This document shows positions 1 to 48,223 of a stretch of DNA of 48,223 nt, piece by piece. Below the pieces are notes generated by a model. It saw nothing but the letters and a program-made list of their open reading frames with translations. It made no database searches and was not told where the DNA came from. The stretch is from contig JAHFFY010000005.1 of the NCBI GenBank assembly GCA_023247705.1, forward strand, positions 1 through 48,223. The letters are read 5' to 3'. The translations under genes were made by a program, and so were the position numbers. How positions within the stretch are numbered: the stretch's first letter is position 1; the number at the start of each line of letters is the position of its first letter. The DNA comes from Candidatus Omnitrophota bacterium (GTDB lineage: Bacteria; Omnitrophota; Gorgyraeia; Zapsychrales; JAHFFX01).

Positions 1-25
1 TCAAAACATTTTAATTCACAACGAT

Positions 26-397
26 ATGAAAGCGGTCTTATTAATTTCGCATGGGAGTCATTCGGCAAAAACGAAAGTTGAAGTCGAACAATTAATAAAG
101 AATCTCCGGCAGATGAACGATTCCTGTCTTTGGGATTATGTTTTTTTGGAGATAGAACAGCCTTCGATCTCCGAAGGGATAGAGCGTTGCTTGGAAAAAG
201 GGGCCAACGAGATCGTTATTCTGCTGAACTTTTTGAATTCCGGAAAACATGTCGATGAAGATATTCCCCGCATCATTCGCGAAGCCAAATTGAAAAACCC
301 TAACGCGCGGTTCTATCTTTCTTCTCCGGTCGGGCAGCATCCAAAAATCAAGGAATTGTTCATGGATTTATTTAAGAGTTTAAAAGAAGTCGCTTAG
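26..397 (+). CDS. cbiX: small CbiX/SirB-type sirohydrochlorin chelatase
   Basis: 123 aa. N-terminal LLISHGSH and later NSGKHVDEDIP blocks are typical of short CbiX chelatases. Siroheme supply fits the nearby sulfate assimilation genes. Confidence 0.6.
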   Translation: MKAVLLISHGSHSAKTKVEVEQLIKNLRQMNDSCLWDYVFLEIEQPSISEGIERCLEKGANEIVILLNFLNSGKHVDEDIPRIIREAKLKNPNARFYLSSPVGQHPKIKELFMDLFKSLKEVA

Positions 398-422
398 ATC
401 ATTTTGAAAAATATCCCATCTT

Positions 423-1520
423 ATGAAAGACAAAACATTCGCTCAAAATTTGCTGGCTTGGTACCGCAAAAACGCGCGCGACCTTCCCTGGCGGCGGACA
501 TCAGACCCTTATAAAATTTGGATCTCCGAGATTATGTTGCAGCAGACCACCGTCAACGCGGTGATCCCGTATTATGAGCGGTGGATCAAGGCATTTGCGC
601 GCATTCAGGATGTCGCCGAGGCGGACTTGCAGACGATTTTGACCTATTGGCAGGGGTTGGGTTATTATCAGCGGGCGAAAAATATTCATAAATCCGCGCA
701 AGCGATTTGTCAGCACTATCATGGAAAGATCCCGGATGATCCGTTGATTCTAAAAAAATTACCCGGGTTCGGTCCCTACACGATCGGCGCGGTCTTAAGT
801 ATTGCTTTTTCCAAACGTGTTCCAATCATTGATGCGAATGTCCGCCGGTTTGTCATGCGTTTGCTGGCGATTCAGGGGCACGCTGATCCTTCACAGGATG
901 AAAAGATTTTAGATTTTATCGAGGATGTCATGCCGGTGAAGGCGATGAATTTTTTTAACCAGGCCTTGATGGAAATGGGAGCGCTGGTGTGCCGCAGCAA
1001 TGAGCCGGTTTGTATCTTGTGTCCGGTCAAGTCGAATTGTTTGGCCTATCAAAAAGGTATTCAGGAATTGATTCCTACTGCGAAAGTAAAAGATATCAAA
1101 GACATTCAAGCGGTCATTGCGGTCTTGCAGAAAGGGAATCAGTTTTATATCCAGAAACGACCCTCCAAAGGGCTACTCGCCGATTTATGGGAATTTCCGG
1201 GTGGAAAAATCGAGCGCGGGGAGACTTCTCAACAGGCCTTGGCACGCGAATTGAAGGAAGAATTAAACACCAAGCTTGTTTCGTCAAGCCAAATCATGAA
1301 TGTTCAGCATTTCTACACGGAGTTCCGGGTGAAATTGAATGTGTTTTCCTGCCAGGTCAAAGAGTCTTTGCATAATGATCCAACACACCAATGGGTCACG
1401 CTCGAGGAATTGAAAAAATATCCCATGCCCTCCGGAAGCGCTAAGATCGTTGAGAAATTAAAACAATTGCATGCGCGGTCTTCCCGTGAACAGGCCGAGC
1501 AATTATTGTTAGAGGCTTAA
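423..1520 (+). CDS. mutY: A/G-specific adenine DNA glycosylase MutY
   Basis: HhH-GPD type N-terminal domain (WYRKNARDLPWR, ISEIMLQQT). Fe-S loop CRSNEPVCILCPVKSNC has C-X6-C-X2-C-X5-C spacing. C-terminal NUDIX-like domain (WEFPGGKIERGE). Confidence 0.9.
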   Translation: MKDKTFAQNLLAWYRKNARDLPWRRTSDPYKIWISEIMLQQTTVNAVIPYYERWIKAFARIQDVAEADLQTILTYWQGLGYYQRAKNIHKSAQAICQHYHGKIPDDPLILKKLPGFGPYTIGAVLSIAFSKRVPIIDANVRRFVMRLLAIQGHADPSQDEKILDFIEDVMPVKAMNFFNQALMEMGALVCRSNEPVCILCPVKSNCLAYQKGIQELIPTAKVKDIKDIQAVIAVLQKGNQFYIQKRPSKGLLADLWEFPGGKIERGETSQQALARELKEELNTKLVSSSQIMNVQHFYTEFRVKLNVFSCQVKESLHNDPTHQWVTLEELKKYPMPSGSAKIVEKLKQLHARSSREQAEQLLLEA

Positions 1521-1551
1521 AAGGTAAGAGGGCACAAACACAAATTTTAGG

Positions 1552-1603
1552 TTGACAGGATTTAGAAGACATTGTATTCTTACTATCATTATTAACATAG
1601 TAA
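1552..1603 (+). promoter_or_regulatory. sigma70-like promoter plus inverted-repeat operator candidate upstream of the Rrf2 gene
   Basis: TTGACA (1552-1557), 17-nt spacer, TATTCT (1575-1580). Immediately after comes TTACTAT-N10-ATAGTAA (1580-1586 / 1597-1603), before the ATG at 1620. Confidence 0.3.
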
Positions 1604-1619
1604 TGTATAGTGAGGATCA

Positions 1620-2039
1620 ATGAAAATATCCGCAAAAATTGATTATGCCTGCCGGGCGATTCTGGAATTGGCATTGCATTGGCCGAACCAAAGGCCGTTG
1701 CCGATCAGTCACATTGCCCGCAGACAACATATCCCTATTAAATTCCTGATCCACATTTTGATCAATCTGAAGCAGTTGGGATTGGTGCAAAGCGTACGCG
1801 GAAAAGAGGGGGGGTATACATTAGCGAAAGCTCCTCAGGAAATTAATCTGTTGGAAATTTTTAAGAATTTCAGCGAGACGGAAAGAAGTACTCAACATCA
1901 CAGTAAACGCAACATCGTTTTGGATTTTATCTGGTTGGGAATTAAAGATCAGGCTTATAAAGCCATGCTGGAAACCAATTTTGAAGAAATTGCCAATCGC
2001 GGTCGCGCTTTGGAGAAGACCGTGAGTTTTGAAATCTAG
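1620..2039 (+). CDS. Rrf2 family transcriptional regulator (CymR/IscR-like)
   Basis: Starts MKISAKIDYACRAILELA, a typical Rrf2 winged-helix N-terminus. 139 aa. Directly precedes cysH-cysD-cysN. Confidence 0.8.
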   Translation: MKISAKIDYACRAILELALHWPNQRPLPISHIARRQHIPIKFLIHILINLKQLGLVQSVRGKEGGYTLAKAPQEINLLEIFKNFSETERSTQHHSKRNIVLDFIWLGIKDQAYKAMLETNFEEIANRGRALEKTVSFEI

Positions 2040-2078
2040 TTGGAACGGGTCGAAGATTTTTAAAGACAGGATATATCG

Positions 2079-2810
2079 ATGAACTATTCAGAATTGATTC
2101 AAACATTGAAAATCAAAACACAGGGATTCAACGCCGGGCAAATTATCCAATTTGCCTATCAAGAGTTTAAAGGCAAAATTAATTTTGCCTCCAGCCTAGG
2201 GGAAGAAGATCAGGTTATTACCGATATAATTTCAAAGATAACTCCCGGTATTGAGGTATTTACGCTGGACACGGGAAGACTCTTTCCAGAAACCTACGAT
2301 CTCCTGTCGAAAACGCATAAACGTTATCCCAAGATCAATTTTAAAATTTATTATCCGGACACCAAGAGTGTCGAAGAGATGGTCCGGACCAAAGGCATTA
2401 ATCTTTTTTATGAGAGCGTTGAGAATCGCAAGCTGTGCTGCGGCATCCGCAAAGTCGAACCACTGAAGCGCGCATTGGCCAACGTCGATGCCTGGATCAG
2501 CGGATTGCGCCGAAGCCAATCGGTCACGCGCAGCGATCTGGATGTGTTCGAATGGGACGCGCTCAATCAGAAAATCAAAATCAACCCGCTGATCGATTGG
2601 TCTCTGGAAGATGTTCACAAATATATTAAAGAAAATAAAATTGATGTGAATCCTCTCCATTCCAAAGGTTTTGTCAGCATCGGCTGCGCGCCTTGCACCC
2701 GGGCGATCAAAGCCGGAGAAGACATCCGTTTCGGACGGTGGTGGTGGGAAAATCCGGAACAAAAAGAATGCGGTCTTCACAACAATCCCCGACGGCCCAA
2801 AACGCATTAA
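2079..2810 (+). CDS. cysH: adenylylsulfate (APS) reductase, thioredoxin-dependent, Fe-S type CysH
   Basis: PAPS/APS reductase fold with C-terminal catalytic KECGLH. Carries the CC...CxxC signature (KLCCGIRK and SIGCAPC) that marks Fe-S cluster APS reductases rather than PAPS reductases. Confidence 0.85.
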   Translation: MNYSELIQTLKIKTQGFNAGQIIQFAYQEFKGKINFASSLGEEDQVITDIISKITPGIEVFTLDTGRLFPETYDLLSKTHKRYPKINFKIYYPDTKSVEEMVRTKGINLFYESVENRKLCCGIRKVEPLKRALANVDAWISGLRRSQSVTRSDLDVFEWDALNQKIKINPLIDWSLEDVHKYIKENKIDVNPLHSKGFVSIGCAPCTRAIKAGEDIRFGRWWWENPEQKECGLHNNPRRPKTH

Positions 2811-2862
2811 AAAATTTAGACTGCATATAAAACGGTCCCAAGGAAAGATCAGGAATTAAGAT

Positions 2863-3756
2863 ATGAATAAAACAATGGACAAATTAGATAACTTGGAAGC
2901 CCAGAGTGTTTTTATCCTCCGTGAAGCTTATCGGGAATTTAAAAGTCTCGTGATGCTTTGGTCAATTGGAAAAGACAGCACGGTTCTGTTATGGCTGGCC
3001 CGGAAGGCCTTCTTGGGCCATGTTCCGTTTCCTCTGGTGCATGTGGACACCAGTTTTAAAATTTCCGAGATGATCGCGTATCGCGATAAGTTGGCTTTGC
3101 AATGGAAATTAAATATGATCTATGGCCAAAATAAAGCTACGCTGGACGCCAAAAAAACTTTTCCGGCTGGCGCGATCGATCGTATCAGTTGTTGCAAGGC
3201 GCTTAAGACCGAAGCGTTAAGACACACTTTGGCGGGGGATTGGCCCCGTTATCGTCTCAATCATTCCACTGGCAAATATGAACTGGACACCAACACGGAA
3301 CCTTACACCGGCGTTATTGTCGGAGTACGAGCCGACGAAGAGGGAAGCCGTTCCAAAGAACGCTATTTTTCTCCGCGGGACCGCAACAATGATTGGGATA
3401 TCGGCGATCAGCCGCCAGAATTGTGGAACCAATTCAAAACAGATTTTGCCCCCGGAACCCATTTGAGGATTCATCCTCTTTTGGACTGGACGGAATTAAA
3501 TATCTGGGAATACATTGACCGCGAGAATATCCCGATCACGTCTCTTTATTTTGATCAAGGAGAGGGAAAGAGATATCGCTCTTTAGGTTGCTATCCCTGC
3601 ACGTTTCCGGTTGAATCCACGGCGAAAAATGTGAAAGAAATCGTCGCGGAATTGCGGACAGGAAAATTTGCCAATATCGCCGAACGTTCCGGCCGAGCCC
3701 AGGATAAAGAAGACGGCGGCGGATTAGAGACGTTACGGCGCGATGGTTATATGTAA
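2863..3756 (+). CDS. cysD: sulfate adenylyltransferase subunit 2
   Basis: PP-loop [13 protein letters not shown], 297 aa. End-to-end CysD-like, including the C-terminal [12 protein letters not shown]...RRDGYM tail. Followed by cysN. Confidence 0.9.
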
Positions 3757-3767
3757 AAAAAGAAGGA

Positions 3768-5624
3768 ATGAACAAGGAAATTCAACGACTTTCGGGTCGT
3801 AGAAATAAAATGAATATGTGTGAAGTACAATTTGAACAGATGAATGTCGTTATAGTCGGCCACGTGGATCACGGAAAAAGCACCTTGATCGGCCGGCTTT
3901 TGGCCGATACAGGATCTCTCCCAAAAGGAAAACTGGAAGAAATCAAAGACCGTTGCCTGCGCAACGCCCGTCCTTTTGAGTATGCTTTTCTTTTGGACGC
4001 GCTCAAAGACGAACAATCGCAAGGGATCACCATTGACACCGCCCGAAGTTTTTTTAAATCCCAAAAACGGGATTACATCATTATCGACGCACCGGGGCAT
4101 ATCGAATTTTTAAAGAACATGATCACCGGAGCGGCCCGCGCGGAGGCCGCGCTTCTGGTGATTGATGCGGCCGAAGGGATCCGCGAGAATTCCAGACGCC
4201 ATGGGTATATGCTTTCCTTGCTCGGGATCAAAAATATCACGGTTTGTGTCAACAAGATGGATTTGGTTGCATATCGCCAGGAAATTTTTGACGAAATTAA
4301 GACGCAATATTCAAAATTTCTGGAAGAAATCAATCTGGAAGCGAATAATTTCATTCCAATCAGTGCTCGCGAAGGCCAAAATATCATTTCTTTATCCAAA
4401 CAAATGTCATGGTATCACGGGAATTCGATCCTGCAACAGTTGGACAGTTTCAGGAAATCCGCTCCCAAAGATGAACAGCCGTTTCGGATGCCGGTCCAGG
4501 ATATTTATAAATTTACCGCGCAAGGGGATGACCGGCGGATTGTCGTGGGGCGTGTTGAGTCCGGGACCATTTCCGTTGGGCAAGAGGTGATCTTTTTTCC
4601 TTCGCAGAAGAGATCAAAGATCAAAAGCATTGAAAGTTTCAACACCACAGCAAAAAAAGAAACATTTGCCGGTCAAAGCACCGGCGTTTGCCTGGAAACG
4701 CAAATTTATATCAGTCCCGGAGAACTGATGTGCCGGGCTCAGGAAGGAAATTTGCCGCACATAAATTCAAAAATACGAACCAATCTTTTTTGGCTGGGCA
4801 AGCAGCCGTTTGTGAAGGAAAAAATTTATAAACTTAAAATTGCGACCCAGCAGGTCCCGGTGGTCTTATCCGAAATCGTCAACGTGATGAATGCCGCCGA
4901 ACTCTCCAAAAGCGCGAAAGCGCACATCGACCGGCACGAAGTGGCGGAATGTGTTTTGGAAACCCTAAAACCCGTCGCCTTTGATAACGTCAATATGATT
5001 CCGGAGACGGGCCGTTTCGTCGTCGTTGATAATTATGAAATCGCCGGTGGCGGAATTATTTTGTCTCCCGTGTTTGATAATCAGTCCAGCCTCAAACAGC
5101 ATATCAACAAACGCGAATTTGAGTGGGAACGCAGCGCGATCACCCCGGAGAACCGGGCCTTCAAATATCAACACAAATCAGCGCTCATCGTTATTACGGG
5201 ACAGATTGATACAGGAAAACAGCGCATCGCCAAAGCACTGGAAGAAAAATTGTTTAATATGGGGAAATTTACTTATTTCCTAGGAATTTCCAACAGGCTT
5301 TCATTGTCGAGTTCCGAACTCAAGGACAAAACTTTGGTCAAATTCGAACATATCCAACAGCTGGGGGAGTTGTCTCATATCCTAACCGATGCGGGACTTA
5401 TTCTGATTACCAGCATTACCGATATCGATGATTCGGATTTGGATACGCTGAGATTTTTGAATAATCCCAATAAAACGCTGGTGGTGAATGTCGGAGAGAA
5501 CAGGTTTTCCAGTGAAAAGATCGACCTTAATCTGGTTGAAAACGAAGAAAGCCAGCTGGCCGTTAATAAAATCGTTGATTTATTGGTGAAGTCCGTTGTC
5601 TTGGATCCGGAATACTTTATTTAG
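3768..5624 (+). CDS. cysN: sulfate adenylyltransferase subunit 1 (CysN GTPase) fused to a degenerate APS-kinase-like domain
   Basis: GTPase motifs [18 protein letters not shown]. The C-terminal ~170 aa aligns to APS kinase, but the P-loop reads GQIDTGKQ instead of GLSGSGKS and LDGDN is replaced by LGISN. Confidence 0.85.
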
Positions 5625-5663
5625 CCATCTTCATTGTTCTTTTTGTTTGAATGATGGAAAAGT

Positions 5664-5881
5664 TAGTACTTTGTCAAACCCGTTTTTAATAGTTGATCCC
5701 GCTATCCCTTGACCTGCACCACGGCCATGGCCGTGGGAGCATTGCTCGGGATGGAACCCTCGCATAAGAGGGACGCATTATAAAAGTCCCGAAGGGCAAA
5801 CCAAGGTACCACGGGCATGCCGGTGGGGTTTCATACTTTGAGGGGAATTAACTATTAAAAATAAAATTGCCAAAGTACTAG
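5664..5881. mobile_element. MITE-like palindromic element, copy A, with ~129-bp GC-rich cargo in the central loop
   Basis: Ends TAGTACTTTGTCAAA...TTGCCAAAGTACTA and inner arms TTTTTAATAGTTGAT...AACTATTAAAAA match copies at 15718, 25469 and 44603. The centre (about 5706-5834) is unique to this copy. Confidence 0.6.
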
Positions 5882-5890
5882 ATAAAAATA

Positions 5891-5919
5891 TTGACATAGC
5901 CTGAGTCGAATGTTAATGT
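5891..5919 (+). promoter_or_regulatory. sigma70-like promoter upstream of fur
   Basis: TTGACA (5891-5896), 17-nt spacer, TAATGT (5914-5919), about 35 nt before the fur ATG. The -35 lies 10 nt from the right end of MITE copy A. Confidence 0.35.
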
Positions 5920-5952
5920 GGAAGGCAATTAAGTTTTAATAATACTTATTTT

Positions 5953-6387
5953 ATGCAAACCCCATTGGAATTAGACATATTTGAAGAACACATCGTGCGG
6001 CAAGGTTTAAAGCGGTCGCAAAAACGCGACCGTGTTGTCAAGATTTTCTTAAACAGTGAACAGCATTTGAGCGTCGAAGATCTTTTTCATCTGGTAAAAA
6101 AAGAAGATCCGGCGATCGGTTACACGACCGTATACCGAACGGTCAAACTGATCCTCGATAGTGGCATTGCCGAGACCGTGGATTTCAACGATGGCGTCAA
6201 ACGTTTCGAACGCAAACTGGGGCGCGAGTACCACGCGCATTTTATTTGTACGGAATGCGGGAATAATTTTGAGGTCTTCGATAAAAATATCGAAGATTTA
6301 AGTTCTCGCCTGGCCCATGATCAGGGTTTTTATCCTCAAAAACACCGGTTAGAGATTTTTGGAACGTGCAAAAACTGTAGCCGATAA
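5953..6387 (+). CDS. fur: Fur family transcriptional regulator
   Basis: 144 aa. Winged-helix block HLSVEDLFHLVKKEDPAIGYTTVYRTV, then HAHFICTECG...FGTCKNC (two CxxC pairs forming the structural Zn site). Confidence 0.8.
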   Translation: MQTPLELDIFEEHIVRQGLKRSQKRDRVVKIFLNSEQHLSVEDLFHLVKKEDPAIGYTTVYRTVKLILDSGIAETVDFNDGVKRFERKLGREYHAHFICTECGNNFEVFDKNIEDLSSRLAHDQGFYPQKHRLEIFGTCKNCSR

Positions 6388-6415
6388 AATATTTTTGCAA
6401 TGAAAGTGAGTTGTT

Positions 6416-6736
6416 ATGAAGAGTCCTAAAAAAGAAAATATATCATTATTGCCCCAGGATGCTTCCTTCGGTCGAGCGAAGATCTACAAAACCATCAAAG
6501 TTGTCAAGGAAGATGGTTCCGGGACTGAGATAGATTTTGGCTATCGGGTGAAGCAGTTCAAATGTAAAAACGGTTGCGAACATCATAATCATCTGGTCTG
6601 TGTGATGTGCGGGGAATCGATTTATCTGGATAACATTCCCCTGGAAGATCTTCAGGATCATTTAGCCAAGCAGAATGGGTTTACTCCCAAGAAACATAAT
6701 TTTCAGATCTTCGGATTGTGTAAAAATTGTCGGTAA
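6416..6736 (+). CDS. Fur-like protein with the metal-binding/dimerisation half only
   Basis: C-terminal 65 aa (IDFGYRVKQF..HHNHLVCVMCGESIY...FQIFGLCKNCR) aligns colinearly with the C-terminal half of the adjacent Fur. The N-terminal ~40 aa show no winged-helix pattern. Confidence 0.55.
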   Translation: MKSPKKENISLLPQDASFGRAKIYKTIKVVKEDGSGTEIDFGYRVKQFKCKNGCEHHNHLVCVMCGESIYLDNIPLEDLQDHLAKQNGFTPKKHNFQIFGLCKNCR

Positions 6737-6850
6737 TCCAGTTTTTTGGGTTAAGCGCGGCATCTTTTAAGAAGAGTATTTTTCTTAAAGTTTTTCCATA
6801 GAGGAGGAGGAAAGCTTTAAGATTTTTTTATTTCTGAGAACGGAAAACGA

Positions 6851-7603
6851 ATGCGCATCTTATTAACTAATGATGACGGGATTTATGCTGATGGGATTTT
6901 GGCTTTGTTCAATGAACTTAAAAAAGTGGGAGAAGTGACGGTTGTCGCCCCCGATTCAGAAAAGAGTTCGGTTGGACATGGCATCACGCTTTCCCATCCG
7001 ATTTGGCTAAAGAAGGTTCAGCGGAAATCAAAATTTTTTGGTTACGGTATTAGTGGGACCCCGGCCGATTGTGTCAAATTCGCCACGAACGTTATCCTCA
7101 AGAAAAAACCAGATATCGTTGTCTCCGGGATCAATCTGGGGGCGAATGACGGCTGCAGCGTTTTTTATTCCGGGACAGTCGCTGGCGCAAGGGAAGGGGC
7201 GCTCCTGGGGATCCCGTCTATGGCGATCTCATTAGCGACATTTATCAATCCCGAGTTTAGATATGCCGCACAAGTAGGCGCAAAGTTAACGAAAATTTTA
7301 TTCAGGAACAAACTCGCGAAAGGTGTTTTTCTCAACGTTAATGTCCCCAATGTTTCATCAACGAGAATAAAGGGAATCAAGCTGACCCGGCAAGGCAAGG
7401 TTCCGATCCATGGATCTTTTCAAAAAAGAATTGATCCGAATCTGCGTGATTATTATTGGATGACCGGCAAATGTCCAACAGCTAAAAAGAATTCTGATAT
7501 TGATACTTATGCGCTCCATCAAAACTACGTCACGGTCACGCCGGTCACTTGCGATTTAACCGATGATCAATCGTTAGAGCAACTCAAGGCCTGGAAGCTC
7601 TGA
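6851..7603 (+). CDS. surE: 5'/3'-nucleotidase SurE
   Basis: MRILLTNDDGI start, GINLGAN and SGTVAGA blocks, 250 aa. Confidence 0.9.
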   Translation: MRILLTNDDGIYADGILALFNELKKVGEVTVVAPDSEKSSVGHGITLSHPIWLKKVQRKSKFFGYGISGTPADCVKFATNVILKKKPDIVVSGINLGANDGCSVFYSGTVAGAREGALLGIPSMAISLATFINPEFRYAAQVGAKLTKILFRNKLAKGVFLNVNVPNVSSTRIKGIKLTRQGKVPIHGSFQKRIDPNLRDYYWMTGKCPTAKKNSDIDTYALHQNYVTVTPVTCDLTDDQSLEQLKAWKL

Positions 7604-7777
7604 TTGATCAATTCTCTCAAACATTGCCGGTTTTTTTGCCAAAAATATTTTGATTTTTATTAGCAATCTTTTTATCTTTCCTTTAGAATAACGTCACTTA
7701 AACCTGCAAATTTTTCATCTTTGTGATCAATCTTTTAGAATCGGTTTTGCACGTAAGTATTTGGGGGTTAAAAATTC

Positions 7778-8842
7778 ATGTCCTCTATTAAAGATATCTT
7801 ACAGGCCAAAATTTTAATTGTTGAAGATGATAAGATTAGTTTGCGTATGCTGGAAGATATGCTGCGTAAAGAAGGATATCTGCAGATTTTGGGTTTATCC
7901 GACCCCAGAAAAGCCAGCGACACCTACCAGGAATTCAAGCCCGACCTGATTCTTTTGGATTTAAATATGCCGTATATGGACGGCTTTCAGGTTATGAATC
8001 AACTCAAAGAGTTGGAGAAACAGGACTATCTCCCCATTTTGATGATTACCGAAGAAGAAAATCCCAATATCCGTTTGCGTGCCTTGGAATCGGGCGCGAA
8101 GGATTTCTTAAGTAAACCATATGAACGGGTCGAGGTTTTGGTCCGGATTTATAACATGCTGGAAGTGCGCACACTGCATAATGAGATTCGCAATCAAAAC
8201 AAGATATTAGAAGACCGAGTGACCGAACGTACAAAAGAATTGAAGGCCACGAGGCTCGATGTCATCCGTCGTCTGGCCAAGGCTGCGGAATGCCGCGACT
8301 TGGAAACCGGTCAGCATATCATCCGCATGAGTAAATACGCCACGCGTCTGGCCAGGGAAATAGGGATGGATGATTTTCAATGTGATTTGATTTTAAACGC
8401 CAGCCCACTGCATGATATCGGCAAGATCGCTATCCCAGATAAGATTCTTTTGAAACCAGGGAAACTGGATCCGGAAGAATGGGAGATCATGAAAACGCAT
8501 ACAACTATCGGGGCAAAACTTTTATCCGGAAGCCAATCGACTTTTTTGGAAATGGCCGAGAGCATCGCCTTGACCCACCATGAAAAGTGGGACGGTTCCG
8601 GTTATCCGAACCGATTAGGAGAAAAGGATATCCCGCTGGCCGGACGAATCTGTTGTATCTGCGATGTTTTTGACGCGTTGACTTCGACCCGCCCCTATAA
8701 AAAAGCCTGGTCTCTCGAGGAAGCGGTGACCGAGATCAAACAGCAAAAAGAAAAACATTTTGATCCCGAATTGGTCGACAGCTTTCTGGATATCCTTCCG
8801 GACCTGAAAACGATTAAAGTTGAATATTGCGACAAGGTTTGA
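7778..8842 (+). CDS. response regulator with HD-GYP phosphodiesterase domain (RpfG-like)
   Basis: Receiver domain (ILIVEDD, LLDLNMPYMDG, KP) followed by HD (LHDIGKIAIP) and HHEKWDGSGYP motifs. Confidence 0.85.
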   Translation: MSSIKDILQAKILIVEDDKISLRMLEDMLRKEGYLQILGLSDPRKASDTYQEFKPDLILLDLNMPYMDGFQVMNQLKELEKQDYLPILMITEEENPNIRLRALESGAKDFLSKPYERVEVLVRIYNMLEVRTLHNEIRNQNKILEDRVTERTKELKATRLDVIRRLAKAAECRDLETGQHIIRMSKYATRLAREIGMDDFQCDLILNASPLHDIGKIAIPDKILLKPGKLDPEEWEIMKTHTTIGAKLLSGSQSTFLEMAESIALTHHEKWDGSGYPNRLGEKDIPLAGRICCICDVFDALTSTRPYKKAWSLEEAVTEIKQQKEKHFDPELVDSFLDILPDLKTIKVEYCDKV

Positions 8843-8992
8843 AATAAAGAAAACGCGTCTTCCCAAGCCTTCCTGATGGAGTCTCGCTGCCCAACTCCTG
8901 CCTTGAAATAGGGAGATTTTCATACTATAATAACCCGCGTTTTTATTCTGCTAATTTTTATTAAAATTTTATTTTTCGTCCGTGGAGGTCGC

Positions 8993-10288
8993 ATGCCAGA
9001 GAAAGCCAATTTAATCATAGGGGATCAAACCTATGAACTTCCCATGCTCGTTGGAACAGAGAATGAAAAGGCGATCGATATTTCGAAGTTAAGAAGTCTT
9101 TCTGGGTGTATTACCTTTGATCCCGGATTTGGAAATACCGGGGCCTGTCAAAGCGCGATTACGTATCTTGATGGCGAAAAGGGCATCTTGCGCTACCGCG
9201 GAATTCCGATTGAACAGATCGCAGAAAAATCCACGTTCTTAGAAACAGCCTATCTTTTGATTTACGGACATTTGCCCAGCCAAACACAATTGACGAAATT
9301 CTCTCAATCCTTCAGCGACCATGCCTCGATCCATGAAGACATGAAAAATTTTTTTAACGGATATCCTCTCAGCGGTCATCCGATGGGAATTCTATCGGCC
9401 ATGGTTTGTTCTCTCTCGGGTTATTATCCGGAATTGGTCAATCCGGGACCGACTAAAGAAGATATCGATAAGATTGTTGTCCAGCTTTTATCAAAGGTCC
9501 GTACCATTTGTGCGTTCTCCTACAAGAAATCCATCGGAGAATCTTTTGTTTATCCCCGCCCCGAATTGCAGTATATCCCTAATTTTCTTCATATGATGTT
9601 TTCAACCCCCAAACGAGAGTATAACATTGATGATGATGTCGTTGATGCGCTGCGGATCCTTTTGATTTTGCATGCTGATCATGAACAAAATTGCAGCACC
9701 TCGACGGTTCGCTTGGTGGGAAGTTCTTTGGCGAATCTCTTTGCTTCAATTGCGGCAGGCATCTGCGCTTTATGGGGGCCGCTGCATGGCGGCGCCAACC
9801 AAGAGGTGATCGAGATGCTCCAAATGATTCAAAAAGATGGGGGCAACATCGCGAAATATATCAATATGGCCAAAGATCATAATAGTAATTTCCGTCTCAT
9901 GGGGTTTGGCCATCGGGTTTACAAAAATTTTGATCCCAGAGCCAAGATCATTAAAGAAACCGCGCATAATCTGTTAAAGAAAAAAGGCATTAAAGATCCG
10001 TTTTTGGATTTGGCCGTGAAACTAGAAGAAATCGCGTTGAAGGATTCTTATTTTGTCGAACGCAAACTTTATCCCAATGTCGATTTTTACAGCGGAATTA
10101 TTTACCGCGCGATTGGTATTCCGTTGAATATGTTCCCGGTGATGTTTGCGATCGGACGCATGCCAGGCTGGATTGCCCATTGGAAAGAAATGATTGAAGA
10201 TCCGGCCACCAAAATCGGTCGGCCCCGTCAGATTTATACCGGAGAACTCAGACATGATTACATCCCGATGGACCAAAGACCAAAATAA
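8993..10288 (+). CDS. gltA: citrate synthase
   Basis: Signature GFGHRVYKNFDPR, LHADHEQNCSTS, 431 aa. Confidence 0.9.
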   Translation: MPEKANLIIGDQTYELPMLVGTENEKAIDISKLRSLSGCITFDPGFGNTGACQSAITYLDGEKGILRYRGIPIEQIAEKSTFLETAYLLIYGHLPSQTQLTKFSQSFSDHASIHEDMKNFFNGYPLSGHPMGILSAMVCSLSGYYPELVNPGPTKEDIDKIVVQLLSKVRTICAFSYKKSIGESFVYPRPELQYIPNFLHMMFSTPKREYNIDDDVVDALRILLILHADHEQNCSTSTVRLVGSSLANLFASIAAGICALWGPLHGGANQEVIEMLQMIQKDGGNIAKYINMAKDHNSNFRLMGFGHRVYKNFDPRAKIIKETAHNLLKKKGIKDPFLDLAVKLEEIALKDSYFVERKLYPNVDFYSGIIYRAIGIPLNMFPVMFAIGRMPGWIAHWKEMIEDPATKIGRPRQIYTGELRHDYIPMDQRPK

Positions 10289-10375
10289 ATTTCTTTTTTC
10301 AAGACGCTGTATTCGTTGGATTCATATTAAATCAACTTAAAAAATAAATTTATTCAAGCAACAGAAGGGGGAAAC

Positions 10376-11839
10376 GTGTTTACATTCGTATCAACATGGA
10401 AATTTGATAAAGAGGCTTCGATTCTTCTCATCGATCAGCTGCAACTCGAACGTAAAAAATTAGTATGGCCGAATGAATCCGTTAAATCAGCGGTCATTGC
10501 TCTTCATAAAGCCGGACATTTAAGCGGAGAAAATGGTGAACTCTATCCGTTTTTATTGAATAATAAACTTCTGCTTTTAGCGGGCATTGGTAAATCGTCC
10601 GATACGTCGTTGAGCGCGTTGCGCGTGACGGTGCGCAAGGCGTTTTTGTCGTCGTATATTTCCAAAGCGAAAGAGATTGAACTGGTTGCGCATGATCAAG
10701 ATCCGAAAGTCATTCAGGCCGTTTTGGAAGGCATCGCCATCGGCGGTTATGCCTGGAAGAAATATTTGGCCAAAGATAAGAATGATCGATCCGTGGATTT
10801 TAAGAATAAAAAGATTTCTATCGTTGCGGCAAAGAACAAAATATATGACGACACCCTGGCCGTCTGCCAAGGGGTTAATTTTGCCAGAGATCTTGTCAAT
10901 GATAACGCGGATACCGTGACTTCAGTTTTTATCGAGAAAGCGATCCGGACCTTTTTAAAAGGCAAGAGTAAACTGCAATTGAAGATTCTGAATCAAAAAG
11001 AATTAAAAGCCCAAGGGCTGAATCTTCATCTGGCGGTCAACCAGGGAAGTCGGAACGAGCCTAAGTTAATCATCGTAAAATACGCCGGCGGTTTGCCCAA
11101 AGATCCTTACGTCGCATTGATCGGTAAAGGGATTACCTTTGATACCGGCGGTTTGAATCTGAAACCAACCGGCTCGATTGAAACCATGCGCTGCGATATG
11201 AGCGGTTTGGCAGCAGTGGCGGGCACGTTAAAAAATACGCTTGCGTTGGGAATGAAGCGCAATATTCTGTTTGTGTTCGGGATTGCGGAAAATGTTACGG
11301 GTTCAGGAAGTTATAAGCCAGGCGATGTGTTCCGCGGTTACAGCGGGAAGACCGTTGAAATAGGAAATACCGACGCCGAAGGGCGTTTGGTCTTGGCGGA
11401 TGCCATCGCTTATGTTGTCAAAAATTATAAGCCCGCCTGGATCATCGATATCGCGACTTTAACCGGGGCCTGTGTGATCGCCTTGGGTCATGACTATTCA
11501 GGTCTGGTTTCCAATCATGATCAACTGGCTGAGCAGCTCCTGAATTGCGCTCAGGCAACCGACGATCGTGTCTGGCGTTTGCCCAATTATCCGGAGATCA
11601 AACATTATGTTAAATCGCTGATTGCGGACATCAAAAACGTCGGCCTTCCCAAAGGCGCGGCCGGTGCGTGCACTGCGGCGGAATTTCTTCGCCAGTTCAC
11701 GAATGACACGAAATGGGCGCATCTGGATATTGCTGGAACGGCCTTTGTCGATGGACATCACCGAATGTATTTTGGTCACGGGGCGACGGGCGCAGGGGTA
11801 AGGTTGCTGACGTATTATTTGCAGAATATTAAATCGTGA
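10376..11839 (+). CDS. pepA: leucyl aminopeptidase (M17)
   Basis: NTDAEGRLVLADA signature, GKGITFDTGG. GTG start preceded by AAGGGGGA. Confidence 0.85.
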   Translation: MFTFVSTWKFDKEASILLIDQLQLERKKLVWPNESVKSAVIALHKAGHLSGENGELYPFLLNNKLLLLAGIGKSSDTSLSALRVTVRKAFLSSYISKAKEIELVAHDQDPKVIQAVLEGIAIGGYAWKKYLAKDKNDRSVDFKNKKISIVAAKNKIYDDTLAVCQGVNFARDLVNDNADTVTSVFIEKAIRTFLKGKSKLQLKILNQKELKAQGLNLHLAVNQGSRNEPKLIIVKYAGGLPKDPYVALIGKGITFDTGGLNLKPTGSIETMRCDMSGLAAVAGTLKNTLALGMKRNILFVFGIAENVTGSGSYKPGDVFRGYSGKTVEIGNTDAEGRLVLADAIAYVVKNYKPAWIIDIATLTGACVIALGHDYSGLVSNHDQLAEQLLNCAQATDDRVWRLPNYPEIKHYVKSLIADIKNVGLPKGAAGACTAAEFLRQFTNDTKWAHLDIAGTAFVDGHHRMYFGHGATGAGVRLLTYYLQNIKS

Positions 11840-11926
11840 TGCCATGTTCCCTGGAAGGATAGATTGGACAGAGTAAAAATAATTTCTACAAAATTTTTTT
11901 GAACAGAGGAGAAGAGGTTGTCAACC

Positions 11927-13315
11927 ATGGATTATCGTATCGAATCAGACAGTATGGGAGAAATTCAAGTACCGAAGAATAAATATTACGGTGCCCAAAC
12001 CACCCGTTCGTTGACAAATTTTCGCATCGGAGGGGAACGGTTTCCCGTTGAATTCATTCAGGCCTTTGGCATCGTTAAGAAGGCGGCGGCGTTGACGAAC
12101 AAGGATTTGGGTGTTTTACCGTCGGACAAAGCCGACCTGATCGCGAAAGCAGCGGATGAGGTCATCCAGGGAAAACTCAACGACCATTTCCCTTTGGTGG
12201 TCTGGCAGACCGGCAGCGGGACCCAAACGAACATGAACGTCAACGAAGTGATCTCCAACCGCGCCATTGAGTTGAGCGGCGGTGTCATGGGCAGCAAAAA
12301 ACCGATTCATCCCAACGATGATGTGAACAAAGGCCAGTCCTCAAATGACGCGTTCCCAACAGCCATGCATATTGCGACTGTCGAGAAACTGCATGCGCAT
12401 TTAATCCCCATGGTGACGAAATTACGTCAGGCCTTGACCAAAAAATCGCAAGAGTTTGAAGAGATCGTCAAAATCGGACGGACGCATCTGATGGACGCGA
12501 CCCCGTTGACCTTAGGACAGGAATTTTCCGGATACGCCCAGCAGCTGACCAACGGGCTGGAAAGGATTCACTCATCCTTACCGAGATTATATGAATTGGC
12601 ATTAGGAGGGACCGCGGTGGGGACCGGATTGAACACCCATCCGCGCTTTGCTGAAGCCGTGGCGCAAAAGATCACCCAGTTGACCGGAAAACCTTATGTG
12701 ACCGCCCGGAATAAATTTGAATCGCTCGCCGGTCATGACGCTTTGGTCGAATTGAGCGGTGTGTTAAAAACATTGGCGGCGTCGTTAATGAAAATCGCCA
12801 ACGACGTCCGCTGGCTCGGCTCTGGACCGCGTTGTGGAATCGGAGAGATCACTCTTCCGGAAAACGAACCTGGCAGCTCGATCATGCCGGGCAAGGTTAA
12901 TCCCACTCAGGCGGAGGCGATGACCATGGTTTGCGTCCAGGTTTTCGGCAACGACGCAACAATCAATTTCGCCGGGGCGAGCGGCAATTTCGAATTGAAC
13001 GTTTATAAACCGGTGATTATTTTTAATATTTTGCAGTCGATCCGTTTGTTGTCGGACGCCTGCGAGAGTTTCACGGATCATTGCGTTAGCGGCATTACCC
13101 CCAATCTGCAAAATATAGACAAGAACGTCAAGAATTCATTAATGCTGGTGACGGCCTTAAGTCCGCATATCGGTTACGATAACGCGGCCAAGGTGGCGCA
13201 TAAAGCTTCGCATGAGAATCTGACCTTAAAGGAAGCGGCCGTGGCTTTAGGATTAATGACACCCGCACAGTTTGACGCAGCGGTTGTTCCGAAGAACATG
13301 ATCAAGCCCGTCTGA
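11927..13315 (+). CDS. fumC: class II fumarate hydratase
   Basis: [11 protein letters not shown] signature. N-terminus [16 protein letters not shown] parallels known FumC starts. The ATG at 11927 is preferred over the TTG at 11918 (GGAGAAGAGG Shine-Dalgarno upstream). Confidence 0.9.
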
Positions 13316-13344
13316 TTCATCGACTTTCTCGGATCAATCAATTT

Positions 13345-13878
13345 ATGATTCCAAGACAAAAAACATACCTTTATTTACTCATCGGAGGGATCGGATTACT
13401 TTTCATTTTATGTCGCCATGATTTCACCTGGGCAACAACGCAAAATTCCTACGATGATCTTGTCCCGTTTTCTTGGGGAGATTTGCCGCAAGACGTCCCC
13501 CAGGGTGATTCAGGTTTGATCGGGACGAAAATCGTTTTGCGGAAAAAATATTCCCCAAACATCCGGAATCTTAAACTTAATTTGATTTTACCGGCAGGGT
13601 ATCAATTTCTTGCGTCCGCGAACTCCCAGGTAAAACTTTTTACCAAAAACCGTAAACTTGTTAAATCCTTCAAGATCTCAGATCTAAACGCAGACTTGGT
13701 ATTGAATAAATCGATTGTGTCTGAGTCTTTGTCTGCGGAAATGATGTTGTATTATTGCCGTCAAGGGGATCAGGGGGTCTGTTTGATCAAAAATATTATT
13801 TTTGAAATCCCTTTGGACCGGCAATCCGATTTAAATGATATTGTGCTAAAGTATGAACTCCCCGCTGAATCGTTTTAA
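13345..13878 (+). CDS. hypothetical membrane-anchored/secreted protein
   Basis: N-terminal hydrophobic segment YLYLLIGGIGLLFIL and a conserved-looking YYCRQGDQGVC pair. No family recognised with confidence. Confidence 0.4.
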   Translation: MIPRQKTYLYLLIGGIGLLFILCRHDFTWATTQNSYDDLVPFSWGDLPQDVPQGDSGLIGTKIVLRKKYSPNIRNLKLNLILPAGYQFLASANSQVKLFTKNRKLVKSFKISDLNADLVLNKSIVSESLSAEMMLYYCRQGDQGVCLIKNIIFEIPLDRQSDLNDIVLKYELPAESF

Positions 13879-14042
13879 TGGGCTATGATTATTGAAACGA
13901 TCAGACTTATGCCTTGACTAATCTTCGGGTTCCATATATTCTAGATAAGTCTATTGAACGTGGAATTTTAATTTTTAAACAAATTTGGATCAAAGCCATC
14001 AATTTTGATTCTGAGGCTTGAAAATAACGAAGAGGAATTCAT

Positions 14043-14441
14043 ATGATTGACAAAAGCGGTACAGATCGGCGTCATTTTTATCGGGCCAAGCGTATTTTAG
14101 ATATTCGTCATTCCTTATATAAAAGGGGAAAAAATGTTTATTCCAGCCCTCCATATATATCGGACACCCAAGACATGAGTGTAAACGGGATTCTGTTTTC
14201 TTCTTCAGCTCCATATCATGTCGATGATATTGTAGAATTGGAAGTGAATATGGCGGGGGCTTTGAATATCTTCCGGGGTTATGGTCGCGTGGTGCGCGTT
14301 GAGAAAAAATCTTCGACAAGACAATATTCCATAGCGGTCACACTGATCAATCTCAAGAAAAAATTGCCTACTCTTTCCAAGGTGTTATCCTCTCGGGTTA
14401 TCTCACGTAAAAAGACGGTTCAAACAACTGCGAAGAAATAG
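14043..14441 (+). CDS. PilZ domain protein (c-di-GMP receptor candidate)
   Basis: RRHFYR (RxxxR) followed ~35 aa later by DMSVNG (DxSxxG). 132 aa with a basic tail. Confidence 0.6.
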   Translation: MIDKSGTDRRHFYRAKRILDIRHSLYKRGKNVYSSPPYISDTQDMSVNGILFSSSAPYHVDDIVELEVNMAGALNIFRGYGRVVRVEKKSSTRQYSIAVTLINLKKKLPTLSKVLSSRVISRKKTVQTTAKK

Positions 14442-14688
14442 AAATTTTCCCTGCGACAAGGAACGAACAATCACAGAGAGATATTTTTTAGTTTTCGGAC
14501 TTTGGGGAAGACCGATCGATGGCGATTTTTTTCCCCCGAAGGGTGCTTCGTCTGCTGGAAATGAGGACATAAATTCGAATCAAGTTCGGGGTTGAATTCT
14601 TGAGCAAATTCAGATATATTATGGCGCTTCCTTAATTAAAACCCGAGGAGCATTTTAACAGATGTCACGGGATTGAATAACAAATTTT

Positions 14689-15720
14689 ATGCTGCAAAAA
14701 AATTCAAATAGGATGACACCTCATCATCCGATCAAAGCCGTCGGTTTAATATCTGGAGGTCTGGACAGTACGCTCGCGGTACAGATCGTGCGTGATTTGG
14801 GCGTTGAGGTCTATGGCGTTTATTTTGCCATGCCCTGGGGTTGCTGCGACAAGGCCAAGGCGATGGAGGCGGCCGAGCGTTTAGGCATTCATTTTGTCGT
14901 CTTGCAATTGGATGAACAATATCTTGAGGTCGTTAAAAAACCCAAACATGGTTACGGCAGCGCCTTGAATCCCTGCACCGATTGCCGGGTTCACATGTTT
15001 TCCCGGGCCAGAAAGTACATGGATTCGGTGGGCGCGCAATTTGTTTTTACCGGGGAAGTGCTCGGTCAAAGACCGATGTCGCAGATGCGCGAGCGCATGA
15101 GGATCATCGGGCAGGAAAGCGACCTCAACGGCCTGTTGTTGCGTCCATTGTGCGCGCAGCTCCTTGATCCGACGATCCCTGAAAAGGAAGGATGGGTCGA
15201 CCGGGAAAAATTATTGGGCCTCTGTGGCCGTGGCAGATCTGTGCAAATGGATTTGGCCAAAAAATATGAGATCAAAGATTATTTACCGCCTGCCGGAGGC
15301 TGTTTATTGACGGACAAAAATTTCGCGCGGCGCATGAAGGATTCCTTTCAGTATGGCTATCGTAATTTCCGGGAAACGATCGCGTTGAAATGGGGAAGAC
15401 ATTTCCGGATCAGCCCGGAATTCAAAGCCATTCTGGGACGGGATGCAGAGGAAAATGTTTCACTCCGTGCCTTTGCCCATCAGGACGATCATATTTTTGA
15501 GCTTCCGGACAAACGCGGCCCGACTCTGATTTTAAAAGGGATCGCCCCTTCGCCGGAAATCCTGGAGACCTGTGCCGGGTTGATCCAGCGTTTTTCCCGT
15601 CACAAAGATATCCAAGAGGGGATTGAGGTTGAATACTGGCCAGTGAAAGATGAGAGTCATCTCGCTAAAATTCAATCCCGGATGTTAAGCGAAAAAGAAA
15701 TCACGCTTTTACAGATTTAG
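14689..15720 (+). CDS. PP-loop ATP pyrophosphatase, ThiI/MnmA-like tRNA sulfurtransferase family (no THUMP domain)
   Basis: GLISGGLDSTLA PP-loop, NPCTDCR, FTGEVLGQRPMSQ, LLRPL blocks. The stop codon TAG (15718-15720) coincides with the first bases of MITE copy B. Confidence 0.55.
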   Translation: MLQKNSNRMTPHHPIKAVGLISGGLDSTLAVQIVRDLGVEVYGVYFAMPWGCCDKAKAMEAAERLGIHFVVLQLDEQYLEVVKKPKHGYGSALNPCTDCRVHMFSRARKYMDSVGAQFVFTGEVLGQRPMSQMRERMRIIGQESDLNGLLLRPLCAQLLDPTIPEKEGWVDREKLLGLCGRGRSVQMDLAKKYEIKDYLPPAGGCLLTDKNFARRMKDSFQYGYRNFRETIALKWGRHFRISPEFKAILGRDAEENVSLRAFAHQDDHIFELPDKRGPTLILKGIAPSPEILETCAGLIQRFSRHKDIQEGIEVEYWPVKDESHLAKIQSRMLSEKEITLLQI

Positions 15721-15899
15721 TATTTTGTCAAACCCGTTTTTAATAGTTGATCCCTCTATACTTTGAAGGAAATCAACTATTATTGAGTTTCTTTCTATTA
15801 AACGAAACTCTAAATCTCTCGCCATCCTCGATGTCGGAAGCGAGAGATTTAGAGTTGAAAAGGAAAAGCTCAATAAAAACAAAATTGACAAAGCACTAG
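15718..15899. mobile_element. MITE-like palindromic element, copy B, carrying a nested 91-bp inner element
   Basis: TAGTATTTTGTCAAA...TTGACAAAGCACTA ends. Colinear with the 88-bp copy D except for an insertion at 15783-15873 flanked by TA on both sides. Confidence 0.6.
15783..15873. repeat. inner palindromic element nested in MITE copy B
   Basis: TTGAG...CTCAA ends with a 17-bp perfect stem AACTCTAAATCTCTCGC / GCGAGAGATTTAGAGTT. Flanked by TA (15781-15782) and TA (15874-15875), where copy D has a single TA. Confidence 0.55.
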
Positions 15900-15921
15900 T
15901 GTTTCGTCAATGAGTGATGTT

Positions 15922-16004
15922 CCTCCCTCTTGATGGGGGAGGATAGGTGGGGGAGCCGCATTGATATTTCACCCTCCCCTAACCCCTCCCATGAAGGGAG
16001 GGGG
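15922..16004. repeat. pair of inverted CCTCCC/GGGAGG hairpin units
   Basis: TCCTCCCTCTTGATGGGGGAGGA and CCCCTCCCATGAAGGGAGGGG, with GGATAGGTGGGGGAG versus CCCTCCCCTAACCCC between them. Lies just upstream of apbC. Confidence 0.4.
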
Positions 16005-16042
16005 AACCGATCATTTGTGCCGAGTTCCAATGACAATACCCC

Positions 16043-17359
16043 ATGACTACTGAAAAAGATATCCTGAATGCCTTAAGCCGGATCATTGATCCGGATTTCA
16101 ATAAAGACATCGTTTCGTTAGGGTTTGTTAAAAATATTCAAATCAAAGGAAAAGATGTGTCTTTTGATATTGAATTAACGACCCCGGCTTGCCCGATCAA
16201 AGCCGAATTTCAGGCCCAAGCGGAAAAATCCGTTAAATCATTAAAAGATGTCGAAGGGGTGAGCGTCCATATGACCTCTGCGCCGCGAGTCAAGAAACAA
16301 CCGGCGGTTGCGGAAAGCAGCCCGTTGACTCAGGTCAGATCTATTATCGCGGTTTCGTCGTGTAAAGGCGGCGTCGGGAAATCAACGGTCGCCGCTTGCT
16401 TGGCGTTGGAATTGGCGCAAAGGGGTTTCAAAGTCGGTTTGATGGACGCGGACATTTATGGCCCATCGGTTCCGACCTTGCTCAATCTGCAGGGGATTCC
16501 TGTTCAGGTGAATGTCAAACAACAACTCATTCCGCTTGAAAAAAATAATTTAAAGATCATGTCGTTCGGTTTCCTTCTGGGGGATGCCCCGGCTGTTTTG
16601 CGCGGGCCGATTGTGTCACGTTATATCCAGCAACTGCTGCATCAGACCGCCTGGGGGGAACTGGATTATCTTTTTATCGATATGCCACCGGGAACGGGAG
16701 ATATTCAACTGACGATCACGCAGTCTTTGAAGTTAAGCGGTGCGGTGATCGTAACCACCCGCCAAACGCTTTCGCTCGTTGATGTCGCGCGCGGGATCCT
16801 GATGTTTGAAAAGGTCGATGTCCCGATGCTGGGGATCATTGAGAACATGTCGTATTTCATCTGCGATCAATGCCAGAAGAAACATTATATTTTCGGGGAG
16901 AAACAGGGGAGCCGGCTGGAGGAACGTTTCGGTTTACCGGTCTTGGCGGAAATCCCGATCATCGGCGCGTTAACCGGTCAAATCGAGCAGGCCGTGGCCA
17001 ATGATTTTATCCGTAATGCCGTAGACGCGGTCATCCGGTCTTTGGGCAAAACGAGCCTGCTGACCAAACAAACGCCGTCGATTGAATTCAACGCCGAGGA
17101 AATTCATCTGCGCTGGTCCAACGGAGAAGACATCCGTGTTAAGAACCGCGACCTGCGCCTGAGCTGCGGGTGTGCTTTGTGTATCAATGAGATGACTGGT
17201 GAGAAAATTTTCAAGAAAGAAACCATCCGCCCCGACATCCAGCCCAAAGAAATCTTCACGCTGGGCAATTACGCGATCGGCATCAACTGGAACGACGGGC
17301 ATTCCTCCGGGATTTATCCGTATAAAAGTATTCGGGAAGTAGCAGGGAAGACAAAGTAA
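16043..17359 (+). CDS. apbC: Mrp/NBP35 Fe-S cluster carrier ATPase with DUF59 N-domain and DUF971 C-domain (HCF101-type architecture)
   Basis: N-terminal DUF59-like DPDFNKDIVSLGFV. Deviant Walker A CKGGVGKST, CDQC motif. C-terminal LSCGCALCINEMTG...GNYAIGINWNDGHSSGIY (DUF971-like). Confidence 0.85.
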   Translation: MTTEKDILNALSRIIDPDFNKDIVSLGFVKNIQIKGKDVSFDIELTTPACPIKAEFQAQAEKSVKSLKDVEGVSVHMTSAPRVKKQPAVAESSPLTQVRSIIAVSSCKGGVGKSTVAACLALELAQRGFKVGLMDADIYGPSVPTLLNLQGIPVQVNVKQQLIPLEKNNLKIMSFGFLLGDAPAVLRGPIVSRYIQQLLHQTAWGELDYLFIDMPPGTGDIQLTITQSLKLSGAVIVTTRQTLSLVDVARGILMFEKVDVPMLGIIENMSYFICDQCQKKHYIFGEKQGSRLEERFGLPVLAEIPIIGALTGQIEQAVANDFIRNAVDAVIRSLGKTSLLTKQTPSIEFNAEEIHLRWSNGEDIRVKNRDLRLSCGCALCINEMTGEKIFKKETIRPDIQPKEIFTLGNYAIGINWNDGHSSGIYPYKSIREVAGKTK

Positions 17360-17368
17360 AGCGGCGTT

Positions 17369-17683
17369 TTATTTGATGGTCTCCATCAATTTTTTCAACT
17401 CGCCTTTATTGTGCATCTCGGTGATGATATCACACCCTCCCACAAACTCGCCGTTGATGAAAATTTGCGGAATGGTGGGCCAGTCGGTGAAGTCTTTGAT
17501 CCCTTGACGCAGATCAGGATCTTCCAATACATTCTTGGCGCCGAAGGGGATCTTGTATTGTTTGAAAATGCTGACCACCTGACCGGAAAATCCGCATTGC
17601 GGGAACTCCGGGGTGCCTTTCATGTAGATCATGACTTTATTTTCTTTAATATCTTTTTCGATCTGCTGTTTGATGTCTGACAT
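17369..17683 (-). CDS. grxD: monothiol (Grx4-type) glutaredoxin
   Basis: CGFS active site (PQCGFSGQ), WPTIPQIFINGEFVGGCDI, 104 aa. Confidence 0.9.
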   Translation of the reverse strand: MSDIKQQIEKDIKENKVMIYMKGTPEFPQCGFSGQVVSIFKQYKIPFGAKNVLEDPDLRQGIKDFTDWPTIPQIFINGEFVGGCDIITEMHNKGELKKLMETIK

Positions 17684-17730
17684 GATATTTCCTCCTTTAA
17701 GAATTGCTTGAATTTGTTTCGTTATTAATG

Positions 17731-17829
17731 AATCCCATAGGGGATCCGGTTATCAGGTGATTAGGGACTAGGGGATCGGGAAACCGAGGGGATCAGGGAC
17801 GTCCCGGATCTTCGGATTTCCTGATCCCC
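17731..17829. repeat. GGGGATC repeat cluster and 10-bp stem hairpin between bolA and grxD
   Basis: GGGGATC at 17740, 17771 and 17788, and inverted at 17823-17829. Perfect stem GGGGATCAGG (17788-17797) / CCTGATCCCC (17820-17829). Confidence 0.35.
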
Positions 17830-17839
17830 AATCGATAGC

Positions 17840-18106
17840 TTATAAATTCAGATTATTTTCTTTTTTAAATACATCCCATTCTTCCGGGGTCAAGGTTTTG
17901 AGCTTCAAGGCGTGGACCGATTGGGCAAAGGCGTCTTTCAAAGGTTTCATGACCATTTGATGCTGTTTAACGAGAGGCAATCCCTTAAAAATAGAACTCA
18001 CGACCACCGCCTCGAGATGCTGGCCGTCCTGCATGGGATCCATAATATAAGCAGTCGAATCAGGGACCGCGACTTCAATTGTTTCTTTGATTTCGGATAA
18101 GGTCAT
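17840..18106 (-). CDS. BolA/IbaG family protein
   Basis: BolA-like fold pattern (DGQHLEAVVVSSIFKGL...HQMV...HALKLKT). The ATG at 18106 overlaps the gshB stop as ATGA. The track start at 18118 is a TTG. Confidence 0.75.
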   Translation of the reverse strand: MTLSEIKETIEVAVPDSTAYIMDPMQDGQHLEAVVVSSIFKGLPLVKQHQMVMKPLKDAFAQSVHALKLKTLTPEEWDVFKKENNLNL

Positions 18107-19419
18107 GATCTTTTCCAATTATCTCTGAACCACTGAATGATGTCGTCCGATTCGTACAGAGGCTTTCCATCAATGAGCAAACAAGGGACTTGGGGGCTGC
18201 CGCTAATTTTGATGAGTTCTTCGCGGTTATGCGGATTAGTACGGATGTCTTTGGTTTGAATGACGATTTTGTTTTGGGCCAGATAATCTCGGACGCGTGC
18301 GCAGAAAGGACAACCTAAGAAATGGTATAACGTAAGTTGGTGTTTCATTTGCGGTGCTTGTTTTTTTTCAGCATCCGGTTTTTTCTCGGATTCCTGTGTT
18401 CTCTCTAAGGATTTTTCAACCATGATATCAGCGCTTCTGTTTTGCTCTAGGAATTTTTCAAAGGGTATGTCCGGATTTTTATGCTGGTGCACTAATTTTT
18501 CAACAAAGGCGATCACGTCCATTTCCAGGGTTTTATTATAAAGCACGTTCATTTCCTGAAGACAGGTGGGGGAGGTGACATTGACTTCAATCAGACAGTG
18601 TCCGATAATATCGATCCCGACGAAATAAAGTCCGAGTCGTTGCAGATGGGGCCGAAGCACGCTGACGATTTCCAGATCACGCTTGGTGATTTCGGCGGAC
18701 ATGGGTGTCCCGCCCGCGAACAGGTTGTTGCGGTGATCGTCCTGCGAATGGAGTCGGATGATCGTGCCCAGGACATCGCCGTTTAGAAGTAAAATCCGTT
18801 TGTCGCCGTTTTGAGATTCCGGTAAATATTTCTGGAGGATGACGTCTTTGCGCCAGCGTTGGGTCAGCGTTTCAAGGATGACCTGCGCGTTTTTGTCCCG
18901 AAGGTTGATATGAAAAACCCCGACGCCTCCGAATCCGTCGGTTGGTTTGGCAACAATGTCTTTGTGCAAGGAAAGGAAATCCAGCAGCGCGGCAGATTTG
19001 CGTCCGATCAAAGTTGGCGGAACGAGTTGGGTGAATTGGGCCGCCCAGACTTTTTCGTTGACGGTGCGAAGCCCATGAGGGCTATTAATGACTGGAATAT
19101 TTTTCGGCAACCGGTCCAATAACCAGGTATTTAATAAGTATTGTGGATCGAATGGGGGATCATTGCGGACAAAGACCGCGTCGATTTTATTTTGATCAAG
19201 AACCACCGGGGTCCGTTGGGCAAAAGGGTTTTGGGCGTTCTTCTCCGGGATGACCGCGAGGGCGTGAAAGATCAATTCGCCGTCCTTTAAAAGGATATCA
19301 CCATCGGTTACAAAAAAGATTTTATGCCCGCGCTGGTGCGCGCCCCACATGAAGATAAAGGAAGTGTCTTTGTCCATGACGACCGTATCCAATGGATCCA
19401 TCAAAAACAAGAAATTCAT
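18103..19419 (-). CDS. gshB: glutathione synthetase (ATP-grasp GshB) fused to a C-terminal glutaredoxin-like domain
   Basis: The N-terminal ~315 aa are typical bacterial GshB (MNFLFLMDPLDTVVMDKDTSF...). After a charged linker comes LTLYHFLGCPFCARVRDYL...VPCLLIDGKPLYESDDI, a thioredoxin-fold CPFC glutaredoxin. Confidence 0.85.
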   Translation of the reverse strand: MNFLFLMDPLDTVVMDKDTSFIFMWGAHQRGHKIFFVTDGDILLKDGELIFHALAVIPEKNAQNPFAQRTPVVLDQNKIDAVFVRNDPPFDPQYLLNTWLLDRLPKNIPVINSPHGLRTVNEKVWAAQFTQLVPPTLIGRKSAALLDFLSLHKDIVAKPTDGFGGVGVFHINLRDKNAQVILETLTQRWRKDVILQKYLPESQNGDKRILLLNGDVLGTIIRLHSQDDHRNNLFAGGTPMSAEITKRDLEIVSVLRPHLQRLGLYFVGIDIIGHCLIEVNVTSPTCLQEMNVLYNKTLEMDVIAFVEKLVHQHKNPDIPFEKFLEQNRSADIMVEKSLERTQESEKKPDAEKKQAPQMKHQLTLYHFLGCPFCARVRDYLAQNKIVIQTKDIRTNPHNREELIKISGSPQVPCLLIDGKPLYESDDIIQWFRDNWKRS

Positions 19420-20702
19420 TTGTTTGCTCTTTCTAGTTGAACAATTTCCCGGTGCGCGGCGATCCCGGCGATACGCGCCAGCATGCGGTAGATATCAAAG
19501 ATATTCATATTATGATGAACGCCGCAATCTCCGTATTTTTTTAAGTGAGGACACATTTTTTTAAAATCCATTCCTTGGGAATTTAAATTTTCCCGGGAAC
19601 CCTTCTTGGCGTGCGAACGGTAAAAACCGCCGACCAGATCATTATCGATTTGATAAATACAGACCTCGCTGACTTCATGGTTGATCGTATGGATCGTGGG
19701 AACGCCTTCCTGCAGCAAAAACCGTTCGATGACCTGGGCCCCTTTGCCTTTATATAATTTATTTTTATCTTTGCGGTTCAATTGGATCAGTTCCGCCGGA
19801 TCTTCGATCGGCATCACACCCATCCCGTAGGTCCCGGCATCGGCTTTGATAAAAATGAACGGTTTTTCTTCGATGGCGTGTTCCGTATATTTTTTTTGAA
19901 CCCTTTTGAATAAATCCGACGCCAAGTCCATCAATTTGACGCGGTCCTGTTCTACATTGATATTCACTTGATCGCTCACCGCGTAAAGCGCGGAGAATAA
20001 CCAGGGGTCTACTGCGATCGTCTTGGCGAATTCCGCAATGAGTTCGGCCGTGAATTTGAAATGGCTGGATTTGAGACGAGAATGCCATCCGGCCTGGATC
20101 GACGGATAAATCGGGATATTGGTTTCCTTAAGCACGTCCGGAATACCGGCGATCAAATCGTTGTTCATGATGATCAGATCGTAATGGGCGGTTTTTTCCT
20201 GAATGGATTTAAGGATCCGTTTAAAGCAATGAATCTGCACCGGTTGACCGGTCGCTGTTTCCAGTTGAACGAAACTGGCGTCTTCGCAAAAAGAGGGCTG
20301 GGCGTCCAAAAACGTCGCAATCTTCACATTGAAACCGGCTTGCGCGATGATCTGTTGCAGGATGCGGATGTTTTCCAGGTACCAGGTGTTTCGGGTATGT
20401 TCTTCGGGGACGATGAGGATGTCTTTACAGTTGGGAACGCGTTTTAAGATGGCCGGTTTGATAAATTTGACGGAGTCGGCCAATCCGTGTTCGCATAAAT
20501 TGTTGAATCCCGCCGGAAAAAGGTTGGTATCAACGACCGCGATTTTAAAACCCGCGTCGCGGATGTCCACGGAGGAATAAAGCGGCAATTCATTGCAGCA
20601 TTCTTTGCTGATCAGCCAGCGGTGGATTTCATCCTGACGGGATTTGATCCGTTCGATAAAGACGGGAGTGGAAAGACCTTTATGGAGATATCCGATACTC
20701 AT
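19416..20702 (-). CDS. gshA: probable glutamate--cysteine ligase (non-canonical small GshA family)
   Basis: ATGA overlap with gshB. ~428 aa from MSIGYLHKG. Resembles, from memory only, the Acidithiobacillus-type GshA family. The track ORF extension to 20849 overlaps the upstream gene and is rejected. Confidence 0.5.
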   Translation of the reverse strand: MSIGYLHKGLSTPVFIERIKSRQDEIHRWLISKECCNELPLYSSVDIRDAGFKIAVVDTNLFPAGFNNLCEHGLADSVKFIKPAILKRVPNCKDILIVPEEHTRNTWYLENIRILQQIIAQAGFNVKIATFLDAQPSFCEDASFVQLETATGQPVQIHCFKRILKSIQEKTAHYDLIIMNNDLIAGIPDVLKETNIPIYPSIQAGWHSRLKSSHFKFTAELIAEFAKTIAVDPWLFSALYAVSDQVNINVEQDRVKLMDLASDLFKRVQKKYTEHAIEEKPFIFIKADAGTYGMGVMPIEDPAELIQLNRKDKNKLYKGKGAQVIERFLLQEGVPTIHTINHEVSEVCIYQIDNDLVGGFYRSHAKKGSRENLNSQGMDFKKMCPHLKKYGDCGVHHNMNIFDIYRMLARIAGIAAHREIVQLERANK

Positions 20703-20712
20703 ACGGCCTCGA

Positions 20713-21468
20713 CTATTGTTTTTTGATATTGGCTTCCTTGGCCATCCCCACCATAGCCTGACGGACAGCCTCCAGCGTAAAACAGGGAGACGGAAAATGG
20801 AAATAGAGATCTTCGATTTCGGTGCGGACCTGAAATCCGTCCGGATCAACAGAGATTAACTGAGCGTGTTCGCGCGTTAATCGAACGTAATACCGGCAAT
20901 AATTTAACAAAGCGTCCTGGTGGTCTTGGTTCATGTGCTCAATGATGGCGTGTTCCACCTGGGGCAAGCTGGACTTTGGTAAAAGGAATTCCTCTTTTTC
21001 GATCCAGAAAATTTTGGCAAACCCTTCAATGTATCGGATGCGAACCGGTTCAATCTGAAAATAAACGAAGTCATGGGCTTGAAAATAAGACCGGGCTTCG
21101 GGAAAGATCCTCAGAAAACGGTCTTGGGTATATGGTAATTCAGTTTTCGTGACTTTAACTGCCTGACCGATCAAAGAAACCCTGGCGCCGTTCAGACGAT
21201 GGCGTTTGGATTCTTCCATGACGGTTAAACAAACACGATTATTGCGCAGGATATTTTTTGTGTGCTGGGCGATTAGGCTGATCAGAATAACAGGAACACC
21301 TTCAGGATTCAGCATGTAAGGACAGACCGATCCAAACGGATAATCCGGACAATCGACGGAGAGCGTGGAGAGGATTCCGTTCTGGTTTTGTCTTAAGAAA
21401 AGCCGCGCTGCTTTGGCTGTTTCGGTCGGGTTGGTCATTTTTAAATCATTTCCAATGTGCATGTACAA
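20713..21468 (-). CDS. pyridoxamine 5'-phosphate oxidase-fold protein, HugZ/DUF2470-like
   Basis: N-terminal split-barrel pattern (ILSTLS...PFGSVCPYMLN...VILISLIAQHTKNI) plus a C-terminal domain with HMNQDHQDAL. An alternative start is at 21438. Confidence 0.55.
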   Translation of the reverse strand: MYMHIGNDLKMTNPTETAKAARLFLRQNQNGILSTLSVDCPDYPFGSVCPYMLNPEGVPVILISLIAQHTKNILRNNRVCLTVMEESKRHRLNGARVSLIGQAVKVTKTELPYTQDRFLRIFPEARSYFQAHDFVYFQIEPVRIRYIEGFAKIFWIEKEEFLLPKSSLPQVEHAIIEHMNQDHQDALLNYCRYYVRLTREHAQLISVDPDGFQVRTEIEDLYFHFPSPCFTLEAVRQAMVGMAKEANIKKQ

Positions 21469-21540
21469 GTTTATTTCGCAATTGATTCCATGAGGGAATT
21501 ATTATGCCTGAAAGTCGTTGAAATGTCGAGGCTAAATTCT

Positions 21541-22791
21541 TCAAGCAGGTTTCTTATTTAATAAATGTTTGACAATGACACAGCCAATCGCATCTCCTTG
21601 AACATTGACGACCGTTCGAATGGTGTCCAGAAATCGATCGATGGGAATGAGGAGCACAATCGCCTCGGTCGGCAGTCCGACCGATTGCAGCACCATGAGC
21701 ATGGTCACCATCCCGGCACTGGGAATTCCCGGCGCGCCGATCGAAGCCAGGATCGCCATGAGAAAGACAATGATTTGCTGGAGAAGGTTTAAATCAATGC
21801 CCAGTACATTGGCCACAAAGATCGCGGCGATTGCTTCATACAAAGCGGTCCCGTCCATATTGACCGTCGCGCCCAAGGGCAGGATAAAACCGTAGATTTC
21901 CTTTTCGACCCTCAAATTATTTTCGACGCACTGCATTGTCACGGGCAAGGTCGCGGAACTGGAACTGGTGGAGAACGCCGTCAGCAACGATTCCTTCATG
22001 CCGGAAAAGAAGGTCACCGGCGTCATTCGGGTGATTAAATAGAGAACCAGAGGGAGCGTCACGATTCCGTGAAAAAGCGTTCCGCCGGCCACCACACTGA
22101 TAAATCCTCCCGTGGCAAATAAAAGATTAACATCTTGAGTTGCGGTCAATTTTAAAAGCAGGGCCATAATGCCGATCGGCGCGATTTCCATGATCCATCC
22201 GACTATGCGCATGATGATATCAAAGAGTTCATTGAATACCTTCTGGACCGTCTGGCTTTTGTTGCCGCCGCTAATCAATCCGATCCCCAAAAAGACGGCA
22301 AAGACAATCACCGGAATAATTTTTCCATCGGCCATGGCTCTGAACGGGTTCATGAATAATTCTGAGAAGAAACTCTGGATGAACTGCGGCAAGGTGATGT
22401 TTTGAACATTCAATTGAGCGCTTGTTTCTTTAAACATCTCCAGTTGAACGCCGTGCCCGGGTTTGAAAATATTAACGATCAAAAGTCCCAGAAAAGAAGC
22501 TAAGGAGGTGGTGACTAAAAAATAAATGAGCGTATATTTCCAGATCCGGTGCATGTTGGGTTGCGCTTTTAAATTGGAGATGCCCAGCGTAATCGAAAGG
22601 AAAATCAGCGGCATCAGGACCATTTTTAAAAGATTGATAAATATCCCGCCGGCCAGATCGCACAGATAGAATATCCAGTGGCTGGAGGGAAAGAGTTCTT
22701 TGTTGACGTTCAAAAAGATCCACGCCGTAATTCCCAGCAGAACACCGATGGCAATTCTTTTGTTTAAGGATGATTTCATGGTTTTTATCAA
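21541..22791 (-). CDS. dicarboxylate/amino acid:cation symporter (DAACS family)
   Basis: 416 aa polytopic protein with SSSATLP and NMDGTALYE hallmark hairpin motifs of GltP/TcyP-type transporters. Confidence 0.8.
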   Translation of the reverse strand: MIKTMKSSLNKRIAIGVLLGITAWIFLNVNKELFPSSHWIFYLCDLAGGIFINLLKMVLMPLIFLSITLGISNLKAQPNMHRIWKYTLIYFLVTTSLASFLGLLIVNIFKPGHGVQLEMFKETSAQLNVQNITLPQFIQSFFSELFMNPFRAMADGKIIPVIVFAVFLGIGLISGGNKSQTVQKVFNELFDIIMRIVGWIMEIAPIGIMALLLKLTATQDVNLLFATGGFISVVAGGTLFHGIVTLPLVLYLITRMTPVTFFSGMKESLLTAFSTSSSSATLPVTMQCVENNLRVEKEIYGFILPLGATVNMDGTALYEAIAAIFVANVLGIDLNLLQQIIVFLMAILASIGAPGIPSAGMVTMLMVLQSVGLPTEAIVLLIPIDRFLDTIRTVVNVQGDAIGCVIVKHLLNKKPA

Positions 22792-22849
22792 TTCAATATT
22801 TGCTTTAGATTTTAAAATCCATTAGAATGTGACCCAATCAGGTGAATTC

Positions 22850-23143
22850 ATGAAAGATATTGCTCAAAAAATTTATACCCTACTCAAAATGGAACTTCGT
22901 GCGCAGGAGGTCTTGGTGATCGATGAAAGCCATCGTCACGCCGGCCATGCGCAAGCACTCCGATCAGGAAAAGGCCATTATATCGTCACAGTTGTGTCTG
23001 ATTTATTCAAGGGTGTTAAATCCGTCGACCGCCACCGGATGATTCACAAAGTCCTTGAGAAAGAGTTTGCAACCGACATCCATGCCCTGGCCATCAAGGC
23101 GTATTCCATCGATGAGTATCAGTTTAAGGATCAAAATTTGTAA
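22850..23143 (+). CDS. BolA family protein
   Basis: DESHRHAGH motif, SVDRHRMIHKVL. ATG at 22850 preceded by AGGTGA (the track GTG at 22829 is less likely). Confidence 0.7.
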   Translation: MKDIAQKIYTLLKMELRAQEVLVIDESHRHAGHAQALRSGKGHYIVTVVSDLFKGVKSVDRHRMIHKVLEKEFATDIHALAIKAYSIDEYQFKDQNL

Positions 23144-23831
23144 TTTGCGGCTGCGCGTAGCGGTCATCCTCCCACGGTTCGGCCGTATTGGAATAACCCC
23201 GTAATTCCCAAAATCCCAAACGGTCTTCTTTAAGAAACGTAATCCCTTTGATCCATTTGCTGCCTTTCCAGGCGTACTTCCGTGGCGTGATCATCCGGAC
23301 CGGCCCGCCGTGTTCTAAAGGCAGAGGCTGATTGTTCCAATGATGGACCAGAAGAACATCGTCATCAAGCGCTTCTTCCAGTTTGAGATTGGTCGAATAG
23401 TCGTCATAGCCCGTGACGTAAACAAACCGGGCGGTTTTTTTGAGTTTGGCTTTTTCAGCGAGAACTTTGAACTGGACGCCTGTCCATTTATTGTCCATCC
23501 GGCTCCAGGACGTGACGCAATGAAAATCAGAGGTATCGGTTAGCTGCGGAAGTTTTAGAAAATCGCCCCAGTTCAGGACATAAGGATTTTCGACCTCGCC
23601 GTTGACCTCGAGTTGCCATTGGCTTAAAGGAATATTGGGTTTAATGCCCAGGTCCAGGACCGGCCAGTTGGGCACGGTGTGTTGTCCTGGGGGAAGCTTG
23701 GGCATGCCGTGACGATTCGCCGGACCGCTGCCCTGGATTTGGCCCTGCGGTATTTTTCCACCGGAAAGCAAAGCCCGTTCGGATTTCTGGATTTTGGCTT
23801 TAATTAATTTTTTATTGAAATCTCCGGACAT
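23124..23831 (-). CDS. sulfite oxidase-like molybdopterin oxidoreductase (small cytoplasmic type)
   Basis: LPPGQHTVPNWPVLDLG...DFHCVTSWSRMDNKWTGV pattern of the Mo-cofactor binding domain. No signal peptide. The 3' end overlaps convergent bolA by 20 nt. Confidence 0.65.
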   Translation of the reverse strand: MSGDFNKKLIKAKIQKSERALLSGGKIPQGQIQGSGPANRHGMPKLPPGQHTVPNWPVLDLGIKPNIPLSQWQLEVNGEVENPYVLNWGDFLKLPQLTDTSDFHCVTSWSRMDNKWTGVQFKVLAEKAKLKKTARFVYVTGYDDYSTNLKLEEALDDDVLLVHHWNNQPLPLEHGGPVRMITPRKYAWKGSKWIKGITFLKEDRLGFWELRGYSNTAEPWEDDRYAQPQITNFDP

Positions 23832-23864
23832 AGAGGAAGAAAATCAACGGTCATGCGAACATGT

Positions 23865-24644
23865 TCAAGTTCTCAGTTTATATCCGATCTTAAACAGATA
23901 AACCGTCCAGCCAAAAATCGTCAGCGCCAGGACAAACGTGAAAATGACGCTGGTCAGAATAGGGCTGTCGGCAATCCCGGTGATGCTGTAACGCATACCG
24001 TTGACGAGATAATGCATGGGATTAAACTTGGCGATGATTTGTAACGAATTGGGAAGCATGGTCACGGGATGAAAAACGCCTCCTAAAAAAACAGTCGGCA
24101 CGATCAGATAAATATTCCAAAGGCTCAGCATCCCGAAATCTTCCGCCCACAAAGCCCCGATCATCCCGGCGCAGGAAAAGATCACCGCAATCGTGAGGAT
24201 AAAATATAACAGAAAGAAGGGATGAATGATGATCGTCGGGGTAAAGAAGATCGAGATAAAGAAGACACCCAGCGCGACGGTAAAACCCCGCGAGACGCCG
24301 CCGGCCAGCAACCCTAAAACCATTTCGAAATAAGACAGCGGTGAAAGCAGGATCTCCTGAACATGGTTATGCCAACGGGCAATAAATAAAGAGGAGCTGG
24401 TATTTTCGTATGAACTGGAGATCAGGTGCAAGGTCATCAATCCGGGGATAATAAACGTTAAATAACTTAGCCCGTGATCGGCGAAATTGATATGGTTGTT
24501 TAACGCGATCCCGAAGATATACATAAAAAGAGCCGAGGAAATCAGCGGAGGAAAAATAGTTTGGCTGGCCACAGAGAGAAACCGCAGAATTTCTCTTTTG
24601 GATAACGAGGCAACACCGATGGGATTACTGATCATGTTAATCAT
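23865..24644 (-). CDS. ABC-2 type transporter permease
   Basis: Six hydrophobic segments. Start MINMISNP overlaps the ATPase stop (ATGATTAA). The track extension to 24731 is rejected. Confidence 0.7.
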   Translation of the reverse strand: MINMISNPIGVASLSKREILRFLSVASQTIFPPLISSALFMYIFGIALNNHINFADHGLSYLTFIIPGLMTLHLISSSYENTSSSLFIARWHNHVQEILLSPLSYFEMVLGLLAGGVSRGFTVALGVFFISIFFTPTIIIHPFFLLYFILTIAVIFSCAGMIGALWAEDFGMLSLWNIYLIVPTVFLGGVFHPVTMLPNSLQIIAKFNPMHYLVNGMRYSITGIADSPILTSVIFTFVLALTIFGWTVYLFKIGYKLRT

Positions 24645-25368
24645 CGGGACCGGTGACCTCCAGGAAAACAGCTTCGAGAGATTTATCCTGTAAAATTTCT
24701 TTTTTATCTCCGATGCGCACGATGCGTCCATGATTGATGATGCCGATCGTCCGGCAGAGCTTTTCCGCTTCTTCCATATAATGGGTCGTCAAGAAAATCG
24801 TTTTGCCTTCCTTATTTAATTGAATCAGATAATCCCAAATCAGAAATTTCAGCTCCAGATCGCAACCGGCGGTGGGTTCGTCCAGAATAATAATTTCCGG
24901 ATCATGGATCAGTGCCCGGCAGAAGAGAAGCCGTTTTTTCATTCCGCTGGAAAGGGCCCGGTGTTTGGCGCTTCGTTTTTCGCCGAGTTGAAAACGTTCC
25001 AGCAACGCGTCCGCTCTTCTGGACGCCTCACCGGGAAGAATTCCGAAATAACCGGCTTGATAAACGAGCAATTGATGGATGGTCAGGAAAGGATCAAAAT
25101 TAAATTCCTGAGCGCAAAGCCCGACCAGGCGGCGTGAATGCAAATATTCCGCAGTCGTGTCATACCCGAACACTTGAATTCCTCCGGATTGATAATTGGA
25201 AAGACCGGTGACGACGTTGATCGTGGTCGTTTTTCCTGCGCCGTTGGGGCCAAGAAAAGCGAAGAAGTCACCGCGTTTCACTTCAAAAGAGACGTTATCC
25301 AGAGCTTGAAATTTTTGGTAAAACTTGGTGACGTTTTTTAAACTAATTGCGATTTCAGAATTTCGCAT
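24637..25368 (-). CDS. ABC transporter ATP-binding protein
   Basis: Walker A GPNGAGKTT, signature LSSGMKKRL, Walker B IIILDEP. Confidence 0.9.
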   Translation of the reverse strand: MRNSEIAISLKNVTKFYQKFQALDNVSFEVKRGDFFAFLGPNGAGKTTTINVVTGLSNYQSGGIQVFGYDTTAEYLHSRRLVGLCAQEFNFDPFLTIHQLLVYQAGYFGILPGEASRRADALLERFQLGEKRSAKHRALSSGMKKRLLFCRALIHDPEIIILDEPTAGCDLELKFLIWDYLIQLNKEGKTIFLTTHYMEEAEKLCRTIGIINHGRIVRIGDKKEILQDKSLEAVFLEVTGPDD

Positions 25369-25468
25369 GGATTTTATTATACGTTGGGTTAGGGGTTTGT
25401 CAATTCAGCTTTGATTTTTTAAGTAGAGAGCAAAGAGAAGAAAGTAGAGAGTCATGCGATCTTGAAAG

Positions 25469-25650
25469 CTAGTGCTTTGTCAATTTTGTTTTATTGAGTT
25501 TTTCCTTTCCAACTCTAAATCTCTCGCTTCCGACATCGATGATGGCGAGAGATTTAGAGTTTCGTTTAATAGAAAGAAACTCAATAATAGTTGATTTCCT
25601 TCAAAATATAGAGGGATCAACTATTAAAAACTAGTTTGACAAAGTACTAG
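25469..25650. mobile_element. MITE-like palindromic element, copy C (inverted relative to copy B, same nested inner element at 25494-25584)
   Basis: Near-identical reverse complement of 15718-15899 with a few substitutions. The inner element is again flanked by TA/TA. Confidence 0.6.
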
Positions 25651-25684
25651 TGCCTCACAATTATATTTCTCTCACCTCTTTTTT

Positions 25685-27073
25685 TTACTTGCTACGTTTT
25701 TCAAATTCTGCTTGCGCCTTGCGTGCGGCGTTGCGTACGATTTCCGGCAGGGCCGGATGGATGTAGATCATATTGAGCAGATCATCGAGCGTGCCGTCTT
25801 TGCTCATAAAGGCGATCGGCATGTGGATCATGTCAGAGGCCTCAGGTCCGATGATATGTGCGCCGAGGATGCGTCTGGTCTTTCGGTTGATGAGAATTTT
25901 TACGAAGCCGTGATCGGATCTCAGGGCCATTCCCATAGCACTGCTGGAATAGGGATTCAACCCGACCACGTAATCAATCTTTTCGTCTTTGAGTTCTTGC
26001 TCGGTTTTACCGACTCCGGCGACTTGCGGATAGGTAAAAATGGCGTGGGGCATGGGAGGATAACGGATCGGCTGGCGAGGTTTGTTTTCAAAAATAGTCC
26101 GCATGAGGTATTCCCCTTCAAAATTGACGCTGTGACGGTAAAAATATCGTCCGATACAATCGCCCAAAGCATAAATGCCTTTGACGGATGTTTCTAAATA
26201 TTCATCGACGTTTATAAAACCTTTGGGGTCGATTTTGATATCGGTTTTTTCCAATCCGAGCGCATCGGTATTGGGAACGATTCCGGTGGCGACCAGCAGG
26301 GCATCGGTGAGAATATCTTCAGTTGCACCTCGATCATTTTTATAATGAATATTAAAACGGCGGTTCGCGTATTCGACCGACTGGATGGATCCGCCTTGCC
26401 GGAGTTGATGGCGTTTGGAAAATATACGGGTGAATTCTTCCCGGACCTGCGCGTCTTCGTGACGCAGGAGTTGACTCCGGACAAAGAAAAAGGTTTTCGT
26501 CCCTAAGGCCCCGTAAGCATGTCCGAGTTCAACCGCGATATAACCGCCGCCCAAAACCGCCAACTTGCGCGGCAGCACGGTATTGCGCAAAGCCTCAGTG
26601 CTCGTCATAAAAGGTGTTCCAGCGAGTCCCGGGATGGAAGGGATCTGCGGCCGGCAGCCGACCGCGAGCACAATTTTGTCTGCGGTGATTTCCTGTCCAT
26701 CAACGCGAATGGTTTTATTCGTTAGAAATTTTCCTTCCTGACGGTAAAGAGTGATGTTGGGATTTTTATTGTAGCCAACGACGATTTTTTGGGAATCTTC
26801 ATCAACGGTGTGAGAAATTCGGGATATTAATTGATCAAAGTTCACCGTAAAATTCGGGTCAACGTTGATATCCAGTCTGTGCGCCTCCTTGATTTCGAGG
26901 GCCACATCGGCCGGATGGATCAGCATTTTGGATGGAATGCATCCCCGGTTGAGGCAGGTGCCTCCCAAAGCTGATTTTTCGAGGACAGCCACTTTCAAAC
27001 CCATTCGCGCCGCTGGAGAAACTATTTTGGCGCCGCCTCCGGAGCCGATGACAATGATATCGTACTTTTTCAT
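25685..27073 (-). CDS. class I pyridine nucleotide-disulfide oxidoreductase (glutathione/mycothione reductase or dihydrolipoyl dehydrogenase-like)
   Basis: MKKYDIIVIGSGGGAK FAD fold, redox-active GGTCLNRGCIPSK, C-terminal HPALPE. Start taken at 27073; the track extension to 27154 runs through a repeat. Confidence 0.8.
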   Translation of the reverse strand: MKKYDIIVIGSGGGAKIVSPAARMGLKVAVLEKSALGGTCLNRGCIPSKMLIHPADVALEIKEAHRLDINVDPNFTVNFDQLISRISHTVDEDSQKIVVGYNKNPNITLYRQEGKFLTNKTIRVDGQEITADKIVLAVGCRPQIPSIPGLAGTPFMTSTEALRNTVLPRKLAVLGGGYIAVELGHAYGALGTKTFFFVRSQLLRHEDAQVREEFTRIFSKRHQLRQGGSIQSVEYANRRFNIHYKNDRGATEDILTDALLVATGIVPNTDALGLEKTDIKIDPKGFINVDEYLETSVKGIYALGDCIGRYFYRHSVNFEGEYLMRTIFENKPRQPIRYPPMPHAIFTYPQVAGVGKTEQELKDEKIDYVVGLNPYSSSAMGMALRSDHGFVKILINRKTRRILGAHIIGPEASDMIHMPIAFMSKDGTLDDLLNMIYIHPALPEIVRNAARKAQAEFEKRSK

Positions 27074-27080
27074 GATTGAT

Positions 27081-27196
27081 AACGAGTTTGCGGGTTTTCG
27101 AGTTGGCGAATTTTGCGAGTTGGTTGGCCCGTTGCTCAACCGAGAGCGGTCCAACGGAAAACTCGTAGAACTCGTTAAACCCGCTAACTCGAAAAC
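27081..27196. repeat. inverted array of GCGrrTTTnnCGAGTT units (dusB-flanking repeat, downstream copy)
   Basis: Left arm GTTTTCGAGTTGGCGAATTTTGCGAGTT matches the reverse complement of right arm AACTCGTTAAACCCGCTAACTCGAAAAC (23 of 28 by eye). The arms surround GGTTGGCCCGTTGCTCAACCGAGAGCGGTCCAACGG. Confidence 0.35.
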
Positions 27197-27289
27197 TAAA
27201 TATATTTAACTTGGCACATTTTAGCAATAAGGGAAGGAAAAGCAAGTCTCTCAATGAAATTTAATTCTGATTTTGTGATGCCCGTCAGG

Positions 27290-28270
27290 TTAAGATGTTT
27301 CGGAAGAGTACGTTGGTTGTGCCAGAAATTGATGAAGGCGTTTGATGACGAGTTCCAGATCGACCAATTGCATAAGATCCGATTTCAGCTTGGCGACATT
27401 AGGCAAATTGCGTAAGTAGCCTGCGTAGTATTTTCGAAAATTCACCACGCCGCGTAAGGGGCCGTCTTGCTGAACCGAGAGTTTCAGATGTTCGATGCAC
27501 AGTTCGATTTTTTCTTGAATACTTGGCTCGGATAAAAATGTATCGGTTTCTAGATAATGCCGGCTTTGCCGGAAGATCCATGGATTGGCGATCGCTCCGC
27601 GCCCGATCATGACCCCGTCGCAACCGGTTTCAAACATCCTTTTGACGTCTTGAGGCGTACTGATATCTCCGTTACCGATGAGAGGAATCGAGATGACTTT
27701 TTTGATTCTCTCCAGCCATGTCCAATCGGCAAATCCGCGATGGGCCTGTGATCGGGTCCGGCAGTGGACGGTCAGGGCCTTAGCCCCGGCTTGTTCGATC
27801 ATCCGGGCGACGTCTAAAATGACAATGCTGTTTTCGTCCCAACCCAGACGGGTTTTGACTGTGACCGGCAAACGTGTTGCTTGGACTGTTGATTTGACGA
27901 TCGATTCGAAATGGGGAAGATTTTTCAATAAAGCTGCGCCTTCACCGCGGCTCACATGATTTTTGACCCAGCATCCGCAATTGATATCGACGAAATCCGG
28001 TTGGAACCGCTCAGCCACCCGGACCGCGCCTTCCAGAGAAGCTTCGACACCTCCGAACAATTGAATGGCGATCGGACGTTCGGCATCCGTAATCTCGATT
28101 TTTTTCAAAACGCGGGGGATTTCCCGGATGAGTCCTTCGCTGCTGGTAAATTCCGTATAAAGGATGTCCGCGCCCAAGCGTTTGCAGATCAAACGAAACG
28201 GGGTCTCGCTGACATCTTCCATGGGGGCCAGTGCGATGGGTTGATTGATCTTAATGGAACCGATTTGCAT
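27290..28270 (-). CDS. dusB: tRNA-dihydrouridine synthase
   Basis: LAPMEDVSETPFR, DINCGCW, TVHCRTR blocks of the Dus TIM barrel. 326 aa. Confidence 0.85.
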   Translation of the reverse strand: MQIGSIKINQPIALAPMEDVSETPFRLICKRLGADILYTEFTSSEGLIREIPRVLKKIEITDAERPIAIQLFGGVEASLEGAVRVAERFQPDFVDINCGCWVKNHVSRGEGAALLKNLPHFESIVKSTVQATRLPVTVKTRLGWDENSIVILDVARMIEQAGAKALTVHCRTRSQAHRGFADWTWLERIKKVISIPLIGNGDISTPQDVKRMFETGCDGVMIGRGAIANPWIFRQSRHYLETDTFLSEPSIQEKIELCIEHLKLSVQQDGPLRGVVNFRKYYAGYLRNLPNVAKLKSDLMQLVDLELVIKRLHQFLAQPTYSSETS

Positions 28271-28280
28271 AATAAGTAAA

Positions 28281-28362
28281 CCAGTTTGCGAATTTAACGA
28301 GTTCGCGCGTTGGTCGTAGTGGCTTCAACTGGACCACTCGACCACTGGCAAACTCGGAAACT
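28281..28362. repeat. dusB-flanking repeat, upstream copy
   Basis: Contains GCGAATTTAACGAGTT (same unit as 27081-27196), hairpin GGTCGTAGTGG...CCACTCGACC, and AACTCGGAAACTA resembling AACTCGAAAACTA at 27187. Confidence 0.3.
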
Positions 28363-28496
28363 ATTTGAAATCCTGTCATTTTAACCGTAAAACCGTTCAA
28401 TTATACTCTATTTTTGAATTGATGCAAATAGGTTGCATTTTAAGTATCCCTCTGTATACTTTATTGTGTTGAAATTTTATTATAACGATCATACTT

Positions 28497-29771
28497 ATGA
28501 CTAAAATCATGACTGATTTATTGGAACCGGCCATCCGCCGTGCGATAAAAGCGGTGGGGGTTGGAAAGAAGGGAAGCAAATCTTTAGAACAGGCTCTCAT
28601 TGATGAATTGATTCAGGATTTTAGGGAAAACCGTGTCTCTGCGATTGCGAAAGGTGCTTTTCTGGGAGCATTGATGATCAAAGGGATCAATGAACAGGAA
28701 ATGCAGCTGGAAAACGCCTTGGCCCCCGGTATATTTAAAGATGCGCAACGATTGATGGATTTCATTGCTCCGGAAGTTCCAACGGTCATTAAGCAGATTG
28801 GAATTCAATTTTTAAAAGGTCAAACCATCGATCAATCCAACGCCCTGGCGTTGGGACGGTTTTTATTTTCAAGCGTTCCCGGTGATGGAATGAGAGGCCT
28901 AGCAGCCAGTGTCTTACGTGTCCGTTATGAAACCCCGGAAGAATATTCGGGATTGTTATCCAGCATGGAAGAAACGGTGAGCGCCGATTTCCGCGGGACT
29001 GTTCCGGCCGGAGATCCGGTGATCCAACTGGCCGAACCATTTGACGGAGTTGATCAATCCTATTTGATTACGCCGTTGCTTGCTGACTGTATCCAACAGC
29101 ATGGCTATCGGGTGATGAATCTGGTGGGGCGTAACAGCGGCCCAAAGTTCGGCAACACCCTTTTGGATTTAGCGCAGAGTTCAGATAGCCGTTTTATCAA
29201 GAAGACCAGTGACTGCGACAACAACAAACCGCAAGGAGGCTGGTATCTTCATCAGGCTGATCTCTCTTCTTTGATCGATCGTTGGGTTGAAATAAGACGG
29301 GAAATTATCAAACGGCCGTTTCTTTCCACATTAGAAAAATTTTTAAATCCCTTCCAAGCTCAGATGATGATCACCTCGGCGTTTCATCCGCCTTACACAG
29401 AAAAAATGATCACGATCGCGCAGCGGGCCGGTTTTCCCGGTGCGATTGTCGTTCGCAACGGTTTGGAAGGATCGTTGGCCTTTGCTTTGAAACGACCGGT
29501 CAAGATCATGTGTTCCGCCCGGCAAAAAGACGGGACTTATCTGCGGCATGAATTCGAAATTGACGCGGAAAAATATTTAGGAGTCACGATTCCCATCGAA
29601 GAAAAATTAACCAATCCTTCGTTGTCCGACAATCGACGCCTGATCGAAACATTCCGGAAAGCAGGAAAGACAGATTATGATTTGTTTGATTGGCGAGTTC
29701 AGGTCAGTTCAGCGGGATTAATTCAGGCGATTGACTGGGTCAAAGGGCATGGGGGAGGTCAAGAATCATGA
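28497..29771 (+). CDS. divergent TrpD/YbiB-like (glycosyl transferase family 3 fold) protein
   Basis: N-terminal helical bundle pattern (AIAKGAFLGALMIKGINEQE). The core FDGVDQSYLITPLLADCIQQHGYRVMNLVGRNSGPKFGNTLLDL is colinear with GTGGD...KHGNR...ADvLE of TrpD, but the motifs are substituted. Confidence 0.35.
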   Translation: MTKIMTDLLEPAIRRAIKAVGVGKKGSKSLEQALIDELIQDFRENRVSAIAKGAFLGALMIKGINEQEMQLENALAPGIFKDAQRLMDFIAPEVPTVIKQIGIQFLKGQTIDQSNALALGRFLFSSVPGDGMRGLAASVLRVRYETPEEYSGLLSSMEETVSADFRGTVPAGDPVIQLAEPFDGVDQSYLITPLLADCIQQHGYRVMNLVGRNSGPKFGNTLLDLAQSSDSRFIKKTSDCDNNKPQGGWYLHQADLSSLIDRWVEIRREIIKRPFLSTLEKFLNPFQAQMMITSAFHPPYTEKMITIAQRAGFPGAIVVRNGLEGSLAFALKRPVKIMCSARQKDGTYLRHEFEIDAEKYLGVTIPIEEKLTNPSLSDNRRLIETFRKAGKTDYDLFDWRVQVSSAGLIQAIDWVKGHGGGQES

Positions 29772-30130
29772 TCTGGGTGAAATTGGGAAGTCTCTTTATG
29801 TTTTTCGCCGTTACCTTGGGAGCCTTCGGTGCCCATGCGATGAAAACGAAATTAACGCCTTATGCGCTGGATGTTTATAAAACAGCTGTGTTGTATCATT
29901 TGATTCACGCGATGGGATTATTCATCGTCGGTTGGCTGAGTACAATTTCGGTTGATCCGAAAATCGGATTGGCGGGTGGTTTTTTTACAATCGGGGTTGT
30001 TCTTTTTTCCGGAAGTTTGTATCTGTTGTCCATAACCGGATGTCAATGGTTGGGCGCGATACCTCCGTTAGGAGGGTTGTCTTTTCTTCTGGGCTGGCTC
30101 TTTATTTTTTTTGTGCAAATGGGTCAATAG
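29768..30130 (+). CDS. DUF423 (YgdD/TMEM256) family membrane protein
   Basis: 120 aa, four TM segments, LGAFGAHAMK and YHLIHAMG motifs. ATGA overlap with the upstream gene. Confidence 0.7.
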   Translation: MIWVKLGSLFMFFAVTLGAFGAHAMKTKLTPYALDVYKTAVLYHLIHAMGLFIVGWLSTISVDPKIGLAGGFFTIGVVLFSGSLYLLSITGCQWLGAIPPLGGLSFLLGWLFIFFVQMGQ

Positions 30131-30152
30131 CAAGAAAGGAAATATCAGTATT

Positions 30153-30884
30153 ATGCATCAACGGCCTTTAGGGATTGTTATTATCGGGATTATTTTTATC
30201 CTGAACGGTTTGACCTATCTGGATAATATCATCGATAGCGTCGCTGCGATCAATTGGGAAGAGCTTCAGTCCAAAGAAATCCGCGCCTACGAAACCACCG
30301 TAGTGGCGGCCGAGTTGAAAGGACAGGGCGTCTACAAAAATAGATATACCCCGGCCTTCCACGATCCGATCAATCAAACCAATCTGGCCAGAATCATTGA
30401 ATCCGGGAAGAAGAAGGTCCTGAAAAACATCGAAGATTACCGTAATCTCAACACAGAATATTTTCTGGTCAGCCATCCGGCGAGGTTGTTCGTCTTTTCC
30501 TTCATTGCGATGTGGCTGTTGATTGTCGGCGCGGGGCTATTGATTTTTTTCCCTTGGGCGCATTGGTTTGTGTTTTTTGGAATGATCTTTAATTATTGCT
30601 GGCAGACCTATCTTTTTATTTACGATAAGAAAGTCGACGGGCTGTTTTTTCAAACCCAGAATTATATTAACAGCCTGTTGGAAATCCCCCATGTCCCCCG
30701 GGTCGATTGGCGTAATGATCCGAGAACATGGATCCATCTATTGCACACGTTTTTGTTTGCCGGGATGTTTTTTTACTATGTCTTTAGAATCGCCAAAGAT
30801 CTTTATCGAAGAAAACGTCAGAAGGATTTTATGAATTTTTTGAACAACTCCAAGATCCCTGCGGATCCTAAATCATTGTCGTAA
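30153..30884 (+). CDS. hypothetical polytopic membrane protein
   Basis: Several hydrophobic segments. ATG at 30153 with AAAGGA 12 nt upstream. No family recognised. Confidence 0.4.
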   Translation: MHQRPLGIVIIGIIFILNGLTYLDNIIDSVAAINWEELQSKEIRAYETTVVAAELKGQGVYKNRYTPAFHDPINQTNLARIIESGKKKVLKNIEDYRNLNTEYFLVSHPARLFVFSFIAMWLLIVGAGLLIFFPWAHWFVFFGMIFNYCWQTYLFIYDKKVDGLFFQTQNYINSLLEIPHVPRVDWRNDPRTWIHLLHTFLFAGMFFYYVFRIAKDLYRRKRQKDFMNFLNNSKIPADPKSLS

Positions 30885-30886
30885 CA

Positions 30887-32197
30887 ATGTCCCATCTCAA
30901 TGATCCAAGAACAACCGTTTCTTTTTATACGCTCGGTTGCCGTTTGAACCAAAGTGAATCGGCGGTCATTCGGAATACCTTTGAAGCGCAAGGGTATCGG
31001 GTTGTTGATTTCCTTCAACCGGCGGACATTTCAATTATCAATACGTGCACGGTGACCGAACATGGAGACGCGGACACCCGTCACTTGATCAACAAAGTGA
31101 CTCGGATCAATCCGAATGTCCGGATTGCTTTAGTCGGCTGTCAGGCCCAGATCCAAAAAGAAAAATTATCAGAACTTCCCAATGTCACCTGGATTGTCGG
31201 TAATGCCCGCAAGATGGAAATGGTTTTTATTATCAATGACCATCCGGAAAATGAAACGAAAGTCCAGGTCATTACTCCGGCGATACCGCGCGATCATTTT
31301 ACCATCCCTATCACCGGGTTTGACCGTGAGCATACGCGGGGTAATCTTAAAATTCAGGACGGATGCGATTTTTTCTGTTCGTTTTGTGAAATTCCTTATG
31401 CGCGCGGACGGGCGAGAAGCCGTGAATTTGAAGACATCCTCATGGAGGCGAGGGCTTTGGCCGCGGCGGGACACAAAGAACTGGTCTTGACCGGAATCAA
31501 TATTGGGACTTATCAACATGAAGGGAAAAAATTACTGCAGGTCATCGAGGCATTGGAATCCATTCCAGAACTGGAACGCATCCGGATCTCATCGATCGAA
31601 CCAACGACGATTCCCGAGGAGATTTTCCAAAGAATGGGCCACGATTCGAAATTATGCCGCTATCTGCATATCCCGATTCAAAGCGGGCATGATAAGATCC
31701 TAGAGCAGATGCGACGAAAGTACACGGTTGGAGAATTCAGTCAGTTTATCGATCGTGTTTACCAAAACGTCCGGGGGATTTGTTTGGGAACGGATGTGAT
31801 CGTCGGTTTTCCAGGAGAGACTGAACATCATTTTGAACAAACTTACACGCTGTTGCGGGATTTGCCGTTTGCCTATTTTCACGTCTTTAGTTATTCCCAG
31901 CGTCATGTGGCGCAAAGCCGGAAGCTGACCAATCCCGTTGATCGGGCTGTCATTCAGAAACGCAGTCGAATTTTACGTGATTTGAGTGTGCGCAAAAGAC
32001 AGGTTTTTCTCAAAAATTTAATCGGGTCAGCCCAGAACGTTTTGTTTGAACAAAAAAAGGATGGGTTCTGGAATGGCTTGACGGATAATTATGCGCGGGT
32101 AAAGGTAAAAACGGAACATGATTTGCAGAATCAAATGAGGTTGATGCGGATGCAAGGCTTGGATGGACCGATGTTAGTAGGCGAGATGATAAGTTAA
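30887..32197 (+). CDS. mtaB: tRNA t6A37 methylthiotransferase MtaB (radical SAM)
   Basis: MTTase N-domain (SFYTLGCRLNQSES), radical SAM GCDFFCSFCEIPYARG, C-terminal TRAM-like region. 436 aa. Confidence 0.85.
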   Translation: MSHLNDPRTTVSFYTLGCRLNQSESAVIRNTFEAQGYRVVDFLQPADISIINTCTVTEHGDADTRHLINKVTRINPNVRIALVGCQAQIQKEKLSELPNVTWIVGNARKMEMVFIINDHPENETKVQVITPAIPRDHFTIPITGFDREHTRGNLKIQDGCDFFCSFCEIPYARGRARSREFEDILMEARALAAAGHKELVLTGINIGTYQHEGKKLLQVIEALESIPELERIRISSIEPTTIPEEIFQRMGHDSKLCRYLHIPIQSGHDKILEQMRRKYTVGEFSQFIDRVYQNVRGICLGTDVIVGFPGETEHHFEQTYTLLRDLPFAYFHVFSYSQRHVAQSRKLTNPVDRAVIQKRSRILRDLSVRKRQVFLKNLIGSAQNVLFEQKKDGFWNGLTDNYARVKVKTEHDLQNQMRLMRMQGLDGPMLVGEMIS

Positions 32198-33642
32198 TGG
32201 ATGATTCCAGAATCAACAAGCAGACATTGATTGATAATCTGATGGACGCTCTGCAGCAGATTGGGTATCGGGATACGGAGAGATTGGAAAAATTCAAGGA
32301 GCATGCGGACGCGATCATCAAGAATTTTAACGGCGACACCAGCAATTATCGTTTTAGTTTGAAAATGACCAGGTTCGCCCCTTGGTCCGCGCATGTCGAT
32401 GAAGATGAATATATAAAGAGCTGGAACACCGGAAAAGTCATTACATTTAATATCCTCAAGGCCATTAATGAGGATGAGAAGATCACATACAAGGGCAATC
32501 ATCCCGATGTGATTGAAGAAGAGAATCCCGAACCAACGCCAGTCCCTTCATCTGAACCGTTACCGCAAACGCCTGTCCCGTTATCCTCTGAATCCGTGAT
32601 GCAAACGTCTGATGTTTCTCTTCCTTTGCCACCGGAGGAGATGGTTGAATCCAATGCAAGTGATTTCAAACAAACGGAAGGTCCACTGGAGGATGCTCAT
32701 TTCATGAGCGAAGATATCAGGGAGGAAGAAAAAATGACATCGGCCCCTTCCCTGATCGACGTGAAAAAAACGATCCCAACGGGAATCCGTGTATTTATCA
32801 ATTCATTAGTGAACAAATTAAAATCTATTTTGACTAAAAAGTTGTGGAAATCCGAAGCAATCTTACCCGTATCGAATGATGTGGACCAAATTCAATGTCC
32901 ATCAACTCTTGAGGAAAAATTTCTTCAAACAGAGGCCCAGATTCCGGCGTTAAGCGAGTCGCTTCAAGTGGAAGCCCGACTGCCACCGCAGGAAACACAT
33001 CCACCGGAGACACCCAATGCCGATGTGCCTGCGCTGGAATCATCCGCCAATCCGGCTCCGATGGAAGTTTCAGCGGAAACGAAACCAAAAGAACCCGAAC
33101 AAACCTTGCCGCAAGATCAATCGAACCAAGTTCCCGCCGCAGCCAGCCCTGAACCGAATTGTTCGCCACCGGCAAAACAGTCCAATCGTATTTTAATTGT
33201 CAATGGGAGTGATATGTCGATGAATGAAAAGGTTTTGGTTCTTTTAAGGAAATTAGGCTTTGAAGGGATTCTCTCCTACAGCGAAGAAAATTATTCCAAG
33301 ACCGTGGCCACCAAAATGCTCGAGTTCAAGGACATTGCCTTTGTCGTGGTTTTGCTTACTTATGATGGATATTTTTACCTGAAAGAACAGAAAGTCAGTC
33401 AGGCGAAATTGATTTCGAATTATAAAGTAATTTTCGAGATGGGGTATTTGATTGGTAAAATAGGACGTAATAAAGTTTTTGTGCTTTATCCGGAAAAAAA
33501 GAATTTTGAATTGCCATCACTCTTCTTTGATGCTTATTATATTCCGTACGATAAAAGCCGGGCTTGGGAGAAAGAATTGATTAAGGCTTTTACGGATCAA
33601 GGTTTTCCGACGAATGACATCAACACATTTCAAAAGAAATAA
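32197..33642 (+). CDS. protein with helical N-domain, long P/E/S-rich linker and C-terminal CAP12/Pycsar-type TIR-like domain
   Basis: C-terminal 152 aa (33184-33639) carry FVVVLLTYDG, VIFEMGYLIGKIGRNKVFVLY and ELPS..FDAYYIPYD blocks of the bacterial TIR-like (COG4271-type) family, recalled from memory. TAATG overlap with mtaB. Confidence 0.6.
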   Translation: MDDSRINKQTLIDNLMDALQQIGYRDTERLEKFKEHADAIIKNFNGDTSNYRFSLKMTRFAPWSAHVDEDEYIKSWNTGKVITFNILKAINEDEKITYKGNHPDVIEEENPEPTPVPSSEPLPQTPVPLSSESVMQTSDVSLPLPPEEMVESNASDFKQTEGPLEDAHFMSEDIREEEKMTSAPSLIDVKKTIPTGIRVFINSLVNKLKSILTKKLWKSEAILPVSNDVDQIQCPSTLEEKFLQTEAQIPALSESLQVEARLPPQETHPPETPNADVPALESSANPAPMEVSAETKPKEPEQTLPQDQSNQVPAAASPEPNCSPPAKQSNRILIVNGSDMSMNEKVLVLLRKLGFEGILSYSEENYSKTVATKMLEFKDIAFVVVLLTYDGYFYLKEQKVSQAKLISNYKVIFEMGYLIGKIGRNKVFVLYPEKKNFELPSLFFDAYYIPYDKSRAWEKELIKAFTDQGFPTNDINTFQKK

Positions 33643-33668
33643 TCGAGAGGATTTTTAAAGGAGGGATT

Positions 33669-34196
33669 ATGGAAGAACTCGTTTCGGAATCGTCCGTCCC
33701 ATCGGATGTTAAGGCTTATTTCGAATATAATTTTGACGAGTATATCGATGCGTATCATTTGCATTATTCCCAACTGAAACGGTTGAAAATCAATATTCTC
33801 ATCGCCGTCATCCTGCTTTTTTTAGGTTTGGCTTTATGCGTTTTTCTCGGCTATTCGTTTCTTAAGTCCATTCCGATCTACGCGTCGGTCATTTTGGTCG
33901 CGGTTCTCTTGAGCGAATATTTCTTTGCCCCGACGAAAAATTTTAACCACGACCCGCGTTTAAAGAAAGAGCATACGTTAGTTTTTAGTGATGAGAAAAT
34001 TTTATTTACGGTTAATAACATGACGGTTGCGATCAAGTGGAAACAGTATCAGAAATATATTGAGAATCAAGATTTTTATCTGTTATATTATGCTCCGGAA
34101 ACATTTTTGATTATTCCTAAGCGGGCTTTGACTCCGGAGGGGAGTGAACAGCTGAGGGCGATATTAATCTCCAAATTTGGTGCTCAGAGGTGCTGA
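33669..34196 (+). CDS. YcxB-like two-TM membrane protein
   Basis: Two adjacent TM helices (INILIAVILLFLGLALCVFLG, IPIYASVILVAVLLSEYFF). Then a C-terminal domain with IKWKQYQKYIENQDFYLLYY....LIIPKRAL typical of YcxB-like domains. Confidence 0.5.
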   Translation: MEELVSESSVPSDVKAYFEYNFDEYIDAYHLHYSQLKRLKINILIAVILLFLGLALCVFLGYSFLKSIPIYASVILVAVLLSEYFFAPTKNFNHDPRLKKEHTLVFSDEKILFTVNNMTVAIKWKQYQKYIENQDFYLLYYAPETFLIIPKRALTPEGSEQLRAILISKFGAQRC

Positions 34197-34281
34197 AGAT
34201 GATTGGGCGGATTTTTCCATTTCAGGATTCCGTGGACGAATTCAGGGGCGATTGAATCACTTTTGAAATTTAAACAACAAA

Positions 34282-35154
34282 ATGGAAGAACATTTACCTC
34301 CCAAACCATTGAACCCAAAACGCAAGGATCCGTTGGATAATTTTTTTTTGGAGTTAGAATTATCTCCCGAGGCCGATACGATCCATATGGCCGAGCATGA
34401 GATCCCGGATTGGCCACCCCAAAAGTTTATTGATCCCCAGGAGGATCCTGCACATCTTCACGGTCAGTTGCCGCCAGCCAGAAATCAAGATTTGGTCAAG
34501 TCTCTGGAAGAAAAAGAAGAGCAACAAACCACGATCGATCAGTTGGCTGTCATTATTGAAGGAATCAAGAAGAAACGCATTTCGGCCACGAATGCTTCCG
34601 AGATTTCTCATTTGCCCGGGAGGGAAGACTTACCGGACCAGAAAGTGACAGAATCCGCTTTTTCCTCCGATATTCCTCAAGACCTCAAAGATGACCGGGA
34701 GCTTATTAAATTAGCGCAATCGATTTATCTTTCTTGTGGCCAGAATCAATCGATCAAAGCGGACGTTGTTTCTCTGATCAAGAAATTAGGTCTGACCATG
34801 ATCCCGAAACAAGAAGGGGTGTCCATCATGAAACAGTTTGAAGAAGTTCCTGATCTGCGTTTTGCCGTGGTGGTCCTTTCAGGGGATGATTTTGTTTATT
34901 CCAAAGATCAAATGGTGCCGGAAATAAAATTGCGTCCGGCGCAGCATGTTGTTTTGGAGCTGGGCTTTTTATTAGGTAAATTAGGGCGACAGGGTGTATT
35001 TGTTTTATATCAAGAATTAAAAAATTTTGAATTTCCGACAAATTTTTTTGATATCCTGTATACGCCTTATACAAAAATGGGTTCATGGCAGTTTGAATTG
35101 CTCCGTCAGATGAAAAGCGTCGGGTTTGATTTTGACGCGAATAAGCTTCTTTGA
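34282..35154 (+). CDS. second CAP12/Pycsar-type TIR-like domain protein (paralog of 32197-33642)
   Basis: C-terminal 144 aa (34720-35151): FAVVVLSGDD, VVLELGFLLGKLGRQGVFVLY, EFPTNFFDILYTPY. The N-terminal half is acidic and low complexity. Confidence 0.6.
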   Translation: MEEHLPPKPLNPKRKDPLDNFFLELELSPEADTIHMAEHEIPDWPPQKFIDPQEDPAHLHGQLPPARNQDLVKSLEEKEEQQTTIDQLAVIIEGIKKKRISATNASEISHLPGREDLPDQKVTESAFSSDIPQDLKDDRELIKLAQSIYLSCGQNQSIKADVVSLIKKLGLTMIPKQEGVSIMKQFEEVPDLRFAVVVLSGDDFVYSKDQMVPEIKLRPAQHVVLELGFLLGKLGRQGVFVLYQELKNFEFPTNFFDILYTPYTKMGSWQFELLRQMKSVGFDFDANKLL

Positions 35155-35223
35155 TCGGGACAGCGCAGGATGCGTTGAAAGTTTGGCTAAATCCGTCCTT
35201 CAGAAAAATCGAGTTGGTCATTG

Positions 35224-35748
35224 ATGAGAATGATTTCTTTGCTATGGGTTTGTGTGTTGACGTTCGGGTTCAGTTTTTCGATGCCCGGGGATGGAACTGT
35301 TTTTGCAGCGGACAAAATGTCTTTGAATCTTTGTTCTGACCAGAAACTGGGGATCAAGATCCTTTGCAATCCTGATTGGCAGCTGGTGACGAAGCAACAT
35401 AATTTTACGATGATCATCGAAGAAGATGCCCAGGAAAGTGTGTCCGTAACGATCGCGAAATCAGATCAAAAGGCGGGACGTCTCTCCGAGCTTAACCGCT
35501 CGGTATTGCAATTTTTAGGAGGATATGAAGATTTCTTTAAAGTTGAATCTTTTAAATTTGGTTCCAGGGATGCCTTGAAAGTCGAGGGAGGGCTTAAGGA
35601 ATCCCCCGACACTCAATCACTTGATTATTATCTTATTCATGATGGATATCTTTACATGGTTCTTTTTTCCTGTCATCCCAAAAAGCATTTTGTAAATTAT
35701 AAAAAAATGTTTGAGGAAATGATTGCCAGCTTTGAATTTATTGAATGA
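35224..35748 (+). CDS. hypothetical secreted protein
   Basis: Signal-peptide-like MRMISLLWVCVLTFGFSFS...FAA. No family recognised. ATG at 35224 preferred over TTG at 35221. Confidence 0.4.
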   Translation: MRMISLLWVCVLTFGFSFSMPGDGTVFAADKMSLNLCSDQKLGIKILCNPDWQLVTKQHNFTMIIEEDAQESVSVTIAKSDQKAGRLSELNRSVLQFLGGYEDFFKVESFKFGSRDALKVEGGLKESPDTQSLDYYLIHDGYLYMVLFSCHPKKHFVNYKKMFEEMIASFEFIE

Positions 35749-35792
35749 TATTTCATCATAGAAATTTTTTTGAGTGGTTAAAGGTAACATCA

Positions 35793-36581
35793 ATGAAAAA
35801 AAATCTATTGTACGGTAAAATCCGTTTGTTGCTTTTCAGCCTGTTTGTGATGAGCGGAATGATCGTTCTGGGAGGTGGATTATCTTCCACGTTTGCCGAT
35901 GGAGAACGCCCTGCCCCGTTTGCCCTGGTTGAACTTTTTACCTCGGAAGGTTGCTCAAGTTGTCCATCGGCCGATCTTTTTTTTTCCAATCTAACCACCG
36001 AGGTCCGCCAGAAGAATATTCCGATTTACACGTTATCGTTTCATGTGGATTACTGGAATCATTTAGGATGGAAGGACCCTTTCAGCCAAGAAGTTTTTTC
36101 CGACCGGCAACGGCAATACGCCAGGATTCAAAATACGGATAGCATTTACACACCGCAAATGATTGTAAACGGGACGTATGCCTTTTCCGGACAGCGCGGA
36201 GATTTGGCCAAACAGGCGATTGATAAAGTGATGTCTAAGCCGCCGAAAGCGACAATCAATTTTGAAATCTTGGATCAGAGCGATCAAAACGCAATCAAGC
36301 TGTCCTATTCGATCAAAGGCGTTCCCAAAGAGACGCTCTTGCATATCGCGATCGTGGAAAGAGGATTGGATACACATATCACCGCTGGAGAAAATGCGGG
36401 CCAGACACTTTCTCAGGATAATGTGGTGAGAAATTTTCGAACTTTCCGGATCAATAAATTGCAAGGGAAGGTAAATCTGGAAATCCCTAAATTAATCGTT
36501 AGGAAAAATGCTTCTGTGATCGGCTATTTACAGGATCCGTATTCGATGGGGGTTTTGGGCGCGGCTCAGTTCGACCTGTGA
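35793..36581 (+). CDS. DUF1223 domain secreted thioredoxin-fold protein
   Basis: ELFTSEGCSSCPSAD and HVDYWNHLGWKDPF motifs characteristic of DUF1223. A signal peptide starts at MKKNLLYG. An alternative ATGA-coupled start is at 35745. Confidence 0.7.
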   Translation: MKKNLLYGKIRLLLFSLFVMSGMIVLGGGLSSTFADGERPAPFALVELFTSEGCSSCPSADLFFSNLTTEVRQKNIPIYTLSFHVDYWNHLGWKDPFSQEVFSDRQRQYARIQNTDSIYTPQMIVNGTYAFSGQRGDLAKQAIDKVMSKPPKATINFEILDQSDQNAIKLSYSIKGVPKETLLHIAIVERGLDTHITAGENAGQTLSQDNVVRNFRTFRINKLQGKVNLEIPKLIVRKNASVIGYLQDPYSMGVLGAAQFDL

Positions 36582-36638
36582 GCAAAAAATTTTGGGGTTA
36601 ATCATTGTTATTTAAACTTTCTTTGTTATTATAGGGCT

Positions 36639-37052
36639 ATGTTCAAACTAAAAAAAACATTTGGAAATAGTAATAAGGCTTTTACTTTGGCGGAGGTTTT
36701 AGTGGTCATCGGGATTATTGCCCTTCTGGCCGCCATCTCGATTCCTTATCTTTTAAGCGCCAGGATTAGTTCTAATAATGCGGCCGCCCAGGCCACATTA
36801 AAAAGTATTTCCAATGCCATGGAAAATTACATGGCCATTAACAGCGTTTATCCAAGCGCAACCAGCGAATTATTGGGCGTCAACCCGCCGTATCTGTCGG
36901 TTGATTATTTTACCGGCTCCCACAATGGTTTTAACTTTACCCCCACGATCAGCAGTTTTGCTTATTCGATCTTAGCGACACCGGTTTTGATGGGGAAAAC
37001 TGGGTCAGCCAGTTACACCATCTCTACGGGTGCCGTTTTAACAACGAATTAG
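36639..37052 (+). CDS. prepilin-type N-terminal cleavage/methylation domain protein (type IV pilin/pseudopilin-like)
   Basis: KAFTLAEVLVVIGIIALLAAISIPYLL: class III signal with Glu at +5 after the putative cleavage site. 137 aa. Confidence 0.7.
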   Translation: MFKLKKTFGNSNKAFTLAEVLVVIGIIALLAAISIPYLLSARISSNNAAAQATLKSISNAMENYMAINSVYPSATSELLGVNPPYLSVDYFTGSHNGFNFTPTISSFAYSILATPVLMGKTGSASYTISTGAVLTTN

Positions 37053-37209
37053 CCGTCAGCGTATTTCCCGTCATTTTTCGTCCATTGCCTCTCGAGCGGA
37101 AATTTTTTTCACTATTAAGCATTTATATATTATACTTTTGATTGTTGTCCGGAACATGACAGGTTATATCAATTGATTTAATGGCTATTCAACACGAGTT
37201 ATTCATCCA

Positions 37210-38652
37210 ATGAACCGACATTTTTTTGCTCAAAGACTTTTTCTTGCATTGGCATTCATCATGGCCAGCTATCCTGGAGATCCCATTTGGGCAGCGGAAT
37301 CTTCTTCAGAAAAAATCGCGAAGGAAGACCAAGCAGTTGTTAAGATTATTGAACAAAACAACTGCAACGCTTTTCGTTTTGATGCCAGTGCTTTATTGAA
37401 CACGATTACCCCCGAGATGAAGTTGGTCTGGAACTTGGGGGACGGCATGGTCGCCAACCAGGCGGTTGTCGACCATACTTATCAAAAAGCCGGCGAATAT
37501 AAAGTCCAATTGACCGTGAACGATGGTGCTGATCTTCAGAAAAAACCCATTTCAAGTTTTCAGAATATTCACGTATCTGTTCCTCCTGCCGTTATTTTAA
37601 AAGCGCCGGATAAAGTTTGTGTTCATGAGAAAATCCGTTTGGATGTCCAGGGTAAAGACGCGCTTGAGCCTTCTTTGAAATATATCTGGGATCTGGGGGA
37701 TGGAACACAGGGAACGGGCCGATTTTTACAGAAAAAATATGATCAGCCCGGACACTATACGATTCGGTTAACGACGTTGGATCGTTCAAGAAATTTTTGT
37801 GCACAGTCAATCATTGAAAAAGATATTTATGTCAACAGACCGCCTCAGGCGAACGCGGGGGAAGATGTTAATTTGCAATGCTTGGCCCGGCCGATCGATT
37901 TTAATCTGACCTTCGACGCCTCGGCCTCAATGGATCGTGAGGATGATTCCTTAGAATATTTTTGGGATTTCGGTGATGGAACCGGCGGCCAAGGTCAAAT
38001 CGTTGATCATCGATACAAAAAAGACGGCCGGTATCAGGTGCGATTGACTGTTCGCGATCAATCCGGATTAAGTTGTAATTCCAGTACCGACACCTTGGAG
38101 GTCAATCTTGCCAGAGGCGTTGAAGCCAAAGGGGGTGGGGATGTTTATGCCTGTGTGGGCGAAAACATTTCCTTTGATGGAAGCGCTTCGTATGGGCCGC
38201 AGGGGGCGTTGTTCGTGCAATGGGATTTTGGAGATGGGTCTCATGAACCGGGGTTGCAGCTGACGCATCGGTATAACCAAGAAGGCATTTATCAGGCAAC
38301 CTTAACCGTTGAGGATCCTTTTCAATCCCGATGCGCGGAAGTTTCCGACAGCCGTCTGGTCGTAGTGAAACAGTCTCCTAGGGTGACCATCGAGTCTGTC
38401 GGGGATGGTTATTCCGGGGAAGAGATTTTTTTTCAGGCGCTGGTTTCTTATCCGGCTTTGGATGAATTGGAATATTTCTGGAGTTTTGGGGATGGGACTG
38501 TGATCCGAGGGGGCCCGATTACTTCACATCGATTTTATCAGGCAGGGACTTATCAGGTTTCAATGATTGTTGATCAAAACGAACAGTCACAATGCTCCAG
38601 CAGTTCCGATCGTATGACGATCCATGTTCGGCCGGCAAGGGAAGTGGAATAA
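37210..38652 (+). CDS. secreted protein with five PKD-like repeats
   Basis: Signal peptide, then five units each with W.[LF]GDG...H.Y...G.Y.V.LTV.D (for example FWDFGDGTGGQGQIVDHRYKKDGRYQVRLTVRD) and paired Cys. Confidence 0.8.
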   Translation: MNRHFFAQRLFLALAFIMASYPGDPIWAAESSSEKIAKEDQAVVKIIEQNNCNAFRFDASALLNTITPEMKLVWNLGDGMVANQAVVDHTYQKAGEYKVQLTVNDGADLQKKPISSFQNIHVSVPPAVILKAPDKVCVHEKIRLDVQGKDALEPSLKYIWDLGDGTQGTGRFLQKKYDQPGHYTIRLTTLDRSRNFCAQSIIEKDIYVNRPPQANAGEDVNLQCLARPIDFNLTFDASASMDREDDSLEYFWDFGDGTGGQGQIVDHRYKKDGRYQVRLTVRDQSGLSCNSSTDTLEVNLARGVEAKGGGDVYACVGENISFDGSASYGPQGALFVQWDFGDGSHEPGLQLTHRYNQEGIYQATLTVEDPFQSRCAEVSDSRLVVVKQSPRVTIESVGDGYSGEEIFFQALVSYPALDELEYFWSFGDGTVIRGGPITSHRFYQAGTYQVSMIVDQNEQSQCSSSSDRMTIHVRPAREVE

Positions 38653-38801
38653 AAACAGCATCGTCAAAACGATTGACCGCAATCAAAAAATACATTCGCG
38701 AATCTCCAAGGTTTAATTCAATCAGAGTGTCATCTCATATTTTTTGCATCATGCCGTCCTGGGTTCTATAAAAACAAGGTCGCGTGTTGGGGATACGTCC
38801 C

Positions 38802-39938
38802 ATGAAAAAAATTTTTTTTATTTTTTTTCTGTTTTTGATCGGTGTCTGCCATTGCGCCTGGGGAGATATTGAGCCAATCTTCGATATCCAAATTTTGTAT
38901 CATCAGGCACCGATTGTCTGTAAAGTTGCTGTAGAAGCGCTTAATCCATTTTTTTTGCCGAAGGCAGAAAAGAATCGGTCTTCGTCCTCTTTGATCGTGG
39001 TTTTCAACATTCACCGTTATTATAAAGGAAAAGGCCCTCATCAAGTTAAGATGGTATTACCGTTGAACAATGATCCTGATTCCGCTGAACCGATGGTCAA
39101 TGGCAGAGATCGGGAGAAAATTCAAAAAGGACAGGAATTGATTGTTTTTTTCAAAAAAGAAAAAAATGGTTTTCGTTTCTGGTTGGATGGCTATCAAAGT
39201 TGTATCCCTGTCACCAGGACACATTCATCGGGCGCGGAGGGTTTTGAGGCCGTGAGAGAAGATCTCGTTAATTCCATTGATGAACCATGGGTAATCGCGC
39301 AGGACAGTTTTGAACAAATCAGAATGCATGGATGGACTGAGGCCTTAGCAAAACTCACTGCCATCACGGTCAATCACGATGGGTATGCCAAATATTGGAC
39401 AGCGATCCTGACCCGTCTTTATCTCGGGGATCGCTCGGCCATTGAGGAATCTTTAAAATTGTTCGATAAATCCTATCCGTTTGCACAGAGATGCTCTATA
39501 CTTTTTGGGAAAGAATACAACGATTGTCTTTTTTTGCAAAACATTCAAATGGCGTTTCTATATGCGTATATCGATTTAGGATCAACCAAATGTCTGAACT
39601 TGATGCAAGCCATTGCGCACGGCCAAATCCATTGGTTAAGACAAAATGTCGTCAATCTGGCGAAGTTTCAAATACGCAACGTCGTTACGGCGCGAGACGT
39701 TTTGGAAGCGGGGGATCAGTTAGCGTCCGTTCCATTGGATCAATGTTCGGTGATTGGTTTTAATTGGCAGGAACTCGGGTATCGGGTGATTAAAGCCGCT
39801 GGCCGGGAAGATTGGTATTATACGGTGCGGTATGATGTTTCTCAACGAGAACAAGTGTGTGCGCAGATGCAGCACTGGTGGAAAGAGAAAGGGAGAAATA
39901 TTTTTCTTTCTGAATCGATGAGAAAGAATGGTGGATGA
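38802..39938 (+). CDS. hypothetical secreted protein
   Basis: Signal peptide MKKIFFIFFLFLIGVCHCAWG. The C-terminal half is helical-repeat-like. No family recognised. Confidence 0.4.
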   Translation: MKKIFFIFFLFLIGVCHCAWGDIEPIFDIQILYHQAPIVCKVAVEALNPFFLPKAEKNRSSSSLIVVFNIHRYYKGKGPHQVKMVLPLNNDPDSAEPMVNGRDREKIQKGQELIVFFKKEKNGFRFWLDGYQSCIPVTRTHSSGAEGFEAVREDLVNSIDEPWVIAQDSFEQIRMHGWTEALAKLTAITVNHDGYAKYWTAILTRLYLGDRSAIEESLKLFDKSYPFAQRCSILFGKEYNDCLFLQNIQMAFLYAYIDLGSTKCLNLMQAIAHGQIHWLRQNVVNLAKFQIRNVVTARDVLEAGDQLASVPLDQCSVIGFNWQELGYRVIKAAGREDWYYTVRYDVSQREQVCAQMQHWWKEKGRNIFLSESMRKNGG

Positions 39939-39994
39939 AAAGGGATTCGTTCCTGGCCCGGATATTTTGAGCAGGTGCATTGCCTGGAGGGGAA

Positions 39995-40285
39995 ATGCAA
40001 CGACATTCGACCTATTATGTTTATATTGTCCAATGCGTCAACGGGACCTATTATACGGGATACACCAGTGATATTGCCAAGAGGATCGAAGCGCACAATA
40101 AAGGTTCCGGCGCAAAATATCTGAAAGGTAAAACACCTGTTCAGCTGGTTTACCTTAAGGAATATGGTTATTACAAAAATGCCCTGAAAGAAGAACGAAG
40201 GATCAAAACGTTCGGGAGAAAAAAGAAAGAAAAGTTAATTGCAGGTTACACGAAAAATTCCGGGTTTTTAATCCATAAAAACTAA
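39995..40285 (+). CDS. GIY-YIG nuclease family protein (UPF0213-like)
   Basis: YYVYIVQCVNGTYYTGYTSDIAKRIEAHN...YKNALKEERRIK. ATG at 39995 preceded by GGAGGGG. Confidence 0.8.
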   Translation: MQRHSTYYVYIVQCVNGTYYTGYTSDIAKRIEAHNKGSGAKYLKGKTPVQLVYLKEYGYYKNALKEERRIKTFGRKKKEKLIAGYTKNSGFLIHKN

Positions 40286-40295
40286 TTTTAAAGTT

Positions 40296-41765
40296 ATGCA
40301 CCAATATCTCCAGATCGAATTAGTAATTTTGATTGCTTCGGCCCTGCTTTTATTAAGCATTCTGGCGAGCAAGATTTCGGATCGATTCGGAATTCCTTCG
40401 TTGCTTTTGTTTCTTCTCTTGGGCATGCTCGCCGGGTCCGAAGGACCGGGTGGTATTTCTTTTGACGACGCGTGGTTAGCCAAACTGATCGGAATCGTGG
40501 CGCTGAACTTTATCTTGTTTTCCGGAGGACTTGAAACCAAATTAAGCGACATCCGCCCCATCTGGGCCGAAGGGGTCAGCTTGGCGACGATCGGCGTTCT
40601 GCTGACTGCATTTTTTGTCGCCTCGTTCGCGACGTACGTCTTGAAATTTACTTTCCTGGAAGGAATGTTGTTAGGTGCCATTGTTTCCTCGTCCGACGCG
40701 GCCGCTGTCTTGAATATCCTGCGTTCCAATGAAATCCATCTCAAAAACAGATTGCGTTCTCTCCTGGAATTGGAATCCGGGAGCAATGATCCGATGGCGG
40801 TTTTTTTGACGTTAGGCACCATCCGCCTGATGACTGATCCGCATTTTACTCTGCAGCAATTGATCCCGCAATGTATCCTGGAAATTCTGGTCGGGGTTAT
40901 CATGGCTGTGCTGCTGAGCCGGTTGTTTTTATTTATCATCAATCATTTAAAATTCGCCTATGAGGGATTATATCCGGTCTTTACCCTGGCGTTCGTGCTG
41001 CTGATTTACGCGATCACCACCATGGCGAAGGGAAACGGCTTTCTCTCTGTTTATCTGACCGCGTTGATCGTCGGCAATAAAGAATTTCTCTATAAAAAGA
41101 CATTGATCCGTTTTCACGAAGGGATTGCCTGGCTGATGCAGATTACGATGTTTTTGATCCTCGGTTTACTGGTGTTTCCCTCACACATGGTTCCGATTAT
41201 TGGGGCAGGATTTTTTGTGTCGGTTTTTTTGATCGTGATTGCCCGTCCTTGCAGTGTTTTTATCGCGCTTGTGTTCAGCCGAATCAAAATTAACGATAAA
41301 TTTATGTTGTCGTGGGTCGGGCTCAGAGGAGCGGTTCCGATCATCCTGGCGACATTCCCGCTTTTGGCGCATATCCCGAAGTCTGAAATAATTTTTAATA
41401 TTGTTTTCTTTATTGTTTTGACCTCCATGTTTATCCAGGGGACATCGATCGCCGATGTCTCGCGGTTACTGAGAGTGGACATTCCGATGAAGAGGAAACA
41501 TGCTTTCCCGATTGAGTTTGACCGCAAGGAAGGGATGGACGCGGATTTGGAAGAACTGATTGTTCCCTATCATTCACTGGTCGTTGGTAAAAAAATTTTT
41601 GAACTGGGAGCACAGGAAGATTGTTTGATCGTGCTCTTGTGCCGGGATGGAAAATTTTTTATCCCAAAGGGAACGACGATTCTCGAGGGCGGAGATGTTT
41701 TGCAGGTATTGGGCAAAACATCTGCGATGAAAGCGCTGGAGCAGCAATTAAAGGGGAGTGCTTAA
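40296..41765 (+). CDS. K+/H+ (cation:proton) antiporter with C-terminal TrkA-C/RCK_C domain (NhaP2/CvrA-like)
   Basis: ~12 TM CPA1-type core (LESGSNDPMAVFL) followed by a soluble domain ending LEGGDVLQVLG. Confidence 0.8.
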   Translation: MHQYLQIELVILIASALLLLSILASKISDRFGIPSLLLFLLLGMLAGSEGPGGISFDDAWLAKLIGIVALNFILFSGGLETKLSDIRPIWAEGVSLATIGVLLTAFFVASFATYVLKFTFLEGMLLGAIVSSSDAAAVLNILRSNEIHLKNRLRSLLELESGSNDPMAVFLTLGTIRLMTDPHFTLQQLIPQCILEILVGVIMAVLLSRLFLFIINHLKFAYEGLYPVFTLAFVLLIYAITTMAKGNGFLSVYLTALIVGNKEFLYKKTLIRFHEGIAWLMQITMFLILGLLVFPSHMVPIIGAGFFVSVFLIVIARPCSVFIALVFSRIKINDKFMLSWVGLRGAVPIILATFPLLAHIPKSEIIFNIVFFIVLTSMFIQGTSIADVSRLLRVDIPMKRKHAFPIEFDRKEGMDADLEELIVPYHSLVVGKKIFELGAQEDCLIVLLCRDGKFFIPKGTTILEGGDVLQVLGKTSAMKALEQQLKGSA

Positions 41766-42029
41766 ATTGCTTATAATGAAGATCATTCCAAGAAAGAATA
41801 CCGCTGCCCGAACTGTCAACGTTTTCTTTATGATCGAAGACGCGAGCAGTGCGGTTATTGTGGTGCCGCGTTGCCGCGCGAACTAATGTTTACCAAAGAA
41901 GAATTGGAGGCCATGAATCAGGAAATCGCGCAGATTAGAGAAGAACGCCGCCAATTAGCTCAACGGATCAGAGAAATTAAAAAGAAAAGGAAAGACCTTC
42001 AAGACGGATTTTCGGATTTTATATCATAA
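41766..42029 (+). CDS. zinc-ribbon plus coiled-coil small protein, non-canonical (ATT) start or readthrough extension
   Basis: 87 sense codons open directly after the antiporter TAA, in the same frame. Encodes CPNC-X13-CGYC, then the charged helix EELEAMNQEIAQIREERRQLAQRIREIKKKRK. GGGGAG lies 7 nt upstream of ATT 41766. The only ATG (41886) is downstream of the zinc ribbon. Not in the supplied track. Confidence 0.35.
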   Translation: MAYNEDHSKKEYRCPNCQRFLYDRRREQCGYCGAALPRELMFTKEELEAMNQEIAQIREERRQLAQRIREIKKKRKDLQDGFSDFIS

Positions 42030-42040
42030 AAGGGGAAGCG

Positions 42041-42445
42041 ATGAAATCGGGGTTGAAATCAATGACGCTGAGTGTGACCATTGATTGTGATCACAAAAAA
42101 CTTTACAAGTATGTGTTTGATTTGAAAAATCTTTCGAAATGGGCGACGACCTTCGCGAAGTCCATCAAAAAAGTAAAAGGCGCGTGGATCCTCGAAACCG
42201 CGCGGGGTCCGGTCAATATCCGGATGGCTCCGAAAAATACCTTTGGGGTTCTGGACCATTATATTTATTCGGCGCCGGGTGTCGAAATTTATGTCCCGAT
42301 GCGTGTCGTGGCCAACGGCCCGCGTTGTGAGGTGCTCTTTACGTTGTTTCAACAGCTCGGGATGTCGGATGAAAATTATGAGCAGGATATTGCATTTGTC
42401 CGTGCGGATTTGAAAAATTTGCAAGCGATGATGGAGCGACCATGA
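42041..42445 (+). CDS. SRPBCC (START/polyketide cyclase-like) family protein
   Basis: 134 aa. Pattern VTIDCDHKKLYKYVFDLKNLSKWA is typical of the N-terminal strand-helix of SRPBCC proteins. Weak call. Confidence 0.4.
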   Translation: MKSGLKSMTLSVTIDCDHKKLYKYVFDLKNLSKWATTFAKSIKKVKGAWILETARGPVNIRMAPKNTFGVLDHYIYSAPGVEIYVPMRVVANGPRCEVLFTLFQQLGMSDENYEQDIAFVRADLKNLQAMMERP

Positions 42446-43080
42446 AAATCCCTGAGGTGATCACAAATTTTGTTTGGTGTACGATCGTTGCCATTGGATT
42501 TTATGGGCATCCCTCGGTTCTCCATGCGGACGCCGTTTGGCCGCCGCAGTTGAACAAACTCTATCCAGAGATGGAGTTCATCGACCAGGCTGGAGACAAA
42601 TTGAAACTTTCCGATTTCAAAGGCAAGGTGATTGTCGTGGAATATGTGGGAATGAACTGTCCGGCCTGTCAATCGCTTTCGGGGGCGGACAACCCGAAGA
42701 TCGGACCTTTTGAAGGAAACGATACACAAAAAGGACTCTGGACGCTGGACGAAAGTTTTAAATATTATACCAGCGGGATTTCTCTTTTTGATGACCGGAT
42801 CGTTTTTATCCAGATCCTGCTTTATGATATGAAGATGGGCGCACCCACACCGGACGATGCCAAGCGCTGGGCCAAACATTTCGGGTTCAGTAAAGCAAAA
42901 CATCGGTATGTGGCTGTTCCTCCTTGGGATTTAAGAAATAATGACAGTTATAATCTGATCCCCGGCTGTCATCTGGTGGATAAAAATTTAATATTACGCG
43001 CCGACAGCGCTGGACATTCCCCGAAACATAATTTCCAGACTTATTTTTTGCCGATGGTGCCGGAACTTTTAAAGGAGTAA
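42442..43080 (+). CDS. thioredoxin-fold redoxin (TlpA/AhpC-TSA-like), secreted or membrane anchored
   Basis: LSDFKGKVIVVEYVGMNCPACQ with CPAC active site. N-terminal hydrophobic segment. ATGA overlap with the upstream gene. Confidence 0.6.
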   Translation: MKIPEVITNFVWCTIVAIGFYGHPSVLHADAVWPPQLNKLYPEMEFIDQAGDKLKLSDFKGKVIVVEYVGMNCPACQSLSGADNPKIGPFEGNDTQKGLWTLDESFKYYTSGISLFDDRIVFIQILLYDMKMGAPTPDDAKRWAKHFGFSKAKHRYVAVPPWDLRNNDSYNLIPGCHLVDKNLILRADSAGHSPKHNFQTYFLPMVPELLKE

Positions 43081-43087
43081 GAAAACG

Positions 43088-43462
43088 ATGACGATTGCTT
43101 ATATTTGTGTTGTGATCATGATTTTTATTCCGCTTTTTTGCACGGGATACGCGAAGTTTTCCGGAAAGGGATACGACAATCGCAGCCCGCGGGAATACCT
43201 GGAGCGTTTGGAGGGGAAAGCCAAACGCGCGCATTTCGCGCAATTAAATTCCTTCGAGAATTTCCCGCCTTTCGCCGCCGGGGTGATCGTGGCCCATCAG
43301 CTGCACGCCGCGCAAACGGCGATTGATTCGCTGGCCGTCGCCTTTGTCCTGATGAGGATATTGTACGTCTTTTTTTATATCCAGGACCAGCCCGCCTGGC
43401 GGTCGACGGTCTGGGTGATCGGGCTGATGATCACTGTAATGTTATTTTTTATCGGCGCTTAA
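43088..43462 (+). CDS. MAPEG family membrane protein
   Basis: 124 aa, three to four TM segments. RAHFAQLNSFENFPPFAAGVIVAH resembles the MAPEG R..RAh.N..E..P.F motif. Confidence 0.6.
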   Translation: MTIAYICVVIMIFIPLFCTGYAKFSGKGYDNRSPREYLERLEGKAKRAHFAQLNSFENFPPFAAGVIVAHQLHAAQTAIDSLAVAFVLMRILYVFFYIQDQPAWRSTVWVIGLMITVMLFFIGA

Positions 43463-44220
43463 TGTTTAAATCAAATTTTCATAGACTCAAAAAAATCGCG
43501 ATCGGATTGGTTGGATTTTGTTTATTCTGGATTTTTCTCCAGGCCGTAACGATTTTTTGGGCCACCCGTGGCATGGATTATTCTCTTGGGTCTTTTCAAC
43601 AGCAAAACGAGCACCCGACTTTAAAGATTATATTTCTTGGTGATAGTACTGCGGTTGGTGTTGGGAGCCAGTCGCCGCAGACTTCAACGGCGGGCTGGTT
43701 TGCGAAAGATTTTCCTGAGGCCTTGATTGATAACATCAGCCAAAGCGGACTGCGGCTGGCTGGACTACATAACAAATTAAAAGAAATTAAACGTGATGAT
43801 TATGATTTGGCGGTTCTTCAAATCGGGGCCAACGACATCATGCGTTTGACTCCGCTGACCTCAATCGACCGGGAAGTGCGCTCGATTCTCGCGTTTCTTA
43901 AGAATAAAGCCAGGACGATCGTGATCCTTCATTCCGGCGATGTGGGCACGGCCACAATTTTTATTTGGCCGTTTAACCGGATTCTTTCCCAGCGTTCCTA
44001 TCAGGTCCGTGAAATCTATAAGAAGGCGACGCGGGATTTCGGCGCCAGTTATGTGGATTTGATCCAATACAATTCCGATCGCCTTTTTATCGATGATCAG
44101 AAAAAGTATTACGCACCTGACCATTTGCATCTCAGCGGCGATGGATATTTCATTTGGTATCAGGCGATCCGCTTTACTTTAAAGCAAAACGCTCCCTCTG
44201 CCCTTGATATCTTCGGGTAA
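43462..44220 (+). CDS. SGNH/GDSL hydrolase family protein
   Basis: Block I FLGDSTAVGVG, block III GANDI, block V DHLHLS. N-terminal TM segment. TAATG overlap with the upstream gene. Confidence 0.7.
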   Translation: MFKSNFHRLKKIAIGLVGFCLFWIFLQAVTIFWATRGMDYSLGSFQQQNEHPTLKIIFLGDSTAVGVGSQSPQTSTAGWFAKDFPEALIDNISQSGLRLAGLHNKLKEIKRDDYDLAVLQIGANDIMRLTPLTSIDREVRSILAFLKNKARTIVILHSGDVGTATIFIWPFNRILSQRSYQVREIYKKATRDFGASYVDLIQYNSDRLFIDDQKKYYAPDHLHLSGDGYFIWYQAIRFTLKQNAPSALDIFG

Positions 44221-44290
44221 CATCATTGAGCGGACGGCCACTTTGATGTTCGTGGTTGAGTCCGTATTGAAAAACTGATTGCCTTCTTCT

Positions 44291-44377
44291 GTTAGAAGCC
44301 ATTTCATAACCCCTTTTCACCACGTCAACCTCGTCAATGAGAAGGACCGTTTTCGAGGTTGTGAAATGACTTCTAAG
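44291..44377. repeat. long imperfect inverted repeat (21-nt arms)
   Basis: GTTAGAAGCCATTTCATAACC (44291-44311) versus the reverse complement of GGTTGTGAAATGACTTCTAAG (44357-44377), 18 of 21. An alternative inner pairing is CAACCTCG (44326-44333) with CGAGGTTG (44354-44361). Confidence 0.35.
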
Positions 44378-44602
44378 TAATTCTGCAGAGAAAACGGGGG
44401 GAAACGCCGAAACAGAAAGAGGCCATGAGTAGGACGGCCATTTTTCGCATACTGATTTTATCCTAACAAAGATCTTGGTCGGTTAAAAGTTTGATATGAG
44501 AAATTTTTGATGCTGCCTAATGCCCAACGGTATAAATCATGAACATGGAATTGGTAACTTTTATTTGTGTCGCTTGGTCTCTTACGATATAATCCAGCGG
44601 TT

Positions 44603-44691
44603 TAGTACTTTGTCAAACCCATTTTTAATAGTTGATCCCTCTATACTTTGAAGGAAATCAACTATTAAAAACAAAATTGACAAAGTACTAG
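44603..44691. mobile_element. MITE-like palindromic element, copy D (minimal ~88-bp form)
   Basis: TAGTACTTTGTCAAA...ATTGACAAAGTACTA outer arms (14 of 15). Perfect 15-nt inner arms TTTTTAATAGTTGAT / ATCAACTATTAAAAA around a 20-nt loop. Confidence 0.6.
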
Positions 44692-44736
44692 GACAATAAA
44701 CGAAGAGTTATCCTCCCTAAAAAAAGGGCATCGGTC

Positions 44737-45702
44737 ATGGCGATCAAGATCTATAAGGCGAACGGGTTTGGTATCATCACCGGGTTATTTTACGGGATTT
44801 GCTTGCGATTGATTATAGGGGGGAAGTCTTCGGATCTTTTTTCTATCATGTCGGTCGGATTTGTATTTTTGGTCCCGCTGGTTTTAGGTGTTTTGACCGT
44901 GGCCTTTGCCACGAATTCAACTTGGGCTTATTGTATCTTCGCCCCTTGGATTCCAATTTTATTGTTCGTTTTGGCGACGGCCGTATTCGGTCTCGAGGGG
45001 GTCATTTGTATTGTCATGGCCCTGCCGGTTTTTTTATTCATGGCGAGTCTCGGGGGGGTGCTGACCAAAATTTTTTCAGGATTCAAAAAAACAACACGCG
45101 TCGGCCTTTTTACCGGATTTTTATTTTTGCCTTTGATTTCTTCGGCGATCGAAAGTCAATTTGCCCTTCCTCTATCGCAACGTACCGTCCCAACTGAAAT
45201 CATCATCAACGCCTCACCGGGTGTTGTCTGGAAAAATATTATTCGCATCCCCCACATCCAACCGCAGGAACATCATGACAGTTTTTTTCACCTGATGGGT
45301 TTTCCTAAACCTGTGGAAGCCACACTCTCGCATGAAGGCATCGGCGGTGTGCGGCACGCTTCTTTTGAAAAAGGGCTTTTGTTTATCGAAACGATTCAGG
45401 AATGGCAAGAGCAAAAAAAAATTGTTTTTTCGATCAAAGCAAACACCGAATCCATTCCCCCGACCACCCTGGATGAACATGTCACCATCGGCGGCGCTTA
45501 CTTTGATATGCTGCAGGGCGCTTATGAGATTGAAGCGCTTGCCCCGAACCAGGTGCGCCTGCATTTAAGCAGCACGCAACGATTATCGACCCGATTCAAT
45601 GCCTACACGGCGATCTGGACTGAGGCGATTATGCGGGACATTCAGGATTATATCTTGGTCATCATAAAAAATCGTTGCGAATCTTCTGTCTCAAAAATTT
45701 GA
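44737..45702 (+). CDS. membrane protein with C-terminal SRPBCC-like domain
   Basis: N-terminal ~135 aa with four hydrophobic segments. The C-terminal part (INASPGVVWKNIIRIPHI...) is START/SRPBCC-like. Weak call. Confidence 0.35.
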   Translation: MAIKIYKANGFGIITGLFYGICLRLIIGGKSSDLFSIMSVGFVFLVPLVLGVLTVAFATNSTWAYCIFAPWIPILLFVLATAVFGLEGVICIVMALPVFLFMASLGGVLTKIFSGFKKTTRVGLFTGFLFLPLISSAIESQFALPLSQRTVPTEIIINASPGVVWKNIIRIPHIQPQEHHDSFFHLMGFPKPVEATLSHEGIGGVRHASFEKGLLFIETIQEWQEQKKIVFSIKANTESIPPTTLDEHVTIGGAYFDMLQGAYEIEALAPNQVRLHLSSTQRLSTRFNAYTAIWTEAIMRDIQDYILVIIKNRCESSVSKI

Positions 45703-45729
45703 ACATATTTTTAACGAAAGGATTCTGAA

Positions 45730-46224
45730 ATGAAGATCCTGGATACCTGGTTAAAAGAAAAGTCCTACAATATAAAAATTTTGTTCATCTTTATGATCAT
45801 GTTTTGTTTTGGCGGTGTCTTTTTCTCGCATGTTTATGCGGAAAGCGGGAAGCATGTGAATGTCGGCTCGAACAAGGTGGCCTTAAGCGGCTATGACACG
45901 GTCGCCTATTTTAAGGAAAATAAGGCGGTCAGCGGCGATCCCCAGTATCAAGCGCAGTGGAAAGGGGTGAAGTGGTATTTTTCTACACCCGGCAATCGGG
46001 ATCTTTTTAAATCCAATCCGCAACACTACGCGCCCCAGTACGACGGCAACTGTGCTTGGTCAGTCGCGCAGGGGAAACTTGCCCACGGCAACCCGATCGT
46101 CTGGAAAATCATTGATGACAAATTGTATCTGAATTTCAACCGTCCCGTGCAGGTGAATTGGGAAAAGGATGCGCGGAGTTTCATCAAAAAAGCCGACGCC
46201 AACTGGCCGGCGCTGGATCATTGA
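45730..46224 (+). CDS. YHS-like domain secreted protein
   Basis: Signal/TM segment, then ALSGYDTVAYF...WKGVKWYFSTPGNRDLFKSNPQHYAPQYDGNCAWSV, typical of the YHS-domain family. Cys, not TGA, at the position that is Sec in some homologs. Confidence 0.6.
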   Translation: MKILDTWLKEKSYNIKILFIFMIMFCFGGVFFSHVYAESGKHVNVGSNKVALSGYDTVAYFKENKAVSGDPQYQAQWKGVKWYFSTPGNRDLFKSNPQHYAPQYDGNCAWSVAQGKLAHGNPIVWKIIDDKLYLNFNRPVQVNWEKDARSFIKKADANWPALDH

Positions 46225-46267
46225 AAGAAACCATTTTTTAAAGTGATTACATCAAGAAGGAGAGGAT

Positions 46268-47320
46268 ATGACAATTAACGAACAAAAACTTAATGAATTC
46301 ATGGGAAAGGTCGTCAACGATATCGGTGCCGCGGCCAGTGCTGTGATGGCGTTAGTCGGCGATCAACTCGGGCTGTATAAAACGCTGGCCAAAAAGTCCA
46401 TGACCACCCAGGAATTGGCCAAGGCCACCAAAACCAGCGAACGTTACGTGCGCGAATGGCTCGGTAATCAGGCCGCCGGCGGTTACGTGCAGTATGACGC
46501 GTCTTCCCAAAAATATTCTTTGACTCCCGAGCAGGCATTGGCCTTGGCGGACGAAGAAAGTCCGGTCTTTGTTCAAGGGGCTTTTCAGGTCATATCGGCG
46601 ATGTTTAAAGCCGAGCCCAAGCTGACCAAAAATTTTAAAACCGGCCAGGGGATGGGGTGGGGGGAACATGATGCCAATTTATTTCACGGGACCGAACGAT
46701 TTTTCCGTCCTAACTACAAAGGTAATTTGATTTCTTCCTGGATCCCCGCGCTGGATGGGGTGCTGGAGAAACTTAAAAAAGGCGCGCTGGTCGCTGATGT
46801 GGGATGCGGATTCGGTTCGTCCACCATTTTAATGGCCGAGGCGTTTCCGAAATCGAAGTTTATCGGTTTTGATTTCCATCCCGAATCCATTGCCATGGCT
46901 AAAAAACGCGCTAAACAAAAAAAATTAACGAAAAATATTTCGTTTGAAGTCGTTAAATCCACGGAATATCCCGGGAAAAATTACGATTTCGTAACCTATT
47001 TCGACTGTCTGCATGATATGGGTGATCCTCAGGGCGCGGCCCGTCATGTTTTGCGTTCACTCAACAAAAACGGGACGTGGATGATCGTTGAGCCGTTTGC
47101 CGGCAACAGTGTTGAGGAAAATTTAAATCCCGTCGGGCGGGTATTTTACGCCGCGTCCACCTGCATCTGTGTCCCAAGTTCGCTAGCCAGCAACGGTCCG
47201 GCTTTAGGTGCACAGGCCGGCGAAAATATTTTGAAGGAATTGATCGTATCCAGCGGGTTCAGCCGTTTTAGACGGGCTACACACACCTCGTTTAATCTGA
47301 TCCTTGAGGCCAGACCTTAA
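46268..47320 (+). CDS. class I SAM-dependent methyltransferase
   Basis: Motif I ADVGCGFGSSTILMAE, post-I FDFH, motif II/III YDFVTYFDCLHDM. N-terminal winged-helix-like dimerisation region. Confidence 0.75.
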   Translation: MTINEQKLNEFMGKVVNDIGAAASAVMALVGDQLGLYKTLAKKSMTTQELAKATKTSERYVREWLGNQAAGGYVQYDASSQKYSLTPEQALALADEESPVFVQGAFQVISAMFKAEPKLTKNFKTGQGMGWGEHDANLFHGTERFFRPNYKGNLISSWIPALDGVLEKLKKGALVADVGCGFGSSTILMAEAFPKSKFIGFDFHPESIAMAKKRAKQKKLTKNISFEVVKSTEYPGKNYDFVTYFDCLHDMGDPQGAARHVLRSLNKNGTWMIVEPFAGNSVEENLNPVGRVFYAASTCICVPSSLASNGPALGAQAGENILKELIVSSGFSRFRRATHTSFNLILEARP

Positions 47321-47329
47321 AAATGAAAT

Positions 47330-47926
47330 ATGCGCCTTGATTTTAAATATATTGTTATTTTTGTTCTGCTTTGTTTTGGAATATATTACTGGTTAGATCA
47401 TCAGCCCATCGCGCATCCTCCGGGCATTGTTGTCGAAGATTCTCCGCAACAGGAACCTCTTGGGGGTGTTAAGCCGTTTAAATTTAAAGAATTCACCATC
47501 ACTCCGGTCGCCCGCTTTAAGATGACAGCCATGGTCTTGAGTTTTCATGCGTATACTTCTGGTCTGGAGAGTCAATTGGTCCCGGTGGATTTGGCGCTGG
47601 GCTGGGGGCAGATGTCGAATCCCGAGGTTTTAAAAAAGATTCAGATCAGTCAGAACAGCCGCTGGTATCATTATACTTATCGATTCCCTCCGCCAATCCC
47701 TCAGTCCGAGATCATCACGCACAGTGGTAATATGCATTTAATCCCCTCTACGGAAGAAATTGAAAATAAAATCAAGCATGTGAAGGTCAGGGAGGTGGTT
47801 CATTTCCAGGGCTATCTTGTCAACGTTGAGGGGAAAAATGGATGGAATTGGAACAGCTCCGTAACCTGGGAAGATAAAAATAATAGAGCATGTGAATTAG
47901 TTTGGGTGGAAGAATTTCGGCGGTAG
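47330..47926 (+). CDS. hypothetical membrane-anchored protein
   Basis: Single N-terminal TM segment (YIVIFVLLCFGIYYWL). No recognisable family. Confidence 0.35.
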   Translation: MRLDFKYIVIFVLLCFGIYYWLDHQPIAHPPGIVVEDSPQQEPLGGVKPFKFKEFTITPVARFKMTAMVLSFHAYTSGLESQLVPVDLALGWGQMSNPEVLKKIQISQNSRWYHYTYRFPPPIPQSEIITHSGNMHLIPSTEEIENKIKHVKVREVVHFQGYLVNVEGKNGWNWNSSVTWEDKNNRACELVWVEEFRR

Positions 47927-47976
47927 AGAGAGGAATAATACGATCGCATGGTTCTGACAGGAATGTAAAATCCGGC

Positions 47977-48223
47977 TTATATGGTGATCCGGTTCACGCG
48001 CAGCCGCCAGAAAAACCGGATCATATCGCGAAACGTTTTCCAAATGACCGGCGGTCGAGAACAGGACGGTTGTCCGTGAAGACGACGTTTCATTTTGGTG
48101 GGGACTTCGACGATCCGGTAGCCTTTGTCGCGGGCCTTGATCAGGATTTCAGCCAGAAAAAATATTCCATTATGCTCAATGGAGATCCCGTTTTCCCCGA
48201 AAATGTCTTTTCGGTAAATCTGG
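47977..48223 (-). CDS. C-terminal fragment of a GT2-family glycosyltransferase (dolichyl-phosphate mannosyltransferase-like); 5' end outside the window
   Basis: Reverse-strand translation from 48222 gives ...GIFFLAEILIKARDKGYRIVEVP..., the usual C-terminal block of GT2 enzymes, ending in TAA at 47979-47977. Not in the track because it lacks a start. Confidence 0.5.
   Translation of the reverse strand, partial: QIYRKDIFGENGISIEHNGIFFLAEILIKARDKGYRIVEVPTKMKRRLHGQPSCSRPPVIWKTFRDMIRFFWRLRVNRITI

What the first reader, a model, noticed from the sequence alone, without database searches (positions are those of the whole stretch)
32197..35154. Two paralogous CAP12/Pycsar-type TIR-like proteins bracketing a YcxB-like membrane protein, with no cyclase or known sensor
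The ORFs at 32197-33642 (481 aa) and 34282-35154 (290 aa) end in ~145-150-aa domains that are clearly paralogous. Compare DIAFVVVLLTYDGYFY...KVIFEMGYLIGKIGRNKVFVLYPEKKNFELPSLFFDAYYIPY with DLRFAVVVLSGDDFVY...HVVLELGFLLGKLGRQGVFVLYQELKNFEFPTNFFDILYTPY. From memory, these reproduce the hallmark blocks of the bacterial TIR-like family used as NADase effectors in CBASS (Cap12) and Pycsar (PycTIR): FAVVLLTPDD, NVIFELGYFIGKLGR, IPSD..G..Y. The Glu of the FELGY block is kept in both (codons 33436-33438 and 34957-34959). The usual N-terminal HGHD strand is changed to NGSD and SCGQN. Between the two genes sits a 175-aa protein with two TM helices and a YcxB-like C-terminal domain. No CD-NTase, pyrimidine cyclase, SAVED/CARF domain or other signal generator is present anywhere in the window. 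If this is an NAD-depleting abortive-infection module, its trigger is unknown. I cannot match the duplicated-effector plus membrane-partner layout to any named system.
Basis: partly seen in the sequence, partly recalled or inferred. Interest (0 to 1): 0.8.

Follow-up and report, generated by a model that had tools for sequence, protein, structure and literature searches.

The report
Paired TIR-like genes with membrane partner
Two diverged copies of a TIR-like (NAD-cleaving type) protein flank a small membrane protein in the core chromosome of an uncultured bacterium; the locus is a lineage-specific, duplicated variant of an untested single-gene "candidate phage-defence" family, and its function has not been tested.

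Summary
ORFs A (32197-33642, 481 aa) and C (34282-35154, 290 aa) end in paralogous PF10137 TIR-like domains (38% identity, E=1e-29). They flank a two-helix YcxB membrane protein, and the window has no cyclase, CD-NTase, SAVED or CARF.

PDC-S35 proteins carry their own N-terminal helical domain, so no cyclase is expected.

All 80 metagenomic relatives sampled are single genes without YcxB. A and C arose by duplication within one uncultured clade (NJ bootstrap 286/300).

The copies have diverged asymmetrically. A keeps the N-domain but has lost pocket residues near-invariant in 78 solo relatives (Arg, Gln, β1 Phe). C keeps those and the Glu, but in this window lacks the N-domain.

The locus lies among housekeeping genes, with A's start overlapping MtaB's stop. 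A genome whose flanking genes are 58-81% identical has the same layout.

Best reading: an A-C hetero-assembling NAD-cleaving switch, with YcxB as an optional membrane dock. Defence or domesticated physiology is undecided.

New variant of a known kind; moderate interest.

The parts
30887..32197 (+). Upstream context gene: MtaB/MiaB-like radical-SAM methylthiotransferase. Its TAA stop overlaps the ATG of A (TAATG).
   Evidence: Pfam UPF0004 plus Radical_SAM. The overlap is read directly from the sequence. MtaB is followed by A in the window, L006, L013 and L016.
32197..33642 (+). Gene A, 481 aa: PDC-S35-type N-terminal four-helix domain, a 225-aa disordered acidic Pro-rich linker, and a TIR-like (PF10137) domain.
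32212..32490 (+). N-terminal helical domain of A (about residues 6-98).
   Evidence: AF2 pLDDT is about 90, with helices 8-21, 27-42, 49-57 and 69-92. It matches positions 7-96 of PADLOC model PDLC05005 (E=7e-4; the L006 C-type N-domain gives 1.5e-6). The local HMM gives E=7e-42. It has no Pfam family.
32779..32850 (+). Lone basic helix (residues about 195-218, TGIRVFINSLVNKLKSILTKKLWK) inside the otherwise disordered linker of A. It has a counterpart in L006 A (GLFSKLKSIFQKK) but none in the short-linker A proteins of the loci that lack YcxB.
   Evidence: AF2 helix 195-218, pLDDT 66-80. Alignment. The highest hydrophobic-moment 18-residue windows of the linker (0.5) start at residues 185-188 and overlap the start of this helix.
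33175..33615 (+). TIR-like domain of A. Glu414 (33436-33438) is kept, but the Arg at -8 is Ile406 (33412-33414), the beta1 aromatic is Leu, and the Gln at -5 is Tyr.
33669..34196 (+). Gene B, 175 aa: YcxB-family protein with an N-terminal strand and helix, two transmembrane helices (about residues 41-62 and 64-88), and a PH/PTB-like C-terminal domain (about 100-170). The cytoplasmic orientation is inferred from the flanking basic residues.
   Evidence: Pfam PF14317 E=3e-16. AF2 pLDDT 80. Foldseek gives PTB, FERM-F3 and PH domains at probability 0.97-1.0. Hydropathy.
34282..35154 (+). Gene C, 290 aa: acidic disordered N-terminal region (no N-domain) plus a TIR-like domain (34708-35142) with Tyr150, Arg218 (34933-34935), Gln221 and Glu226 (34957-34959).

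Best explanation
The locus encodes a two-subunit derivative of the self-contained PDC-S35 type of TIR-like protein.

Origin. An ancestral single gene (N-terminal helical domain, short linker, PF10137 TIR-like domain) duplicated within one uncultured clade. The MAG that carries the syntenic locus is labelled 'Planctomycetales'. The two copies then diverged asymmetrically.
- C keeps the beta1 aromatic, the Arg at -8, the Gln at -5 and the catalytic Glu. In this window C has lost the N-domain.
- A keeps the N-domain but has replaced Arg, Gln and the aromatic with Ile/Val, Pro/Tyr and Leu.

Proposed mechanism. TIR NADases become active only when their TIR domains pack head to tail and complete each other's active sites, as shown for SfSTING, ElSTING and SARM1. 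The most economical model is that A and C co-assemble. A supplies the sensing or nucleating N-domain and a structural TIR surface. C supplies the NAD+ (or related nucleotide) N-glycosidase activity. Activation would cause metabolic arrest.

Role of YcxB. It is a two-helix membrane protein with a predicted cytoplasmic PH/PTB-like domain. It probably docks one of the conserved motifs in the long disordered linkers and so holds or releases the pair at the inner membrane. It is an accessory, because some lineages lack it.

Shown: homology, fold, residue patterns, duplication history, gene order and genomic context.
Inferred: NAD+ cleavage, heteromer formation, membrane docking, the trigger, and whether the biological role is phage defence or another stress response.
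For: - Family and fold: PF10137 hits lie above the curated cut-off. PDC-S35 models match at E=8e-32 (A) and 2e-30 (C), against about 1e-8 for PycTIR and CBASS TIR effectors. Foldseek's best matches are TIR-STING 9lmq, 9lmr and 7un8, then MyD88 and SARM1. The family profile against Cap12 gives E=3.9e-9.
- N-domain: it matches the N-terminal part of the PDC-S35 model, and in about 20 of 80 metagenomic relatives it is joined to the TIR domain by a short linker.
- Duplication within the clade: A is monophyletic in 300 of 300 NJ bootstraps, C plus L019 in 269 of 300, and A+C in 286 of 300, nested among 78 solo relatives. Orthology runs A to A and C to C between the window and L006.
- Asymmetric divergence against the 78 solo proteins: the solo proteins have beta1 Phe 75/78, Arg(-8) 77/78, Gln(-5) 77/78 and Glu 78/78. 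C types have F/Y 5/5, Arg 5/5, Gln 5/5 and Glu 5/5. A types have Leu 5/5, Val/Ile 5/5, Gln 1/5 and Glu 4/5 (Asp in L006).
- N-domain on C: absent in the window, L012 and L016, present in L006, L009 and L010.
- Both copies are maintained: TIR-domain identity across lineages is 48-57% for A and 48-54% for C.
- Need for TIR-TIR assembly and the pocket residues: PMC9402430 and PMC12421889.
- Linkage: the A-C pair occurs in at least four lineages where both genes are on the contig (window, L006, L012, L016). L009, L010 and L019 carry parts of the module at contig ends.
- YcxB: its PH/PTB-like domain and both termini are predicted to lie on the same side of the membrane.
- The wider family looks like a mobile conflict gene: 960 plasmid records and some phages, including a copy beside pifC and a KAP NTPase on an IncF plasmid.
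Against: - No biochemical or genetic data exist for PDC-S35 or for this clade. Literature searches for 'PDC-S35' found nothing, and YcxB has no functional literature.
- C is not fully canonical either. It lacks the beta1 His (0/5 against 76/78) and the Asn at -4 (Gln or His instead; this position is N80 of SfSTING), so C's activity or substrate may also be altered.
- No heteromer prediction could be run.
- The locus lies in a housekeeping block with long-range collinearity between genomes whose flanking genes are 58-81% identical. PADLOC finds no defence genes among the neighbours tested. This is atypical for abortive-infection modules.
- YcxB is missing in L012 and L016, and L017 has YcxB without A upstream, so the three-gene unit is not fixed.
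- Sampling is thin: only two long contigs, and the rest are 1-3 kb fragments.
Confidence: 0.45

Rival explanations
1. Domesticated, non-defence function. The pair, with or without YcxB, has become a vertically inherited housekeeping or stress regulator in this clade. Examples would be a membrane-linked NAD+/nucleotide-sensing or dormancy switch, with one or both TIR-like domains acting as binding modules rather than suicide NADases.
For: - Gene order around the trio is the same in two genomes whose flanking genes are only 58-81% identical: Dus, GT3N-like, DUF423, TM protein, MtaB, A, YcxB, C, hyp175, DUF1223, pilin, PKD. Collinearity extends more than 10 kb on both sides.
- A's start overlaps MtaB's stop.
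- The promoter and terminator scans do not exceed shuffled controls.
- There are no mobile-element or defence genes in 48 kb or among the neighbours of related loci.
- Both paralogues depart from pocket residues that are near-invariant in 78 solo relatives.
- Long lineage-specific disordered linkers carry conserved short motifs.
Against: - The catalytic Glu is retained in 9 of the 10 clade sequences, and C keeps Arg, Gln and the aromatic.
- Every characterised PF10137 protein I found is an immune effector, and close family members sit on plasmids and phages.
- Among close relatives (80-88% nucleotide identity), module content and flanks vary in L010, L012, L019 and L017. That looks like accessory-gene behaviour.
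Confidence: 0.25
2. Thoeris-like signalling system. One or both TIR-like proteins sense infection and convert NAD+ into a small signal. That signal binds the PH-like domain of the two-helix YcxB protein, which then damages the membrane. This would parallel Thoeris types II, V and VII, where TIR genes pair with small transmembrane effectors.
For: - The layout of one or more TIR genes plus a small transmembrane protein with a soluble domain mirrors validated Thoeris configurations. Multiple TIR genes per system are known (type III) (preprint 10.64898/2025.12.03.692087).
- YcxB lies between the two TIR-like genes in the window, L006 and L009, and directly upstream of C in L010.
- The YcxB family has invariant W-x-Q-Y and P-K motifs in the soluble domain.
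Against: - YcxB/PF14317 does not appear in the text or the held supplements of that survey.
- PADLOC gives no Thoeris or other hit for B.
- In the papers read here, PF10137 TIRs appear only as NAD-depleting effectors (CBASS, Pycsar), not as signal producers.
- L012 and L016 keep A and C with no YcxB between them.
- None of the 80 solo relatives has a YcxB neighbour.
- The PH/PTB fold points more towards peptide or lipid binding than nucleotide binding.
Confidence: 0.15
3. Two independent single-gene PDC-S35 systems that happen to lie next to each other, with an unrelated YcxB gene between them.
For: PDC-S35 is defined as a single-gene candidate, and all 80 sampled relatives are solitary. YcxB proteins are a large family of mostly stand-alone small proteins: 3101 cluster representatives at E<=1e-3.
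Against: - The pair is retained with A-to-A and C-to-C orthology across lineages whose flanking genes are about 60% identical.
- The losses are asymmetric: the pocket in A, the N-domain in C.
- The trio's YcxB proteins form a small distinct subgroup: only 4 representatives at E<=1e-30.
Confidence: 0.1

Closest known systems
PADLOC candidate system PDC-S35 (single-gene 'phage defence candidate'; N-terminal helical domain plus PF10137 TIR-like domain)
   Same: Both A and C match all five PDC-S35 models (best E=8e-32 and 2e-30). A also matches the N-terminal part of the model. The motif skeleton is shared: F-E-L-G-x-x-x-G-K-x-G-R, E-x-P, and W.
   Different: - The window has a duplicated, diverged pair instead of a solitary gene.
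- A has a 225-aa disordered insert, against the short linker of roughly 20 residues seen in the solo relatives that show the N-domain.
- A lacks the near-invariant Arg, Gln and Phe. C lacks the N-domain, the beta1 His and the Asn at -4.
- A YcxB gene is inserted between the two.
- The context is a chromosomal housekeeping block rather than plasmid, phage or IS contexts.
PDC-S35 itself has no validation in the literature I could search.
CBASS Cap12 (TIR-STING; SfSTING 7UN8, ElSTING 9LMQ)
   Same: Same Pfam TIR-like family and the best structural match. The catalytic Glu aligns (E84 and E86). These proteins require head-to-tail TIR assembly for activity.
   Different: There is no STING or SAVED domain and no CD-NTase. 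NCBIfam Cap12 equivalog scores are 17-22 bits against a cut-off of 450. The N-terminal module is different, and the TIR domain is C-terminal here.
Pycsar PycTIR (8JSJ)
   Same: Same PF10137 domain. The PADLOC PycTIR model matches the TIR region at about 1e-8, and the family profile against 8jsj gives E=0.06.
   Different: There is no pyrimidine cyclase in the window, and PycTIR matches only over the TIR region, far more weakly than PDC-S35.
Thoeris systems with small transmembrane effectors (types II, V, VII) and with multiple TIR genes (type III)
   Same: The gene-level layout is similar: one or more TIR-domain genes next to a small membrane protein with a soluble domain.
   Different: The TIR subtype differs, because PF10137 is known as an effector type. 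YcxB is not a described Thoeris effector. YcxB is dispensable in some lineages, and the context is not a defence island.

Membership tests
Pfam PF10137 CAP12-PCTIR_TIR (TIR-like domain) | Profile match above the curated gathering score | tested here: met
   A scores 55 bits and C scores 49 bits against a cut-off of 24.7.
Pfam PF10137 CAP12-PCTIR_TIR (TIR-like domain) | TIR/flavodoxin-like fold closest to the Cap12 TIR | tested here: met
   For the A model (TIR region pLDDT 85-90), the top Foldseek hits are 9lmq, 9lmr and 7un8 at E=2.6e-5 to 8e-4. C was not modelled, but it is 38% identical to A over the domain.
Pfam PF10137 CAP12-PCTIR_TIR (TIR-like domain) | Catalytic Glu in the alphaC helix (SfSTING E84, ElSTING E86) | tested here: met
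   E414 (A) and E226 (C) align with the Cap12 Glu. The L006 orthologue of A has Asp.
Pfam PF10137 CAP12-PCTIR_TIR (TIR-like domain) | NAD+ glycohydrolase activity | not testable with these tools
   This needs an enzyme assay. The pocket residues are only partly conserved, badly so in A and mostly in C.
CBASS Cap12 (TIR-STING or TIR-SAVED effector) | Fused cyclic-oligonucleotide sensor domain (STING or SAVED) and full-length equivalog score | tested here: not met
   NCBIfam NF050172 scores 16.9 and 22.5 bits against a cut-off of 450, and only the TIR segment matches. Pfam finds no STING or SAVED domain.
CBASS Cap12 (TIR-STING or TIR-SAVED effector) | Adjacent CD-NTase | tested here: not met
   None was found among the window's annotated ORFs or in the syntenic locus L006.
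Pycsar PycTIR | Adjacent pyrimidine cyclase | tested here: not met
   There is no cyclase in the window. The PADLOC PycTIR model matches only the TIR segment, at 5e-8 and 6e-9.
PADLOC PDC-S35 candidate | Match to the PDC-S35 protein models | tested here: met
   A: E=8e-32 down to 1e-18. C: E=2e-30 down to 1e-17. All five models match.
PADLOC PDC-S35 candidate | Architecture of N-terminal helical domain plus C-terminal TIR-like domain | tested here: inconclusive
   A has both domains, separated by a 225-aa insert. C lacks the N-domain in the window, although its orthologues in L006, L009 and L010 have it.
PADLOC PDC-S35 candidate | Solitary single-gene system | tested here: not met
   The genes are paired paralogues here, whereas all 80 sampled relatives are single copy.
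PADLOC PDC-S35 candidate | Anti-phage activity | not testable with these tools
   I found no experimental report for PDC-S35.
Thoeris | Signal-producing TIR plus an effector with a recognised signal-binding domain | tested here: not met
   PADLOC gives no Thoeris hits. YcxB/PF14317 is absent from the 29 effector types surveyed. Signal production itself cannot be tested here.
Pfam PF14317 YcxB | Profile match above the cut-off, and two transmembrane helices plus a C-terminal domain | tested here: met
   59.2 bits against a cut-off of 23.3. AF2 model and hydropathy. The C-terminal domain is PH/PTB-like.

The most novel reading that the evidence does not exclude
The A-C pair, with YcxB where it is present, is a previously undescribed, vertically inherited heteromeric TIR-like system. 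A sensor-bearing pseudo-enzyme (A) licenses a sensor-less catalytic partner (C) at the membrane through a PH-like receptor (YcxB). This would be either a new type of TIR immune system built from PF10137 TIRs, or the first case of such a module domesticated into the core physiology of a bacterial lineage.
Probability: 0.2. Interest if true: 0.7.

Novelty: new variant of a known kind. Interest (0 to 1): 0.45.

Why it matters
Bacterial TIR-like NADases are usually studied as mobile effectors: either triggered by a partner cyclase, or single-gene proteins of unknown trigger.

This locus shows such a gene being duplicated and split into a sensor-type and a catalytic-type subunit. It has gained long disordered linkers and a membrane partner, and it sits stably in a housekeeping operon.

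If the heteromer model holds, it would be a bacterial parallel to sensor/helper pairs in eukaryotic TIR immunity. It would also provide a tractable entry point into the untested PDC-S35 family and the large, function-less YcxB family. If it is domesticated, it would show an immune TIR module recruited to ordinary cell physiology within bacteria.

Tried and rejected
- CBASS or Pycsar effector membership was rejected. There is no sensor domain and no cyclase, and the NCBIfam scores are far below the cut-off.
- 'Loss of HGHD means inactivation' was rejected. Active Cap12 TIRs have GSS at that position.
- The YcxB-alignment scan of reference genomes returned only the L006 contig. The same scan of metagenomes returned nothing.
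- Contexts for the next-nearest YcxB relatives (P0021, P0022) were contigs of 630-774 bp and gave no information.
- Searches for 'PDC-S35' and for 'YcxB' plus 'defense' found nothing useful.
- The N-domain has no Pfam family and does not appear among the listed Foldseek hits, which are dominated by the TIR-like domain.
- The promoter and terminator scans did not differ from shuffled controls.
- No tandem repeats underlie the Pro-rich linker.
- There are no Rfam families or tRNAs in the window.
- dN/dS was not attempted, because the orthologues are only 34-57% identical and synonymous sites would be saturated.

Full report
**1. Observation**

The three ORFs are present as described:
- A: 32197-33642, 481 aa.
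- B: 33669-34196, 175 aa.
- C: 34282-35154, 290 aa.

Pfam places a CAP12-PCTIR_TIR domain (PF10137) at A 331-452 (E=1e-14) and at C 148-264 (E=7e-13). It places a YcxB domain (PF14317) at B 106-166 (E=3e-16). All three score well above the curated cut-offs.

The two C-terminal domains are 38% identical over 144 residues, E=1e-29.

Pfam annotation of the window's other main ORFs shows only housekeeping functions. These include sulfate assimilation, citrate synthase, fumarase, glutathione synthesis, MutY, SurE, Fur and Dus. There is no cyclase, CD-NTase, SAVED or CARF domain, and no integrase or transposase. There are no tRNAs and no Rfam families.

**2. What the proteins are**

PADLOC models of the candidate single-gene system PDC-S35 match A and C at E=8e-32 and 2e-30. 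The PycTIR and CBASS TIR-effector models match only the core of the TIR domain, at about 1e-8. NCBIfam Cap12 equivalogs score 17-22 bits against a cut-off of 450.

AlphaFold2 on A gives four features:
- A confident four-helix N-terminal domain (residues 8-92, pLDDT about 90).
- A disordered linker of about 225 residues.
- One isolated helix within that linker (195-218).
- A confident TIR-like domain (331-467).

The linker is 15% Pro and 13% Glu, with net charge -24.

Foldseek's best PDB matches are the TIR domains of TIR-STING (9lmq, 9lmr, 7un8), followed by MyD88 and SARM1. A family profile matches the Cap12 sequence at E=3.9e-9 over the whole TIR domain.

The N-domain of A matches the N-terminal part of PDC-S35 model PDLC05005 (E=7e-4). 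The equivalent domain of the L006 C orthologue matches at 1.5e-6. A is therefore a complete PDC-S35-type protein with a long insert. This family carries its own N-terminal module, which explains why no cyclase is present.

B is predicted (pLDDT 80) as a short strand and helix, two transmembrane helices, and a beta-sandwich with a C-terminal helix. The best structural matches of that last domain are PTB, FERM-F3 and PH domains, with probability 0.97-1.0 but modest E-values of about 1e-2. A and C have no hydrophobic segments.

**3. Relatives and history**

The trio recurs. Contig L006 comes from MAG GCA_964612665.1, labelled 'uncultured Planctomycetales bacterium'. It has this gene order: Dus / GT3N-like / DUF423 / TM protein / MtaB / A (426 aa) / YcxB / C (399 aa) / hyp176 / DUF1223 / pilin / PKD. 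This is the same order as in the window.

Identities between the two genomes are as follows:

| Gene | Identity |
|---|---|
| Dus | 81% |
| MtaB | 64% |
| GT3N-like | 58% |
| A | 34% |
| YcxB | 42% |
| C | 35% |

A pairs with A and C pairs with C. Collinearity extends further on both sides: SDF, Mo-oxidoreductase, ABC and Lpd-like genes upstream, and a methyltransferase downstream.

Shorter contigs add further lineages:
- L009: A-YcxB-C.
- L010: YcxB-C-DUF1223.
- L012 and L013: GT3N-MtaB-A-C, with no YcxB.
- L016: MtaB-A-C, with no YcxB.

In the window, the MtaB stop and the A start overlap (TAATG).

In contrast, I scanned metagenomes with the family alignment and then surveyed the hits with local HMMs. 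All 80 of the closest relatives are single copy with no adjacent YcxB. About 20 of them show the N-domain joined to the TIR domain by a short linker.

In an NJ tree of 88 TIR domains, bootstrap support is as follows:
- A types are monophyletic: 300 of 300.
- C types plus L019 form a clade: 269 of 300.
- A+C together form a clade: 286 of 300.

This points to a duplication within the clade.

The trio-type YcxB proteins are a tiny subgroup of a very large family. Of 3101 representatives at E<=1e-3, only 4 reach E<=1e-30.

**4. Asymmetric divergence of the two copies**

The table below gives residue counts. Positions are numbered relative to the catalytic Glu.

| Position | 78 solo relatives | C types (5) | A types (5) |
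|---|---|---|---|
| beta1 aromatic | Phe 75 | F/Y 5 | Leu 5 |
| beta1 His (of HG) | His 76 | 0 (Tyr, Cys, Ser) | His 3 |
| Arg at -8 | Arg 77 | Arg 5 | 0 (Val or Ile) |
| Arg at -6 | Arg 72 | Arg 3 | 0 |
| Gln at -5 | Gln 77 | Gln 5 | Gln 1 |
| Asn at -4 | Asn 75 | 0 (Gln or His) | Asn 2 |
| Glu | Glu 78 | Glu 5 | Glu 4, Asp 1 |

In SfSTING, the equivalents of the beta1 Phe (F6), the Arg at -6 (R78), the Asn at -4 (N80) and the Glu (E84) line the NAD+ pocket. Activity also needs a loop contributed by a neighbouring TIR domain (PMC9402430; ElSTING in PMC12421889). Active Cap12 has Ser where the solo proteins have His.

C's deviations are therefore mild, and A's are radical. Yet both TIR domains are equally conserved across lineages: 48-57% identity for A and 48-54% for C.

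C has no N-domain in the window, L012 and L016, although it has one in L006, L009 and L010.

The linkers also hold conserved short elements:
- A basic helix in A, present in the window and L006 but absent from the short-linker A proteins of the loci that lack YcxB.
- An acidic motif in C (D-Y-x-L-E-L-E-F-x-P-E-A-E-x-I) followed by a short helix.

**5. Most likely mechanism**

I infer an obligate or preferential A-C assembly. A provides the N-domain (sensing or nucleation) and a non-catalytic TIR surface. C provides the catalytic pocket. Trigger-induced TIR stacking switches on NAD+ or nucleotide N-glycosidase activity.

YcxB, whose PH/PTB-like domain is predicted to face the cytoplasm, plausibly docks a linker motif and localises or restrains the pair at the membrane.

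Everything beyond homology, fold, residue patterns, phylogeny and gene order is inference. Confidence is 0.45.

**6. Rival explanations**

(a) Domesticated, non-defence role (0.25). This is favoured by the housekeeping context, the long-range synteny, the overlap with MtaB and the altered pockets. It is disfavoured by the retained Glu and by the variation among close relatives. The C genes of L010, L012 and L019 are about 88% identical in DNA but differ in flanks and module content. L017's YcxB is 80% identical in DNA to the window's, but a release-factor gene lies upstream instead of A.

(b) Thoeris-like signalling with YcxB as the effector (0.15). The layout fits, but YcxB is not among the described effectors, it is dispensable in two lineages, and in the papers read here PF10137 TIRs appear only as effectors.

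(c) Two independent single-gene systems (0.10). This is contradicted by the conserved pairing and the asymmetric losses.

**7. Context of the wider family**

Relatives of the C domain occur in 960 plasmid records, mostly Klebsiella and Escherichia, and in a few phages. Examples include:
- A copy next to pifC and a KAP NTPase on an IncF plasmid.
- A copy among IS elements and a reverse transcriptase on a Spirosoma plasmid.
- A copy between replication genes in an E. coli phage.

This fits a conflict-system origin and contrasts with the window's stable chromosomal setting.

PDC-S35 has no validation in the literature I could search.

**8. Verdict**

The locus is a new variant of a known kind: a PDC-S35 / PF10137 TIR-like protein that has been duplicated, has diverged into two unequal copies, is partnered with a YcxB membrane protein, and is embedded in the core genome.

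Interest is 0.45. The asymmetric-divergence pattern and the core-genome setting are unusual. However, the family assignment is ordinary, sampling is thin (two long contigs), and no function has been demonstrated.

Noticed in passing
window 7778-8842 and 14043-14441: A response regulator fused to an HD-GYP-type HD domain (HD_5), and a separate small PilZ protein. These are c-di-GMP signalling components unrelated to CBASS.
   Followed up: no
window 18103-19419 (- strand): Glutathione synthetase (GSH-S_N plus GSH-S_ATP) with a C-terminal glutaredoxin/GST_N-like domain, next to a GshA gene at 19416-20849.
   Followed up: no
window 14689-15720: A PP-loop ATPase (ThiI / tRNA_Me_trans-like) fused to an NFACT-R_2 RNA-binding domain. 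This is an unusual tRNA-thiolation-type architecture.
   Followed up: no
window 16043-17359: An Mrp/ApbC-type Fe-S carrier ATPase with an extra C-terminal GBBH-like_N (DUF971-type) domain.
   Followed up: no
window 3768-5624: A CysN-like GTPase whose C-terminal APS-kinase match covers only the first half or so of the kinase profile (positions 2-81 of 152). The CysC domain may be truncated or degenerate.
   Followed up: no
window 19416-20849 and 20713-21468 (- strand): These two mechanical ORFs overlap by about 136 nt, so the TTG start of the GshA ORF is probably called too far upstream.
   Followed up: no
window 35221-35748, 35745-36581, 36639-37052, 37210-38652: Downstream of the trio lie a small protein with a hydrophobic N-terminus and a sub-threshold PsbP-like match, a DUF1223 protein, a prepilin-type protein and a multi-PKD protein. 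All are conserved in the same order in L006.
   Followed up: partly
window about 39995-40285 (from L001 14203-14493): A small stand-alone GIY-YIG domain protein (96 aa) between an unannotated 378-aa gene and a Na+/H+ exchanger.
   Followed up: no
JGI contig carrying P0004 (no DNA fetched): A solo PDC-S35-like gene lies about 1 kb from a Terminase_6N gene, and a metallo-beta-lactamase-fold gene with a faint anti-Pycsar Apyc1 hit lies about 2.8 kb from it. The contig may be phage or prophage.
   Followed up: no
P0006 (Logan contig, 2577 bp): A PF10137 TIR-like protein whose N-terminal part is a biotin/lipoyl-attachment domain (PF00364) instead of the helical N-domain.
   Followed up: no
L100 (E. 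coli IncF plasmid CP099057.1) 4515-8818: A TIR-like 'nucleotide-binding protein' lies immediately next to a KAP-family NTPase and pifC, flanked by an IS21 element and vapBC. I recall pif as the F-plasmid T7-exclusion locus, but I did not check this here.
   Followed up: partly
L012 2536-3021: The gene downstream of the A-C pair in this lineage has no Pfam or PADLOC match and no counterpart in the window, L006, L010 or L019.
   Followed up: partly
L017 914-1191: A 279-bp AT-rich spacer separates a release-factor-like gene (PCRF plus RF-1) on the minus strand from a YcxB gene. Similarity to the window starts only inside that gene (80% nucleotide identity from window 33714 onward), so this close relative has no A gene upstream.
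   Followed up: partly
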